From contig CH464491.1 in the NCBI GenBank assembly GCA_000002445.1, forward strand, positions 4,288,001 through 4,352,000: a stretch of 64,000 nucleotides of DNA, given 5' to 3'. Under the pieces are notes generated by a model. It made no database searches. It was not told where the DNA came from and worked only from the letters and a program-made list of their open reading frames with translations. Position numbers and translations under genes: made by a program. Numbering within the stretch: the first letter of the stretch is position 1; every line of letters begins with the position of its first letter. This document shows, in pieces, positions 1-64,000 of this stretch. Source of the stretch: Trypanosoma brucei. Its lineage: Eukaryota.

Positions 1-376
1 GTGCGAGTCACGATACAGCGCTGCAAACCAAACAGGGCACCACGTCACTCTGCATGATACAGCAGAAAGTGAAGTAGGTAAACGCACGCAATAAAAGTGC
101 GTTCAATGGCGAAGAAAATGAAAGAAGAAAAAAAGAAAGAATGATAAAACCACGTCGTGGAAGAATAGCGTAGGATTTGAGAAGATGAAAAAAAAGAAAA
201 GAATGTGCGCCACAAATTACCTTCGGTACGTGTGCGTTTAGTGTTAATTGTGAAAAGGGGGGGGGTGAGGGGAATCCAAGGTATCCAAGCGACAACAGCC
301 ACATAATCAACAAAATGAGCTACGGAGCAAATTAGGGTGTTCGACGCGAAAATAACCAAAACCAACTACCCGACAA

Positions 377-1054
377 TCAGCTACTCCTCTTCATGAGTTC
401 CGCGATTGCCCTTTCGGCCGCGGGGTTGCTCTGCCCCGGAGAGCATTCAACCGCTGCACGAAAGTCACAGAGTGCTGACTCTAAATCTCCAATATCCTGA
501 CTTGCAAGACCACGTCTATAAAGTGCCTTTACCTTTAACTCCCCTCGAACAGGGCACGCCTCGTCCTGCAAAAGGAATGTGGCAAGCATACGCGCCTCCT
601 CCGGACGCTTAAGTCTCAAGAATACGAGAATAACATTTACCCGTACGACATGGTCCACCTCTACTGCTACTGCATCATGTGAACCAAGTGCTGAACATGC
701 ATCGATACAGTTCTGATAGGCCTCAAGCGCCGCCTCATACTGCCCTTCCTGGAAGAATTCATTTCCTCTGACTTTCATTTGCATGAGCATCTCGTGGTAC
801 TTGGGCCGTTCATTTTCCTCCAGCTCGCAGTCAGAAGAAGCACTTGATGTGGTGGTGCCAGCACTGGAAGAACTATCGGTTTCCTCAGTTGCTGCACCAT
901 TACCCACTCCCTTCTGTCGCCTGTTCCACCAGTGCAGCAGCCAGTAGCAAAGTCCTGAAAGTGGCAGTAGTGATGCAACGGCAATGTACCGGCTACGTTT
1001 GCCTGGAAGCATTGCGGAAACGAAATTTAAAGAGAATAACTTGGAACCCAGCAA
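377..1054 (-). CDS. TPR-repeat protein with a predicted N-terminal transmembrane anchor (Tom20/Tom70-like topology), 225 aa
   Basis: ORF 377..1054. A hydrophobic segment YIAVASLLPLSGLCYWLLHWW near the N-terminus is followed by basic residues. The C-terminal half has TPR-like helices (GNEFFQEGQYEAALEAYQNCIDA ... KALYRRGLASQDIGDLESALCDFRAAVE). Met15 is an alternative start. Confidence 0.6.
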   Translation of the reverse strand: MLGSKLFSLNFVSAMLPGKRSRYIAVASLLPLSGLCYWLLHWWNRRQKGVGNGAATEETDSSSSAGTTTSSASSDCELEENERPKYHEMLMQMKVRGNEFFQEGQYEAALEAYQNCIDACSALGSHDAVAVEVDHVVRVNVILVFLRLKRPEEARMLATFLLQDEACPVRGELKVKALYRRGLASQDIGDLESALCDFRAAVECSPGQSNPAAERAIAELMKRSS

Positions 1055-1400
1055 TACAGACAGAAGGGGGGGGGACTAAGTATGACCGCCTAATACTACC
1101 CCCAATGCCAACGAACTGATGACGCTGGAATATGGGATATTTTCAGTGACTACTTGTTATTTTTTTTTCCCATCAAAACAAAAAAAATAATAATAAATAA
1201 ATATAAAAAAGTGCAAGACTTGGTAGTAGCAACTAGACGATACAGTAAAGGGCTTCATAGCACAACACATGACAGAAACGAACAAGTTTCCATGCCGATG
1301 CGGGTCCACCCCAAGAGTAAAAGAAAAAAAATACTGGGCACCACATACATACACATACACGCATACGTACGCACACATTCGCCGGTAGCGGCGCACGCGC

Positions 1401-1428
1401 TTCCTTCCTTCCTTCCTTCCTTCCTTTT
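1401..1428. repeat. (TTCC)7 microsatellite
   Basis: ttccttccttccttccttccttcc seen directly. Confidence 0.95.
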
Positions 1429-1785
1429 CCCATCTTCATATTTCTGTTGCATCAATTCTCCACACACTGAACACAACAACTCAATTGATACGTTTCGATG
1501 TGTTAAAATGAGAAGGTGTACGGCATGGGAAGAGCAATAAAACATACCCCGCCAAATGCACCCCGGATTTAGGACCAGATCCCTTTTCACCTGTGGAAAC
1601 GAGCATGCTTCTGCACGGATACACATGCACAAAGACATATTTAAATTTATATATATATGCCTGCATATGATGAACAGCAAACCCTCCGAAAGAGTACACA
1701 CATGTCTTCTTATTTGGCTCCCTTTTTCCTTTCCGTATTCAAAACAAGAATCTAGACACTGATGGGTGGCATGCAACTCATATTA

Positions 1786-1834
1786 GAAAGAGAAAGAGAA
1801 AGAGAAAGGAAAGCAAAGAGAGAGAGAGAGAGAG
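1786..1834. repeat. (AGAAAG)n/(GA)n purine microsatellite
   Basis: agaaagagaaagagaaagagaaaggaaagcaaagagagagagagagagag seen directly. Confidence 0.9.
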
Positions 1835-2150
1835 TCACGCTGCCATACAAATAGCAGAAAACGCAGGAAGTGTCAACACAACGTGTAGTCAAAAATGAGC
1901 AGTAAAGAGAAGGGCAAATAAACTGACATTCCATAGCCCACGGTATCGGTGTCCGCATGTGCGCGCGGCATACACTTTACGTCCCTTTTCCTTTTCCTTG
2001 AAGCATCTCCATCCGCACGGCTGTCCCGAACCAGTAAAGCGAAAAGTATTGCGCGTGCAGCAGCTTCGCTGTCCAAACCCTCTATATAACGCATGTTGTA
2101 AAGAACCGAAACGAACAAAACACAAAGAGGAAAAAAAAAAACGCGCGTCC

Positions 2151-2156
2151 ACACAA

Positions 2157-2193
<37 letters not shown>
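2151..2193. repeat. Compound (CA)n(TA)n microsatellite
   Basis: acacaaacacacacacacacacacatatatatatatatatata seen directly. Confidence 0.95.
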
Positions 2194-2829
2194 GAAATAT
2201 GTGTACTGGGCATGAATGTACTTTCTGTGTTACTTACGCAGCCAAAATGCGTAGCCTTACTTTCTTCTCTCCTTCTATGTGCAATAGTGTGAATGTGTAG
2301 GGTAAATTAAGAGAGAGACACCGGTGGCGCATATTTCCATTTGTGCCAACAAACCCTCGCTCTTAATAAAGTAAAATAAAACCGACTATTCGGTTATCTT
2401 ATCGCTTCCCCTATTGAAGCTTTGCGCCACTTGAACCACTGTAACTTCCTCAACCGCAACTGTCCTCCCCCACCTTTTCAAACAAAAAAATAAAATAAAA
2501 AGGCAGGGAAGCTCCCGACACAACACTAACGGCAAAACGACGACACATCAAGTTAATGTGCTCTTCTTTGCGAAGTCTCCCCCAGATGTGTGAGTGTTTT
2601 CCTCCTCTCCATCCGTACGTTCTCCTCTCCCATGCTAATGTGACAAAATAGAAATGAGAAGGCACTAAAAGGGAGCAAGGGACAAAGCAAAAAACAAAAA
2701 CAAAAACAAAGGAAAGGAAAGAAGAGAGCTGGTGGAAGTATATATATATATATTTGCGTGTGTATGTCATGTTATGCTCTCCTCTTATGTGTGTACATAC
2801 GATCCGCAGCTCCTTCCTTCTTGTATCAT

Positions 2830-3126
2830 CTATTGTGTCTTGGGCCGCTTGAATAGTAACACATGCGGCTCTGGGGCATGCAACATGTAGTGCCGCCATC
2901 CCACCGACTGCTGGACGCCAAGTTGACGCCACTCCGACTCCTCCATTAAACGGCCACGCGGAACCAGCCGTGAGAAGTCCTTCGGTAAAATGACATGGCG
3001 GTACTCATATTCATCATCGTAGTACTTGTCACTGTAAAGAATCTTTGATTGCAATTTGCTGATCATCATTCGTGCCTGTTCACGCTGAACGGGGTCGGTG
3101 ATGGAGAAGTAGTCCCGGCCAGACAT
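2830..3126 (-). CDS. CKS1: Cyclin-dependent kinase regulatory subunit CKS1 (suc1/p13 family), 98 aa from the internal Met
   Basis: Translation contains [19 protein letters not shown] and [29 protein letters not shown], the hallmark CKS motifs. The ORF as given (2830..3234) has a 36-aa N-terminal extension that is probably 5'UTR. The preferred start is the ATG at 3124-3126 (MSGRDYF). Confidence 0.85.
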
Positions 3127-4457
3127 CCTTTCCCCCCTATAAAAGTAAACAACTGCGGCACCGCAATTATGATTTTCCCCCTCACCGCTAGTTGTCCCCA
3201 CTCTCCCGATGGCTCTCTCTCTCTCTCCCCTCACTCTTAGCGTTTGAATATTTACCTCTTTTTTCGCTTTCCCGTTAGTGTTGTTTTCTAGATGTACTAC
3301 AGTTCAGGTTAGGTTTCAGGGATACGCAAGCGACTGTATTTGTGTGTATACCTGATGCGGACGGTCCGCGAAGTGGAGAAGAAAAAAAAATAAGTAAGAA
3401 AACACAAACAAACAAAAAGTAGGAGTGAAAGACAAAAAGTGGAAAGGTAACATCACCGTTGCTCAACCGCGGATAACCCACGCATTTGAAGGTCGGTGCG
3501 CATGAAAGGCAGTGTGCATATGGAGAGAAGGCTAGAGAATGAAAATTAACAACAACGACGAGAACATGGAAACGAAAACACTACAGAATTGCGTTTCCCT
3601 ATTCAACATTTTCTCCTCTCTCCCTCCCCACGTATTCCCTTCCAATCTCTCACACCTCACTCCCGCCCCCGCTCACTTTTCATTGGCAGACGCTTGAACG
3701 CCTCTCACCGCGTCGTTGCCTCTGCCTGAACTGTCGACACAATTTGAGTGCTGAAGCGGGACTCCCTCCCCTCTCTCTCTCTCTACAGTTGCCTTTGGTT
3801 ACCTCCGCTTCGTTTTTTGTTTTTTTTTTGTCGTTGTTGTTCCATTACTTCTATTACTTTGTTTTCAACTCCAACACGCCTTTTCTGTATTTTCTTTTTC
3901 TTTTTTTTTCGTGTGTGTGTAGTTTGCTGCTTCACACATAATGGTGTCCACCAGGTTGCATCCCGCAGGAATCCAAACGTGGCAGTGGAGAGGTGGGGAA
4001 AAGAGAGAGAGTGTGGGGGGGGGGGGCAGAGCGCAAAACTAAAGGGCAAAAAAATAAATAAATAAGGGATTGTGATAAACAAAATACGAAAAAATAAGTA
4101 AACAAATGAATCTTTTATCAAAGTGAAGAAAGGAATGAAGTGTGTAAGGGAGAAATATGGGGAACAAGAGGTCTGAAGAGAGCGTGAAGGAGGAACTTCC
4201 TTTTATATTCCCCAATGCCGACTTCTAAAGACCGAGACATTTTGCGCTCCAGCAATGATCACTTCCGCTACTAGGTTCCACCGTAGTATGCACTGGAAGA
4301 GCTGTTGCATTCTCTTTTCTATGTTTAGCAACTTCACTATTTACCCTCATTTCCCCCACGATCTAGTGCCTCTTTCGGTTTGACTTTGCCTGGATTTAGG
4401 TTCAGTACTTTCGTTTCTTGTTTGTTCCTTGTTGTTGTTTGCATGTTTTTCTATACT

Positions 4458-5432
4458 CTAACGCCTCCTTACGGGTGGCTTCCTGCTCTCTTTATTCTTC
4501 TTCAGGTTTTTGACGCCCCTCGACACCGCGAGACGGCGTTTTGCATCCCTGCCAATGATCACGTCCCTCACTGTCTGCGAACCTCTTGTCGCTCTCCTCT
4601 CGTTGGTTACCTCCTTCAGACCGGGTTTCCCTGCAGCCGGTACCCTCCCCCTCACCTTCATGAGGTTCACTGGAGCTCCTTTACTAGGAGAGGTCAGTTT
4701 TCCCTTACTTTTACTCATACTCTCACTCATACTGGGAGCTTTACGTACGCTGGCAATCTTACCCTTGATGGCGCCCCGACCCGTGTTGATAACCCTGCTT
4801 ACATTGGCTGACCTGCTCGTACCGGCAATCTTGTCTCTAACGGCGCTCTTGCCCATACTGACAACTTTGCCAGTGCCAACACCCTTACCCTTGTTGGTAC
4901 CCCTGTTCCTGTCGCTTTTCTTGCTCATAGTACCCCCCTTTACTTTCTTGGATGCCGTAATATCGGGGAATCCGGGGCGTTTAATGTCGGCTGGGTCCAC
5001 CTTGTGGATTCTATACTTCCTCACTGTCGGGAATAACCTCTTTTTCATCTCGTCTTGCATGCGAAGCTTTCGCTCCTCGCGCCTCTCCCTGCTCTTCGCC
5101 TGTATCTTCTTGAGCTGTAGCTCCCTCCGCTTGGCCGACTTTCTCCACATCTCGCCAACAACACGCTGCCGTTCCGCATTCGTCATGTGGGTTAGATTGC
5201 GACACTCACGGCGCTGAAAATCGTTGAATGCTTTGAGAGCAGGATACGTAATTTTGCTGGCCCGCTCCTGGAGTGATCGCATCTGGGAGGGAGTCAAGTT
5301 GCGGTACATACGCGAAGCAACTCGCGCACCATTAGCCAACGACATGTTGCGGAGCTCCCCCGTTTTCTTCAGGTCCTTCATGAAAACAGAAAAGGGGCTC
5401 ACGCGCAGAAGTTTGACGGTGCGGAACAACAT
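4458..5432 (-). CDS. Basic HMG-box protein with a mitochondrial-type presequence (candidate kinetoplast/organellar DNA-associated protein), 324 aa
   Basis: The N-terminus MLFRTVKLLRVSPFSVF looks like an amphipathic presequence. Residues around 55-110 (ITYPALKAFNDFQRRECRNLTHMTNAERQRVVGEMWRKSAKRRELQLKK) fit the HMG-box consensus (P..A...F......T..E.....GE.W). A long K/R/G/S-rich basic tail follows. Confidence 0.55.
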   Translation of the reverse strand: MLFRTVKLLRVSPFSVFMKDLKKTGELRNMSLANGARVASRMYRNLTPSQMRSLQERASKITYPALKAFNDFQRRECRNLTHMTNAERQRVVGEMWRKSAKRRELQLKKIQAKSRERREERKLRMQDEMKKRLFPTVRKYRIHKVDPADIKRPGFPDITASKKVKGGTMSKKSDRNRGTNKGKGVGTGKVVSMGKSAVRDKIAGTSRSANVSRVINTGRGAIKGKIASVRKAPSMSESMSKSKGKLTSPSKGAPVNLMKVRGRVPAAGKPGLKEVTNERRATRGSQTVRDVIIGRDAKRRLAVSRGVKNLKKNKESRKPPVRRR

Positions 5433-6036
5433 GACGTTACGTGATTCCTTACTGAGTCTATTACCTTCCTATGCATATATATATATACATATATGAAAGA
5501 GGTGGGAAGAAGATGAAATTGGAGGAAATGGGTATAGTTCTCAGCTCCACTATTTGATGCGTGTAAGGATCCAGATTTACTGGCATTGTGTTTTGTTACT
5601 ATCCGATGGATGTCCTTCGTGCACATCCCTCTTCACAGAAGGAGGGTGGGAAACTTGAAGAACACTGAAGTGCTGTGGGCGGCAGCCTTCAGCACAGGCT
5701 CTGAATTAACAATTCAGCATTCAAACCGGTCTCCACCCTACACTTAATGTAACATTCAAGATGACAAGACGCGTGTGCACCCTGCCAAATAAAGCACAGC
5801 AGCGTGGTTGCCACAGTTTTACACCTTGATAGACAAATTAACAATAAGAGGAAAAAAGAGAGAAAGAAACGAAGGGAATAACGGTACACAGGGCCAGCAG
5901 GGTAGCAACGAGGGGAGCAGCTGATGGAGGGGGAAAAAAGGGGGGAAATTATGCCAGCTAGCATACGACACAAGTTTACATGCTCGTAGGGAAATGCTAA
6001 CATACTCCGCGTTACACAGCCAGGTCGTGTCATCCC

Positions 6037-7560
6037 TCACTTCTTGCGCTTCTTCTTATCCAAGCGCCGCTTGATCTCCGGCACCGTATCTGTTGGTGCA
6101 TCCGGAAGCACGGCGCATGGAGGCTTCGGTGCCTCTTCTAAAAGTAGTCTTGATTGCTCCAATTCATCCTGCACATACAAATATTGCGAAACCACTTCGC
6201 ATTGCACAACGTCCATCAGCCCCCCAACACACAGAAACCGCGCTCCCACGCCCACAGCAAGGTGCACAGCAAAGGCCACGTTGTGCATTAAGCTCTGCGG
6301 CGCTAGTGCGATTGTGCAGCCCTCGTGCCGACGCACCATCCGCACATTGTCGCACAGCGCAGAAAGAGATCCAATAGCACTTGCCTCAAGCACCACATTG
6401 GACGTCCACAGTTCGTCAAGCCCCTGTTCCACCTTTTCGTACTTTGACCGACGGTAGAGGTCATAACCAGAAAACACAGCTGTGCCCCCAATCGTGGCAT
6501 GAAGTCGCCGCAGTCCGATCGTATCGACATCACAGTGGGTATCCTCAACATAAACCACCAAGTTCGCGCTTGCTTGGACCTGCTCTCGCACGTACTCAGC
6601 CAGCTGCGACCCTGTGATATCTTGTTCACCGGGGAACATGGAGTAGAAAACCTCCCCACCATCTTTAGCCTCCTTCTGTGTTCTGGTGGCTGGTGCGGCT
6701 AGACGAAGGCCCAGACACACATCGGTTTGCGGCCTAAGCTCAACAGCACGCAGGACCTCATCGGCTAAGTTGATTGCATCCGTTATGTTGTCAAATGTGC
6801 TGAATACGAGTGATCCGTCGCTTCGGGTTGCAGCGTTGTGCACCTTGCGGAAATGATTGAAGGCCGCAAATATCTTCTGCATGACCTCATGGCTCACAGT
6901 CCCGTTTGGCATGCAAGGAAGAATAAGAACACTCTTCAGTGCAACCCGGGCAGTCGCAACGTTCTCAGGACCGAAGAAATCAATGCACAGCTGTGGCATG
7001 GAAAAGGTTTCTACATCAGTCAGTAGCCCAAATGTGTTACGAAGGTATTGGAAAGCGGGTGTTGATGTGCATCGTGAGGCCGCAGCGGATGCAACAACAC
7101 TGAGGGCATGTACAACAGCCGTACCCACATTTGGTAAATCAGGTGTCGCTGCCACACGCGATAAAATTTCGTCAAATTGCCGCTGATCACAGGCCCTACA
7201 CGGAACAAGTCGGGGGAAATAACTTTCCTGCAACACCTCATGGATTACCGCTGGATCAACCGTATGCTCAACCAAGCTATCACCGAGCTCCTGACTCGCT
7301 GACAACAAGGCAGATGACTGCACCTCCATACCATTTAGCAGGCGCAAAATAATACGCAGTACACGGCAGCCTCCTGGTGCGAACATCACGTGTGCTGAAA
7401 GAGTTCGTATCTCGTCTCCCGTGCATTTCGTGCTAAAATACGCTGCGAGATATTCAATGGGCCGCAAGGCGCGGGAGTCCACACAAGATCGTGCCGCCAA
7501 CGTAAGGATCCCGCTGAGGTCATGCTGGTTGTCATACAATTTCCATGAGACGGATTCCAT
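6037..7560 (-). CDS. Hypothetical 507-aa protein with an N-terminal RIIa/DPY-30-like docking motif and a C-terminal region weakly reminiscent of enolase
   Basis: Long uninterrupted ORF. The N-terminus LSGILTLAARSCVDSRALRPIEYLAAYFSTK matches the RIIa dimerisation/docking pattern (L...P.d...f...YF). The C-terminal segment SNVVLEASAIGSLSAL loosely resembles the enolase C-terminal signature. The enolase assignment is weak. Confidence 0.55.
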   Translation of the reverse strand: MESVSWKLYDNQHDLSGILTLAARSCVDSRALRPIEYLAAYFSTKCTGDEIRTLSAHVMFAPGGCRVLRIILRLLNGMEVQSSALLSASQELGDSLVEHTVDPAVIHEVLQESYFPRLVPCRACDQRQFDEILSRVAATPDLPNVGTAVVHALSVVASAAASRCTSTPAFQYLRNTFGLLTDVETFSMPQLCIDFFGPENVATARVALKSVLILPCMPNGTVSHEVMQKIFAAFNHFRKVHNAATRSDGSLVFSTFDNITDAINLADEVLRAVELRPQTDVCLGLRLAAPATRTQKEAKDGGEVFYSMFPGEQDITGSQLAEYVREQVQASANLVVYVEDTHCDVDTIGLRRLHATIGGTAVFSGYDLYRRSKYEKVEQGLDELWTSNVVLEASAIGSLSALCDNVRMVRRHEGCTIALAPQSLMHNVAFAVHLAVGVGARFLCVGGLMDVVQCEVVSQYLYVQDELEQSRLLLEEAPKPPCAVLPDAPTDTVPEIKRRLDKKKRKK

Positions 7561-8368
7561 TCCTAAATTTTTGATCCCTCGGGGCGAGAAAAAAGCCCTA
7601 GAATATTAAAAAAAAAAACACTCAATTTAGTATACAAAAATGAGAAAGTGAAGAAAAAAATCGTGCCGTAAAAAAAGTGGCATGACAGAGGATGTCCCAA
7701 CTACCCATCCCACTCTTGCTTTCTTTTTAAGTTTCCATTAGCGTTTGTTAGCGCGACAACAACAAAGAATTATTAAACGCTACGAATTCTTCGTTTTATT
7801 TGTCACAAAACGCGATGCTATGTCTCAACCGGTTGCCCCCCCCCCCCACACACACACACCTACGCACACATGCTGATGCTGAGCAGCCGCCTCACAGTGG
7901 CACCAAAATTCCGTGCCTTTCCTATGAGCGGGAAACCAAAAGGCATAATATATATATATATATATATATATTGCATCACCAGCTGCTGCGTCATGGTGCT
8001 ACCGCATGGAAACTATTAACCACCCGGCTTCGGTAAAGAACCCCGCAGTCCATTATTTAACTCACGCCCCGGAGATGTAGGCAGAGCGAAATGGTAAACG
8101 TGGGCATCAAGCAGATGTCATAACACCCGAAACAGCCCTTCAAGCACATTGTAAAACATGCTGCCCGCCTTCAGGTTGCCACTCGTCGTCAGTCGTGAGA
8201 CTTTAAGCGATCGAAATCGCTTCTCTCCGAAGGTGAATCCCAAACTGTTAAGTCGTAATGATAAGGTGAGTTACAAATGTATTTCCTCGTTTTCACACAG
8301 GTCAGTCGCCTCCATGGTTCGGCAGGTGAAGCTATAAAGAAACAACAATAATATCTTTTCCTTAGCTA

Positions 8369-9262
8369 TTACAGAAGTCGCTTCTGAAGTTTCTCCAGAA
8401 ACCGTCCGCGCCTTTGCTCATTCACTCCAAACAAAACATTCATGTGCACTAATGCATTTGTCAGGAGTGAACGCCACTCCGCAGAGTCAAACTTTGGGTG
8501 CCCCAACAGCCAGCAACCCTGGGCAAACAAAGGAAGCGCCACGCGCAATGACGATGTGATGCAGCATGTAATTTTCCTCTGCTCGTTCGCCCCCCGCGAG
8601 CACGACAGTATTCCACTCTCCATTTGCCCACTCTCATTGGCGCATTGAAGCAACCGCGCGGCATCATCAAGAGTCTCGCACTGAACATGAACAATCATTG
8701 GTTCGAACTTCAACTCCAGAAGTTCCGTCTCGTGCAGTAGTGAGTCGAAATACTTCTTTTCCTGCATTAACTTGAGTCCCCCCTCCAGTTGGAGTTGTCG
8801 ACTCCGCCATTCCTCAAAGGACCCCAAGACAGGTACCAGGCGCTGCGTGACCATCTCCTCCACATTAGGGATTGGATCGTGTGATTGAAACAATGCTCCC
8901 TGACCAAAGGCGCCACGTTTTCGGTTGTGCATATCAGCATTGGCATCAGCCTTTAAGACTTTCGCCTCTGCTAGTGGGTTTATGGGGCAGCCGGCGGATA
9001 GTTGACCTTTATGAAAGAGTGATACCCTACCGGAACAGGAGCTGGACGTCACATAGCAACTAAAGTGTTCATTGATGAACTGCACTAAAGGAGCCACTTG
9101 AGGGTCCACACGACCCGCAAGGCTTTTGTCGTTTTTGTTCTCCTGCAAGTCCTCGAGTATTTTTTGCCTCCGTTGGCCGAAAAATGTGCTATTCGGCGCT
9201 GGCTGGTTGAATGCCAGCGTTGAAGCACGACTCAAAAGAGGAAGATGCGCCCTCATCACCAT
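8369..9262 (-). CDS. TYW3: tRNA wybutosine-synthesizing protein 3 (TYW3) homologue, 297 aa
   Basis: Contains VAPLVQFINEHFSCYVTSSSCSGRVSLF, matching the conserved TYW3 motif (T/S)SSCSGR(I/V). Confidence 0.75.
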   Translation of the reverse strand: MVMRAHLPLLSRASTLAFNQPAPNSTFFGQRRQKILEDLQENKNDKSLAGRVDPQVAPLVQFINEHFSCYVTSSSCSGRVSLFHKGQLSAGCPINPLAEAKVLKADANADMHNRKRGAFGQGALFQSHDPIPNVEEMVTQRLVPVLGSFEEWRSRQLQLEGGLKLMQEKKYFDSLLHETELLELKFEPMIVHVQCETLDDAARLLQCANESGQMESGILSCSRGANEQRKITCCITSSLRVALPLFAQGCWLLGHPKFDSAEWRSLLTNALVHMNVLFGVNEQRRGRFLEKLQKRLL

Positions 9263-9696
9263 TTCAAGTTGGCAATAAGAAAAAAAACACTTTTTTCCTC
9301 AGCTTTCCGCCCCCCTCCTCCTGCACCAAACTTTTTTGATCACCCGATTGGCACCGCTCCCCTTGATTTGGTGGTCTCTGCTTTTCTTTGCACCCCAGTT
9401 ACACCGCGGGCTTCAGCATAAACGAGGGAACGGCAGGTGCGTTCGTGCGTTGGAAACGGGAATTTTTTGTTTCCCACAGAATAAAGCAAAAAACAACCGG
9501 AAAAAGAAAAAGAGGCAGAAACAAATGTCGGCAAGGCATCCACAACAATACGTAACAGTAGTACGCTCCCTGAATACTTCTTGATTAAAAAAAAAAAATC
9601 AAACGAACGACACCATGACGGATGCACAGGAGCACGACAGATGAAAATAACAGTAACGCCTCTGCGTCCTCATACAAGCACGTATTTGACAGCTAT

Positions 9697-10167
9697 TCAT
9701 AGCTGCTCATCTGTCGCATCTTTTACCCCAAGAAGTTTCTTTAACTCCTCTTTGCCGCGTTCCTCACGTCGCTGTCGTTCCTGAACCTCCTCAATAGGCA
9801 CAGCAAGCTGTACCCCACACGTCTCGCGCTCCACAAATCTTCCACTAATTAGCTGAATCCAGTTAGGTTCGTGTGGCACACTTCGCGCAAGCACGACATC
9901 ACCATTCCTTGGAGTCCATGGACTGTAGTTGGGATAGTTGTTGTTGGGCAACAAATGGATCTGACAACGCGGCCTCCCAATAGGGCTCCAGTCGATGTAG
10001 TACAACTTGCCCTCACTTGGCTCAAAGGCCTCGTAGTAGTGCATGAGATAATAGTCACTTCCTACACCGAATAAGCCGAACACAACGAGGCCACGGCGGC
10101 ACATGGTGGCAAACTTGCTGTGGATGAACCGCTCGAAGGACAGCCATGAAGAACTCATGCCATCCAA
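9697..10167 (-). CDS. Hypothetical protein, 156 aa
   Basis: ORF 9697..10167 in the same orientation as its neighbours. Composition is non-repetitive with a K/E-rich C-terminus. No domain recognised. Confidence 0.4.
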   Translation of the reverse strand: MDGMSSSWLSFERFIHSKFATMCRRGLVVFGLFGVGSDYYLMHYYEAFEPSEGKLYYIDWSPIGRPRCQIHLLPNNNYPNYSPWTPRNGDVVLARSVPHEPNWIQLISGRFVERETCGVQLAVPIEEVQERQRREERGKEELKKLLGVKDATDEQL

Positions 10168-10523
10168 CTGAGTGATAAGCTATACTAAATTTGCAACGGC
10201 GAGGTAAAGTACAGTTAGCAATAATGGGAAGGAGTGTAGAGAAGGTTGCCACTCGCACGAGTGCCAGCGTGACAAAATAGCGGACCGGGCTCAGTTACGG
10301 TTCCAACAATAAACGGCTATAAGCGGCCACCCATACGCCATAAAAACGAGGAAAATGTAAGGGCGCACGACACACCGATAAAGGTTTGCAGTACAATAAC
10401 CTCCCTTTTGCAACCGGAAAGTGAGAGCACAAAAGGAATCGTGCAGTGACAAGCACCGTCACAAAGGGGAAAGGAAAGAGCTAACAGGGGTGCAAACCCC
10501 CTACACGATCATCCACAACCAAG

Positions 10524-11165
10524 TCATGTTTTTTTCTTGCTTGAAGCTGCAGGCCTTTCACCTTTTCTCCCACAAGGAAACTTCTCCATCTCCCTCTTTA
10601 TCTGGTTCCGCTTCACAACGACCATTAGTCTCAGCAGTTGCAAAAACGCGCGAGCTTGTAACCATAAAACCAGCAAAAAGAGTGGCATGTCTAAAGTCAC
10701 CATGATAAACAAACCAGAGGGATCAAAGTAATTAGCTCCCTTTTCAACGAATATCTGTGAGGCGTGTGAGCTCCCCCATTCGTTTAAATACGACGAGCCC
10801 CACACTACGAGCAAAAGTAAAACGGTAACTACAAAAATGCGATCTATGGAAGCCCTCCAAGTCGTCAGCACGACTGTGACAGCAACGGTCAAATGGAAGA
10901 GTGCGAGATATCTAAAGTACGGTTCCCACCAATTCACAGCCGAAATAAAAGCGGCAACTTCCTTCCGAAACTGCTGGAATGCACCTATGGGGCTCATGCT
11001 CCACTTCTGTCCCTCTCCAGAAAAAAACGCACCCCATCCAGTGGCATTCATCACCTCCTCATGAGCCTCCTTCAGCGACTCCAAAAACGCATCCATTTTC
11101 TTCAGATGCAAAAAAAACAACAACAACTGCGAAGTTGTCTGCTCTCGCCCTTTTCTCCTCTCCAA
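10524..11165 (-). CDS. TMEM18-like three-pass membrane protein (alternative start at 11096), 213/190 aa
   Basis: NWWEPYFRYLALFHLTVAVTV, YLNEWGSSHASQIF, and YFDPSGLFIMVTLDMPLFLLVLW followed by a basic C-terminus (KRNQIKREMEKF) parallel TMEM18 as I recall it (DWTEPWL ... YFDSRGMFISIVFSAPLL ... basic tail). Confidence 0.55.
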   Translation of the reverse strand: MERRKGREQTTSQLLLFFLHLKKMDAFLESLKEAHEEVMNATGWGAFFSGEGQKWSMSPIGAFQQFRKEVAAFISAVNWWEPYFRYLALFHLTVAVTVVLTTWRASIDRIFVVTVLLLLVVWGSSYLNEWGSSHASQIFVEKGANYFDPSGLFIMVTLDMPLFLLVLWLQARAFLQLLRLMVVVKRNQIKREMEKFPCGRKGERPAASSKKKT

Positions 11166-11566
11166 TCACAAATTCGGGACAGGTACGATACCTGTACTTG
11201 CAGCAATTCGCTTAAGCAGCTTATGTATATGTTGCCTGTACTTTTTTAGGGGTGCGAATAGGAGGGAGCTTATAGTAAAAGAGCGAGGTGGTCCAAACGG
11301 GTGAACAATCTTATGGTGCAGTTGTGGAGTAAATATTAAAACATTTAAACGGACCGCATACGACTTTAGGTAATGATGTCTTCATACACACGAGCGCCAA
11401 CACAAGTCCAGATCTAACAATCATCACCCACGTAACTGCGCACACTATAGTGCACAGCGCAAAGCACATGTTTGAGCATGTGTCATCGTCACTACATCGT
11501 TTGGCTTTCTGCAAATGCGCTTCACAGGGGCTGTGGCGCCCCCGTGCGGCTCCGCATGCGACAAAG

Positions 11567-12049
11567 CTACTTCACTTTCTTTTTCAACTTTAGTTTCTTC
11601 TTCACTACACCTGAGGAGACGGGTAGGCTGACCTCCTTTTTCGCCGTTGAATGTCGTGACATCGTAACTCCAGTGTGAACACGAGACTTTCTGCCACTTG
11701 CGCAATCCACACAGAAACCCATCACTCGGCATTCCTTAGTACAGGTAGGGCAACGCCACAGCACACCCTTACGCTCCTCAAAGCCTTCATAAATGTCAAC
11801 TGGCGACTCGTGGCCGAGGCGGATCTTCATCTTTCCCTTCATCTTGGGCCGTGTTTTTTTCAGGTGTACGGACTTCCGCTCAGATGGAATGACTGGAGGT
11901 AATACTCCGCCGTTGGCATCCATCGCACTCTTTCGCTTCTGTCGCTGCCGCCGCGTTTTGGAAACCATCGTTGATATAAGAGGTCTACTCACTTCCGCAA
12001 CTAATATTCCCTTCAACACACTTTCCCTCTCTTCGCAATCACACCTCAC
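11567..12049 (-). CDS. Small basic zinc-ribbon protein (C-x2-C...C-x2-C), 160 aa, with an alternative start at Met27
   Basis: CPTCTKECRVMGFCVDCASG forms a four-Cys ribbon. The protein is K/R-rich (MVSKTRRQRQKRKS..., ...KKKLKLKKKVK), suggesting a nucleic-acid-binding or nucleolar role. Confidence 0.45.
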   Translation of the reverse strand: MRCDCEERESVLKGILVAEVSRPLISTMVSKTRRQRQKRKSAMDANGGVLPPVIPSERKSVHLKKTRPKMKGKMKIRLGHESPVDIYEGFEERKGVLWRCPTCTKECRVMGFCVDCASGRKSRVHTGVTMSRHSTAKKEVSLPVSSGVVKKKLKLKKKVK

Positions 12050-12388
12050 AGCCTTTCCCGTTCCCTCGCCACTACCCTTCTCGCCGCAAACCTTACTACT
12101 GAGAAGACGGCTTCTCAGTAAGCTTTCATTTGGATAAGAAATGAAAAAAAAGAGTAGGGAAAGGGGAGTATCAAGGAAAATGGAAGAAAACGTACATGAA
12201 GGTCAGCTGACAAGCATTCTCTTCCTTCTCATGCAAGTAAAACAACGATAACTACGAGCTAATTCTCGACAATTGGAAACAGTAAAATTGCGTAGCCCCG
12301 TGGATCGCTGCCGATACCGTGACCTTTTAAAGCTACGCTATTCACTAGTGGGACATGGAATAATCTTCTTCCTGATTCCTTCACCGAG

Positions 12389-14617
12389 TTAATAGAAGGA
12401 AAACCGGGGCTCTTCACCCTTCTCTTGAGCGTCCTTGATGCGCTTCTCGTACTTGGGTGCGAGCTCCTTCGCTTGCTTCCACGCATATTCCTTCATTGGT
12501 TCCGTTAGGCGATTATAGTACTTATTCTTCATCTTTTCCAACTTCTTAGGATCATGCGCCTTCATTGCAATATTCATCATTGACGCTGGACCAATGAGAG
12601 CGAGATTACCCGCTGTCACATCACTGTTTGGTAGTCGCATGTTCTTCCGTGGGTCGTTAAACCAGTGATCCTTCTTGAAGAGGTCCTCACTATCAAGCAA
12701 TTTGTCGTCCTCATCGTCGTCATCCTCGAAGGTGATGGCCTTGTTTTGCATCCGTTTCACCTCAGCAGTGTCGTACCCAACCTTGTCCATACGACTTATC
12801 CAATAGGCCGTACTCAAGGGCGACGCAATGGCCTCTTCACCGTGACCGTCACTAAGACGACTCTGGCGCTCATGCAATTCTGCCTCAGCTATAGTCGCTT
12901 CATCCGCCTCCTCATCGAGAAGAGTAACGTTGGACGCAAGTCGACCTGTGACACCTTCCGATGTAAACCTCACGCGCCGTCCTTTTCTCAGCAACAGACT
13001 ACGTGACTTATAGTCAACAATATTCTCTTCCCCATCACGTATAAGGTACCGGTTACCATCATCCCCCTCAATAACAGCTTGCGCCTCCAGTGGTGACCAC
13101 GTGACTATCATTCCTTCAATCCAAGCTGCAGCAGCCGGAGGTGCCGCTACCACAGCGGCACACTCAACACCGCTTGAGCCGCAAGAAACACTTCTGTCAG
13201 TCACAAACGCCACGTCACGTATCCCCAAGGTAGAAGCTGTGCTAGTCGTATCTCTCACCGCCAAAGAAAGAACGCTGATCTCCTTGGCGTTCCGGCGGTC
13301 CTTGGGATCAACATTAAAACACACAACAGCCCCTCGAATAGAGCTGCTTTTCTGGTCGATAAGCTGCACAAAATCAGCAGCAGAACGGATGTAATACAGA
13401 CGTCTGTTTCCCGTTTCAATAATGCCCTGTCCACCGCTCCATCGAGTGACCACACCATAGAGCGGACCAGACGGAAGAGGTTCATCGCTTTCGTCAGCCG
13501 CATCATCAAACAGCGTACCGAATTGCTTTGTCCGTTTCGCTTGGTGCGCTTCGGCGGACTCCTTCACCTTAGCCTCAACCGCGCTAGCACGCGCCCCCTC
13601 AAAGTTTATTTCACCCGAAACAGTAATGTTCTCGGCGAACACTTTTGATGGATGTGCAGTGTACGTTACCTTTTTAAAAGTGACAATGCGTCCCACCAAA
13701 TCCAAAGCCGTTGGGAGTGCGGTGTCGAAAGCATCTACATTGCGTATAATACAAACATTTCCCTCCGGTCCCTCCATTGCAAGAGGGGCGGAGGATGGAG
13801 AATCGGGGAGCGCGGTCACATCGCATAACACAACTCCGCTACGGTACAGTTGGGACCACGCGAGCACAATTCCCGTTTGCTCCGTTGCTAAAACCGTCCT
13901 CTTTTGGGCCTCGGCAACCTTCAGCTCCCGCCGCCGCCTCTCCAGTTCTTCACGTGCCTTCTTCTCGTCCCCAAATCGTCGTCGTAAGCGTAACAATTCT
14001 TTAGTATCACTGTCCAGTACAACGGTGTTTCGGAGGTCCTTTAAGCCAAGCGGGGCTGGAATGCCTCCCATTAAAATACCATCTTCAGCCTCCCACATGT
14101 CCACTGCATCGCTGTTACGGTTACGGTTGCAGTTGCGGTCGCTGTCAGGGAGCAATGACAGACTGTCAAGGTCCACCACAATGTTCCCAGCAAACAACTC
14201 GGGTTGCAATGGCGTTGGTACCGCTTGCCGTTCGGGTAATGTAGCTTTCATTCCTCCCCGAAGGGAACTGGGTGTATCTTTTTCCTCTTGCCGTGTATCT
14301 GAGCGGAAGACGGCAAGAAAGTCCACAGGAGTGGGCTGCATGTAGCTTTTCGCAGTGATCTCGTCCACACGGTTGCGTGTGATAACGCTATCGGTTTCCC
14401 TCGCGCTACTGATTGCCATAAACTCGACGTGAGCTCCAACTAAAGAATGTATTTGCGTCGGTAGAATTGTCTCAAAGGCCCGAGCGTTAGGAATTGCATA
14501 CGTCTTCTGATCCTCGGCGCAAACGATGGAACCGCGGCGCTCGAAGGGATGCCATGAGATTACTGTCCCACGCAATTTCTTCTTGGGAGCAGCCAACAAC
14601 AGAGTGGTCCAGCGCAT
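12389..14617 (-). CDS. Protein with four cold-shock-domain-like OB-fold repeats (Unr/CSDE1-like architecture), 742 aa
   Basis: Four repeats carry the core G-x-V/I-x-W-x-x-x-x-G-x-I: GTVISWHPFERRGSIV, GIVLAWSQLYRSGVVL, YGVVTRWSGGQGIIET and GMIVTWSPLEAQAVIEG. Each is followed by a Y-I-R/F-V element as in cold-shock domains (GTVKWFN..KGFGFI). Confidence 0.65.
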   Translation of the reverse strand: MRWTTLLLAAPKKKLRGTVISWHPFERRGSIVCAEDQKTYAIPNARAFETILPTQIHSLVGAHVEFMAISSARETDSVITRNRVDEITAKSYMQPTPVDFLAVFRSDTRQEEKDTPSSLRGGMKATLPERQAVPTPLQPELFAGNIVVDLDSLSLLPDSDRNCNRNRNSDAVDMWEAEDGILMGGIPAPLGLKDLRNTVVLDSDTKELLRLRRRFGDEKKAREELERRRRELKVAEAQKRTVLATEQTGIVLAWSQLYRSGVVLCDVTALPDSPSSAPLAMEGPEGNVCIIRNVDAFDTALPTALDLVGRIVTFKKVTYTAHPSKVFAENITVSGEINFEGARASAVEAKVKESAEAHQAKRTKQFGTLFDDAADESDEPLPSGPLYGVVTRWSGGQGIIETGNRRLYYIRSAADFVQLIDQKSSSIRGAVVCFNVDPKDRRNAKEISVLSLAVRDTTSTASTLGIRDVAFVTDRSVSCGSSGVECAAVVAAPPAAAAWIEGMIVTWSPLEAQAVIEGDDGNRYLIRDGEENIVDYKSRSLLLRKGRRVRFTSEGVTGRLASNVTLLDEEADEATIAEAELHERQSRLSDGHGEEAIASPLSTAYWISRMDKVGYDTAEVKRMQNKAITFEDDDDEDDKLLDSEDLFKKDHWFNDPRKNMRLPNSDVTAGNLALIGPASMMNIAMKAHDPKKLEKMKNKYYNRLTEPMKEYAWKQAKELAPKYEKRIKDAQEKGEEPRFSFY

Positions 14618-17600
14618 GGCAACTTCAACTAAACCCTATGCGATTCCTTCTCTTTTTGTTTCTCTTACGGCTCACGCGCAAGCGAACGGGCCCACAGAGC
14701 GTATTTCTTTTTATTTCCCTCCACTGATGAAGTTACTTCTTCGGTGATTGCGGCGGAGGCGCTGGTCCACAGGTGTACACAGTAAACCGCGTTGCAAAAA
14801 GAGGAGGCCGCAGAAGGGGGGAGGGAAAGAAAGGAATAAGAACACAATGGCATGTTTTAGGAAGAAGAAACAAAAATAAATAAAAAAATAAATAGGAGCA
14901 GCAAAGAAGCACCACTAATGAAATCCAAACACACGAGCACAACGAAGCAGCACAAATGGGAAGTGACGCATGCACGGAGAGTTTGTATATATATATATAT
15001 ATACGTGCTTTGGCGGAACAATTTGTTGTTTCACTTGAAAATCTGGTGAAGCTCAATACAGAGAGGAGATGGAAAAGTATTCTTGAAGTGAAAGAAAGAG
15101 ATTTGAAAAAACAAAAAAAACGAGAATAAGGAGAAGGGACACGCACTTCATACAACAACATGATGCACTGAACACACACGACCACGTGCACCTGCAGTTA
15201 CTTCGCCCTTCTCCTCCTCTTCCTCCTCTACAATGAGTTGAAACGTAACAGTCACGCAACGAATGGGGGGGGGGAATTCACCGTGAGTAATCACACGTTA
15301 TGAAGGAGGGAGGGAGGGGGGGGGGCGGAGGAAATCCACGTACCTCAAAACACGTACCAAATAGAAAAAGAAAAGAAAAAGAAAGGGGGAGATCAACATC
15401 GACATTAAATCAACAACAACATCGACAACGACAACAACAAAAGAGCGACAGAACAACAGGACATAAAAAAAAAAAAGTAAGGTCTTCTCTAATTGAGCTA
15501 CACGTATAATAGACATGAAATGAACCTTCATATCTCCTCTTTGACCCCTGCCCCACTATCAAAAATAAATAGATTTCAAACCTCTCCCCTCTCCCTTCTT
15601 TTTCTTCCCCCTTTTTCTAACTCTCATTATCCCGTTCCTCTTCATCCACCTTAGTGATTCGCCCTTCTCGCATTGATTATCATTGTTATCCTCTTTCTTC
15701 CTGTTTCTGTTTCTGTTTCCCTTTTCCTTTTTTTTTTTTGATGCCTCCCCTCGAGAACCGCGTTTTAATTACCGATTCCCTCTCTTTTCTTTAACTCTTA
15801 TCTTTCTTTTGTTTTTCTTCTCTATTATTATTATTATTATTATATTTTTCCCCCTTTGGCCCGCACGCTCTCTTTCTAGAGAAGGGACCAACTTGATAGG
15901 GAGGAGGAAGAAGAGAAGGTCATGGGAAAACAACACACGGCAGAAAATTACCTTCCATGGCGAAATGAAAGGTACAAATAAGTCGGTAAAAATAAAACAA
16001 ACCATTTGCGAAATCGCTTTACTCTTATCACCCAGTGAAATGCACACAAGCGCATATGGACAAATGTACGCTGAGAAATAAACACCGCCAGCAGTGCTGT
16101 AAACTTAATCACTATTTTTTTTTCATTTTAATTACCTTCCTTTTCATCTATCTCACTTCATTCATTTCCCCCGTACACTTTTTGACTTCTCTTTCTCTTT
16201 CTACATTTTTAATGTTGTTACACCTGCTCTCATATTTTTATTCCCTTTTCTTTCTTGTAGTTTCCTCCATACACACACACGCACTCCCACCTAACTCCTT
16301 TATTTCTTTTCTTTTACTTCCCTCTTTTTCTTTTTTTCTCCCTCCTCCCCATCTTCTTCCCACCAGCGGCTTGTTTCCCTCTAACTCATGTGTCGCGATC
16401 CCCCCACACAAAAAAAAAAACTTTTCCTTCTTTATTTCTTTTTTTTCTTTCTTCGCCCCTCACAAAACCAACACACTCACAAAACGCCGGATATTAAACC
16501 CCACCCCGCCTCTCTCAGCGCAAAATACATCATTACCGGCTCAGTGACTACTCATTATTTATATATATATAGAGAGAGAGGGAGAGAGGGTAAAACTAAA
16601 TACAAGAGAGGGATGGAAAAAAGAAAAAAAAAGAAAGGAGGAGTGACTTTGAAAAAAAAATTTCCATCCCATCAACATCCTCTTCACTTGCCCTCTTTTT
16701 TTTTTCGTTTCGTTTCGCTTCGTTTCGTTTTTTTTTTGAAAAATTATTCCTCCTCCTCCTCCTTCCACCACACTCCACCACTTCCCTATTTTTTTTTCTT
16801 TCTTCTTTTCTTTTACTTGTTCCACTTTTTGGCTTTGTTTTATTTTGTCTTATATTTATCTCTTTTTTTTTGTTTTTTTTGTTTTTTTTGCAGTTTGTTT
16901 TGTTTTTATTCCCGCTTTTGTCCCCTTTCCATCTCTTTTTTTTTTTCATATAATAACAAACACACCTAACATAAACACAACCAGAGACGCTTAGTAACTG
17001 GCAGTTATACAAAATATAAACAAATATATAGATTTATATTTATTTATATATATTCATATATATATGTATATATATATATATACATGTAAACAGGTGAATA
17101 GAAAAAGAACACGCGCTCTCCTTCTCTCCCCTTTTCTTCTTTTGCGGTGTGTTTTCCTCTTGGAAAGGATAAGATCAAAAACGGCATTTTTTAAAAAAAA
17201 TTTATTTTGTTTTTCTTGTTTTCCCCTGTGCTGCCCTTTCTTTTCAGTCTTTTTCATCCTTCATAAACTCCACTCAGCACGTAAAGGGATAAAATGAGAG
17301 CATATGCGAAAATGGGGGAAATCATTTATTCGCATTATTTATTTATTTTAATTTCCTTTTTTTTTTCCCTTCCCCTGCAGCCATAAAACCGATATCATCA
17401 CCTCAGTGTGAACAAAGTTGCTGAATGAACGCACACGCTGGCGTGCAGAAGAAAAAAAAAACAAAATCAACAAAGAATCACGGACAAGAAAAGCAAAAAA
17501 ATGGAACATGACATGCGCGGTAACAAAAAAGAAAAAAAGAAAAAAAAAGGAACATGGGAACATGTGAAGGGAAAGATAAGGAACTGTAATTGAAGTCAAC

Positions 17601-18131
17601 AGTAATGACGACAATACCAAAAGGAGAAACGCTTTGATTGATTGATTGTTTGTTTGTTTTTGAAAGTGAATGTGCGAAGAAACGAAATAAATACGTACAT
17701 ATGAACATGAAAGCGACGCCACACACAAGCATACATGATATATTTCCGAGGAAAAAGAAGCGAGAGTATGAGTGAACGCAGAGCAAAATAAGAAAAGGGC
17801 AGAAAAGCCGAGGAGGGAGTGACATTCTTCGCATAACCACTCACGCACCAGCAGCACGTGCTACAGGAGAAGAAAAAAAAATTTACAATCCTTCATGCCA
17901 TGAAGTAGGGATCCTACGACAAGCATAGGGAAGAAACGAGGGGGGGAGGGGAAATAATAATAATATTTGAGAAAAATCCAAAATCTACAGCCACCTAACC
18001 AACCATTTTATTCATCGCCAGTTGAACTTTCACCTATCTCCATCACACACATACACACACCCAAATGAGGGGGGGGGAAACAGCTTTTTTTTAAAAAAAC
18101 CACAACCAACGATATTCGTATCCCCGCAAAG
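14618..18131. repeat. 3.5-kb low-complexity intergenic spacer with pyrimidine-rich tracts, (GTTTC)n-like and (TA)n repeats and G-runs
   Basis: No credible ORF. Contains cgtttcgtttcgcttcgtttcgtttttttttt (about 16700-16735), (TA)n at 14985-15001 and 17070-17090, and G-rich elements at 15265-15330. Confidence 0.7.
15265..15330 (+). repeat. G-rich cluster: a G10 run plus GGAGGGAGGGAGGGGGGGGGGCGGAGG, a G-quadruplex-capable motif
   Basis: Seen directly. It has at least four G3+ tracts with short loops on the plus strand, which is the non-transcribed strand if the array is transcribed as minus. Confidence 0.8.
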
Positions 18132-20483
18132 TCAAGCCAATTCACGTTTGTGACCACAGAAAGCACAAAATTTCACTTTATCATCAAGGTGACGTTTACC
18201 ACATTCCGTACAGAATGGCACTAACTGTTTCGTTGGTTGCTGTTGAGCGGGTGCCACACATCGTACCGTGTTGAGTGTAGTTGCCTGAGGGCGATCTGTC
18301 GCTAATGGACGCATTGACTCGCGTTCCGTCGACGCTGTGGGCGATAACGATGTGAAACTTTTCCGACGAATCTTAAGATTCCCAACTGTGGAACGCTGTC
18401 GAACGGTGGTCACAGCCACAACGGCGGCATTAGCAGTCGCAGTAACCACAGGGGCGTTGGAAGCAGTAGCAGTAGTAGTAGTAGTATTAGTAACCGTAGT
18501 TTGTCCGAGTTTGTAATGTGAATTCTTCACGCGGCGACCGTCCTTGTCGTAGATTGGGTAAGGCGATTCACCGTGGGACAGAGGGCTTGTTTGATTATGG
18601 CTACTTCCAAAATTAATAATGGTTCGTTGCTGAGTGAGTGGTTCAACTCCCGTCCGCGGAAAAGATGACCTGTGCACAACCCCATTGCGACGCTCCGTTC
18701 TCGCTGTTCCAGCAGTCGGTTGTATCTGCGTTCTCAATGGTTTAACCTTGCCATCCCCCGCAGAGCCTCCAGGAGATTTCAACGATGCGTTTGTAACTTT
18801 CCCGGAACGCTGCTTAGCCGGTTGTTGAGTGCGCGTGGCTACTCCGGCTTGTGAAACCTTCTTTTTCTTTTCTGCTTGTGGACTCGTAGCTGTAGTCGTT
18901 GCTGACTGATTTTTCGTCAGGGGTTGTTGTGTGGTCTGCAAGTGGAGCTGCACGCTTCCGCTTTTGCGATTCACTTCGTCTCGCGTTAAAAATCCATCGG
19001 CATGACTCGCTGGCGTGAGTGCAATGGTACTTACTGGGGAAGTTCGCGTCTCGCTGGTCTGCCGATTTCTCCGCACCTCTGGTGGAGTGACTTTCCCTCT
19101 GCTCTCACTTTCTCTCTCTGCTATGACGGTTGAAGGCATAGGTGCAAACGGCTCTGTAGCTTTTGACGCATGCGGCGCAGCTCGCTTTACAGTCGTGTTA
19201 GACAGTACGGAAGTGTCCATACTGTGCCTCAGGTGAGAATGGGATTCATATCCCTCTAAAGGTTTGGCGCTGAGCAAACGCCGCGCATCCTCCTCCCCCA
19301 TATGTCGACGGGCGTCAACAGTTAAAATAATAATAGGTGGTGAGGAAGAGCGACCACTCGGGCGACCAGAAGACGGCCTGCCGCCACCAACTGTCCTCTT
19401 TCCTTGATTTCCTGCTCTCTTAACACTCTTAACGTCACCAGCGGAGGAAAGAAGTTGATCCTGTGGATCGTCCTTGCTTGATGCAGGGCTAACACTGGAA
19501 TTCATGCCACGGTTATTTCCATTATTAGCACGGCCACCACCATTTGCCACCGTGGCCTTCCCGTTGCCATAATGCTGCTCCGCGGTCAACTCCTTTGACG
19601 TAGTCAACACTTGTGTCGCCGCTGGCGGGTTTTTACCGGCATTCACGTCTTTCTTGACTGATAAGCTTTCTGCAGACGCGCATGTTGCTAAACTATTCGG
19701 CGCCAGACACTGAGACTGCCGAGCTGGAGACTCCCCATTCTTTTTGTTCGATGAAGCCATCCAAAGGCCGTTCCGCTTTGTCTTGGGCGATGTAAGTTTG
19801 TTAGCAGATCCCTTGCACCGTTGACGTCGCGAGGAGTTAATTGCTTCCATGAGGGGATCCGGTACCGTTAATGATGTTGCCGCACGCTCGAACATCTGAA
19901 GCCTCAGAACCTCGCGAGTGAGATGCACGCCTACGGATTGTGTGCGAAGGTACTGCTCCGGGCCCTGATCGTCGTATGACGCTCTTCTACCAGTGGTGTG
20001 TGCCGAATGCGTACTAGCCATCGTGGAGCCAATTCTCATCATCCGCTCCTTGTTTTCCCGCTGCATCTCCTCTAGGTTTTTGAGAGCCTTCTCCAACTCC
20101 TGACGTTGTCGTTCCTCCTCGGCCGCGTCCACCGGACCACAAAAGTCGCGCCGGCGCCTTCGTCTCGAGTAAGACAGTCTGCTAACAAGGCTGATGGAAT
20201 CATCATTCGCATCAGCGTCTATTGTGCTATCAATTGTTGTGTCCATCCTATGGAGAGTGCTGGGTGTGGGACGAAAGGGGCTAACCTTTCGGCTCTCCAT
20301 GTCGTACGGACTATGCCTGCTTGGTGGTTGCTCCAAATGAATAATGGGATTCGTTACCGAGTCGTTAAAGTCTCCCTGTGGGATCAACACCGAGCAGCTA
20401 CCTTCATCGTACTGACGAACGGACGTAGCCATTCGGCTCAAAGGCACTGCCTCAGTCTTAAGCCCCCCATCAGTTTCGGTCAT
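18132..20483 (-). CDS. Large S/T/P/Q-rich, predominantly disordered protein with a C-terminal double C-x2-CG zinc ribbon, 783 aa
   Basis: Long ORF. The body is low-complexity (T/S/P/A/Q runs). The C-terminus is FCTECGKRHLDDKVKFCAFCGHKREL. Confidence 0.6.
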   Translation of the reverse strand: MTETDGGLKTEAVPLSRMATSVRQYDEGSCSVLIPQGDFNDSVTNPIIHLEQPPSRHSPYDMESRKVSPFRPTPSTLHRMDTTIDSTIDADANDDSISLVSRLSYSRRRRRRDFCGPVDAAEEERQRQELEKALKNLEEMQRENKERMMRIGSTMASTHSAHTTGRRASYDDQGPEQYLRTQSVGVHLTREVLRLQMFERAATSLTVPDPLMEAINSSRRQRCKGSANKLTSPKTKRNGLWMASSNKKNGESPARQSQCLAPNSLATCASAESLSVKKDVNAGKNPPAATQVLTTSKELTAEQHYGNGKATVANGGGRANNGNNRGMNSSVSPASSKDDPQDQLLSSAGDVKSVKRAGNQGKRTVGGGRPSSGRPSGRSSSPPIIILTVDARRHMGEEDARRLLSAKPLEGYESHSHLRHSMDTSVLSNTTVKRAAPHASKATEPFAPMPSTVIAERESESRGKVTPPEVRRNRQTSETRTSPVSTIALTPASHADGFLTRDEVNRKSGSVQLHLQTTQQPLTKNQSATTTATSPQAEKKKKVSQAGVATRTQQPAKQRSGKVTNASLKSPGGSAGDGKVKPLRTQIQPTAGTARTERRNGVVHRSSFPRTGVEPLTQQRTIINFGSSHNQTSPLSHGESPYPIYDKDGRRVKNSHYKLGQTTVTNTTTTTATASNAPVVTATANAAVVAVTTVRQRSTVGNLKIRRKSFTSLSPTASTERESMRPLATDRPQATTLNTVRCVAPAQQQPTKQLVPFCTECGKRHLDDKVKFCAFCGHKRELA

Positions 20484-22133
20484 TATGACGGGTCCGGCAG
20501 GTATTCAAGGAAGCGGTTTGTTATACTATTTTTTCAAATCTAATGTTTTTAGCCGCGACTAATACTAAACGTAGTCCGGAAACTATAAGGCAACGAGAGC
20601 AAAAGCGAATTGAAAGAAAACGTACAAAAGACAAACAGTTGTGACCAACTACAACCAACCCCCTCGAAAAAAATCTAAAGTATGATCCCTTTCGGCCGAT
20701 GCAACTGAACGGAAGACGGGAGCCCCACATTAACGCTTATCATTACCAAGAAATAAAGCAGTTTAGGCATACACAACTGTCTCAAAGACATTGGGGAACG
20801 TATATCGGTCAACTTGTACATTGGCATTCGACCGAATCTATGGAATCTAGTGCTCGTCCGCGGGAACAAATAGAAACTTCACGACATACAGATGTGCTAA
20901 CTTGCACTGATACGGTGCTCAGTGGTAAGCAGAACCACAGCATACGTGAAAACTAGCACGGCTGCATGACATGTCTTTTCCAAAAGCTCTGAATTCCTCG
21001 ATACGGACATGATAGCTCGACACCCCTAGAGCAAATTAGAGCTTGTGCATGTTACTGACGCACAGTACGAAGAGTTTGCCCAAATTTTGGGGCCTGTCGT
21101 GTTCGTCTGTGAAACTTTGTAACGAATTCATGCCGGTCCCGAAACATCTCCCAGAATCCGTCTTTTCACACAACCTTATCAAAAAAAAAAAATGGTGCAG
21201 GAAGGGGGGGGGGAAGTGCTCCCGAAACCGTTGAGGTGGACTCATATTCAAAATTGGGGCAACCGTTAATAAATGAACGACAGTAAAAGTAGCGATGCTG
21301 TGTTCCTTCACCTTGCAGAGCTTGCAGAACTAAAGAATAACTACAAGTCACTACATACACATGAGCCCCCTCCCCTCGGAGAAACATATCGGGATTCACA
21401 GTGCCACGTGCTTAACGCTCAGCCGCCATTATTCACTGAAGTAGCAACTCAAAGTGGATGCATCTTATTGCCACAAAAGCAATCGATTTTTCCGTATATT
21501 GATGAAAACTCACAGAAAAATAACTTACATCACCTGCCGTTCGTTCGCCCTGAGTTGTCAGCTGGGAGTCAGCAGTGAGGCGCCGATGAGGATCGGGGCT
21601 CTGAAGGGTACCTTCCGCGACAGTTGATTATTGACAGCAAACATTCGGCATTGCTCGACCACATCGGCAGCGCGTAAATATGACCATAAGCAACTAAACA
21701 CGTCGACAATAGCAAAGAAACACAAAAGGTATAAGAGAAAATGAACATAAGCACAAACACAAACGCAAACACACGATTTCGTCGGGTAGAGGCGCACCAC
21801 GTGGAAAACAAAGAGGAAAAGGAATGTTTGAATTAATAAAATAAAACAAGCGGCACTTTGCAGAACCGCTATACCGATAAAGTGAAATAAGGGACAATAT
21901 CTACACTTTAAACCGTAGGGCGTCGCCCCTGATTTGTATTTGCCCTATTTTGTGTTTTTGGTTTCTTTCCGGAAACGCCCACTCCATCCCTAAGACTCAT
22001 TCAAAACCTCGGACCCAGCAATGGTTAAAGTGATAATAGTAATAATGATCGGAAAGAGATGAGTATGAAGGAATAAAAACAGGCAGCTCCCAACATTAGT
22101 GCTCCTAGGAAACAGATGTTTATTACGCCGCCA

Positions 22134-23222
22134 CTAGTACGGCTCTGTGGGATGCCATTTCCGCATATCAGGCCCCAAGGGTTCAAAGAACTTCGCCAAA
22201 TGTTCGGGAGTTACGTCTGACAGCTTTCCAGGATTCCACTTGGGATCCTTTGTTTTGTCAATAAGCAAAGCCCGCACTCCCTCAGGGAAGTCACCACAGG
22301 CATGAGTACGAATGGCACCCACGTAATCGGTGCTGAAAACCTCTGCAGGATCTGTTGCCTTCGCCCCCATCTGCTGCATCTTCAGGGCGAGCTTAAGACT
22401 TGTTGGAGATAATTTTTCCATTGTGGAGATGGCAGTGCGTGCAAACTCACCACCGTCTGCAGCAAGCGACCCCATAACATCCTCCACCGTAGAGGTATCC
22501 TTCAGCGTAAAAACCTTTTCTATAAGAGGGCGGTGTTCCTCCAAAGTGAAAGGTGGCAGATCCTTCACAGCGAATTCGTTCAAACACGCATCGACTTTTG
22601 TGGAGTCTTCGATATGACACAACCGGTCCTCCAGTTGCTCGAAGGAGGCGGCGGGGACATAATGAGTGGCGAGACCGAGATGCACCAAATCCGCTCCCTT
22701 CACACGTCCCCCCGTGAGGCCGAGGTACAGTCCAAAACCAGGCAATTTCAGCCGCGGCAGGAACCAGGAGGCGCCCACATCGGGAAAAAGCCCAATACCA
22801 TTCTCAGGCATGGCAAAAATAGCGCGTTCTGACGCCACACGATACCGACCATGAACTGAGATGCCAACACCTCCGCCCATCACATAGCCGTTCCATAATG
22901 ACACTTGTGGGTTTGGCATAGTGAGGATACGATGGTTTAATTGATACTCCCGGTAAAAGAACTCGTTCACTACGCTGTTGTCTGTAGTAATCATGACGAT
23001 ATCGCCACCCGCACAGAAGCTTTTCTCACCCATGCCCTTCACAACAAACAGAGCGTTGTCCCCCTTCGGGTGGTGTTCGTGGAAATAAGCCAAAGACATT
23101 TCCCTCACCATCTCCAGGTTAAGAGCATTTAGCGCTTTTTCACGATTCAACGTAACCAAACGGGTGTTCGGAAAGTCCCTCCAGAACAACCCCTTTGAGC
23201 ATAGCGGAAGCGTGCAACGCAT
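22134..23222 (-). CDS. HIBCH: 3-hydroxyisobutyryl-CoA hydrolase (enoyl-CoA hydratase/isomerase family, ECH_2), 362 aa
   Basis: FCAGGDIV, NGYVMGGGVGISVHG and AMPENGIGLFPDVGASWFLPRL, plus a C-terminal helical domain (DYVGAIRTHACGDFPEGVRALLIDKTKDPKWNP), are typical of HIBCH. Confidence 0.9.
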   Translation of the reverse strand: MRCTLPLCSKGLFWRDFPNTRLVTLNREKALNALNLEMVREMSLAYFHEHHPKGDNALFVVKGMGEKSFCAGGDIVMITTDNSVVNEFFYREYQLNHRILTMPNPQVSLWNGYVMGGGVGISVHGRYRVASERAIFAMPENGIGLFPDVGASWFLPRLKLPGFGLYLGLTGGRVKGADLVHLGLATHYVPAASFEQLEDRLCHIEDSTKVDACLNEFAVKDLPPFTLEEHRPLIEKVFTLKDTSTVEDVMGSLAADGGEFARTAISTMEKLSPTSLKLALKMQQMGAKATDPAEVFSTDYVGAIRTHACGDFPEGVRALLIDKTKDPKWNPGKLSDVTPEHLAKFFEPLGPDMRKWHPTEPY

Positions 23223-24202
23223 TGGTTACAAAGAAAGATATTAGGAAAACTTTTCGGATGTTGCTTTTTTTCTACTGCGGCCTCCCCTCTCTTTCACCTT
23301 AGTTGGTTTTTCCAACCCTTCTGATCGCGGTTTGTGCGCGTCCGCGTTTGCGTGTGTTCGTGTTTTCCAACGGGATCGGTCGCAGCTGAAGACGTATTCG
23401 ATGGGAGTCTTGATAATCAAATTGAGACGACAGTAGAAAAAAATAACAAAAAAAGAAGTAACAACACGGTAGCAGCACGCACATAAGCTCTCATGAGAAC
23501 TCGGCAGTTAAGAAACACAAAAGACGTAGGGGAGTCTCACAATAAACCGTTTATCAGTTGTAGATGATGATAGTAATAATCATAACACACTAACAACAAG
23601 CATAATATAGTGAATCTGCACTCGGATCATGTGGCTCCCTTCTCCGAAGCCTGCTTGAGAAAAGAGCTCGTTGACCCGTTGCACTTTTACGAATCACGAG
23701 AAAACAGCAAGTCGGAAATGCGCTGTACTCACAAAACATTCCCTCACATTACGCCACTGTTTCCTCCCCTCCCCACCCCCTTCCATCCTTGCCATCGGTA
23801 ACAGTGCTATTTTTTTTTTTTTTTGAGTTCATACGGCAAAGCCCTCATCCATCCGACGGACCATACTTGTCTCATGCAGATCAGTTTACCTTTACCCATG
23901 TGAAACCAGGCCCGGCAAACTTCCAGCGACGGCAATCTGGCATCCAACCAATCACGTACGGAGCTAACGTTCGTCAGGCAAACAACGTTATCACGCAAAA
24001 ATATTGGCCCCAACACATGCTAACATGCTGAGCCCCTTCCCGTTTCTCTAAACCCGAGACTACCCGCGGTTAAAAGCGATGTAACCATCAGCGGTGCCCA
24101 CTTTTAACACAAGCAACAAATAAGTGAGGAGGCCAACGGAACGGCACAGTTGGCGCAACCGCATCATATATCCAAACAAATAAGTGTTCTTTAAAAATTA
24201 TT

Positions 24203-25501
24203 TCAGACATTGAAAATAGCAGCACCAAGGGTGGAGGTGGAAACACCAGCTCCTTCATCCCCACTATCATTCTCAGTATCCAAATCACCTTTACGTAACT
24301 GTGACCGACTCCTCTTCAAACCGTAACCATTTATGTGCGACGGCGATGCGGCATTTTCCTCGTATCTATCCCTCACGATATAGCGGGCCTCACCAACCGT
24401 AACTGCCACCGTCGGGCTTTCATGGCTCAGAACTGTCAACCCAGCCGTTGGACCTAATTGTGATTGAACCCCCCGCGGTTTCCCATTCGTACATGCATCA
24501 AACACCAAAACGCCTCCGCTATGCGTTGCCGAAACTAAATCAACACGCTGAGACCCCCCGTCCTTACGGCGCACGAAGCCAAACATGGCAGGCTGCTGCG
24601 TGCGCACGGTTCGCTCAAACGTTAACAACATGTCGTTGCTCTTGCGAATATCCCAGCAGACGATACGATTTTCCCCCAATCGGCCCGCGGCGTAGACGAG
24701 ATGACCAACTGTTGGATGGGGAAGTATCTGCACTACACCCGACCTTAGACCGCGAAGTACGGCTGCAGCTCCGCAGTGGCGGGTGTCGATAATATCGACG
24801 TTTCCGTTACGAATAAACCCGGCCAGAATCAAACTTTCGGAGTAGGGAGTGGGGCCATCAGCAAGTGCAGAGACAATGCCCTTCGAACAGGGTGATCGGT
24901 AACTAGACTCCACACAGTTGCCCTCACGAAGCACATCATAAAGTCTGATGTGTACATCATCATGAGGTTCACCATAACCAGCCGCTATCAGTTCCCGGTG
25001 AGTGGACCATAGGATAGAATGCGGATGTACCGGCATTCCCATGGTGTTTGAACAACAATACGACGCACGGAGCGCACCGTCCTCGACGTCCCACAGTTGC
25101 AGCGGTAAACTGTTTGTGGCAGTGAGAAATGACGCAGACTCATCGCCCTCCTTAAAAGGGCACCACGCGATATCAATAGCGGGGTAGGGGAGTTTCACCC
25201 ATGCAGCAGGTGTATTATATTCCAAGCGAGGGAGACTATTTTCGTTAACGTTGCGCGCTGCAATAACAGGAACAGACTGCAAACTCCAAGTCGCGAGGAT
25301 CTCCCCACCGCCACTCCCTAGCGAGTAATCTGGAGCGGCAACTAAGCGGCGAAAAATTGCACTCTCAAACCCGTCAGTCTCTAATATGCTTACCGGAGGC
25401 GTTGCAATCTTGCCTTTGCGTTTTGCTGGCATGCCCTCTGATTCCTGATGTTTAGTAAAGAAATGGAGTGGGAGGGGTATTAAAACATATTCACGGAACA
25501 A
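24203..25501 (-). CDS. WD40-repeat-like protein, 432 aa (alternative start at 25432, MPAKRKGK...)
   Basis: Repeated beta-propeller-like blades contain WD/WS dipeptides (LQLWDVEDG, ILWSTHRE, IVCWDIRKS, VLVFDACTNG). A basic N-terminal stretch resembles a nuclear localisation signal. Confidence 0.55.
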   Translation of the reverse strand: MFREYVLIPLPLHFFTKHQESEGMPAKRKGKIATPPVSILETDGFESAIFRRLVAAPDYSLGSGGGEILATWSLQSVPVIAARNVNENSLPRLEYNTPAAWVKLPYPAIDIAWCPFKEGDESASFLTATNSLPLQLWDVEDGALRASYCCSNTMGMPVHPHSILWSTHRELIAAGYGEPHDDVHIRLYDVLREGNCVESSYRSPCSKGIVSALADGPTPYSESLILAGFIRNGNVDIIDTRHCGAAAVLRGLRSGVVQILPHPTVGHLVYAAGRLGENRIVCWDIRKSNDMLLTFERTVRTQQPAMFGFVRRKDGGSQRVDLVSATHSGGVLVFDACTNGKPRGVQSQLGPTAGLTVLSHESPTVAVTVGEARYIVRDRYEENAASPSHINGYGLKRSRSQLRKGDLDTENDSGDEGAGVSTSTLGAAIFNV

Positions 25502-25716
25502 ACTGGGGTAAAAGAGAATAACGGTAGGGTTGTGAAGCGCACCTTACTTGCTGGAATAATGGCGATCACCCACAGGAATCTAACCGAAAACTCAAACAAC
25601 CGACACCACCTCACCTGGAAGAGCAGGTGACCACAAGACAAAAAAAAACAAACTGAAGACATCCCTCTCCCTTGAACCAAAGGGACTTACTTAGATTCAT
25701 CTATCTTTCGCTATCG

Positions 25717-26937
25717 TTAGGGGTTTACGGTACCTTCCAGAGCCCGCTGAAGCATTGCCATGAAATGTAATTCCTCAGCATGATACGGCGCGCGGGGCCC
25801 CTCCCGTTGAAGGCGTTCCTCCGCCTTCTGAACGAGAGCCATTATACCCTTAAGTGTCCTACGCATAGCTTCAACCTCTATCATAAGCGTACAGTGCGCA
25901 ATCTGAATCGTTTCCTCTTCGTGTCTTTCGACCTGAAAGAGTTTCTCCGCCACAGTTACGCGAGTCTTCAAGTGTTGCAAGAATGCCACTGTCTCTGTTT
26001 CCTCCGGTGGAACAGACGAGAGAGCGCTCTCCAGTTTGGTGTGGAGTGACGCTGCCTTTGACTCCATCAGTGTGCTAAATTCTCTCTCTCTTCTATCGAG
26101 TTCATCCTCTTCAACAGGAAGTGTTGTGCGTATTTGCTCGAGAAGATGAGACAACACAGGATGTGGCTTGTATATCCGCTCCGATTCGCTAATGCATTCT
26201 TCGTCATTACCTGTACCTGAAGACCTCTCTACATCTTTCAAGTTCTCAACCCCCATTTCACTCTTGCGATCGTTACGTATGTCGCTGCCAACATCCTGAG
26301 TTGTATCTGGACTTAAATAACAAGCAACTGTATATTCTTCTGTTTCAACACCCACCGGTTCGTATGGAGTCCTGAAGCGCGCTGCGGACATAGACACAGT
26401 CTCCCTCACCACCTCCACATGAGAAGAATCGATTTGGGACTCCGCATGTTCGTGTCGGCTGTGACCACGACTCCCCTCAAATCTGATGGAAGGCGTGTGA
26501 GACCTCTCCGCTTGAATCTGCGTATTGTCTCCTCCAGTTGACAAGATATTGCTGGAACCAGTTCCTAAACCTTCAGCTTCGGTCTCCGCCACCTGACCGT
26601 GGGCCCCTGCGTTTCTTCGTTTTCCCCTTAGAAATGTCCGCCACACCTGTGAACTGCGCGCGACGCTCGGCACTACTTTCGGTGGGTTACGAAGAACACC
26701 GTCTTGCACGGAAGCGTTTATGAGATTCACAACCCTCGCATTGTTGCATGACAAAACCCCTGAGGACCCTTTCGACCGCACAGCACACTTGAAAACCTCC
26801 ATTGCCGCTTCACACTCAGTGGGTGTTGGAACGGGACGAAGGAATGAGTACAGCGTACAGGAGGCATTGATGGGGTCATCAGCTACCGTAGACGCATTCA
26901 GGTCAACGTTGCGCAAGCGGATGATCGGAAGGCACAT
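25717..26937 (-). CDS. Hypothetical protein, 406 aa, with an acidic middle region and a C-terminal coiled-coil-like helical region
   Basis: Long ORF co-oriented with its neighbours. The C-terminus LHTKLESALSS...AEKLFQVERHEEETIQIAHCTLMIEVEAMRRTLKGIMALVQKAEERLQRE is helical. No domain recognised. Confidence 0.5.
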   Translation of the reverse strand: MCLPIIRLRNVDLNASTVADDPINASCTLYSFLRPVPTPTECEAAMEVFKCAVRSKGSSGVLSCNNARVVNLINASVQDGVLRNPPKVVPSVARSSQVWRTFLRGKRRNAGAHGQVAETEAEGLGTGSSNILSTGGDNTQIQAERSHTPSIRFEGSRGHSRHEHAESQIDSSHVEVVRETVSMSAARFRTPYEPVGVETEEYTVACYLSPDTTQDVGSDIRNDRKSEMGVENLKDVERSSGTGNDEECISESERIYKPHPVLSHLLEQIRTTLPVEEDELDRREREFSTLMESKAASLHTKLESALSSVPPEETETVAFLQHLKTRVTVAEKLFQVERHEEETIQIAHCTLMIEVEAMRRTLKGIMALVQKAEERLQREGPRAPYHAEELHFMAMLQRALEGTVNP

Positions 26938-28102
26938 GGATCCTCCTCAATTTTTTTGGACGCCGTCGCCGTTGCCGTCACTAATTTCCGCACTCCACGA
27001 ATTTATGTATGGATGTATGTATATGTTTACGTATTTTGTATGGATCACTGACCCTGCTCTTGCGCAAGTAGCCCTGACCGTTACTATGAACCGTTTCTTC
27101 GCCCACAGTTCTCCAACAACACCAACACAACACGCCCCTCAGTTGCTGTATTCTTTCAGTGTCTATTGAATTATCGAACAGACGGTGTGAACAAACAAAA
27201 AAACAAAAAAAGGAAAGAAATAACTTATTTTCAACGCAGGAAAAGAAAAAAAATACCAAAAGGGATGCGATATATCACAATAGCCATGTAAATAGCGAAA
27301 TGCACAACGCCACCGCTCTATACTTCTGCTTATAATTCAAAACAACATCATTCTTTGCGCGGTGGTCATCCTCGCGGTCCTAAAAGCTGATGAAACTGTG
27401 TAGCATACAAGCAGCGCTTTTTCACCACGTGAGATTGACAGTGTTGGCAGTCCAGAAAATTAACCACTTCCCAATGAAAAGGGGAGATAATGCCAAATAA
27501 TCCTCCAACTTTTCTCCTCCTGACGGGTTGGAAACGTAACGGCGGCCCGTTCCTCACTTCACCACACGGCGATTCGACTCGCGTCGTTGCAAGCGCATGA
27601 GTTGGTGTGCTAAATAAAAAGAAAGAGGGGAGAAACGTGTACCACTGTTGAAATGACTTTACTGCATATTCCTTTCAAGCTAAACACTTGTTTCAATAAT
27701 AAGGAAGAAAAAAGGAGAAAAATTAACAACACGCGCTCAAAATGATGACAGCACACAAACATGAAACACATACCTCGTTACCATTCCTAAGGTGAACAGG
27801 AAAGTGGTGTCGCGGGACATTAGCTCCCATCTGCCTTTTCTTTAAAATAATTTCTTTTATTTTGGCCTACATCACAAAAATAAGATATCCCTGGCTCCTA
27901 CTCCTACAATCATACTAGAGTAACACGACGGGGAGGGGGGAAATTCAGTTCGGTCTGCCGTCGCGGTAATAAACAATTCAACCCAGAGCTCCACACTGTG
28001 AGCTACATTGGAACATCAAACAATAACAAAACAAATTTAAAGTAAACGGACGGTCGGAATAAGGCAAACCACAACAATCACACTGAGCACATATGCACAT
28101 AC

Positions 28103-28103
<1 letters not shown>

Positions 28104-28146
<43 letters not shown>
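28104..28146. repeat. (TA)21 microsatellite
   Basis: Perfect TA dinucleotide run seen directly. Confidence 0.95.
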
Positions 28147-28150
<4 letters not shown>

Positions 28151-28298
28151 CTGTACGTTAATAAAACAGTAATGATGATAATAACATTAACAATTCCTGT
28201 TCACTAGTTTGTCCACACGTTATGCAACAAATACGGACCACCGCATACAAAAAAAAACGACCAGCCGCTCCACAGGCATAATCAGCTCGGTATTTTGA

Positions 28299-28748
28299 TT
28301 ACTCCGTGATGAGCTTTTCACTTCCGGGGATTGAAACAGGTCCAGCGTAGTGGTGCTTAGCCATCGCACCAGGTTTATTGCGCGAAAGCAAGACCATTTC
28401 CTCTGCATATTTATCCGAGGCCCAGCGAGGCACCTGCCAGCCAGGGAAATAATAGGCGCATTGCAATGCCTGAAACCAGTCAACATTAGAAATCATGACA
28501 AATGCAGCGAGAGCTGAAGGGATGCTGAGCACAGCGTTGCGCAGCACTATACGTGTGGCGCGATTGTGGAAGTGACCGTATTGAATGAAGGAAGACCACA
28601 TTCGACCACCAAACCCACCGCAGACGGTGATCGGGTAAAAGTTGCTGTACGGCGCCATCCATGTCACCTTGTTCCAGTTGATTCCCAAGAAGTCACCGGC
28701 GATAACACGGGCGGGGAGTGAAGCCTTTGGAGGTGCCATGAGGACCAC
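28299..28748 (-). CDS. Small hypothetical protein with one predicted transmembrane helix, 149 aa
   Basis: ORF with the hydrophobic segment AVLSIPSALAAFVMISNV. It is W/Y/F-rich and may be a membrane-complex accessory subunit, which is speculative. Confidence 0.4.
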   Translation of the reverse strand: MVLMAPPKASLPARVIAGDFLGINWNKVTWMAPYSNFYPITVCGGFGGRMWSSFIQYGHFHNRATRIVLRNAVLSIPSALAAFVMISNVDWFQALQCAYYFPGWQVPRWASDKYAEEMVLLSRNKPGAMAKHHYAGPVSIPGSEKLITE

Positions 28749-29719
28749 GTGAGATTCTTCCTTTTGCTTTAATTTGTCTTTGTCTACTACACCTATATAA
28801 TGTATACGCAGCTAACTCCTTTCCTACTTTCTTGTACTCCTCCTCCTCCCTTTCCGTCGGTAGTGCTTTGCTCTGTTTAGTGGAGATTCCTGCCGCAAGG
28901 TAAGGCAGAGATTCTTCACAGAAACAGATATATATTTATATATATATTTATATGTGCGTACTTGTGTGTGCTTTCGCTATGGTATCTGCAGTAATCCAAT
29001 GAGTTAGTTCACGACCGGGTGGAAACAGGAAAAACGCAAAGAGCATTAGGAGGAAAAGCAGAGCAATACGATGCGGCTGAAAACACAAAAGAAGGAAAAC
29101 CAACCAATTTCTATTCAAGACGAAGTGGCTCGCCACTAAGGGGCAGGCGGATAAACACGTCCATCCAACGCGATGCAGAAGCCACAGGAAACGGGGGAGA
29201 CGTTTCACCCATGATAACTCCCCTAAAGAGGTATCAACATGGAACACAGCGCAACCGACTTCAAGTCCCCTCACCACAAACACATAAACACCGTTACGTA
29301 CATATATTTGTTTATATTTATTTATATGTCAGCAGTAACGGTGCACGCCAGCGGCGTGAATGCGCATGCGCCTTTCTTCACTTCCCTCAGGTCCCTCAAA
29401 GGTCCCGTGCCTGTTTGGAAGCGTTGATGCCCACCCTGTGCAATAAACAGTAGCGGAAGCAAATTTTCCCCTTCACCTTCCCTGGTGATCATGCCGGCCA
29501 TTTAATAGTAGGTCATTTACACAAGAGAGTGCGATAAATGTGTGGCACACCCAAAGTAACATGGACACACAACGTCGAAAATAGGGAACAAAAAAGTAAA
29601 AAAAAAACAGCACAACATTAATCACCACATCCGATATAAACGGAATTGTAGAGGGAGCAAAAAATGAAATAAACTAAAAATACAAGGGGGAAGGGGATCA
29701 CCCCTTTGCCTATTACCGT

Positions 29720-30082
29720 TTAAGTGCTACTTTCCCCTGTCCAATGGCCGGTGCCGTGCAAGTAGTCATAATCCACAGCGTCATCCTCATAATCCACGCC
29801 TACCCACACCTGTTGTTGCCTTCCGAGCACCCGTCCCATTGGAGTCACGATGCTGTCGACTATTGGCCTCATGAGAGGGAAAGGAAAGAAAAGGGTGCCT
29901 GGGACCTCACCTCCCGTGTGGCCCAATACAGCAAATACAATAAACTGGCAGAGCACAGCAAAGAGTACGAGCAAAAAAAACTCGAAATTATTGAGAAGTG
30001 CATGAAGAACAGGCCCAGGGGCTGGTGAAGATTCGGTCGACCCTAATGAATGCGCGGCAGAGTACCCGGTTGAATAATTCAT
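29720..30082 (-). CDS. Small hypothetical membrane protein, 120 aa
   Basis: ORF with the hydrophobic core FFLLVLFAVLCQFIVFAVLG and an acidic D/Y-rich C-terminus. It is co-oriented with neighbours but has no homology support. Confidence 0.25.
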   Translation of the reverse strand: MNYSTGYSAAHSLGSTESSPAPGPVLHALLNNFEFFLLVLFAVLCQFIVFAVLGHTGGEVPGTLFFPFPLMRPIVDSIVTPMGRVLGRQQQVWVGVDYEDDAVDYDYLHGTGHWTGESST

Positions 30083-30452
30083 GTCAAATGCGAACTACTC
30101 GCGCTAACCTCCACTACCCAGTACTTCTCGTTGGAGTAAAATTTGAAACAAAAACAGACGGTTGTTAAGTAAATATAGTACCCAAAGTGTCCAGGTTATT
30201 GCGGAGGGTGACATGCAGAATAAGAGGGGAAATTCACTGAGAATTAAGAGATAAAAATTAACTAACAACAGAATAAACAGGATCGCTATGTATTGTGATA
30301 AAATGTGAGAAACAGTCAACAAGCATTTAGACAGCGGTAGAGCAAGAGAAGGCACTACCTCAGCACACACAAAAAAAAACAACAACAAAGAGCGACGAGG
30401 GTCAACGGGAGGATATCTCGAAGAAACGAGAAAAGTCAAGCAAAGCTACCAC

Positions 30453-33400
30453 CTATGGCTTGTGTTTCCCGTGACGTCCCACTGATAATGGGCGGTATCC
30501 ACGCCGCCAACGCTGGACATCCTTTTCCCAGTCGTTTACAGCGCTACCGTCAACAGCAGCCCCTAGTGAACGCAGCGCCTTTTCCATCCGCTGCATCCGG
30601 CGCTCGTGTTGCAGCTCAGCTTGTCTTCCAAGTAAACTATGACCCTTCCCAGTCGTAAGTCCATCGTCCTCATCACCCTCGCCATTATATTGGTAATGGG
30701 AGGAAGAGGAAGGTTCCACCTCGTACTCGTCATCCTGCATCGTCGCTTCCGGAATGTTGTCGCGGTACGTTGGGTCCCATATATCCGCTGGGTAACCGAG
30801 CCGGCGCAATAAATACTGCAACGCATCGCTTATGGCCACCACACGCTCCCTCAAGACACTGTGCTCATGCGGTGTCATGCCCTCTATCTTGAAGACAATA
30901 AAAGGACTCCGTGTAGAAGCATCGTAGCTCATATTCGCAGTCGCCACCAGAACTAACTTACGCAACTCAGCCTGCAAATCCTCGTGTAACTCCATTTCAT
31001 GTGATTCCACCGAAGAAAAGGGCTTCGGTACCTCCACCCTTAAAAAAACAGTGCAACTGCCTTTTGCCAACAAGTTACCAACATCGGCTAACGTGTTTGT
31101 GGCACCCCGCCGAGCATCTTGCAGCTCACGAAGACGCATTGAAGTAAGGTTTCCGGTGTGTAACAGCTCAATCACGGCAACGGCTGGGATCCACAGCACC
31201 CGCGAGATGCGATGCTCTTCCCTCATAGAATCACACAAGGCAAGCGACAACAACGTACCACTGAGCGAAGCACGTACCATAACACTATCCCCACCCTCAT
31301 TAGGGCGTCGATGAATTGCAGGGCATTCATCCACCCGAATACCGTACTTTACGACTCCACAACCCGCTTCGTGATTATTTCGACTGTCAAGCATATCCAC
31401 AACACGTTTCACCGCAACCGTACACGCTACGCACCCACTATTAACGCTTTCATTGTTCTCCCCTGATATGCAGCAGAGAGTCAGCCCCCAATGCTCACGC
31501 AAGTGACCCAAATCGCACCACGGGAAAAAGGTATCCGTACAATGAACCTCGGAATTAATTTCACCCGTGGGAACGGATCCCGGAGTGTCCGCGAAAGTTG
31601 CAGGCAAAACACGGTTAGGACTTGTGCGCACTTCAATAACGCAAACGTAACAAACATCCTCCACAGCACTTAGCGGATCACTGCGCCACGAGCAACGAGC
31701 AACATCAGCAACAATACGATCATCACAGTACGAGGGATCCTGCTCTGGCTGGCCGCCCTCCAGTGGAACCCAAGACCGTAGCCCACTGCGCCCTCCAGAT
31801 ATAATCGAAGACAGTGAAGTTAATGCATCAGTATCAAATGCTTCTTTGTCCTGCACACCTTCTAGTGGTTGAAAGGGTCCCTTGTCGCCCTCTGGAAGTG
31901 GAATGAGGTGGTAAACGCGATCGGAGCTTTCGCGAGAAAGATCAGTAAGCACAGATGCCACTACCGCCTCGTTTTCTAGGGGATTCAAACTGTGAGTCGC
32001 GTACACAACACGCCCACATCGCGGATTTGCGTACTGCAGGGCTTGCATCAACTCCGACCGCAGGTAATGGAAAAGTTTGTTGACTCTCGGACAGACAGAC
32101 ACAAACCGGTTCACCACAGCATTTCCCTCCCCCTCCTCCTCCCCCTCCATGGCACCACTAACACCTAATGCATAACGGGGCTTGCAACCGTCGGCGGTTG
32201 TATCTGGGCAGCACAGTACATAATTGCAGTTGCCACGTAACCCCTCATGTACTTGACGCGGAGGGGCTCGTAGCAACACGTGACCCTCAACACCAGCGTG
32301 ATAACCCGTGCTAAACTGCAATTCAACCGCGCCACTCCTCAAACAACCCTCTGCGCTGCTGTTGGCCGCGGGGACGTCTTCCTCATCTGCCCGAGCACTG
32401 ACATGACACTTGCGGCTTGCCACATTGCTCGTACCCGAACCAACCACACAACCAACCTTACGGTTTGGAGACACTAATGAAATAACGACATATCCTACAC
32501 TACTTTCCCCTCCTTCACTGGGATACGCCATGTAACTAGCGATGTCTTTACTGTAAAAACGCTCAGACATGCGGTACGATCGGCTAGACATGTCAAGAAT
32601 AATCTGCGTATCAGCGACGGCACTAGTGACTCTCAACAGCAAAGGGATCAACACACCCAAAAGATCTGAATCAATAAGTGTATCAGCAGCCACCTGTCGC
32701 TGCAACCAATACATGTGACCAATCGTCAAAGGTGAGCTCTTCATTACTTGGTGTACCCCACTCACCTCTGGGACGCATGATATCTCATCCTCCAGGAACG
32801 ACGCCAAACTCGCCGCTTCACGAGAGGTGGTTTCCGCTCCCACCATGTCATCTTGCCGCTGCGCAACGACGCACTCATTAACCGAAACACCTGCAGGTTC
32901 ATTAGGTGGTAGAGCGGAGGGAGAATTCGATGTGTTAAGAAGGGCCATTGGGTCGCAAGTGGATTGGCGGGGAAATAATTCTGCAGAAAAGAGCAGCGGA
33001 TGAGCGGGGTGTTGTGTGAACACGGCTCCGCGGCCCGAACTCTGAGCACTTTGTGCGTGCCGAAGCAACTGCCAGAGGGTCACAAAACGGACAAATGGAA
33101 AAGCGGAGTTCACAATGAGCAAAAGACCCGGTGGTCCCGTCATGATGTCAACAAGACGTTGGCCCTCTGCCCCCGTTACCAACCCCTGCCGCTCGTAATA
33201 TTCAGCGAAAAAACGGCGATGAGCATCTCGGGCTTCCTCCGCTCGTTCCTCATCCGACTCAATGTCCGCTTCCATAACATTCTCCACATCAACCTCCGTA
33301 TCCGACGTTAACGCCAGCTCCTCGAAAAAGTGACGGGCAAGTTGCATGGTGGAGACCGTCCGCTCCACCGCGTCGTCGGCGTCTTCCTGAGCTAAAAAAG

Positions 33401-33659
33401 CAGCCGCTTCATCATCATTAGCGAACGAGACGCCCTCCACGAAGCCACCGGCGTCACGATCAACAGGATTGGGAATTAAACGTACTGGACGGGCGTTGGT
33501 CCACTCACCGCGCAGTAACTCACGGCGGTCTTGCGGAGTCATCCGCCCGATATCGCCCCAACCATGACGTAGCGAGGCAGAGGGCATGTCAGTAATGGAA
33601 CGTGGGATTCGGCGACTTCCACCGCGTTGCAACAACATCAAATGAGTGGTACGGATCAT
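30453..33659 (-). CDS. NOL1/NOP2/Sun (NSUN) RNA m5C-methyltransferase-like protein, 1068 aa, with the motif-VI catalytic Cys replaced by His
   Basis: GRVVYATHSLNPLENEAVVASVL aligns with NSUN2/NOP2 motif VI, G-R-(L/M)-VYSTCSLNP-(I/E)-E(N/D)EAV. The TC dipeptide is TH here. The protein is very large with long acidic insertions. Confidence 0.7.
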   Translation of the reverse strand: MIRTTHLMLLQRGGSRRIPRSITDMPSASLRHGWGDIGRMTPQDRRELLRGEWTNARPVRLIPNPVDRDAGGFVEGVSFANDDEAAAFLAQEDADDAVERTVSTMQLARHFFEELALTSDTEVDVENVMEADIESDEERAEEARDAHRRFFAEYYERQGLVTGAEGQRLVDIMTGPPGLLLIVNSAFPFVRFVTLWQLLRHAQSAQSSGRGAVFTQHPAHPLLFSAELFPRQSTCDPMALLNTSNSPSALPPNEPAGVSVNECVVAQRQDDMVGAETTSREAASLASFLEDEISCVPEVSGVHQVMKSSPLTIGHMYWLQRQVAADTLIDSDLLGVLIPLLLRVTSAVADTQIILDMSSRSYRMSERFYSKDIASYMAYPSEGGESSVGYVVISLVSPNRKVGCVVGSGTSNVASRKCHVSARADEEDVPAANSSAEGCLRSGAVELQFSTGYHAGVEGHVLLRAPPRQVHEGLRGNCNYVLCCPDTTADGCKPRYALGVSGAMEGEEEGEGNAVVNRFVSVCPRVNKLFHYLRSELMQALQYANPRCGRVVYATHSLNPLENEAVVASVLTDLSRESSDRVYHLIPLPEGDKGPFQPLEGVQDKEAFDTDALTSLSSIISGGRSGLRSWVPLEGGQPEQDPSYCDDRIVADVARCSWRSDPLSAVEDVCYVCVIEVRTSPNRVLPATFADTPGSVPTGEINSEVHCTDTFFPWCDLGHLREHWGLTLCCISGENNESVNSGCVACTVAVKRVVDMLDSRNNHEAGCGVVKYGIRVDECPAIHRRPNEGGDSVMVRASLSGTLLSLALCDSMREEHRISRVLWIPAVAVIELLHTGNLTSMRLRELQDARRGATNTLADVGNLLAKGSCTVFLRVEVPKPFSSVESHEMELHEDLQAELRKLVLVATANMSYDASTRSPFIVFKIEGMTPHEHSVLRERVVAISDALQYLLRRLGYPADIWDPTYRDNIPEATMQDDEYEVEPSSSSHYQYNGEGDEDDGLTTGKGHSLLGRQAELQHERRMQRMEKALRSLGAAVDGSAVNDWEKDVQRWRRGYRPLSVGRHGKHKP

Positions 33660-34233
33660 TTTGTTACCTGCAGCAGCAGCAGCAGCAGTTATAGAACAAA
33701 AAAAAAGAAAAAGAGAAAGTACCTTCCCCCTCCCTCCCTCCCTTCCCCCTTGAAGAGAGGAAAAAAAAAAGAAAACTCCGGTACCTCTAAGCGTTTTGAA
33801 GCACGCTGCAGAGGGGGAGGAAACGAGGGGAATACTAACGAAACGTGTGTACCACCTCTGATATGGTTTTCAACTACTACTCAATGGACAGCGTAATGAA
33901 AGCAGAAAATTAAAGAAATTAAAGAAATAGCTGGACGAAAAACCTGTATGTGTATGTGTGTGTGTGTGTGTGTGTATGTGAACAATTTCATCAAGTGAAT
34001 GAATTAAATAATAATTGAATGAATGGCAGAGAATAGATAAGAAATGACAATAGCACGTCACTAAGCGACTTAATGAACGGCTCTACCACCAAACACATGC
34101 GGTGACCTCATTCCAATAGGGTAGCACGACAAGATAACAAACGCATCAGCATAAGCAAATAGCGTGATGTAGCAACAGTGACTGTAAGGAGGACCGGGTA
34201 AAAAAAAAATAAAGAGAAAAGAGTCAAATTCCG

Positions 34234-34530
34234 TCACTTCGTGAGCTCCTGTATCACAACAAGCAAGAATTCCTCGTGGCATTTGATAATAATTTCGTTG
34301 TTGAGGGATCGTACTCGCACAGCATCAAGAGACTCATCCGCACTAAACAAAAGAGCAGCATCACGCGCGAGGTCGGCTGCCATGTTGCTGTACGCCACGG
34401 CACGGTTTCGATCCAAGTCTTGAAAACTATCACGGATTGGTTCACCGTTGCGGTTGCACACAACAGCGCCTGCAACACCTTTCGTATATGTAATGAGTTC
34501 CAGCACACTTTCCACGCGCTCACTCGTCAT
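34234..34530 (-). CDS. Dynein light chain roadblock/LC7 (Robl/LAMTOR-like fold), 99 aa
   Basis: MTSERVESVLELITYTKGVAGAVVCNRNGEPIRDSF...VRVRSLNNEIIIKCHEEFLLVVIQELTK aligns along its length with DYNLRB (…GVQGIIVVNTEGIPIKST…[28 protein letters not shown]). The ORF as given (to 34686) has a 52-aa Cys/Val-rich extension that is probably 5'UTR. Start chosen at the ATG at 34528-34530. Confidence 0.85.
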   Translation of the reverse strand: MTSERVESVLELITYTKGVAGAVVCNRNGEPIRDSFQDLDRNRAVAYSNMAADLARDAALLFSADESLDAVRVRSLNNEIIIKCHEEFLLVVIQELTK

Positions 34531-34599
34531 AATGACAGTTGACACGACTCTGCTGAATACAATTACGTATAAATATATGAATATGTGTTGGTATTCTAA

Positions 34600-34665
34600 T
34601 GCGTGGTGGCACACTAACAAACAAACAAACAAATAAACACAAACACACACACACACAACTTCAAT
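34600..34665 (-). promoter_or_regulatory. Candidate polypyrimidine tract and AG trans-splice acceptor region upstream of the roadblock gene
   Basis: On the minus strand the sequence reads GT/T-rich (ttgtgtgtgtgtgtgtttgtgtttatttgtttgtttgtt). AG dinucleotides follow about 60-100 nt upstream of the ATG at 34530. This is the usual kinetoplastid arrangement and is not experimentally mapped. Confidence 0.3.
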
Positions 34666-37600
34666 TTTGTTCAGTTTCACCCACACAGTTCCCTCTGCAA
34701 TAGGGAAAAAGGTGCAATCGGGTCTTGTATTTTAATTCCCCTTTGATCCGTTAATACGGATTTCGCTGCTTCTTTTATTTTTTTAAAAAATTAAAGTTCT
34801 GTCTCTTCCTTTGATTCCCTCAAGTTGTTTTTTTTGTTTGTTTGTTTCCCCTCCTTGAATCTTACTTTATGTAGTACCTTTCCATGGAGTTAAATGAGGA
34901 GTTTTTTTTAAATAAAAAAAAAGGAGAAGCGAGGAGCAAACAAACAAACGAAATAAGATTGATTCAGCCAAACCACATGATGCAAAAGGCACGTAATGGG
35001 AAAATATTACAACAATAATAAGGTAAAAAAATATATAAATATATAAGAAAGGATATGAATAATAATAATAATATGCTCATGCCAGTGATAATGCTGCAGA
35101 CACTTTGAGCACAACATTCTACATTGCTGTTTCTTTTCCTTTTTTTTTGTGTATGTGGGGCGGGGGTTTCCTTGTATTTTCCTTCTCTTTGTTGTTGTTG
35201 TTGCTTTTATGTTCTCCTCTTATATTTATTTTTCCTTCCTTTTTAATTCATTTTGAAGGGAAATAAAGAGGAAGTGTACTTTTCTCTTTTCGTTTCTTTT
35301 TGTTTTTTTTGTACAAACTTTTGTACCCACCAAAAACTAAAAAAAAACAAGGATTAAATAATACCCACCGGCATGAAGAACGATGCGCTACGCTGCTTTC
35401 TGATGCTTGTGTGTTCGTGTTGGTATATATATATATAAGAAAGTGGGAGGTGGTGGGACACTTTTTTTTTTGTGTGTGTGTATATATTCATTTTATTATT
35501 TCATTTGTGTATTTTTTTTGAAATTTTTTTAAATTTAATTTTTATTTTTCTATTTCATATTATATTTTATATCTCCTACAAGTGTGAGCGGCGCCGCTTT
35601 TAAATTTCCCCACACTCACAAACATATATTCCCATCTTTTATTGCACCATCATTATTATTATAATATACCGCCATTAACACAAACACCACCACCCTTCAC
35701 ACACTAGCGAGAAAACAAACAAACAAATATAAATATATAAATGTTTCTTTGTTTTATATTTATATATTTATCTATATATGCCTGTGCAAATAATAATATT
35801 TTTTGTTAAAAAAGGAAAAGGGAAGAGGAAAAGTATTTGTCAACGAGCGTAGGGACGAAAAAAAAAAAAAGAGGTACACAGGAATAAAATTTAAAAGGAA
35901 GAAAAAAATTCTGCAAGAAAAAAAAGGGGAAAGTAATAAAAACAACAACAACAATAATAATAATAATAGTACTAAAAAGAAAGGGAAGCGGAAGAAGGAA
36001 GAAGGAAGAATTTCGCATGAAAATGCAGAAGTTCAACACGAAACAAACCAAAGCAACCACAAAAAAAAAAGCAAGCCAAAGAGCGAATACATCAGAAAAA
36101 GAAAAAAGAAAGAGGAGAATTTAAATAATAACAGACGCACGCGTACCATAACGGGAAAAGAAAAAAAAATGAGAAAGCAAAGACACACATAACGTTTGTT
36201 GCGACATTTTGTTTTTTTTTCTTTTTTCTTCTTTTTGAAATAATAAACACTGATAGCAGCGGATAAAAGAAAAAGGAGGAATCCTTTTTTTATTGTTTGT
36301 TTGTTTGTTTTCCTCCCTTTTTAATTTAATTATTGGGGAGACGGAGCGAACTCTGATAGCCCCTACAAACGGCGATGTTGCAGAAATAAAAACCTTTTTT
36401 GTTTTTTTCTTTTCATTTTCTTCTTTTAGGTTTCCACTATATCTTCTCAAACCGTATGCAAAATAATTCTTTTCTTGGTCTTCTTCATTTCAGCGACATT
36501 TCTTCCACTTTTTTTTTCTTTTTGGCTTTTCTTTTTTATTTTATTGTATTTTATCTTTTTTCTGATTTCGCCTTTTTGTGTGTTTGTTTTATTATTGCTG
36601 CAGCAGGTAAGAAGAAGAGTGAACTGAGTAGAGTAGACATCACGACACAAAACGATAATAACAATAAAAACAACAATAATAATAATAATAATAAAACACC
36701 GAAGGCAACAACGCAAAGAAATGGAGAAGGGCAAAAAAAAAAAGTAAACACTGCGCAAACATCCCACCCATTCAAGCATCCAAAAAAAAAAAAAAACATA
36801 AATTTATACTCGTTTATATAAATAAATATATAAATATATTCTCTTTTTTTAAAAAAAAAACATTCTAATGATACGTGCCATCAAAGCATTTTCGTATATT
36901 TCTTATGCACAATGATATCATGACTTCAACTTTCAGTTGCAGGTGAATGTCATCTCCCCCTCTTTTTCTATCCTTTTTTTTTCCTATTATTATTATTCTA
37001 TTTTTTCACTTCACACACATATATATATATACATATACATATATTTGTATTGCCGCGTTTCATTTCACTCCTTTTCTTTTCTCTGCATCCTTTTTGTTGT
37101 TGTTGTTGTTTTCTTTTTCAATTTGATTTCTTCGGTAATTGTGTTTAACCGAAAGTAATGTAGGAATGAAAGAACGGATGAAAAAGAAGCCGGCAGTAAA
37201 GAAGAGGAAACACTCCACCGGCGATAACATGAACAATAATAATAATAATAATTTATAGCTAATAATAATAATAATATAACTATCGACAGATCTCAGGGAG
37301 AAACGGAGATAAAAAAGAAAAAGCGCAAAGAAAAAAAAGAAAGAAGGACGGGGAAGATCGATTTAGACATTATTATTATTATTATTATTTTGCACGGCGG
37401 CACGGTATACACCTTCAAAATGCACACATGTAACTTGACTATTGAAACAAAAAACAAATCAAAACAAAACAAAAAAAAAAGAACGCAATTCAGAATTCCA
37501 CCTCCTTCACTCAGTCAGTGGCTTTTATTTGTTATTATTATTTTTTTTTGCAGTTCTGTTGCTTTTTGGTTTTTTTTCTCTCTTTCTCTCTCTTTTCTCC

Positions 37601-38423
37601 TTCCTTTTTTAAAAAACATTTGCTCCTTTTAAGTACTTTTTGTTTAATTGCATTTGCTACTGAAGCCAATAAATTTTTCTTTTTTTTAAAAAAAATACTA
37701 CATAAGAAATAAAATATTCAAAACAAAAAATAAAATAATACAAAATAAAGACGACTTCACTTTCTTTTTTTTTCCCCCTCCTCCTCCTTCTCTCCCTTGT
37801 TCCGTCTTGATTTCCACAACAACAACAACGCAAAACTTAAAAACAAAAAAAACACTATCGGGAACCGTTTTCTTTTCTTTTCTTTTCTTTTCTTTCTTTC
37901 TTTTCGTTGTTATTGTTGTTTGTTGTAGTTGTTCTCTCCCTTCTTTTTGAGTTTTCGATTTCCTATTAATATCTCCCTTTTCCTTTTTCATTTCTTTTTT
38001 TAAAAAAAAACAGAAAAGGGAAATTAAAACACCCTCTCGTGTTGTCATTATTATTATTATTATTATTATTATTGTTACTACTACTGTCCCCTTCATAACA
38101 TCACCTCCTTTAAAAATTAAAGACACAAAAATGTCACTCGGCTTTTCTTGTGTTTATTTATTTATTTATTTTTTTCTCTTCTTTTCCTCTGTTACTGTTA
38201 CTTTTAGAAAATAGGAAAAAATGAAGGGAAAATTTGTTGTTGTTGTTTTTCAAAAAAAAAAAAAAGATTCTTTTATACTTCAGCAATTTGAAATATCCAC
38301 GATAATTCGCTTCCGTGGTTCATATTGATTTGTCTTCACATAAATAATTATGTTTATTTTGTAAGCGCTTCAGCGTGTAGACACGAGAGATGTACTCCTC
38401 ATCACGCTCATTCTTCACTTTAC

Positions 38424-38430
<7 letters not shown>

Positions 38431-38470
<40 letters not shown>
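38431..38470. repeat. (TA)20 microsatellite
   Basis: Perfect TA run seen directly. Confidence 0.95.
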
Positions 38471-38472
<2 letters not shown>

Positions 38473-38494
38473 CTTTAAAATAATTTCAGTCAAT

Positions 38495-38640
38495 TTTAAA
38501 CATTATTATTATCATTATTATTATTGTCATTATTATTATTACTGTTATGATTTATCACCACTCTGTAATAGTAGTAGTAGTGGTAGTAATAATAATAATG
38601 ATAATAATAATCATAATAATCATAATAATATTGATGTCAT
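38495..38640. repeat. Imperfect inverted repeat made of (ATT)n on one arm and (AAT)n on the other, with cruciform/hairpin potential
   Basis: Left arm cattattattatcattattattattgtcattattattattactgttatg. Right arm ctgtaatagtagtagtagtggtagtaataataataatgataataataatcataataatcataataata. The two arms are near reverse complements around the centre tcaccactc. Confidence 0.7.
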
Positions 38641-40242
38641 CGTCATTTGCCTTCAATTCCTGCACACTTATTCACTCACTTACTCATTTATTGTTTATAT
38701 CCTCCGGTACTCTCTGCTTCATCATATATATAAATACATAAATATTTAACTTTTTTTTCAAATATTTATATGTATTTGTGTGCATTTGCGTATGTGTGCA
38801 TTTGGGTGTTCGTGTTTACCGCCAGCTTTCAAATATAATATATATGCTACACATTTCCTTCCATTAATTCCTTTTGCTTTTGTCCCTTTTTTTTCTTTTT
38901 TTCCTTTCTTTTTTGCTGTCATTTTCTAAAGGGAAGAAATCAAAAAAAAATTGTTCGTCATTTCACCTGACCACTGATTTGATTTTGTATATTTTGATTT
39001 CATTATATATTTATATATGTTGTTTTCTTTGTTTTCTTTGTTTTTTTTTAGTAATGCATTTCCCTTGTATAAATATATATATATAAAGTAATTATAAGAA
39101 GAACAATCATAAACAAATAAATAAGCGATGAAAAGATATTATATTTCAAACCAACAGAAAAAGAAAAAAGGAAGAGGAAGAGGGAAATGAAAAGTGGAGA
39201 ACAGAAAGGTAAAGACAGAAGTAATAGAAAAATAGATATGAAACAAAGGGAAACAATAAACAACAAAAACAGTAGTGAATCGAAGAAAGAAAGTAAGTAA
39301 GAAAGGAAGGAAGGAAGGAAGGACAAGAAAAAAAAAAGAGGGGGAAAGGGAAAGCCAATCAATCAATAAATTAACAGTTAAAAATAATTATAAATAGTGA
39401 TTAAATAACAAAAAAAACAAAAAGAAACAGAAAATAAAAAGTTATATCATATCATATAATTTTATATAATAATGGTGGCGAAGACCCGGAGAAAAAAAAA
39501 CAAAAAAATTGAGAATGTGTCCAAAAAAGAAAAACCAAGAAAGGAAAGAAAAGGAAGGAATATCAAGTAAGGGAAACTTAAGTAAATAACACCTTCACTC
39601 ACCCACACCTTGAAGCACATCGAAGAGTCCAATAAACACATTAAATGCATAAATATAAATATAAAAATATATATACGTCTTTTGTTTTTTTTCTTCTTTC
39701 CTCTTTATTTGGTTGTTTGTTTATACGCTTACGTCCGTACACGCGCCTGTGTGAGGGTGTGTAATCTTTTTTTCTTTTTTTTAAAAAAATTATTCTTTCT
39801 TTCTCTTTCTCTTTCTCTCTCTCCCTTTCTTTTTCCCTACCCCCTCCTTTTAAACTTCTTTTTCTTTTTCTTTGTCTTATTGTTTTTGTTTTTGTCTTTG
39901 CTGTTGTTGTTGTTTTGTTGATTTTTTTTAAAAATTTTTTTCTTTATATTTATATTTACGTGTTTGTTGGACTCATATAAATATGTGTACATATATTTGG
40001 TGTGTGCTCGCATGTTTGCATGCATGCATGCGTGTGTTTGTGTTTGCGTGTAAATAACCCTTTTCCTTATTTTTCCTTCCTTCCTTTCTTTTTTTCTTTT
40101 TCTTTTCTATTCCAATTCTCATTTCTCTTAAAACTTCTCTGTTATTATTCTCGTCTTTTTTGTCTTTTGTCTTTTTCTTTTTTTTTTTAATTGGGCGCGT
40201 GTGTGTGTGGGGGTGGGGGGAAGTAAATCCAGGAAATTAAAA

Positions 40243-40245
<3 letters not shown>

Positions 40246-40282
<37 letters not shown>
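40246..40282. repeat. (TA)18 microsatellite preceded by a (GT)n/G-run
   Basis: gtgtgtgtgggggtgggggg ... followed by (ta)n, seen directly. Confidence 0.95.
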
Positions 40283-40283
<1 letters not shown>

Positions 40284-42221
40284 TTTTTTTTATTTTTCTT
40301 CTTTCGGTTTACTTTTTCGTCGTTTTTATTTCTTTTCGTTTCGTTTTCTCCTTACTTCCTCTGTTAACAATAATAATGATGATAACAATAGTGACTATAA
40401 TAATAATAATAACAACAATATTAAAAATAATGGTAATAGTAATAACAATAATAATAATAATAGTAACAGTAATATAAGTCACACACACACAAAAAAAAAG
40501 ATTATAAAAGAAAAAAACAGAAAGGAGAGGAGAGGAGAAAAAAGGAAAGAAAAAGTCACACTACAAAAAAAAAAGAAAGGGGAAATAAAGAAGAGAGAGA
40601 GAGACAAAAATGAAAAAGGGTCGATCACCCGTGGGAGGAACGTGTAAATTAAATAATAATTGCCGTATCTTACAGATGTACATATGACACACACACAAAA
40701 AAAAAAAGAAAGTACAAAACAAAAATATATTTATATCAATTCTTTATTTATTTTAAATTTTTATTTTATTTCTACAAGAAAGGTCAACACAAGAGAATGG
40801 AGTAATCGTAACGAAAATGCTAAAATCTAAAAAAAAAATTCTCCCTCCCCTCCACACCATACCAAAACAACGAAGAAAAAAACTAAACTAAAACAACAAG
40901 AATAAAAATAAAAATAAAAAAAAAGATAAATTAAAAAAAATTTAAAAAAAACATAATAATAAAAAGACATGAAAAATCAGAAGGGAAGGAGGCAACACAC
41001 CAACAAGTAAATAAAATATGCCATAAATAAAATGTGATGTGGCCTCGGATTCCGCACGCTCACTAAATATAAATATTTATATATTTATTATTATTATATA
41101 TATATTTATATATTCTCTCATCAAACCCCTCCTCCACTTGCTTCTTTTTTTTTATTCTTTTTATTCCTTTCCTTTCTTCCTGCGTTATGGGATTACACCC
41201 GCATCTCTCACAAAAGAAAAAAGAAAAATAAAGAAAAAAAGAAACCCGACAACAACAACAAAAAAAACACACATTTCTCTGCCCGTGTTAATTCGGCACG
41301 CCTTTCACTCCCTCCAATTTCCACCCTCTTTGTTTCCTATAATATATTCATTTTATTTATTCATTTTATTTTATTTTTTGCCTATCCGTCCGTGTTCCTT
41401 TCTTTTCTTTTTTCTATTTTCTTATATTTCTTTTGTGTGGACTCCCGCACGCGAAGAGGGCACAAAATATTTCTCACTCGCCACAATCTCCAAACCCTCA
41501 AACTAAAGAGAAGGGAGGGGAAAAACAAAAAAAGTAGAGAAGTAAAACAAAAAGAAACCATCCCCCAAAGCGTCAGCTATCATATAAATAAATATATAAA
41601 TATATATAAATATATAAATATAAATAAATATATATTTATATAATTTCCTATTCCTTCTTTTAATCTTCTACAAAACTGAAAATGTACGTTTTTTTTTTTC
41701 CCTCCCCACACTTTTTTTGTTGTCTAATAATCATTTCGCTGCTTTACAGCTTCACTACATAATAAACAACAACAATATACTTCACAAACAACACAATAAC
41801 CAAAGAAAAGTAAATAGTAACAGACAAAACAAAACAAAACAAAAGCATCATTGGAACCCTTTCAAAGGTGGTCAGTTATTTTAATAAATTCATTCATTTA
41901 TTTATTTCATTTATTTTCCTTTCCTTTTTTTTTTTTACCCCTCATCTATTTCTTTTATTTTATTTTCTTCCTTTTTTTTTTATTCCCCCCTTTTTAATTC
42001 CTTTTTCATCCCTTGTTTAGTTTTTTGTCTTTCCTTTCCTTTTCCTCCTTCATTCCCTAATTGTTTCTGAAGTTGATCATGAACCCCATCAAAACAGGGA
42101 AATTGAGATGCACTTTTTTCTTCTTTTTTAAAAAACAAAACAAAACAAAAACAATAATTTAAAGAAAGAAGAAGAAAAACGTAAAGGAAGAAAAAAGAAG
42201 AAAATGATAATGATGATTATA

Positions 42222-42252
<31 letters not shown>

Positions 42253-43351
42253 TATTCAAAAATGAAATAGGAGGAAAAGACACTAAACAAAAAAAAGTAA
42301 AGGAACTTGAAAAGTGAGATAAAACAATAAATAAAAGCAAAACGAAAAAAAAAACAAGAACAAAAGGACGAAAAAAAAATGGCAATGAAAGGGATTGGGA
42401 TGAAAAAGAAAAAAAGAAAAAACAAAAACAGAAACAAAACAATACAGTAAAAGATAATGATAATGATGAAGCGCTCGGCGTGTTAAAGTGCAACAATAAA
42501 AAAAAAACAAAAACGGTTCAGTGGACGGAAAAGTCGAAGGTTACTGGAAACAAAAAGCGTAGACGGGAAGGGGAAGAGAGAAGCAGAGTTAGAGGAAATA
42601 AATAAAACAAAACAAAAAAGTTTTTATATTCTTCTTTTATTATTATTATTATCTCCTTTACAATAATACTAATAATAAATAAAATAAATGAATAAAATGA
42701 TAACAACGGAGAAGAACGTAAAAGAGGAGCAACAAAGCGGAAGCAAACGAACAGACACACTGATGGAAAAATATGATGAAATATTTTTTGAAAAAAAAAA
42801 GGAAAAGAAAGGTAAAGTAAGATTGGGGGACTAAGCACACACACAAACAAACATGAATAAACATATAAAACTAAATATATAACCAAATATATAAATATTT
42901 ATGTGCTCACTCAATATCCCCCTTTATTTTGTCTTTTTCAGTATCATTATCATTATTTTATTTTATTTATTTATTTATTCTCCCCCTTCTTTTCCTTTTT
43001 TTTATATTTCCCATCTTATTTTTCTTTCTTCCATTTTGTTCGCTACATCATTTCATTTCACTCTTTACGTTATCTCTCTCCATCTCTTTCTCTCTCCTTC
43101 TCTCTCGTTGTTCTTCCTGCATCACAACTATTTTCAGTTTCTTTTTTTTTTGCTTTTTTTTGATTTTGTTGCTGTTGTTATTTTCTCTCCCATCTCCCTT
43201 TCTTTTTTTTTCTTTTAAAAAAAAAGCAAAAAAAAGTTTTTTTTTCCCCTTCCTCCAAATGATCCGATCAACGCACAAACGCACAAACACACACTTCGCT
43301 GTTGAATCATTCCCTCCCTCCCCAAAGAAAAAAAAACAAAAAACAAAAAGA

Positions 43352-43412
43352 AGCTCACTCACTCACTCACTCACTCACACGCACGCACACACACATATAT
43401 ATATATATATAT
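43352..43412. repeat. Compound (CTCA)n-(CA)n-(TA)n microsatellite
   Basis: gctcactcactcactcactcactcacacgcacgcacacacacatatatatatatatatatatac seen directly. Confidence 0.9.
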
Positions 43413-46400
43413 ATACACCATTCACATATTCAAACAAAAAACGAATGAAAACAAAACAAGAAAAAAAAGGTAAATAAAATTAAATTAAAGTAGGAAAAAA
43501 AACAAAAAAAATTGACGCCACAACAATTTGTTGAAGCAAACGAAGAGGGGAAAAATATGAAAAATGGACAAAGGAAAAGGGCAGCAGCAGCAGCAGCACC
43601 CGCTGCTGGTGCCACACACAAATTCACTCATTTGTTCAATCACTCATATCATTAAATACGTATATTATATATATCTACATATATGACAGAACACATTTAC
43701 GCAATAGTAATAGTAATAATAATAATAATTATTATTATAGTAATAATATATAGATATATTTACTTATGGAAATATATATATATATATATATATATATCAA
43801 ACGCAGCAAGAAAGCGGATGGTATTTAGTATTGGAGCCATACCGCCTCATTCCTCAGGCTTCTCACCTCCTTTATTTTTTTCTTCTCTTCTCACTTGTGC
43901 CTCGTTTTTTCTTTCTTCTTTTCTTTTCTCTCAAGTTTGTTTTCTGCTGCTTACACAAAAATGGATGTAATGCGTATAAGCAACCGCACAACAAACCAAA
44001 CAAACAAACAAAAGAGTTAGAGGAAAGGTTACAAGTGATGATAATAATAATAATAACAATAAGGGAAGAAGAGAGACCCAAAAACAAAATAAAACAAAAC
44101 ATTGAGCAAATGGAAATAATAATAATAATATTATATAAATTATATATATATATATATATATACAATATAAATAAATATATATACATATATAAATATATAT
44201 AATTATAACAATAAAACAAGACGGAAAAACGCAGTGAAACATGAAATGTAGTTACAGAAAGAAAACCAAACAAGCAAACATATAAAAAAAAAGAAAAAAG
44301 AAAGAGAGGGGGAAAAGGAAATCAGAAGACACATCAACACTCCGCCAAAGTACGAAGAATACGGAGCATACAGATAATATATAAATATATATAAATATAC
44401 ATATGTATATAACATAATAGAAAGAACATAAAAACGAAAGAAAAAAAAACGACGGTCAATCACCAATCAAAACGTCAAATTGATCCCGAACGGAACAAAG
44501 TTGTGGGGAACGCGAAAACAAAAAAAAACACCCACAAAAAAGACGTGGCGGTGGTGGTGGTGGTGGCGGAAACTCAAAAACGAAAAAAAAAGGAAAAGAG
44601 TGAACCGAGCCGCAGGAGACAAATATCAGGACAAGAAAAAAAAAACACCAACCCACACATATGCCTAAAAGCGTCAAGGGAAGAAGTGGCCATCAGAACT
44701 GATAACAATAAAAAAAAAACAATTGATGAAAAGAAAAGTAAATGACAGATTTGACGACGACAACAACAATAACAAGTAAACAATAATAATGATCACCATT
44801 ATCATCATTTATATCATCACAATGCCACAACAACAAAAAAAAACAAAATCACGGAAACTCATCCCTTCTCTCTCTCTCCCCCTCCCACTCGCCTTTTGTT
44901 TCTTTTTGAACTTTATTGTCGCTGTTTCATTTATTTCTTCCTCTTGATTCGTATTTATTTATATAAAAGAAAAACCATTGCTTCCTCGGACTCCCACACG
45001 AAACAGCCTTTAAAACAAAACAAAAGAGCGCTAACAGAGAAAGTCAGAAGGCAAAGAAAGAAAGAAAAAACAAGTCAGGCACACAAATATGTAATTAAGT
45101 ATAAATTTATAAATATAAATCTCCACCACAACGCAAAAGATAAATATCAAGATTATATATATAAATAATATAGTTTTTACATATAATTTTAAATTAATTA
45201 TGGCGTAATGAGGGGACCTGAAATATCCAAAAACATTGAGAACGAAATCCACAGGAAAGTATACTGAAACCCAGTAGAGAAAGGGGAAAAGAAAGGAGGT
45301 AAAAAAAAAAAACACACACACTTACAACCAGAGTGTCAGAACCTTAAATATAATTAAATATGGTTTAATAGGGGGCAAATATAAGTAAATATAAGTAAAT
45401 ACATATAATACATATGCACCATATGTATAGATGTGTCATTATTAGCTAAAAGGCGGGAAATACACAATCACAAACACAATCACAATCACAATCACACACG
45501 CAATATAATAACAATAATGATGGTAATGGAAGAATTCATACGTAAATGTATGAAGGGACCATAACATGAAAAGAAAGAGAAAAGAAGGAGGAAGAAAAAC
45601 AAACAAATAAAAACGCAAAACATAATCAAAAAAAGGAAGGAGGTATTTTTCTTTTTCATCTTCGTGTCTTTACTGAATTTTTTTTAGATTGCTTTGATTC
45701 TTTAACCTTGTTTTTTTTACCTTATTCTTTGTACTCAGGAGGTGGGGACGGGGGGGGGATATCTCCCGCGAAGCAAATTGAATGATGATAATGATAATGA
45801 TGATAATGATATGGCAAAGCAATTAGTGCCGGGGTTGCGTGGGGCAAGTTTTAGAGGGATATGAGGAGAAGGAGAAAATAAAGAGGGGAAAGGGGGGAAA
45901 TGAAAACAGCAAACACAAACACAGGAGCCTATTTATGTATTCATTTTATTTGCTTATCCATTCATTCATTCATATTCAATCCTTCATTCGGTCGCAAAAG
46001 AGAGGTGCACGCATGCGCTAATGTATTCAACATGTTGGTGCAAAATATATCAAGCGAAAGAAAAATAGTACAAAAAATGAGGGAGGAACTAAAGGAAAAC
46101 AGAAATGGGCTGGCACGCGAGTTTTTCGAATAGGGCAAAGTGTAAAGGGAAAGGGAAAGGAACAGACAGGTACGCGCGCGCCCATGCATTTAAATCACGC
46201 GCACAGGAGCCCTCCACCCGCCTCATATTATTATTTTTTTCTTTTTTTTAATCACCCCATCCACCCACACCCCAAAGACGAGGGGAAATTTCCTTGTATT
46301 TTTTTCTTTTTTCCTTTCCTTCTTCTTTTTTTTTTCTCTTATCTCCTCTCCTCTTTTCCTTCTTTCACCCTCTCCTCTCCCCTCCCCTGTCACGCCCTGT

Positions 46401-48180
46401 AATTGTCAATGCCATTATTATCACATTGTCATTAGCTCATTCAGTTATTTTATTTCACTATTGGTTAGGTTTGATATTTTGTTATTCTTTTTTTAAATTT
46501 TTTTTTGCTTTCCCTCTTCCCCTCCCCCCTCTCCCCTCTCCGTTTCTTTCTCTTTCTTTACTTTACTCTCCTTTCCTTCTTTTTGAAACTCCTTTTTTTT
46601 AAATATAATTTTTTCTTTCTTTTTCTTTGCTTTGTTTTTGTTTTTTCAGAGGGAAAGTTGGATCAAACTTTTTTTCTCTGTGACTGGCGTTGTTTGTGTT
46701 GTTCTATTATCATTATCATTATTATAATCATTCATTTTCATTTTTTCCCCTTCCTCTTTTTTTTGTCTTTTTTCTTCTTTTTTTTCCTTTTTCTTCTGTT
46801 ACCTTTTTATTATTTTATTTTTTTTGTTATTTTTTATTTTATTTTATTTTATTTTTTGAGCGTTACTGTCCTTTTTTCTTTGTTGTTGCTGGGTTCCAAA
46901 AATTCGGCGAGTACTCCAACAACAATAACAATAAATAACAACACGGAGGGAAGTGAGAAGGAAGCCACACACATATATGTATAAACATAAGCACAAACGC
47001 ACGCAAACACACAAAAACGAACAAAAAAAAAGCAAAGGAAGGAAGGAAAGAGACACTAAAATGTCTGAACTTCCACAAGTGACAAAACAAATACGGGAAC
47101 GGAAAAACGAAAGAAAAAAAAAGGAAAGAGAAAACAAAAACAAAATAAAATAATAAAATAGTAAAAGATACGCACAATGAAAAAAAAAAAGTACAACATA
47201 CATACTTTTATAACTCCCTCCACAAATGCACATGACCACTAGCCACGACCACGTGCACACAAAAGAAAAAAAAAGGAAAAGGGAAAAGGAACAAGGAAGA
47301 ACCAGAGGGAAAAGGGAAAAAAAAAGAACAACAACACACTTTTCCAATGTGTTTCTCATAATATATATATATATATTCATATTTATATTTATTTATTTAT
47401 ACCTACAAATATATAAATATAGGTGTGTCTGTGCATTTGTGTCTATGTTCATATATGTGTTCATTCATTCATTTCCCCCTTGTTTTTCCTTCCTTTCCTT
47501 TCCTTTCCTTTCTTCTCCCTTTTTTTCTTTTTCCTCCTCCCCCTCTTCTGTTAGTCTATTTCAAATATTAGGTTTTTGGGTTTGTCCTTCCCCTATTTCT
47601 TCCCTCGCTTCCACAGCTCGTTGGAAACATGCGGTCTCACCATTTTGTATTGGTCATCAGTATTTTACTTCGTATGGTGTGTCGCAGCCTCTTTCGTTTT
47701 GATCATTTCACTTATATCGAGTCTTTCTTTTTGATGTGTGTATGTGTGCGTGTGTGCATGAGTTCGATTCTTCTCTCCCATTCGACGGGAATGTATGGGC
47801 TCAGTCATCTTTTCTTTTCCTTTTTTTTCGTGATTACTTTTTCCTTTCGTCTTCATGCTTCAATTTATGACCCATACATACACATAAACAAACAAACACA
47901 CACACACACACACACGGACACATGATTTGCTCCGCCTAAAGCGCTACATCGACATCACTTTACTTCTTCTCTTCGCTGTTTCCACGCTTTGCTCTCTCTC
48001 TCTTTTTCTCTCTCGATCTCTCTTTTTCAATCCTACGACTGCTCCAAATACTTCAACCGTTTTCTTCGCTAACCGCTAGTTTCTTTTCTTCTGATCGTTC
48101 CTTTTCACGTCATGCATTTCCCCCCCCCCCAACACACACACACATTCTTCCACTTACCATCACCTGCTTTCAGTTGACTT

Positions 48181-49713
48181 TTACACATATGTAAGCAACA
48201 GCGGCGAGATGACGTAGTCGGAGGCGGAACTGCGTTGGTTAACAGGCTGCCGCGACACCTCAGGTCCCGGGAGCTGTGAAGCCTCCGGGTGCTGCTGCCG
48301 CTGCGTAAAGTATGGAGAAGAAGGGCTTAATGGCATCGCCGGCATCTCCGCCGGAGAGTTGTTCGTATATGAAGTCGGTCGCGAGGTGTAGACGGGCTCA
48401 AACGAATACCCCTGAGACGCATTCAACACACGAGATTGTTGTTGTTGTTGTAAGTGGGGCGGATGATGGTGGTGGTGGTGGTGATGATGATGCGTTTGCT
48501 GTTGTTGTTGTTGCTGCTGAAATGAGTTGTGGTGATGTTTGTAAGACGGGCCCGGTGGCACTACGAGTGGACCTCTACCTTGTTGCATTGGGCCACAACT
48601 ACCGAAGGAAACAGGTCCCGCTGCATGTTGTTGGTGCAGCGGCAGGTTGTTGGTCATATAACCACTGGAACCGCCATGCGGAGATCCCGCCTGTTGATGC
48701 TGTTGCCGATAGCCACCGCGGCTCTGGTACGGGTGCCCGCCCATGTGTTGGGAATGCCCACTTAGGCCGCCGTGGGGATGGGGGTGGGAACGATGCATCT
48801 GCTGAAGCTGTTGTGGGTGAAGGTGGCCGTGGCCTCCACCGCCTCCGTAACCACCCCTGTAGGCCGAGTTGTATTGCTGCCGCTGCGACCGCATCGAGTG
48901 GCCTTGAGACGGCATTTGGGGGGAACGCGTGTTCAAATGAACACGGTGAATAAAGTTACACAAACTTCCACGCCCACACCTTTCGCGTTCGTAATGCTTG
49001 CAAAACCGGAGATATTTCGTGGAGTCACTGTGTTGAGCCTCCTCGCTGCCCTTCGTACGGTAGACTTGCTCTGAAGGCACTTGCACCGGGTTCGCTGCTC
49101 CGCCTCGCAAAGAGTGACCCGCGTTGATGTAAAAAACTGAGCCTGGTTCATGTCGCTCGTATGGTGCTTCTTCCAATAAGGCAACAGGTGTGGACCAGTG
49201 AACCAGATTGACAGTCACAGGCAAGTCACCGTCACGAGGTTCTGCAAAGGTGTGCCGACTGTGGATGAAGTCACAACGGTCCCCGTGGGCACACGAGGCA
49301 TTGGTGGAAAAGGATTTGCAAAGGTATAGTGCGTAACTCGGCTCCTTTGTACCTCTGTTTCGTGACAAATAGTTTTTCGACCCAGAAGTAGTCTCGATGA
49401 ATTCGGACGGGATACACAGCGCTTTGTTCTTGTCAGCACTCAGCACGTGGAAGCGGCGGTCGTGCTGACCCGACTCATTGGCATCGATATTATCCCCATC
49501 AGTACCCTTGTCAGGGGCCACTAATTCTGTTGGCGCCTCGAGTGGTTCCTTCTGCGGTTTGCTGCTACTGCACCTACTGTTGCTCCCGCTCCCAGGAAGT
49601 ACCTTGGTGAAACAACTTTCAGGTCGATCCGTGTTAGGCAGCACAGGGGAAAGAATGTCTAACCCCGCCTGCTGCTCCTGTGGCGAGCCCAAAGAGTCCT
49701 TCGCTTCACTCAT
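48181..49713 (-). CDS. CCCH-type zinc-finger protein (two C-x7/8-C-x5-C-x3-H fingers) with a long Q/H/G/Y-rich low-complexity C-terminal half
   Basis: CKSFSTNASCAHGDRCDFIH and CKHYERERCGRGSLCNFIH are CCCH fingers. The C-terminus has poly-Q, poly-H (HHHHHHHHHH) and GGYGGGGG runs. The ORF extends to 49809. The preferred start is MSEAKDSLG at 49711-49713. Confidence 0.7.
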   Translation of the reverse strand: MSEAKDSLGSPQEQQAGLDILSPVLPNTDRPESCFTKVLPGSGSNSRCSSSKPQKEPLEAPTELVAPDKGTDGDNIDANESGQHDRRFHVLSADKNKALCIPSEFIETTSGSKNYLSRNRGTKEPSYALYLCKSFSTNASCAHGDRCDFIHSRHTFAEPRDGDLPVTVNLVHWSTPVALLEEAPYERHEPGSVFYINAGHSLRGGAANPVQVPSEQVYRTKGSEEAQHSDSTKYLRFCKHYERERCGRGSLCNFIHRVHLNTRSPQMPSQGHSMRSQRQQYNSAYRGGYGGGGGHGHLHPQQLQQMHRSHPHPHGGLSGHSQHMGGHPYQSRGGYRQQHQQAGSPHGGSSGYMTNNLPLHQQHAAGPVSFGSCGPMQQGRGPLVVPPGPSYKHHHNSFQQQQQQQQTHHHHHHHHHHPPHLQQQQQSRVLNASQGYSFEPVYTSRPTSYTNNSPAEMPAMPLSPSSPYFTQRQQHPEASQLPGPEVSRQPVNQRSSASDYVISPLLLTYV

Positions 49714-51824
49714 TCTCTGCTCGCGTGTTCCCTCTTTCTTTTGCACTCTTGCTGTCACTCTTTTGATTCCACGGCTTCGAACACACACACACTCTCTCTC
49801 TACCGTCACTTCCTTCTTTCCTTAGTACTCTTTTCGCCTACGTCGCCTCCAATAGGTTTTTCTTCCTTTTCCTTGATAGTGATACTGGCAGTAGTTATAA
49901 CAATGAGTAAGGAGAGAATTGCAGTCAAAAAGAAAAAAAAGTAAGAAAAACAATTCATCACACAAGAACCCTGATCCCCCCCCCCTCTCCCTCCATCTCC
50001 TTTTTGGCCCCCTTTCTTCCGTATTTTTTATTATAACAATTAACTATTTATTTATAGAAATATCCCTTCTTCCTTCCTGGTCGCTTGTTGAAATCTTTCT
50101 TCACATAGAACGGTCGAGTGGAAGTGGCGAGAAAATAAAACACAAAAGAAGAGTGGCGAGTGGCGACGAGGCAGCGATACGTAGAGCGCAGGGCAGCCCT
50201 CTAAGAACAGAAGCCGAATGCTAATGATGACAACGATAATAATTGCAGCAAAGACAGTTGTGAGTATGATGGGTCCCAACGAAATAATGAGTACGAACGC
50301 CCCCGCAGAAGTGAAGAAAAAGAAAGGAAAGAGGACAAACAGCCCATAAACAGTAAAGCTCACCGCAGCACCCGCAGACACTGACAGTACAGCAGAGCGG
50401 GCATTACCCCAATTATGCACGTTTCTTTTTTTTTTTAAATTTCCCCTTTCTTTTCTTCTCTTTCTCCTTTGATTTCATTCGACACATTCGAGCACAACAT
50501 CAGACACACACGCAACCAATAGGGGGAAAGGGAGCATACGTTCACTTCACGGCAAAAGGAAACAATGCGGACAACCAACTTAGAAACAACTGCATGGCCC
50601 TCGACTCATTTTCCCTCAACGCAGCGCTCCTCTGTCATTTGTACTATTGCTACAAATGTTTATCCATTCCCATCCATCCACGGAAATGGGAATGCAAAAG
50701 CATGAAATCACGAAATCAAAAAAAAAAAAACAACGAAACTGCGACACCTCATTCTTAACAATCTTGACCACATTTCACATTAAGCCTGAATTAGAGTGAA
50801 AGATGTCAATATGGAAATAATACAACAGTAAAGGGAAGATGGAAATGGGAAAGAGGATGTGAAAGGCTCACCACAAGCAAATGCCGCTTCTCTCCATTTT
50901 TTCCATTCTTTTACCCACAAACAAGTTTACTCCTTGCAGTTAAATCTTCTCCCTTTTGGCAACAAAGCATGACGATTGGTGTTGTTACCGTCGTTAGCCG
51001 CTGCCGCCCACATCAATAAATATGTGGAGACAAAAGATAAAACATAAGCACTGAAACTAATGAAAAGTGAGCTAACAGTTAACTCAACAACATCAACAAC
51101 AAAAAAGTGGTAGAATGGAATAAGACCAACAACAGCAGGTTGAAAAGAAAAAAAACCCTACACTTCCACAAAACTAACACACACACATTCGTACAACTTA
51201 CATCCCTCTCCGGTCAAGTCATGGTCCACTTTCACTTATGAAAACTAATATTTACCAACTGGTGCTGCAAGTCCTCATGAATGATCGACACGGCTACGAT
51301 TCCAATTCTTTTTATTCTTTACGCATCGCCTCTCTCCCTCTCTTTCTCTCTTGTCATATGGCGCTGTGTTCTTCCCTTCCCCCGGTTGCACTTGCGATGT
51401 GCCAATTTGTATTACCTCGGACCCCTTCCTCTTAATAATACCGAATGCGCCAACACCTGGAGGAAGGGTTTTGAAACGCATATGAGTGTTACGCAAAAAA
51501 AAAGAAATACACTAAAGAGGGATCGGAGAAGTGGGAAACTGACATGCAGAATCCCCACTGGGAACACTGCCGTGTCTTTCCACAACCATTATTTTAGTTT
51601 ATGAATATTCCACATCATCTTTTCTCCTCAAGCACCCCCCCCCCTTCACTTCCACACGGTGCATTACTAATAGACGCCGTGATGGGGGTTTCTTCATTCG
51701 TCCTTTCACCATCCCAAAATAACGGAACACATCCACCACTTCAGTCCCAAAGGAGAAAACAAAAACAAAAAAAGAACATTCAACAGACCTCTCTCCCCCT
51801 CGCCCTCCCTTTTCACAATGCTTC

Positions 51825-53150
51825 TCAACCGCGACTATAAATTATCAGCGCCACAATGCAAAGCATGCTTCCGATAACAAATAGTATGCCAGGAACAAAA
51901 GAGTATATCAACAACGATAATATTCCACTTAACACAATAGAACACCCCGCTGCAAAGGCTTTCATGATATTGTCCGTATGCTTAATTACCAACGCCACTA
52001 ACAATCCGCCCACTGCCTGAACAAAAATCATTAACCACACGAGGGAGTCGAAGCCACGGAAGTACTCTTGGAAAAAAGAAGTGCCAGCATTGACATCGTC
52101 GGGCGTCGCATTAACTTGGGCTTGACCTTGAGTATTGGAGCCAGAGCCTGCGAGAAGCTGTGCGACAATATAACAAACAACGGAGTACGCGGAAAGGTGA
52201 ACGTTTTTCGTGGAGGTATGAGAACTGAGCGAAGCGTCCTTAGATTTGAAGAGCCATTCCGACATGACAGCACCTGCACTGGAACATAAAACCGCCATCG
52301 TTGTTGCCACCACACCCACTACGTAACTACCGCTGATTTCCACAGAATTCGTCTTCTCTTCAGGTTTCCGACTACTATGCTTGCTGCCGAGCTGGGCTAA
52401 CACCACACCTGCCATCAACAAAAAGAGGGCCATCCACTGCTGTGAAGAAAACGTACGACCGAGAAATATCCACAGGAGCAGAGCCGTACCGAGTATTTTT
52501 GTCTGGTAGGTTACCTGAAAGAGTGTGGGCTCCATATTCGCCAATGCCACAAACATAACATAGTTCTGGAATGCGTAAATGATGGCGGGAACGGCAGTTG
52601 GCACCGCACTTCGGTGGAGAAGCTGCAAAAGAAATAAGCCACAGAAGCCCTCTCGGTTTATCTCCACTTCTATCGACTGGGCGTCAGAGGAGAGATCCGC
52701 GGGGGCCGACTCCATGTTAGTTGCGAGCTTGGCTCCATTACTGTTATCTTCATGGCTGTCCTCATAACACAATAGTTTTTGATCCTGCTTCAAGGTTTTC
52801 ACATCTCTCATTACATCGGATCCACGATGGCCCAGCGGAGTTTCCGATGCATCGGTCCCGGAGTCGTCAAGTACGCGAGAACCGCGGGGGGCGATTGTGG
52901 AAAAAACGTCCCACGCGCACCATGCGAGAGACATTAGAAACTTTACCATCTCAGTCATCATCACAACATGAGAGGTGTTGAAGCGGTTGGAGGGATCTTT
53001 GCTGGATTGTCTTTGTTGCGTGTAGCTCATAAGTATCACAATCGTTGCATTCTGCACAGTGAGAAGCACGAGGAGAACGTAATGAAACAATGAATACGAG
53101 TTGGCCTGCGAGTTGAACTGGGAACTACTCACACTCCTCAAGGGAAACAT
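51825..53150 (-). CDS. Nucleotide-sugar transporter (SLC35A UDP-galactose/CMP-sialic acid transporter family), 441 aa
   Basis: Multi-pass membrane protein. KILGTALLLWIFLGRTFSSQQWMALFLLMAGVVLAQ and the C-terminal LVALVIKHTDNIMKAFAAGCSIVLSGILS are characteristic of NST/TPT family transporters. Confidence 0.85.
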   Translation of the reverse strand: MFPLRSVSSSQFNSQANSYSLFHYVLLVLLTVQNATIVILMSYTQQRQSSKDPSNRFNTSHVVMMTEMVKFLMSLAWCAWDVFSTIAPRGSRVLDDSGTDASETPLGHRGSDVMRDVKTLKQDQKLLCYEDSHEDNSNGAKLATNMESAPADLSSDAQSIEVEINREGFCGLFLLQLLHRSAVPTAVPAIIYAFQNYVMFVALANMEPTLFQVTYQTKILGTALLLWIFLGRTFSSQQWMALFLLMAGVVLAQLGSKHSSRKPEEKTNSVEISGSYVVGVVATTMAVLCSSAGAVMSEWLFKSKDASLSSHTSTKNVHLSAYSVVCYIVAQLLAGSGSNTQGQAQVNATPDDVNAGTSFFQEYFRGFDSLVWLMIFVQAVGGLLVALVIKHTDNIMKAFAAGCSIVLSGILSLLIYSFVPGILFVIGSMLCIVALIIYSRG

Positions 53151-53643
53151 CTATAGCTTACGGGATCGTTGGAGCCCTCCCACCGCTCTCTCTCTCTCTC
53201 TCTTCAGTTTCCTTCTGCACTTCTTTATTTATTTCTTGTATGATATTCCACACCAGCCTCCCCCACAGCAACCCACGATACCGCTCCCTCCAACGTGGCT
53301 CTCCTCCGTAGTTCTTTTCCGCCACGCTGCCTTCCTCAACTCGCCTCCAGTGTGAAGGTCGTTACAAAAATATCTGTATATATGTAAAAATGTATAAACT
53401 ACAAGCGCCACTACAAGAGGACCATATGGAATGAAAACGATTAGCAAAATATGTGCCACGCAAGAAATGGTTAAATAATACGGGCCAGAAGCGTCTCGAG
53501 CACATAAAAAATATATTGCAGTAATGGTGTGCTCGTACAGTCGCCCAGGAAGGAAAGGCGCAGTGTAGCAATATATATATATATTATAACACTAACAAAT
53601 CTCCTCCCCAAAATAAAAGCTACATGCGGCGCAGCCACAGCAA

Positions 53644-55404
53644 CTACGATCCAAAGGAACGTCGCTCCGCATCGACATCAACTGCAGCGTAACGTCTCTG
53701 TACCTTGAATGGGATATTCAGGACCTCACAAAACGCGCTAACCTCACGCACTGCAAAACGACTCAAGATAACAACTGAGACTCCATGTTCACCAAAACGA
53801 CCAACTCGACCGCACCAATGCGCGTACTCCGCTGACGACCGAGGTGTCGCCAGCATAAGTACATGAGTTAACCCAGAAATATCGAGGCCACGTACGGAAG
53901 ATGAACCGGAAATAATAATTTTCCTTCCACGCGGTGCCAATGTTTTGCCACGAGTGGAAGATTCAGTGTCATTCACTTGCCCGCTGCAGCGCAGCGGACT
54001 ACAGGAGGGCACATCATCTCGAGTTATCTCAGGCTCGACAGCATCCCCTGCAAAAGCAGGTTTCAGCACCTCCCGAACGAAGAGCTCTCGGCTCGCCGAC
54101 TCCGGTAATATCACTAAAATCTTCCCCTCGTCGTAACTGTGGCAACAGGTCGAGTTTGACTGCTTCATGGCTACTGCAACACACTCCCGTTGTTCCGCTA
54201 ATGTGTCTGCCGTGTAAAAGAGGTGCTGAATGTTGGCTGGAACACTCACCTTCGATGTGTTCCCCGTTGTTGCCACTTTTTGTGAAAAACTCTGGATCTC
54301 ACTTTCGAAAATGCGGGACGTCCTCGACTCCAATATGTTCTTTTTCAAGAACCGGCGCACATGGTTGACTGTGGAGCCAGCCAAAGTGGCACTCGTGAAT
54401 ACCAACTGCACCGGCGCCTGGTACTTGGTAAAACGGTAAAGCTCTTTCATAAGTAAATTACCTGCAGCATTCGGGGATGTGGAGGGCAGCACATCATCCA
54501 CCTCATCCACTACGATGAGATCGAGGCTAGGAAGCGCAGGCGTGCGGTTGAAGGAACGGCGTTTTCGGCCCCGTGAAGCATCGCGCTTCTCGAGAGCCTC
54601 CTTGTGCCGCCGAAAAAAATTCCAAAACACCTCCGGGGTTGCGACGCACACATAAGGCCGCCGGTCCACCGCCTTCACTACGTTCCCAGCCCCGTCACGA
54701 ATCAACTCCCGTGTGAGCCGTCTGTACACTACGCCTGGAGGTACGTCGCTGGTTGCGGTAAACACGAGCCGATCATCATCCTTGTACCACCACATTTCCC
54801 GCATCCACCGGGCTATCTGCATGCAGAGGTTGTCGTTCTGAGCAAGGAAAAGGACAGAAAAAAGCTTCATCGGACCGTCACGCATCAGTCTTGCTATAAG
54901 AGCCAGACACAGAGCGAACGTCTTTCCAGTCCCCGTCGGGGCGCAGAGGGCCACGTCTTGGCGCGCGTAGAAGTGCTGCAGGGCACGCGCCTGCACGACC
55001 GTAAGGCCTTCAAAGCCGCACTTATGCACTTCCGAGGGAGACTCACCCTCCCGCAGTTGCTCAAAACGGCGGTGGAGGTATTCGACAAGGTACGGGGGGA
55101 GGCCCATCCGTTCGGGATCGAGTGTTGCGACGGGCCGTTGCCAAAGTTCCTGCAAAGGCGTCGACTGAAGCGCCGACTCGTCGATCTTTACGTCTGACAG
55201 CGACACATCACGCAGCGGCTCGGGTCTTCTGGGGGTGAACACCAGCGGTCTGCAGTCAGAACTTCGAAAATCTGTAAATTCCTCCGGTACCTCGCGGAAC
55301 CGGCGCGGAAGACGCTTCTCACTCCTCCACAAGGCTCGGACACAGCATCTCATGGCACTCTCCCCTGAAAAATCGGTGTCATGCTTTGCGATGGGTGTTC
55401 CCAC
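53644..55404 (-). CDS. DEAD-box-like ATP-dependent RNA helicase with motif II DEVD, 586 aa
   Basis: Q-motif and motif [22 protein letters not shown], motif [13 protein letters not shown], motif [13 protein letters not shown], and motif [12 protein letters not shown] are all present. Confidence 0.8.
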
Positions 55405-55676
55405 GATATAACAAAGTTACGCACGCAGAACAGAGAGGGGGGAACGAAACCATGGAAAAACAGGAGAGGGTAAACAAGCGAATAAAAAGGTTAGCATAGC
55501 CTCTTTTGAAGATAAGTATGGAGGGAATGATTACTACGGTGTGCTCATCGTGGGGAGGGGAAGCTTACGATAGAAAGTACCAACGGGTGAAATGAGACGA
55601 AAAAAAACAAAAAATATATATGACCAACAAAAGATACCAAGGTCCTCTACATGCTTCAAAACATTCAACGATATAC

Positions 55677-55880
55677 TTACTCCTCGTCGGCTTCCGCCGC
55701 ATTCTCATCATTGCCGGCGTTGTCCTCAACAACTTCTTCAACTTCATCCCCCACTTCCTCCTCACTGCTCTCAACAGCCTCATTGCGAGGTTGGGTTTCC
55801 TTGCAGCGGTGCCTCATTATGTCAAGTACAGATGAACCATAGTAAGTTGCTCCGGAGCAGGCGATAGTAAGGGCGGGCAT
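55677..55880 (-). CDS. Possible small acidic protein, 67 aa (weak)
   Basis: This is the only ORF in the 870-bp spacer between the helicase and the TPR-like gene. It is co-oriented and has an acidic E/D-rich tail, but no other support. Confidence 0.15.
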   Translation of the reverse strand: MPALTIACSGATYYGSSVLDIMRHRCKETQPRNEAVESSEEEVGDEVEEVVEDNAGNDENAAEADEE

Positions 55881-56273
55881 CAGTCACCCACAACTGTTTG
55901 TTCGATATAGAGTAGAGTAGATACACTGTACTAATGGAGTGTAGCACCTCTAAATGGTAGCGATTTGGCGGTGAATTCCTTTTGCAGTTTCTTCTTTTTT
56001 TTTTTTTAGCGTTACCCTCGTCGATACACTACTACTTCTAATAAAGGTGCTAAAGATGGCTATAAAATGCAGACGCTGGGAAGAGTAAGGAAAAGTATTA
56101 TGCATTCCTCATCGTGGTTGACTGACGAAACGATAATGCGCACGCAGCGTGCCAATCGTGCCCCTAAACACGTACGCATACACACTTAAGCAAATGGAAA
56201 AAGTTTGCAAATTAATGATGACAAAACCACCATGAGCTTACCTACCGCCCAGCGTAGCAACACACATTACCGC

Positions 56274-58049
56274 TCACAGCACCACGTACAAAAACCTCTC
56301 GTAAGGAATGATTGGCTCACCGAACGCAAACTGGGCGGCTGAGGCGAAAGAGTCCAAGCTCAACTCAATGGCACCTTGTTCCTCCCGAACACGACCCATG
56401 CCTTCATGGGCAGCAGTGAGCCGTGGGCTGCAGTCGATCGCCAACTGAAAGTAATGCGCCGCACTGACCAAATGAGTTTCACGGGTACTTGACACATTCC
56501 CCGGCCCCAGTGCCACTAGCAAATCAAGGCGGCCAAGAAGCAAATATGCCTCAGCACAGTGGCTACCCACTTGCAGAGCTTTTCCAAGCATTGTCTGTAA
56601 GGATAGTACCTCATCATGGCTCAGAAGCTTCCGCTGCTCACGCATGTATCGGTCATCCTTAACCCCCCGAAGCTGAGCGGCAGCTCCCCAATTTTGCGCA
56701 AAGCGACGTTGCCTCAAGAAGTAGTCGAAAGATCCTTCAATCAAATCAATCTTGACACGCGCTGCGGAGCATAACAAGTCACAATAGGCTTGTTTCTGCT
56801 CACCCTGTACACCACTTATGTACTCTAGTCCTGCATCTGCGGCGAGCTGAGCGATGGAACCGCAGCCAACCAGCAGCGCGACATGCGCTAATAAGGCCCA
56901 GTGGCCAGCAATCAATCTTTTGTGTTTCCCACCACTACTCCACACGTCGTCGAGAGAGAAAAGTTTCATGGCAGAATCGTCAACGGGGAAGACGGCGTGG
57001 CCGGACGTGCTGGACACCTCCTGAGGTGCTTCCTTCGAGGCAGCCTCCACACGTCCCACTAACACTGCAAGAAGGTTCTCAACACACTTCTGCTTACGAT
57101 GATCAGCATCGTCCACCATATTTTGTAATGCAGTGAAGACGACCCCACACAAAACATTAAGGGGATACATCTGGCCAGCGTGACCCGCCACCTTCGAAGC
57201 CTCTTCATGCTCTCCAGAAGCAGAGTGTAACAAGGCCAACAACACGAGGACTTCAGCTTCAGCTTGACATCGCTTGAGAAGGAACTTTACTATCTCCATT
57301 GCCCTCCGTTCCTCACCGACGAGAGCACTCAGCCATGCCTGTTTGGCAAGCAATATAGCGTCCATAGGGTTTGACATGTTCCTTGCCATTACGAGCCCGG
57401 AGGAATATTCGAGAAGCTTTCGCACCCTTCCCTCCAATGTGCTGCGGCCACCACTCTCCTTAACCTCACGCCCCAGGCAATAGCAGGCCGTACACAACTG
57501 CAAAATCGTTAGCGGACAGCAATGCGCCGACACTGCCCTCTCCGCCAACCGTACGGCTTCCCGGAGTGACACTTCCGTTCCACCCTGCACCCCAAGACGC
57601 GAGCCTAACAAAAGAAACCGTGCTGCGAGCCACCGCCGCGAGCCAACAACTGTGGGGAAGGTGGTGGACGGCGCTAAACCCCCTTCACATTCAGCGTTGA
57701 TCCCTGCGACACAATAACTGTCGTCATCATCCTGCTGCGTTTGGTCCGTGGTGGAATGTTGTGAATGGTGGGCAGTTGGCATTGGTGGCGAAGAATCGCT
57801 CCCTTCTTCTTCGTCATCGACCAAAGCGCGAGACGTATCCTCCATCATACTCATCAGCCGCTCCAACGGCACATTGTTGCGCTGCAAACACGACATGGCC
57901 ACATCCACCCACTGTTGTGCTGACACAGGTGGGGAAAACGTGGGGTCTCTTCTGACTCTCAATGCGGGTTGAGTGGCGGATGCATTGTCACACACAGCAA
58001 ACGCCGCAACCGCCGAAAGCTGTTCCGGATGATCACCCGGGTTGAGCAT
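56274..58049 (-). CDS. TPR-like helical-repeat protein, about 591 aa from the Met at 58049 (the ORF extends to 58280)
   Basis: C-terminal TPR-like pairs (AEAYLLLGRLDLLVALG ... AAHYFQLAIDCSPRLTAAHEGMGRVREEQGAIELSLDSFASAAQFAF). The upstream in-frame extension spans an 11-nt C homopolymer typical of intergenic DNA, so the start at MLNPGDHPEQ is preferred. Confidence 0.5.
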   Translation of the reverse strand: MLNPGDHPEQLSAVAAFAVCDNASATQPALRVRRDPTFSPPVSAQQWVDVAMSCLQRNNVPLERLMSMMEDTSRALVDDEEEGSDSSPPMPTAHHSQHSTTDQTQQDDDDSYCVAGINAECEGGLAPSTTFPTVVGSRRWLAARFLLLGSRLGVQGGTEVSLREAVRLAERAVSAHCCPLTILQLCTACYCLGREVKESGGRSTLEGRVRKLLEYSSGLVMARNMSNPMDAILLAKQAWLSALVGEERRAMEIVKFLLKRCQAEAEVLVLLALLHSASGEHEEASKVAGHAGQMYPLNVLCGVVFTALQNMVDDADHRKQKCVENLLAVLVGRVEAASKEAPQEVSSTSGHAVFPVDDSAMKLFSLDDVWSSGGKHKRLIAGHWALLAHVALLVGCGSIAQLAADAGLEYISGVQGEQKQAYCDLLCSAARVKIDLIEGSFDYFLRQRRFAQNWGAAAQLRGVKDDRYMREQRKLLSHDEVLSLQTMLGKALQVGSHCAEAYLLLGRLDLLVALGPGNVSSTRETHLVSAAHYFQLAIDCSPRLTAAHEGMGRVREEQGAIELSLDSFASAAQFAFGEPIIPYERFLYVVL

Positions 58050-58412
58050 AATATTCCGATAATCAAACACTAAGTGCGCCAGTGAGGCCCCCCCCCCCGA
58101 CTTTCTTGACAACGAAAAACAAGGGACGAAACACAAAGATGGCAGGAGTAACGACGAAATTTGGCAGCGCACAGCATCGCCCAAAAAGTTACCGCGATCA
58201 CATGTACGAATTCGGGCGGCTACGTGTGCATACTCAGGCCTTGCCACCTGTGCACAGAGAGCCGCAAATCGTGCTAGCACCTCTGGGTCCGTCCCTTGAT
58301 ATTACGTGCACATTCTCCCCCAAAAGGAAGAAAACACGGCTTTTACAATAATTTACCGACAGCATAGTCTTCTTCCCACCGCTTCAGTTGGGATGCAATA
58401 ACAAATAGAAGA

Positions 58413-59828
58413 CTACACCCACCTCCTCCCATTTTCGGATAGATCGTAATCCTCGGGCAACATTTCGTCCGCTCGGCGAACCACCATTCCATGCCTCAGT
58501 GAAACGATGTTGAGACGCGCGTCAAGAACACCGCTCACCAGGGTGTGACCCTTCAATGTGGCGCCATTGAGACCCTCCGATGCCGCTATCGCTTCCTCAA
58601 CAGACGACATGCCAAGTAGTGCCGCACCAGTGAAAGATCCACTTCGGTCATCAATTGAAATGCGCACATCTACAACAGTGCCATACTCTGAAAAGCAAGC
58701 TCGCAGCTGATCGACCGTCAACCAATACGGCAGTCCATCTACTACCACATCAGGGATAAAAGACTGATGATGAGAGAATCCTCCATCCCCACCCTCGGCG
58801 GCATCTGCGCCCTTAGACGGGTCCTCGACAACCTCCACGCCCACCTCCTCCAATACACGATCCACATCTGCACGCGTGTACACATTATACTCCGGCTCAT
58901 GTAATGCAATGAAGGTAAGCTCTCTATAGTAGGCATAACAAACAGCCTGAAGGGCGTTATTCATTGAATCAACAGTCACAATAAAGTCCTGAACGTGGCT
59001 CACACCGCCGGATCGTCTATCATCCCCAACCTGCTGTTCACGCACCAACACACATGAAACTTGACCGTAGCGCCCAAAGTACGTGTTCATTGTTTCCTCA
59101 TTTAACTGGTATTCAGAAGTCATACGAACGTACAACTGGGTTAAAGCCGCAGGTGTAGTCACCACTGGTGGCCGCACGAGAAAAAGCCGGTCCAACTCCT
59201 CTGACCTCTCTGCCTGGCCCCCGGAAGTCGTCGCCGCAGAGGTCAACGACGGCTCTATCCTCGAGTCGGCTTGTGTGTGCATATCCTTCCCAGCACTGTC
59301 GACCATTCCCACAGAGTCAACCGCCTTCACCACACCACTTTCTGATGCGTCTTCACTTGTACGCACCCTAGTTTCTAACTCATTTTCCTCGCGCTCCCGC
59401 TTACGACCGCTAATTGGCTTCGTTTCTTCGCTGCTAGCCGCGTCAGGGGCACCGCTGCCACGGCCACTATCATTGATGTTATCATTAACTGGCAGATCCC
59501 GTAGGATCCCCACACTGCTGACGGGTGGCGCCACGACCAACTCGGGGAAGGATAGGAACGAAAAAATGTTAGAGCAGATGCTTCCCGCCACAGGGGAACC
59601 AAACCGGCGACTGAGGCAGAGCAAAATAAGTTTCGCGTGCTGTTTGGTGGCTGGACTCACTGATGAAAAGAAGAGTGGCACAAGAAAACAATTTTCCGCA
59701 TACACACGGTGTAGGTGCGGCACCAAATGCAGTAAACGAGCCAAATGATAAGTTTGCAGGTCCCGAGTCCCCGCTGATGTGCTCATCCCTACTGTCCCCC
59801 CCCCCACAAGTTTTTCCCTTGTTTTCAA
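58413..59828 (-). CDS. Putative RNA-binding protein with two degenerate RRM-like domains, 471 aa
   Basis: VVDGLPYWLTVDQLRACFSEYGTVVDVRISIDDRSGSFTGAALLGMSSVEEAIAA and LFLVRPP...LTQLYVRMTSEYQ...YFGRYGQVSCVLVRE follow the RRM beta-alpha-beta layout with RNP-like cores. The middle of the protein is an acidic S-rich linker. Confidence 0.5.
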   Translation of the reverse strand: MKTREKLVGGGTVGMSTSAGTRDLQTYHLARLLHLVPHLHRVYAENCFLVPLFFSSVSPATKQHAKLILLCLSRRFGSPVAGSICSNIFSFLSFPELVVAPPVSSVGILRDLPVNDNINDSGRGSGAPDAASSEETKPISGRKREREENELETRVRTSEDASESGVVKAVDSVGMVDSAGKDMHTQADSRIEPSLTSAATTSGGQAERSEELDRLFLVRPPVVTTPAALTQLYVRMTSEYQLNEETMNTYFGRYGQVSCVLVREQQVGDDRRSGGVSHVQDFIVTVDSMNNALQAVCYAYYRELTFIALHEPEYNVYTRADVDRVLEEVGVEVVEDPSKGADAAEGGDGGFSHHQSFIPDVVVDGLPYWLTVDQLRACFSEYGTVVDVRISIDDRSGSFTGAALLGMSSVEEAIAASEGLNGATLKGHTLVSGVLDARLNIVSLRHGMVVRRADEMLPEDYDLSENGRRWV

Positions 59829-60201
59829 AGGAACGTCTCCTCCGCCTGGTCACGTTCCACTGCCTTTCTCTTTTCTTTTTTTTTTTGATTGGGCTGGAGC
59901 AACCACAGTCCCCTTTGCGGTATTTGTACCCCAACCGCAACGAAATTGCCCTTGCACAGGTGTTTAGAGTCACAACAATTGAGAGGTGAGAGAAGGTCGA
60001 TGTTCAATATGAATCCTTTGAAATCGCACAGACATAACACATATGAAAAAAAAACATGACTCGAAACACTTGAAGAATAAACGGCCTAGAGTTGAGAGCC
60101 ACAAAGAAAGTGATACTCCGAACAACACACTGCGCCCTGCCAGCACAGATACCTCATTCACTTCTAGCTCTCCAGTAGCACCGCCCCCGTTTCCTCCTCT
60201 A

Positions 60202-61086
60202 TTATCCTTCCTTTAGGGGATGTGGGTCCGTCACACTATTCTTTGAGCCGTTAATTTTTGCCGCAGCGACAGACGGCTTAAGGATTGCTGCACGTAGCGC
60301 AGCACTTCGCAAAGCGAACTCGTTTACCGCACCCGTAAGGAGTAACGAAGAGATTGAATAACTCCCACTCTGTACAAATGTTATAATTCCATTTTCATCA
60401 CTAAGCACTACCGTAAGCAGCCCATCCACAACACTTTCTTCCGCTGCATTTGTATCCATTAGGAACCGCACCCCCGACGCACCTAACTTATACACACCAA
60501 TTGTCACTGCTACTGGAATGGTGTGAAACCGCAAGCGTCGACTCTCTACCTCATCACCATTAGGGAGGCGTGAGCGCGGAAGCAGCATATTGTGAATGGC
60601 GGCGACGACAGCGTGCAGTGCTGCTGCCCGAAGGCCGCCATCAGCGTTAAGGATGACCAACTCTACCTGCAGCACCCAGCAGGCTTCGCCATTAATAATG
60701 TTCAACTCTGTGAGATCCATGCAGGAGATGATGGTGGAGCGTACAAACCGGGCCACTTCACGCAAAGCGGCGGCGACTTGGTCCGTGCTGTGACTCTGAA
60801 AGAATGGGGCGGCCACATCAACAGTAAGGCGGCCCTCATCCGGCTGATCAGATGGAGGTGGTCCAAAAACGCCGCTGACAGTACAGTTCAGGCACATACC
60901 GGTGTTGTCAGTATAAAGCGTAGAGGCAAGGAGGCCATCACCACCTTTTGAGTCGCGGAGAATATGTGGCTCACGAAGGGCATCCAACGGCCGACCATCC
61001 AATCGCTTATTTTGCACAAGGAACTGGTGGACGTGTTGTTGAAACGAGGCAAGTTCCACAGCACCGGTGGCGGGTGGAAGTGACAT
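60202..61086 (-). CDS. Exosome complex RNase PH-like subunit (RRP42/RRP43/RRP45 group), 294 aa
   Basis: The N-terminal RLDGRPLDALREPHI is the R.DGR...E.R signature. Later elements are GDGLLASTLYTDNTGMCLNCTVSGVFGPP and ACWVLQVELVILNADGGLRAAALHAVVAAI. Confidence 0.75.
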   Translation of the reverse strand: MSLPPATGAVELASFQQHVHQFLVQNKRLDGRPLDALREPHILRDSKGGDGLLASTLYTDNTGMCLNCTVSGVFGPPPSDQPDEGRLTVDVAAPFFQSHSTDQVAAALREVARFVRSTIISCMDLTELNIINGEACWVLQVELVILNADGGLRAAALHAVVAAIHNMLLPRSRLPNGDEVESRRLRFHTIPVAVTIGVYKLGASGVRFLMDTNAAEESVVDGLLTVVLSDENGIITFVQSGSYSISSLLLTGAVNEFALRSAALRAAILKPSVAAAKINGSKNSVTDPHPLKEG

Positions 61087-61696
61087 GTAACACGACTAGT
61101 GCCTCGAGGTTGCAACAGGTGGGGATTGGGGTAGAAGAAAATACTTTCCCGTCCAGAAGGGGGAAAAAAAACAAATGCAAAGAGATATTTAAAAGGAAAA
61201 GGAAAAAAAAGAAAAAAAGAAGGGTGAAATATGGTGAAACAACAGAGAGCAATAACAGCACAAAGACGAAACATAAATCCGCCGGAGAAGCAGCGCACAA
61301 TGGTCTTATGTTTACAATTATATCTGAACATCTGAGGAAATGTCTAGCGCTACCCACGGGCCGAAAAAAAAAAAATCTCACCACCCTTTCGGCAACGATT
61401 GTGCGGCCCGGTGCGGTGGTGTCGCATCCACGATATGCCCATTCAACGTGTGCAGAAAGAGAGATATTGTAATATATAGATAGATAAATGTGTTAATGAA
61501 GGAGCAAGAGAGAGAGAGAGGGGCAAGTAGAAGGAAATATTTTCTATGCAATCCTGTTACCATTTAGGCGCGGTGTAACACAGAAATACATACACACACG
61601 TGCAACCCTGCATAAATTCTCTTTGCTCCGTTCGTTAACAAGGCAAAACATAAAATCAAATACGTTTAGTATAAACACTTGGGAGCATGGACGCCG

Positions 61697-63547
61697 TTAC
61701 GCATCCACTACGAGCTTCGTTCCGCACCCCGAACAAAACCGCTGGGACTCGAACGGTAGCTTCAAGCCACATTCAAAACAGTAACGGATCCTAGGGGCAC
61801 CCTCGGTGGATCCAACATCATGAGTTCCTTCAGCAGTAGTAGGGTGTGTTAAACTTGATACGGATAGTCTTTTATCTGTGGGGAGCCGCGCTGATGTCGC
61901 GCTCGGTGCCAGCGGTGTCTCCAATGAGGACCTTCCAGCTGCATCTAAAGCTGGTTCGGATTTGCGCGGGGGGTTTGAGGGTGCCATCACGGCTTGTTCG
62001 TGAAGTACTGGTTTAGCGGCAACGCCACGCGCCGTCAGAGGTTTTACTTCCTTTTTGACCACCTTCCCCGCAGCATTTGGTGTCGCGGAAGGTCTTGCGC
62101 TCTTCGGTGGAGCTTTGTGACGTTCAAGACACACACTTTCGTGCTTCTGAAGTCGATCTGCATTGAAAGTACGGTTGCAGAATCGGCATCGTGGCAACTC
62201 CTCCTTCTTGGCACCCAGATTTAGCCGAGACTGAACATTCTTGAAGTGGGAAACATTATTTAATTGTATTTTCTTCGCTGGTGCCGCTGGTGAAACTTCG
62301 TCATCACCACCCCTTGAGTCCACCGAAACCGACGTATTACCAGCGACTTCACTGCTTGCAGGGACTTCACTCCGTCGGAGACTTACAGAAGTTCTGTCAT
62401 TCTTTGATACCGTCGACCCCAAGCTACTCTTCAGAGAGTACCGCGCCCTACTTGTTTCGTCACGTGGAGGTGAACGAGCTCTTGGGGTTACAGCACCCAC
62501 ATCATCACATATCTTCAATCTTTCTATATCTTGATCGAGGTAATCGACTAGACTTCCAACTTGGGGACTAGAATGGGAAGCCTTCATCTCAACTCGATGA
62601 CGGGCAACACTGACAGCCTCCAAGCCACTCTTTTCCTCTGTGGATGGCTGTTGCTCCTCCCCATTCGGTGCATTGTCAGGGTCACCAGATGGACGCGGTG
62701 TTTGACTGAGTGTTGTGGGGTCCAACAATCCGGGCTCACCTTCCTTTACCTCGTCACCCACATCTGCAACGGCATCGATTTCTTCTTCCTTGTCTTGCGG
62801 GAACGCTTTCGGGATCAGCTTTTCTTTCCGTCTTGCAGTTGCTGGCTCGGCAGCAAGGCGGCGAGTCTTGTTTGGTGTAGCCGACTTTGCAACTGCTCGG
62901 CCAACAGGTCTCGACGCACTCGCGCTCCCCGGCTTGCAGCTGCGCTGATGGACCTCCAAGCGGTCAGGCAGGAACGTGCGGCCACATGTTTCGCATTTCA
63001 GTAGCATATTCTTGTTGAAATGTTCAATCTGCAGCTCATTGAATCGATCTAGCTCACGGCCTGCGAGTTTCGTACCTTTGTCAGCTCCCTTACCGATGGA
63101 TTGCTCCACAGCAGGCATAGCCTTTAGGTTTTCTTCATGGCTTTTCGGACTCATGGGCCGAGGCCCACGCTTCAAAGGATCCATGCGCTCCCATTCAATG
63201 AGTTTCTTCACGTAACACTGTGGTTGATGGATGGGAAGGCTCACACGGCTAAACTGTTGCCCACACAAGTAACAGAAGAGAAACTGTGGACGAGAGCCGG
63301 GCCCAGCCTTGCGCGCCGCTGCAACCTTACGTGGCGTTTTGTTGCTATGAATCTCGTCTTCAAGTAAGCTGTACAAACCTCGTGTCACAATTGGTGTGGC
63401 TCTCGCTCCGGCGCTGTCCCGCCCGGCGTGACTGTTAGCCTCCGTAGCAGTTTGAGGAGCCTGCGTTCTCCTTACTGAAGACGTGTGCAACCTTACCCGT
63501 GCCTTTGTGGAATTGTCATCACATGGGTCGCGGTGCTGAGAGCTCAT
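61697..63547 (-). CDS. Zinc-finger C2HC-type protein (ZC2HC1/FAM164-like) with three C2HC fingers plus a C-terminal C-x2-CG double ribbon
   Basis: CYLCGQQFSRVSLPIHQPQC, CETCGRTFLPDRLEVHQRSC and CRFCNRTFNADRLQKHESVC match the C-x2-C-x12-H-x4-C C2HC pattern. The C-terminus is YCFECGLKLPFESQRFCSGCGTKL. The ORF extends to 63607. The preferred start is MSSQHRD at 63545-63547. Confidence 0.7.
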   Translation of the reverse strand: MSSQHRDPCDDNSTKARVRLHTSSVRRTQAPQTATEANSHAGRDSAGARATPIVTRGLYSLLEDEIHSNKTPRKVAAARKAGPGSRPQFLFCYLCGQQFSRVSLPIHQPQCYVKKLIEWERMDPLKRGPRPMSPKSHEENLKAMPAVEQSIGKGADKGTKLAGRELDRFNELQIEHFNKNMLLKCETCGRTFLPDRLEVHQRSCKPGSASASRPVGRAVAKSATPNKTRRLAAEPATARRKEKLIPKAFPQDKEEEIDAVADVGDEVKEGEPGLLDPTTLSQTPRPSGDPDNAPNGEEQQPSTEEKSGLEAVSVARHRVEMKASHSSPQVGSLVDYLDQDIERLKICDDVGAVTPRARSPPRDETSRARYSLKSSLGSTVSKNDRTSVSLRRSEVPASSEVAGNTSVSVDSRGGDDEVSPAAPAKKIQLNNVSHFKNVQSRLNLGAKKEELPRCRFCNRTFNADRLQKHESVCLERHKAPPKSARPSATPNAAGKVVKKEVKPLTARGVAAKPVLHEQAVMAPSNPPRKSEPALDAAGRSSLETPLAPSATSARLPTDKRLSVSSLTHPTTAEGTHDVGSTEGAPRIRYCFECGLKLPFESQRFCSGCGTKLVVDA

Positions 63548-64000
63548 TCGTAGCACCGCTATACTAACTTTGCTATTAAACGTAAAACAAAAAAAGATAA
63601 TGAACAAAAATAATGATCACTGTGTTAGCAGGTTAGAAAAAAGAGAAAGTGGATGTTGAAATAAAATACCCCCATATCCTTTAACTCTCTCTTCCTTCTC
63701 CGCATACTATCCACAATAATGCTCATAAGCGGATTTATTCAGCTCCGCACGTACGGGGAAGGAGGTGGAACGATTACGTACACCTCCCCGCACTCTTACA
63801 AAATCTTTCCCCTCTTTATTACCGCAGGTTCATTATCTGAAACGGCAACCCTTCCGTCAGCACCCACAACACTTCCCCCCCCCCCCGCCTCGCCTCGCCA
63901 TTCCTCCTCCTCCTTTCCCTTCATAAGCACATACAAGCAGATATGCATTTGCACATATATAAATAATTAAGTACTTCATCACATAGGGATGAGAAGGAAT

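What the first reader, a model, noticed from the sequence alone, without database searches (positions are those of the whole stretch)
30453..33659. NSUN-family m5C RNA methyltransferase-like protein lacking the catalytic motif-VI cysteine (TC to TH)
The segment GRVVYATHSLNPLENEAVVASVL aligns convincingly with NSUN2/NOP2 motif VI (G-R-x-VYSTCSLNP-x-ENEAV). The nucleophilic Cys of the TC dipeptide is His here. I could not see a clean motif-IV PC either. The protein is very large at 1068 aa, with acidic insertions. This points to a pseudo-methyltransferase, such as an RNA-binding scaffold or chaperone derived from an NSUN enzyme, or to a very divergent catalytic arrangement.
Basis: partly seen in the sequence, partly recalled or inferred. 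Interest (0 to 1): 0.5.

Follow-up and report, generated by a model that had tools for sequence, protein, structure and literature searches.

The report
Dead NSUN2-like methyltransferase in trypanosome mitochondria
This Trypanosoma brucei gene (Tb927.11.16530) encodes a mitochondrial protein that keeps the shape of an RNA cytosine-methylating enzyme but has lost every residue needed for the chemistry, so it most likely acts by binding RNA or a partner enzyme rather than by methylating.

Summary
ORF 30453-33659 (-) encodes 1068 aa and contains GRVVYATHSLNPLENEAVVASVL. It is T. brucei Tb927.11.16530 (Tb11.01.8230, UniProt Q381D3).

It is a true NSUN relative:
- family profile against canonical NSUN2/Trm4 profile: hhalign 99.5%, E 4e-23
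- an NSUN2/Trm4-specific N-terminal element matches independently (96.9%, E 2e-10)

All chemistry is gone:
- the motif VI Cys position is never Cys in 28 of 28 relatives, and the His is not conserved (H/Q/R/S/L/D/N/Y/K)
- motif IV Cys is Thr (Cys survives only in Bodo saltans and one unnamed lineage) and motif IV Asp is lost
- the motif I SAM loop and the motif II acidic residue are lost and unconstrained

The loss predates the split between trypanosomatids and bodonids.

Published proteomics shows the protein is made and depends on ATOM40 for mitochondrial import. It is missing from the published seven-gene T. brucei m5C methyltransferase census, and I found no paper describing it.

Verdict: an ancient, conserved mitochondrial pseudo-methyltransferase derived from NSUN2/Trm4. 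Its non-catalytic role (RNA binder or prozyme) is inferred, not shown. Moderate interest.

The parts
30453..33659 (-). Complete ORF of 1068 aa plus stop codon. It is Tb927.11.16530 / Tb11.01.8230 / UniProt Q381D3 / XP_829710.1.
   Evidence: ORF listing. Exact sequence identity to Q381D3/XP_829710.1. Q381D3 is listed as Tb927.11.16530, 117.5 kDa, in Peikert 2017. The TrypTag C-terminal tagging primer for Tb927.11.16530 matches 30456-30535 (-) exactly.
33591..33659 (-). N-terminal presequence-like segment, about residues 1-23 (MIRTTHLMLLQRGGSRRIPRSIT). It is Arg-rich and contains no acidic residue.
   Evidence: Twenty orthologues have 5-9 Arg/Lys in the first 30 residues, with the first acidic residue at position 17-45. 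TargetP and MitoFates are both positive in Peikert 2017 Supplementary Data 2. The cleavage site is not determined.
33048..33248 (-). NSUN2/Trm4-type N-terminal element, residues 138-204 (…RRFFAEYYERQGLV…LLIVNSAFPFVRF…).
   Evidence: Cropped hhalign against the canonical NSUN2/Trm4 N-terminus gives 96.9%, E 2e-10 over 66 columns. Translation. pLDDT is about 90-97 in the model.
31620..32744 (-). Methyltransferase-like Rossmann domain, about residues 306-680, interrupted by low-confidence insertions.
32556..32609 (-). Degenerate motif I, residues 351-368 (TQIILDMSSRSYRMSERF), where canonical enzymes have VLDMCAAPGSKT.
   Evidence: The invariant canonical residues C201, P204, G205 and K207 map to variable residues in the family. 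Only the Asp is partly kept, in 14 of 24. This half is not detectable by sequence on its own (hhalign 1.2%), although the strand-helix pattern is predicted.
32472..32495 (-). Degenerate motif II strand, residues 389-396 (GYVVISLV), where canonical enzymes have G-x-V-x-A-N-D.
   Evidence: The canonical acidic residue (D in 17 and E in 5 of 22) maps to L/S/T/A/R. The canonical Asn maps to S/A.
32175..32222 (-). Motif IV remnant, residues 480-495 (YVLCCPDTTADGCKPR). Thr487 (32199-32201) is at the catalytic Cys position and Cys484 is at the Asp position.
   Evidence: hhalign column mapping. Family census at the Cys position among the 27 members that span it: Thr or Ser in 25 and Cys in 2 (P0028, and Bodo saltans P0034 'CPRCSGDG'). 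Asp490, Gly491 and Arg495 are kept in 22-24 of 24. Translation.
31947..32015 (-). Motif VI remnant, residues 549-571 (GRVVYATHSLNPLENEAVVASVL). His556 (31992-31994) is at the nucleophilic Cys position.
   Evidence: Translation. The position is never Cys in 28 of 28 relatives. The flanking G, Y, T, S, N, P, E, E, A and V are kept in 18-24 of 24. This is the most conserved block of the protein.
31623..31784 (-). End of the methyltransferase domain, carrying NSUN2/Trm4-type elements: residues 626-679 (GLRSW…, …SWRSDP…, …CYVCVIEV).
   Evidence: Aligned by hhalign to canonical 'RPGL..W' and 'C.R..PH....GGFFvavL'. Gly626, Trp630, Arg659 and Pro662 are kept in 23-24 of 24.
30456..31592 (-). C-terminal region, residues 690-1068, of unknown fold. 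It contains a conserved 'V-A-L-R-D-A-L-x-Y-x-x-R' helix and a basic tail.
   Evidence: No Pfam hit. hhalign to the NSUN2/Trm4 C-terminal domain is only suggestive (5.4%, E 0.007, against 0.2-0.3 for mismatched controls). Family conservation is 0.24-0.39. Asp945 and Leu947 are nearly invariant.

Best explanation
Tb927.11.16530 is an ancient, catalytically dead paralogue of the NSUN2/Trm4 class of RNA cytosine-5 methyltransferases. It is imported into the trypanosome mitochondrion and works by binding, not by methylating.

Shown:
- It has the NSUN fold and NSUN2/Trm4-specific flanking elements.
- It lacks the motif VI nucleophile, the motif IV Cys and Asp, the motif I SAM loop and the motif II acidic residue.
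- These losses are shared by all relatives from Trypanosoma to Bodo, while the rest of the protein is conserved.
- The protein is expressed, and its level depends on the ATOM40 mitochondrial import pore.

Inferred:
- Without a SAM pocket or a nucleophile it cannot make m5C.
- The residues that are still conserved line the former substrate cleft: DG-x-RPR after motif IV, the S-x-N-P-x-E-N-E-A-V-V block, Trp630, and Arg659 to Pro662. The cleft is therefore probably still used to hold a ligand.
- Given the NSUN2/Trm4 ancestry, the most likely ligand is RNA. Imported tRNA is the first candidate and mitochondrial rRNA or mRNA the second. The protein would then act as a non-enzymatic RNA-binding chaperone, adaptor or scaffold.

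My confidence is about 0.9 for 'dead NSUN2-derived pseudoenzyme', about 0.85 for 'mitochondrial', and about 0.45 for 'stand-alone RNA binder'. The overall figure of 0.6 reflects the whole statement.

For: Loss of chemistry: motif census and residue table.

Age and constraint: 28 relatives at E<1e-30, including Bodo saltans and Phytomonas. Twelve columns are invariant and 42 nearly invariant across 24 sequences.

Expression and location (PMC5436138 supplements): 12 peptides; SILAC ratio after ATOM40 RNAi of 0.18 in purified mitochondria (p 0.011), 0.44 in whole cells and 0.40 in the organelle fraction; present in the earlier mitochondrial proteome; TargetP and MitoFates positive. The presequence-like N-terminus is shared by 20 orthologues.

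Against: No experiment here or in the searchable literature shows RNA binding, lack of SAM binding, or any phenotype.

The structural statements rest on a predicted model whose coordinates I could not inspect, so pocket geometry was not examined.

The TrypTag C-terminal tag gave only a weak 'endocytic, cytoplasm[reticulated]' signal, not a clear mitochondrial annotation.

The protein is not in the 2008-2012 lists of mitoribosome, editing or MRB1 components. It is not a chain in any solved structure. No RNA machine can therefore be named.

The conserved block around motif VI could be kept for fold stability alone.
Confidence: 0.6

Rival explanations
1. Prozyme model. The dead NSUN2 paralogue is the obligatory non-catalytic partner of an active mitochondrial NSUN enzyme. 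The candidate is CRMT4, Tb927.5.2420. The dead subunit would activate the enzyme or target it to its RNA substrate, as kinetoplastid prozymes do for AdoMetDC and PRMT1 and as non-catalytic RNase III partners do in editosomes.
For: T. brucei keeps seven canonical CRMT homologues. One of them, Tb927.5.2420, localises to the mitochondrion and kinetoplast region (PMC11045063 S1 Table). Our protein is in the same compartment. Dead paralogues that pair with active enzymes recur in kinetoplastids (PMC6221367, bioRxiv 10.1101/776112, PMC6800513). TRM6, the non-catalytic subunit of a tRNA methyltransferase, shows that this logic exists for RNA methyltransferases (it is listed).
Against: No interaction data exist. 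To my knowledge NSUN2/Trm4 enzymes act as monomers, and NSUN4 pairs with MTERF4, which is not a paralogue. At 1068 aa, with large extra regions, the protein is far bigger than a simple mirror-image partner. I did not have the sequence of Tb927.5.2420 to test for co-evolution or to model a complex.
Confidence: 0.2
2. The protein is still an active methyltransferase with a relocated catalytic apparatus. For example, conserved Cys483 or Cys523 would act as the nucleophile, with an unconventional SAM site.
For: Cys483 is kept in 23 of 24 relatives and Cys523 in 20 of 24. Pseudoenzymes with migrated catalytic residues are known in general (PMC10211241, abstract).
Against: Cys483 corresponds to a non-catalytic Cys that canonical NSUN2 also has, next to its true catalytic residues. 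The motif I loop, the motif II acidic residue and the motif IV Asp are not merely changed. They differ freely between species, so no alternative SAM or cytosine pocket is under constraint. The former nucleophile position itself takes nine different residues.
Confidence: 0.04
3. It is a non-functional relic: a decaying gene or an annotation artefact that merely contains an NSUN-like peptide.
For: As a single sequence the Pfam hit is below threshold. About a quarter of the modelled part is low-confidence insertion.
Against: An intact ORF of about 1000 aa or more is conserved from Bodo to Trypanosoma, with 42 nearly invariant columns. The protein was detected with 6-12 peptides in three independent SILAC data sets. 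The core fold is predicted confidently, with 224 residues at pLDDT of 90 or more.
Confidence: 0.02
4. It is a non-catalytic protein whose conserved cleft binds something other than RNA, such as a protein partner or a metabolite, in a mitochondrial process unrelated to RNA.
For: The protein is absent from the older mitoribosome, editing and MRB1 inventories. More than half of its length lies outside the methyltransferase fold and has no recognisable domain.
Against: The retained residues are those that flank the RNA and cytosine site in the enzyme family: R after motif IV, the motif VI block, Trp630 and Arg659. The NSUN2-type N-terminal element, which is part of the RNA enzyme's architecture, is among the best-conserved parts.
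Confidence: 0.15

Closest known systems
NSUN2 (human) / Trm4-Ncl1 (yeast) tRNA cytosine-5 methyltransferases
   Same: Best sequence relatives. The two are collinear over the N-terminal 'F..YY..QG…P.P..f.VN' element, the Rossmann domain, the motif IV and VI blocks, and the 'GL..W' and 'R..P….F' elements at the end of the domain. The fold is the same.
   Different: No motif VI Cys, no motif IV Cys or Asp, no SAM loop and no motif II acidic residue. Several long insertions. Mitochondrial rather than nuclear or cytosolic. About 300-400 extra residues.
NSUN4 (mammalian mitochondrial rRNA m5C methyltransferase and mitoribosome assembly factor, partnered with MTERF4)
   Different: NSUN4 keeps both cysteines and binds SAM. 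It lacks the NSUN2-type N-terminal element. The profile score to NSUN4 is weaker than to NSUN2 (E 0.012 against 6e-5). Our protein is not in any solved mitoribosome intermediate.
NOP2/NSUN1 acting non-catalytically in ribosome biogenesis
   Different: NOP2 retains all six motifs, so its non-catalytic role is added to an intact enzyme. Here the enzyme is permanently disabled.
Kinetoplastid prozymes (AdoMetDC prozyme, PRMT1 prozyme) and non-catalytic editosome RNase III partners
   Same: A catalytically dead paralogue of an active enzyme family, conserved in kinetoplastids. Active paralogues coexist, one of them in the same organelle.
   Different: No evidence of a heteromer with an active NSUN. 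Much larger than its active relatives. Belongs to a different enzyme family.
mt-SAF13 / mt-SAF14 of the T. brucei mt-SSU assemblosome, and TRM6 (non-catalytic tRNA methyltransferase subunit)

Membership tests
NSUN / RsmB-F m5C RNA methyltransferase superfamily (Pfam PF01189) | RsmB/NSUN-type class I Rossmann methyltransferase fold | tested here: met
NSUN / RsmB-F m5C RNA methyltransferase superfamily (Pfam PF01189) | Significant sequence-profile match to the family | tested here: met
   As a single sequence it falls below Pfam's threshold (16 bits against 27). All 7 orthologues hit PF01189, best E 8.7e-5. hhalign profile against profile gives 99.5%, E 4e-23.
NSUN / RsmB-F m5C RNA methyltransferase superfamily (Pfam PF01189) | Motif VI Thr-Cys nucleophile | tested here: not met
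   His556 in the window protein. Cys is present in 0 of 28 relatives, and nine different residues occur at the position.
NSUN / RsmB-F m5C RNA methyltransferase superfamily (Pfam PF01189) | Motif IV Asp-x-Pro-Cys (Asp that contacts the cytosine, and the second catalytic Cys) | tested here: not met
   The Asp position holds C/V/A/T and is never Asp. The Cys position holds Thr in 21, Ser in 1 and Cys in 2 of 24. The census agrees.
NSUN / RsmB-F m5C RNA methyltransferase superfamily (Pfam PF01189) | Motif I SAM-binding loop (D-x-C-A-A-P-G-x-K) and motif II acidic residue | tested here: not met
   Canonical C201, P204, G205 and K207 map to variable residues. The motif II D/E maps to L/S/T/A/R. This region has no detectable sequence similarity on its own.
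NSUN / RsmB-F m5C RNA methyltransferase superfamily (Pfam PF01189) | SAM-dependent formation of m5C in RNA | not testable with these tools
   This needs biochemistry. The sequence predicts no activity.
NSUN2 / Trm4 subfamily | Subfamily-specific N-terminal element (F-x-x-Y-Y-x-x-Q-G … P-L-P-x-x-f-R-x-N) | tested here: met
   Cropped hhalign gives 96.9%, E 2e-10 over 66 columns. Mismatched controls give 0.2-0.3%.
NSUN2 / Trm4 subfamily | Elements after motif VI ('RPGL..W' and 'C-x-R-x-x-P-H … G-G-F-F') | tested here: met
   Gly626, Trp630, Arg659 and Pro662 are kept in 23-24 of 24, and the aromatic at 671 is kept.
NSUN2 / Trm4 subfamily | Homologous C-terminal domain | tested here: inconclusive
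   hhalign gives 5.4%, E 0.007 over 86 columns. No confident model of this region is available.
Kinetoplastid prozyme-type pseudoenzymes | Catalytically dead paralogue coexisting with active paralogues, at least one of them in the same compartment | tested here: met
   Seven CRMT homologues exist, and Tb927.5.2420 is mitochondrial. Our protein is mitochondrial and has lost its catalytic motifs. That the paralogues are active is assumed from their motifs and E-values. It was shown only for TbNop2's motifs.
Kinetoplastid prozyme-type pseudoenzymes | Forms a heteromer with the active paralogue and stimulates it | not testable with these tools
   No interaction data were found. The supplements of the complexome papers are not held as text.
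Structurally defined T. brucei mitoribosome assembly factors (mt-SAF / mt-LAF) | Present as a chain in solved assembly intermediates | tested here: not met
   No PDB chain matches beyond the motif VI similarity to NSUN2, NSUN4 and Nop2. The protein is not in the Zikova 2008 mitoribosome list.

The most novel reading that the evidence does not exclude
The dead NSUN2 paralogue is a dedicated mitochondrial handler of RNA cytosines. One version is a non-enzymatic tRNA chaperone or 'reader' that recognises cytosolic tRNAs after import; kinetoplastid mitochondria import all of their tRNAs. The other version is the first NSUN-family prozyme, in which the dead subunit supplies substrate recognition to the active mitochondrial NSUN Tb927.5.2420. 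Either would be a new way of using the m5C methyltransferase fold, conserved since before trypanosomatids and bodonids split.
Probability: 0.25. Interest if true: 0.7.

Novelty: new variant of a known kind. Interest (0 to 1): 0.45.

Why it matters
Census. T. brucei was reported to have seven cytosine RNA methyltransferase homologues. This gene is an eighth NSUN-fold protein that BLAST-based censuses miss, and it cannot be a methyltransferase. Anyone assigning m5C sites in trypanosome RNA to enzymes needs to know this.

Biology. It adds an NSUN-derived member to the growing list of pseudoenzymes in kinetoplastid mitochondrial RNA biology. Those mitochondria import all their tRNAs and build unusually protein-rich ribosomes and editing machines.

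Evolution. The protein has stayed conserved since before the split from Bodo, after losing both cysteines and the SAM site. That gives a natural separation-of-function allele for asking what the NSUN fold does apart from methylation. The same question is open for NOP2, NSUN4 and NSUN2 in other eukaryotes.

The protein is kinetoplastid-specific in its present form and is expressed, so its role in parasite mitochondria can be tested directly by RNAi, CLIP and complexome look-up.

Tried and rejected
- Full-length AlphaFold2 with only 7 sequences gave mean pLDDT 42. I discarded it and replaced it with a domain model built on 24 sequences.
- The alignment-seeded homologous-protein search returned only the six Trypanosoma sequences already known, so the census rests on the exhaustive representative search.
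- The look-up of encoding contigs found no record.
- I considered that the gene might be CRMT6, Tb927.11.15630, from the published census. I rejected this because canonical NSUN2/Trm4 proteins reach only E 5e-5 to 0.2 against it at proteome-size search space, against 4e-13 reported for CRMT6, and because the gene ID was then fixed as Tb927.11.16530.
- Literature searches by accession or ID found no main-text mention.
- Searching three T. congolense papers' supplements for the orthologue ID failed.
- The ID was recovered from neighbouring genes instead: EAP2, ZC3H46 and Roadblock/LC7.
- The Leishmania NSUN2 knockout paper concerns other paralogues.
- The NSUN7 paper says nothing about catalytic residues.
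- The two 2026 complexome papers have no supplements held as text, and their main text does not mention the gene.
- My first mapping of the invariant 'WLQRQVA' onto canonical 'RQEAVSM' was corrected by the hhalign column map. The canonical E and S of that motif correspond to Asp332 and Gly/Ser335.
Full report
1. THE OBSERVATION

The minus-strand ORF 30453-33659 is intact and encodes 1068 aa. As a single sequence the similarity to NSUN enzymes is confined to this block and falls below curated thresholds. Pfam PF01189 gives 16 bits against a gathering score of 27. NCBIfam RsmB/nop2p models give E 0.007-0.019. PDB NSUN2 gives E 0.16.

2. IDENTITY OF THE GENE

The protein is 100% identical to T. 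brucei TREU927 XP_829710.1 / EAN80598.1 / UniProt Q381D3. GenBank names it 'hypothetical protein, conserved', and UniProt auto-names it 'SAM-dependent MTase RsmB/NOP-type domain-containing protein'.

The neighbouring ORFs encode a Roadblock/LC7 protein, a CCCH zinc-finger protein, a nucleotide-sugar transporter, a DEAD-box helicase, an RRM protein and an RNase PH protein. They match the published identities Tb927.11.16540 (Roadblock/LC7), Tb927.11.16550 (ZC3H46) and Tb927.11.16600 (EAP2).

Peikert et al. 2017 list Tb927.11.16530 = Tb11.01.8230 = Q381D3, 117.5 kDa. The TrypTag tagging primer for Tb927.11.16530 matches window 30456-30535 (-) without a mismatch. The ORF is therefore Tb927.11.16530.

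It is not one of the seven 'CRMT' homologues found by BLAST with yeast Trm4 (PMC11045063 S1 Table). Canonical NSUN2/Trm4 proteins reach only E 5e-5 to 0.2 against it in a proteome-sized search, which explains the omission.

3. IT IS A GENUINE NSUN2/TRM4 RELATIVE

An exhaustive profile search of 1.84 billion representatives found 28 relatives at E<1e-30. After those came only canonical NSUNs, which match through the motif VI block. Named members include Trypanosoma species, Leishmania, Phytomonas and the free-living bodonid Bodo saltans.

A 24-sequence family profile aligns to a 22-sequence canonical NSUN2/Trm4 profile with 99.5% probability, E 4e-23. The alignment runs from motif IV through motif VI to the 'RPGL..W' and 'C.R..PH…GGFF' elements. 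In greedy mode it is collinear over 565 columns. The N-terminal element (residues 138-204) matches the NSUN2/Trm4-specific N-terminus on its own at 96.9%, E 2e-10. In the PDB profile search NSUN2 scores best (E 6e-5), ahead of NSUN4 (0.012) and Nop2 (0.22).

4. ALL CATALYTIC AND COFACTOR RESIDUES ARE GONE, AND THIS IS ANCIENT

I mapped every invariant residue of the canonical profile onto the family.

- Motif VI Cys maps to His556 here. Across the 24 aligned members it is Q in 9, H in 6 and R in 3, plus L, D, N and others. It is never Cys in 28 of 28 relatives.
- Motif IV Cys maps to Thr487: Thr in 21, Ser in 1 and Cys in 2 of 24. The two that keep Cys are Bodo saltans ('CPRCSGDG') and one unnamed lineage ('TPFCSDDG'). 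These anchor the alignment to canonical 'DVPCSGDG'.
- Motif IV Asp maps to C/V/A/T and is never Asp.
- The motif I residues C, P, G and K map to unconstrained residues (SSRSYRMS here, and quite different in Leishmania).
- The motif II acidic residue maps to L/S/T/A/R.

On its own, the SAM-binding half has no detectable sequence similarity to the canonical profile (1.2%), although the strand-helix pattern is still predicted.

The only well-conserved cysteines are Cys483 and Cys523. Cys483 corresponds to a non-catalytic Cys also present in NSUN2. Cys523 lies in a family-specific linker.

Residues that frame the former cleft are kept in 18-24 of 24 sequences. These are Asp490, Gly491, Arg495, Gly549, Tyr553, Thr555, Ser557, Asn559, Pro560, Glu562, Glu564, Ala565, Val566, Gly626, Trp630, Arg659 and Pro662. 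The motif VI block is the most conserved part of the protein. Because Bodo already lacks the motif VI Cys, the enzyme was disabled before bodonids and trypanosomatids diverged. The gene has been maintained ever since.

5. WHERE THE PROTEIN IS

All 20 orthologues examined begin with an Arg/Lys-rich segment free of acidic residues. The published data are as follows.

- After RNAi of the import pore ATOM40, the protein drops to 0.18 in gradient-purified mitochondria (12 peptides, p 0.011), to 0.44 in whole cells and to 0.40 in an organelle fraction.
- It belongs to the mitochondrial reference set, was seen in the earlier mitochondrial proteome, and is positive in TargetP and MitoFates.
- It is not in the mitoribosome (2008), editing or MRB1 lists (PMC5436138 supplements).
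- The TrypTag C-terminal tag gave a weak 'endocytic, cytoplasm[reticulated]' signal, which neither confirms nor excludes a mitochondrial network.
- No solved structure contains the protein.

6. HOW IT MOST LIKELY WORKS

Shown: the protein has the NSUN2-type fold without a nucleophile, general acid, release Cys or SAM site. It is conserved, expressed, and dependent on mitochondrial import.

Inferred: it cannot methylate. The conserved cleft-lining residues suggest that it still holds a ligand, and the ancestry makes RNA the most likely one. Imported tRNA is the leading candidate, because NSUN2/Trm4 are tRNA enzymes and kinetoplastid mitochondria import all their tRNAs (the latter from my own knowledge).

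The main alternative is a prozyme-like partnership with the active mitochondrial NSUN Tb927.5.2420, following the kinetoplastid precedents for AdoMetDC, PRMT1 and editosome RNase III pairs. Residual catalysis and 'junk' are both unlikely, for the reasons given in the rivals section.

7. COMPARISON WITH WHAT IS KNOWN, AND NOVELTY

By fold and ancestry the protein belongs to the NSUN superfamily and derives from the NSUN2/Trm4 branch. It fails every chemical membership criterion, so it should not be filed as a methyltransferase.

Database pipelines already flag the domain (the UniProt name), and proteomics had placed the protein in mitochondria. I found no paper that discusses the gene, and it is absent from the published CRMT census.

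8. VERDICT

One correction applies: the 'TH' is not conserved, so what defines the family is the absence of Cys rather than the presence of His. Interest is moderate (0.45). The result is solid and useful for RNA-modification and mitochondrial biology in kinetoplastids. The function is still inferred, and pseudoenzymes are common in this system.

Noticed in passing
window 34700-48180: A 13.5 kb AT-rich tract (GC 0.27-0.35, against about 0.5 in the flanks). It has no ORF longer than 182 aa, no satellite array and no Rfam match. It lies directly 3' of ZC3H46 (Tb927.11.16550, ORF 48181-49809 on the minus strand) and 5' of the Roadblock/LC7 gene. It may be an unusually long 3' UTR or intergenic region of a regulatory RNA-binding protein gene.
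   Followed up: partly
window 6037-7560 (-): A 507-aa ORF whose only Pfam signal is a sub-threshold Enolase_N match (28.7 bits against a gathering score of 35). No Enolase_C domain is detected. It may be another enzyme-derived pseudoenzyme.
   Followed up: no
window 16000-18000: A second, shorter low-GC stretch (GC 0.36) between coding blocks.
   Followed up: no
whole window: Every ORF with domain support lies on the minus strand, consistent with a single polycistronic transcription unit. These are a TPR protein, TYW3, TMEM18, enoyl-CoA hydratase (Tb927.11.16480), the NSUN-like gene, Roadblock/LC7, ZC3H46, a nucleotide-sugar transporter, a DEAD-box helicase, an RRM protein, EAP2 and a C2HC zinc-finger protein. 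No tRNA, snoRNA or other Rfam family reaches threshold.
   Followed up: partly
related proteins P0028 and P0034 (Bodo saltans CUG91738.1): Two divergent family members still carry Cys at the motif IV position ('TPFCSDDG', 'CPRCSGDG') while already lacking the motif VI Cys. This suggests that the nucleophile was lost first and the second Cys later.
   Followed up: partly
related proteins P0032 (2821 aa), P0036, P0038, P0040 and P0045 (1700-1830 aa): Several unnamed relatives from SRA and ENA assemblies are much longer than the Trypanosoma protein. P0032 looks like a fused gene model. The source organisms are unknown, so the taxonomic limits of the family are not settled.
   Followed up: no
TrypTag record for Tb927.11.16530 (PMC9981465, supplementary file 2): C-terminal tagging gave 'endocytic[weak], cytoplasm[reticulated,weak]', although mass spectrometry gives strong evidence for ATOM40-dependent mitochondrial import. 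The N-terminal tagging result was cut off in the text I could read.
   Followed up: partly

What the first reader, a model, noticed from the sequence alone, without database searches (positions are those of the whole stretch)
34531..48180. 13.6-kb gene-free low-complexity desert embedded inside a co-directional gene array
All flanking genes, from the roadblock gene at 34.2 kb to the CCCH protein at 48.2 kb, are on the minus strand. This is therefore not a strand-switch region, yet it is roughly ten times longer than the other intergenic spacers in the window (0.3-3.5 kb). It has no ORF of normal composition. It is built from alternating A-rich and T-rich strand-skewed blocks of about 300-800 bp, so local composition skew flips polarity more than ten times. 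It also contains many (AAT)n/(ATT)n, (TA)n and homopolymer runs. The first possibility is an exceptionally long 3'UTR of the upstream CCCH zinc-finger gene together with the 5' region of the roadblock gene. The second is a non-transcribed or terminating island inside the unit, for example a degenerate centromere-like or former strand-switch region, or a base-J/H3.V termination site. The third is a replication-origin or fragile AT-rich island. Long regulatory 3'UTRs are documented for trypanosome RNA-binding protein genes, but 13 kb would be extreme.
Basis: partly seen in the sequence, partly recalled or inferred. Interest (0 to 1): 0.6.

Follow-up and report, generated by a model that had tools for sequence, protein, structure and literature searches.

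The report
Giant 3'UTR of trypanosome ZC3H46 gene
The 13.65-kb "gene desert" is real, but two-thirds of it is the already-annotated 9-kb 3' untranslated region of the Trypanosoma brucei RNA-binding-protein gene ZC3H46, and the rest looks like more transcribed non-coding spacer, so it is an extreme example of a known kind.

Summary
The window is Trypanosoma brucei TREU927 chromosome 11. The flanking genes are roadblock/LC7 (Tb927.11.16540) and the CCCH protein ZC3H46 (Tb927.11.16550).

- The spacer is 13,650 bp with 30.5% GC. Other spacers in the window are 132-3,514 bp with 38-48% GC.
- It has 25 alternating purine-rich and pyrimidine-rich blocks.
- It contains only microsatellites. I found no conserved ORF, Pfam domain, Rfam RNA, tRNA or dispersed repeat.
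- It is not an assembly artefact. A PacBio assembly of another strain is collinear through it and gives about 13.7 kb.

Published annotation (Trenaman et al. 2024) already assigns an 8,957-nt 3'UTR to ZC3H46, which maps to window ~39224-48180. The same paper describes A-rich polypurine and U-rich polypyrimidine tracts as the building material of long T. brucei 3'UTRs.

The annotated UTR end lies 159 nt upstream of the first AG after the longest AG-free pyrimidine block in the window (511 nt). That is a classic coupled polyadenylation and trans-splicing signal. I infer that the remaining ~4.2 kb is a separate non-coding transcript or a UTR extension, followed by the roadblock 5'UTR.

The spacer is the longest local one in every species examined: T. 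cruzi 2.2-2.5 kb, T. theileri 3.1 kb, T. vivax 5.4 kb. It is expanded in T. brucei. Centromere features are absent.

Verdict: already known, low interest.

The parts
48181..49713 (-). CDS of ZC3H46 (Tb927.11.16550), a CCCH zinc-finger protein of 510 aa
   Evidence: Pfam zf-CCCH. Exact match to EAN80600/XP_829712/Q381D1. The gene ID and the 1533-nt CDS length come from supplementary tables of PMC5568443.
39224..48180 (-). Annotated 3'UTR of ZC3H46 (8,957 nt), made of alternating U-rich pyrimidine and A-rich purine low-complexity blocks
   Evidence: The UTR is given as Tb927_11_v5.1:4386491-4395447 in Supplementary Data 1 of PMC11405848. Three other genes give window offsets of 4347267-4347270, so the mapping is good to about 3 nt. 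The segment holds 34 polypyrimidine and 39 polypurine tracts of at least 15 nt.
45700..46300 (-). Island of higher GC (39-46%) and more complex sequence inside the UTR; function unknown
   Evidence: Composition profile. Sequence and ORFs. No ORF above 77 aa, and no match in the T. vivax, T. cruzi or T. theileri spacers.
39064..39576 (-). 511-nt AG-free block, 77% pyrimidine, ending at the AG at 39065/39064. Predicted coupled poly(A)/trans-splice signal that ends the annotated ZC3H46 UTR
   Evidence: It is the longest AG-free stretch on the transcribed strand of the whole window, and I read the sequence directly. The annotated UTR end (~39224) is 159 nt upstream of the AG. The Tb927.11.16470 UTR end has the same geometry, at 150 nt. 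The last polypyrimidine tract, 39209-39156, is predicted to be mostly unpaired, with 0.17 of its bases paired.
34880..39063 (-). About 4.2 kb of non-coding spacer not covered by the annotated ZC3H46 UTR. Inferred to be a trans-spliced non-coding RNA or RNAs and/or the distal part of longer ZC3H46 isoforms
   Evidence: It has the same composition and tract density as the annotated UTR. It has no conserved ORF, Pfam or Rfam hit. It is not among the novel nanopore lncRNAs listed for chromosome 11. An internal candidate acceptor is the AG at 35973, after a 247-nt AG-free stretch.
34878..35075 (-). 196-nt AG-free, pyrimidine-rich stretch ending at the AG at 34879/34878. Predicted trans-splice acceptor of the roadblock mRNA
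   Evidence: One search places the AG 349 nt upstream of the roadblock ATG. Polypyrimidine tract at 34936-34914.
34531..34877 (-). Predicted 5'UTR of the roadblock mRNA
   Evidence: Inferred from the acceptor prediction.
34234..34530 (-). CDS of the roadblock/LC7 dynein light chain (Tb927.11.16540), 98 aa
   Evidence: Pfam Robl_LC7. Exact match to EAN80599/Q381D2. Gene ID and the 297-nt length.

Best explanation
The tract is transcribed, non-coding inter-CDS sequence inside an RNA polymerase II polycistronic unit of T. brucei chromosome 11.

**Layout.**
- About 9.0 kb of it (window ~39224-48180) is the 3'UTR of ZC3H46, a developmentally regulated CCCH RNA-binding-protein gene. The mRNA would be roughly 10.5-11 kb.
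- The UTR ends where the strongest polypyrimidine, AG-free signal in the window directs polyadenylation of the upstream RNA and spliced-leader addition at the AG at 39065.
- The next ~4.2 kb is either released as non-coding RNA or retained in rarer, longer ZC3H46 isoforms.
- The roadblock mRNA is then spliced at about 34879.

**Mechanism.** The alternating U-rich polypyrimidine and A-rich polypurine blocks are the usual low-complexity material of long T. brucei 3'UTRs. They serve as binding platforms for RNA-binding proteins that set translation and stability in a stage-specific way. Their many internal polypyrimidine tracts are potential cryptic splice/poly(A) signals, and these must be kept silent, for example by DRBD18 or DRBD3.

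**Shown versus inferred.**
- Shown: coordinates, composition, absence of genes, assembly validity, synteny, and the published UTR annotation.
- Inferred: use of the 39065 acceptor, the fate of the distal 4.2 kb, and the regulatory role of the tracts for this particular gene.
For: **Identity and annotation.**
- Locus and gene identities.
- Published UTR annotation of 8,957 nt for Tb927.11.16550. The same paper reports a mean 3'UTR of 622 nt and a median of 388 nt. It also reports that A-rich polypurine and U-rich polypyrimidine tracts make up long UTRs and are enriched in mRNAs that are translationally up-regulated in bloodstream forms.

**Sequence architecture.**
- The tract has 25 alternating blocks, with 51 polypyrimidine and 57 polypurine tracts of at least 15 nt. 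That is about 4 per kb of each, against 0-0.9 per kb in CDS.
- The same architecture is present in the 3.2-kb annotated UTR of Tb927.11.16470 (window 14.9-18.1 kb).
- The annotated UTR end sits 159 nt upstream of the AG that closes the longest AG-free pyrimidine block in the window.

**Synteny and evolution.**
- ZC3H46 followed by roadblock, on the same strand with no called gene between them, is conserved in every species examined.
- It is also the longest local spacer in each: T. cruzi 2.2-2.5 kb, T. theileri 3.1 kb, T. vivax 5.4 kb.
- Between Trypanozoon strains, substitutions occur at about the rate of other spacers and indels at 2.5-3.5 times that rate, as expected for non-coding microsatellite-rich sequence.

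**Regulation in the literature.**
- ZC3H46 is regulated largely beyond the mRNA level. Late-procyclic SILAC ratios are 8.8-33 fold against 1-3 fold for RNA. [quoted passage not shown]
- Internal polypyrimidine tracts in long UTRs are normally unused. DRBD18 or DRBD3 loss activates them.
Against: - I could not inspect RNA-seq, spliced-leader or poly(A) reads, so the UTR extent rests on a published manual annotation.
- The distal 4.7 kb (34531-39223) has no annotation that I could find.
- The two MPRA fragments from this UTR were not significant positive regulators (FDR 0.37 and 0.15), so no direct functional evidence exists for this UTR.
- No sequence element is conserved with the T. vivax, T. 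cruzi or T. theileri spacers. Any regulation would have to act through composition and short motifs.
Confidence: 0.8

Rival explanations
1. The tract, or its distal 4.7 kb, is a head-to-tail boundary inside a same-strand gene array. Pol II would terminate there (H3.V/base J) and re-initiate (H2A.Z/H4K10ac) before the roadblock gene.
For: The tract is unusually long and gene-free. The distal 4.7 kb is not covered by the published UTR annotation. From general knowledge, T. brucei does have some internal, non-strand-switch transcription start sites.
Against: Nine kb is annotated as a continuous 3'UTR. The distal part has the same composition and tract density as the annotated UTR. The break at 39.2 kb has the geometry of an ordinary coupled poly(A)/trans-splice site. 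There is no tRNA or other Pol III gene, which from general knowledge often mark internal boundaries. The same gene order without any boundary is kept in T. cruzi with only 2.2-2.5 kb between the genes.
Confidence: 0.06
2. The tract is an AT-rich replication origin or a fragile, R-loop-prone or H-DNA-prone island. This could coexist with its being a UTR.
For: The tract is 69.5% AT, with long homopurine/homopyrimidine tracts and (TA)n runs. Indel rates are elevated between strains. Two short-read or Sanger assemblies break inside it.
Against: From general knowledge, mapped T. brucei origins coincide with transcription-unit boundaries, whereas this locus is internal to a unit. Overall length is stable between TREU927 (13,650 bp) and IVM-t1 (~13,737 bp). 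I have no positive evidence, because ORC/MFA-seq and DRIP-seq data are not available here.
Confidence: 0.05
3. The tract is a degenerate centromere-like region or a relic of a former strand-switch region.
For: It is AT-rich and gene-free.
Against: T. brucei centromeres are tandem arrays of AT-rich repeats (147-bp units on chromosome 11). They lie between directional gene clusters and carry retroelements. Here no tandem array has a period above 49 bp. There are no dispersed or complex repeats and no retroelement-like ORF. There is no strand switch, and synteny without a switch is conserved in four other trypanosomes.
Confidence: 0.01
4. The tract hides unannotated protein-coding genes, or it is an assembly artefact.
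For: The T. b. gambiense DAL972 assembly shows two genes (CBH18740, CBH18741) between ZC3H46 and roadblock. The T. equiperdum OVI assembly breaks inside the tract.
Against: The gambiense genes lie on a 4.3-kb contig bounded by 100-N gaps on both sides, replacing window 40181-42410. The gap-free PacBio assembly of T. b. equiperdum IVM-t1 is collinear with TREU927 across the whole tract, at ~13.7 kb. Tests for Pfam hits, conserved ORFs and Rfam or tRNA genes were all negative.
Confidence: 0.02

Closest known systems
Long regulatory 3'UTRs of T. brucei RNA-binding-protein mRNAs: RBP10 (long 3'UTR of roughly 7 kb by my recollection), DRBD12 (mRNA ~8.4 kb), Tb927.1.1500 (annotated UTR 7.86 kb)
   Same: It lies downstream of an RNA-binding-protein gene inside a polycistronic unit. 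It is many kb long and AT-rich. It carries numerous internal polypyrimidine tracts that are potential cryptic splice/poly(A) signals, and the encoded protein is developmentally regulated.
   Different: At 8,957 nt annotated, it is longer than the comparators whose lengths I could check: the 7.86-kb annotated UTR of Tb927.1.1500 and the ~8.4-kb whole DRBD12 mRNA. A further 4.7 kb of similar sequence follows before the next gene. No functional dissection of this UTR was found, and its two MPRA fragments were not significant.
Poly-purine / poly-pyrimidine low-complexity UTR architecture described by Trenaman et al. 2024 (PMC11405848)
   Same: A-rich polypurine and U-rich polypyrimidine tracts occur in similar proportions, as that paper reports for longer 3'UTRs. 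Here both are at about 4 per kb.
   Different: Here the tracts are grouped into 25 large alternating blocks, 70-1,503 bp long. The orthologous spacers of T. vivax, T. cruzi and T. theileri are almost only pyrimidine-rich on the transcribed strand.
UTR-embedded or intergenic lncRNAs of T. brucei (KS17gene set, grumpy)
   Same: The distal 4.2 kb is non-coding and lies between a poly(A) site and the next gene's acceptor. A strong polypyrimidine tract and AG precede it. Published work states that many lncRNAs are segments of long UTRs, and that UTRs often extend beyond their annotation.
   Different: I could not find a lncRNA annotation for this interval. It is not among the novel nanopore lncRNAs of chromosome 11. 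The Guegan et al. tables are not held as text.
T. brucei centromeric AT-rich repeat domains
   Same: AT-rich and gene-free.
   Different: There is no 147-bp or ~30-bp tandem array and no retroelements. The tract is not between divergent or convergent gene clusters.

Membership tests
Long 3'UTR within a trypanosome Pol II polycistronic unit | Lies directly downstream of a CDS, on the same strand as both neighbouring genes | tested here: met
   ZC3H46, the tract and roadblock are all on the minus strand.
Long 3'UTR within a trypanosome Pol II polycistronic unit | Transcript evidence or annotation from the stop codon to a poly(A) site | tested here: met
   Met by look-up only. The UTR is given as 4386491-4395447 for Tb927.11.16550 in PMC11405848 Supplementary Data 1. 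This covers window ~39224-48180 and not 34531-39223. I did not inspect reads.
Long 3'UTR within a trypanosome Pol II polycistronic unit | The poly(A) site lies roughly 100-200 nt upstream of a polypyrimidine tract / AG trans-splice acceptor | tested here: met
   The annotated end (39224) is 159 nt upstream of the AG at 39065, which closes a 511-nt AG-free, 77%-pyrimidine block.
Long 3'UTR within a trypanosome Pol II polycistronic unit | No protein-coding or structured-RNA gene inside | tested here: met
Long 3'UTR within a trypanosome Pol II polycistronic unit | The UTR controls expression of its mRNA (stability or translation) | not testable with these tools
   Only indirect evidence exists: ZC3H46 protein and RNA levels are discordant. 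The MPRA fragments were not significant.
T. brucei centromere | Array of AT-rich tandem repeats (147-bp unit on chromosome 11) | tested here: not met
   The TRF maximum period is 49 bp with 2 copies. Definition from PMC1868937.
T. brucei centromere | Located between directional gene clusters, with retroelements | tested here: not met
   All genes are on the minus strand. There are no complex repeats.
T. brucei centromere | Topoisomerase-II cleavage or KKT binding | not testable with these tools
   No such data are available here.
Transcription-unit boundary (strand-switch or head-to-tail termination/initiation site) | Change of coding strand | tested here: not met
   Same-strand synteny is conserved in other species.
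Transcription-unit boundary (strand-switch or head-to-tail termination/initiation site) | H2A.Z/H4K10ac (start) or H3.V/base J (stop) enrichment | not testable with these tools
   No ChIP data are available. A text search for the neighbouring gene IDs found nothing relevant.
Replication origin | ORC1/CDC6 binding and an MFA-seq peak | not testable with these tools
   No such data are available.
Independent trans-spliced lncRNA (distal 34880-39063) | Own spliced-leader acceptor and poly(A) site, and no coding potential | tested here: inconclusive
   A strong predicted acceptor is present and there is no coding potential. I found no read evidence or annotation.
Assembly artefact / collapsed repeat | Absent or different in independent long-read assemblies | tested here: not met
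   The PacBio assembly CM010682 (T. b. equiperdum IVM-t1) is collinear, has no Ns and gives ~13,737 bp.

The most novel reading that the evidence does not exclude
The T. brucei lineage expanded this spacer 2.5-6 fold by adding A-rich polypurine blocks next to pre-existing U-rich blocks. The resulting neighbouring complementary blocks would pair in the RNA into very long, imperfect A-U hairpins, often with (UA)n at the apex. Those hairpins would hide the internal polypyrimidine tracts from the trans-splicing machinery, which would allow a 9-kb (or longer) UTR to survive. The one large block that stays unpaired (39.2 kb) would define the processing site, and the 4.2 kb beyond it would be an independent lncRNA.

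The hints are weak:
- One 981-nt segment folds with a z-score of -4.7 against dinucleotide shuffles.
- Internal UTR tracts have a median of 0.83 of their bases predicted paired, against 0.51 for tracts close to a CDS start. That difference gives p = 0.065 with n = 8 versus 58.
- Orthologous spacers in other species lack the purine blocks.
Probability: 0.12. Interest if true: 0.5.

Novelty: already known. Interest (0 to 1): 0.2.

Why it matters
The finding shows that a raw-sequence "gene desert" inside a trypanosome transcription unit can simply be one giant regulatory UTR. For trypanosome biology the locus is a useful extreme case. Its 9-kb UTR is about 14 times the mean length, and it has some 34 internal polypyrimidine tracts that must all be ignored by the splicing machinery. 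It is followed by 4 kb of unassigned transcribed spacer. That makes it a good substrate for studying how cryptic splice/poly(A) sites are suppressed (DRBD18, DRBD3) and how low-complexity UTRs expand between species. It does not reveal a new kind of element.

Tried and rejected
- **Rfam.** No match at gathering threshold over the whole window, and none at E <= 0.1 over the tract. ARAGORN found no tRNA.
- **Pfam.** The eight longest ORFs in the tract gave only sub-threshold compositional hits.
- **Conserved sequence.** BLASTN and TBLASTN of the tract and its 78 ORFs against the T. vivax, T. cruzi and T. theileri spacers gave only scattered low-complexity matches. None were collinear, and no ORF was conserved.
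- **Repeats.** The self dot-plot by BLAST and the repeat finder found only microsatellite or compositional "families" at 60-70% identity. I saw no evidence that the blocks arose by recent duplication or inversion.
- **Bacterial promoter/terminator scan.** This is irrelevant for a eukaryote and the counts were close to the shuffle expectation.
- **T. b. gambiense genes in the interval.** I rejected these as a gap-flanked contig placement.
- **Literature look-ups that yielded nothing.**
  - UniProt IDs were not found.
  - Supplements of PMC9380746, PMC9200285 and PMC11260167 are not held as text.
  - The nanopore lncRNA table has no entry in this interval.
  - The neighbouring gene IDs are not discussed in any chromatin or replication paper.
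- **T. congolense.** The orthologue was not retrievable.
- **Folding.** RNAplfold over the whole window timed out. I replaced it with per-tract MFE folds, whose result was inconclusive.
- **DRBD3 supplement.** ZC3H46 is listed with logFC 1.83 in one of the knock-down tables, but I could not tell which table, so I did not use it.

Full report
**Identity of the locus.** Four proteins encoded in the window match, residue for residue, proteins of Trypanosoma brucei brucei TREU927 on a 5.26-Mb record, which is chromosome 11. The CCCH protein is EAN80600/Q381D1 and the roadblock protein is EAN80599/Q381D2. These are consecutive accessions, so nothing is annotated between them in that record. Supplementary tables of PMC5568443 give the current IDs. 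Tb927.11.16540 is the Roadblock/LC7 protein with a 297-nt CDS. Tb927.11.16550 is ZC3H46 with a 1533-nt CDS, exactly window 48181-49713. Tb927.11.16560 is the CMP-sialic acid transporter and Tb927.11.16480 is the enoyl-CoA hydratase. These fit the Pfam results for the window ORFs.

- All credible genes are on the minus strand.
- The spacer is 13,650 bp at 30.5% GC. The other 19 spacers are 132-3,514 bp at 38-48% GC, and CDS are at 52%.
- The purine/pyrimidine skew forms 25 alternating blocks of 70-1,503 bp, with 63% of the tract strongly skewed. Mononucleotide shuffles give 1.3 blocks on average and 6 at most.
- TRF finds many microsatellites but no tandem array with a period above 49 bp.
- With low-complexity masking, BLAST of the tract against the window gives no non-self hit. 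The repeat finder returns only compositional "families" at 60-70% identity.
- ORFs of up to 182 aa are low-complexity, with no Pfam hit above cut-off.
- There are no tRNAs and no Rfam matches, even at E <= 0.1.

**It is not an assembly artefact.** The gap-free PacBio assembly of T. b. equiperdum IVM-t1 (CM010682) is collinear with the window from 59.7 kb to 30.0 kb. It gives ~13,737 bp between the two CDS. T. equiperdum OVI has a contig break near window 46.76 kb. T. b. gambiense DAL972 appears to have two genes in the interval, CBH18741 (a 675-aa coiled-coil protein) and CBH18740 (a 452-aa "fragment"). Both lie on a 4.3-kb contig bounded on each side by 100-N gaps, replacing window 40181-42410. 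I read this as a scaffolding placement, not as genes in the tract.

**What it is.** Supplementary Data 1 of Trenaman et al. 2024 (PMC11405848) lists the UTR of Tb927.11.16550 as Tb927_11_v5.1:4386491-4395447 on the minus strand, which is 8,957 nt. Three other genes in the same table give window offsets of 4347267-4347270. The UTR therefore maps to window ~39224-48180, to within about 3 nt.

The same paper reports the following:
- After re-annotation, the mean 3'UTR is 622 nt and the median is 388 nt.
- A-rich polypurine tracts and U-rich polypyrimidine tracts are the abundant low-complexity material of T. brucei 3'UTRs. They occur in similar proportions in long UTRs.
- Both tract types are enriched in mRNAs that are translationally up-regulated in bloodstream forms.

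On the transcribed strand I count 51 polypyrimidine and 57 polypurine tracts of at least 15 nt, about 4 per kb of each. CDS have 0-0.9 per kb. The second-longest spacer in the window (14.6-18.1 kb) is largely the annotated 3.2-kb UTR of Tb927.11.16470. It has the same architecture.

**The end of the annotated UTR.** On the transcribed strand, window 39576 to 39065 is a 511-nt stretch with no AG dinucleotide and 77% pyrimidine. It is the longest such stretch in the 64-kb window (sequence read). The annotated UTR end (39224) lies 159 nt upstream of the AG at 39065/39064. At the Tb927.11.16470 UTR end the corresponding distance is 150 nt (14913 to the AG at 14763), and there the AG is 146 nt upstream of the next start codon.

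In trypanosomes, polyadenylation sites are defined by the downstream trans-splicing signal (PMC9380746 abstract). I therefore infer that 39065 is a used spliced-leader acceptor. The ~4.2 kb from there to the roadblock acceptor region has the same composition as the annotated UTR. That region is an AG-free stretch from 35075 to 34879, with its AG 349 nt upstream of the ATG. The 4.2 kb contains nothing coding. It is either an independent non-coding RNA or RNAs, or the distal part of longer ZC3H46 isoforms. Published work notes that many T. brucei lncRNAs are segments of long UTRs and that UTRs often extend beyond their annotated ends. I found no annotation for this interval.

**Comparative evidence.** The order ZC3H46, spacer, roadblock, on one strand with no called gene between, is conserved. 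The spacer is 2.2-2.5 kb in T. cruzi, 3.1 kb in T. theileri and 5.4 kb in T. vivax. In T. theileri the roadblock gene is not called but tblastn finds it. In each species this is the longest spacer in the 20-kb neighbourhood. A long UTR on this gene is therefore ancestral, and the T. brucei lineage expanded it 2.5-6 fold.

In the other species the spacer is almost only pyrimidine-rich on the transcribed strand. The purine-rich fraction is 0-7% there, against 31% in T. brucei. No collinear sequence or ORF conservation is detectable. Between Trypanozoon strains the tract accumulates substitutions at about the rate of other spacers and indels at 2.5-3.5 times that rate. This is consistent with weakly constrained, microsatellite-rich non-coding DNA.

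**How it probably works.** ZC3H46 is developmentally regulated, largely beyond mRNA abundance:
- Late-procyclic SILAC ratios are 8.8-33 fold, with RNA at 1-3 fold.
- The mRNA changes in the RBP10 regulatory cascade.

A very long UTR rich in polypurine and polypyrimidine tracts is the known platform for such control. Its internal polypyrimidine tracts are potential cryptic processing sites that are normally unused. DRBD18 and DRBD3 are reported to suppress such sites. For this particular UTR there is no direct functional evidence, because its two MPRA fragments were not significant.

**Rivals.**
- *Centromere-like.* The defining 147-bp AT-rich tandem arrays between directional clusters, with retroelements, are absent.
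- *Internal termination/initiation boundary, or origin.* These cannot be excluded without ChIP or MFA-seq data. Several observations argue against them: the annotated continuous UTR, the ordinary processing-site geometry, the absence of tRNA genes, and the compact syntenic arrangement in T. cruzi.
- *Hidden genes or an assembly artefact.* Tested and rejected, as described above.

**An exploratory idea.** Neighbouring U-rich and A-rich blocks are complementary. The segment 39900-40880 folds at -195.9 kcal/mol, against -165.8 +/- 6.4 for shuffles (z = -4.7), with (UA)n at the apex. In 1-kb MFE folds, polypyrimidine tracts inside the ZC3H46 UTR have a median of 0.83 of their bases paired. Tracts within 400 nt of a CDS start have a median of 0.51. 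The tract just before the 39065 acceptor has 0.17 paired. The overall contrast is not significant (Mann-Whitney p = 0.065, n = 8 versus 58) and it is confounded by local composition. I record it only as the most novel reading that the evidence does not exclude.

**Verdict.** The element is an extreme but already annotated example of a described class. Interest is low.

Noticed in passing
L011:9676-14157 (T. b. gambiense DAL972, FN554974); corresponds to window 40181-42410: A 4.3-kb contig carries a 675-aa coiled-coil gene (CBH18741) and a 452-aa partial gene (CBH18740). It sits inside the tract between two 100-N gaps. Neither gene has a TREU927 member in its 90% identity cluster. A T. equiperdum fragment of the first gene lies on a separate 27-kb contig. 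This is probably a misplaced contig.
   Followed up: partly
L011:~2300-3900 (T. b. gambiense): No gene is called at the ZC3H46 position in the DAL972 locus, although the DNA aligns to the window at 96.9%. This may be a frameshift, a pseudogene or an annotation omission.
   Followed up: no
window ~46758-46780: The T. equiperdum OVI assembly breaks into two contigs (CZPT02000791 and CZPT02000727) inside the T-rich run at 46.75-46.86 kb. OVI also has several short N runs elsewhere in the tract.
   Followed up: partly
window 14618-18131: The second-longest spacer is largely the annotated 3.2-kb 3'UTR of Tb927.11.16470. It has the same alternating purine/pyrimidine block architecture and a lower GC (38%).
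   Followed up: yes
window 45700-46300: An island of higher GC (up to 46%) and normal sequence complexity lies inside the UTR. It has no ORF above 77 aa and no cross-species match. It could be a specific regulatory element or a relic.
   Followed up: partly
window 1055-4457: A 3.4-kb spacer contains several minus-strand ORFs of 130-170 aa (1255-1776, 2450-2932, 2830-3234). I did not evaluate them, so the spacer may contain small genes or be another long UTR.
   Followed up: no
L007:14460-14729 (T. theileri): The roadblock orthologue (79% identity over 90 aa by tblastn) is present but not called as a gene in that assembly.
   Followed up: yes
window 35973-36220 and 35808-36177: A second strong candidate acceptor lies in the distal segment. 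It has a 247-nt AG-free stretch ending at the AG at 35973, and two polypyrimidine tracts predicted to be almost fully unpaired (0.00 and 0.04 of bases paired).
   Followed up: no
whole window versus Tb927_11_v5.1: Offsets between window and published v5.1 coordinates differ by 1-3 nt between genes (4347267-4347270). This suggests small indel differences between sequence versions, or different coordinate conventions.
   Followed up: no
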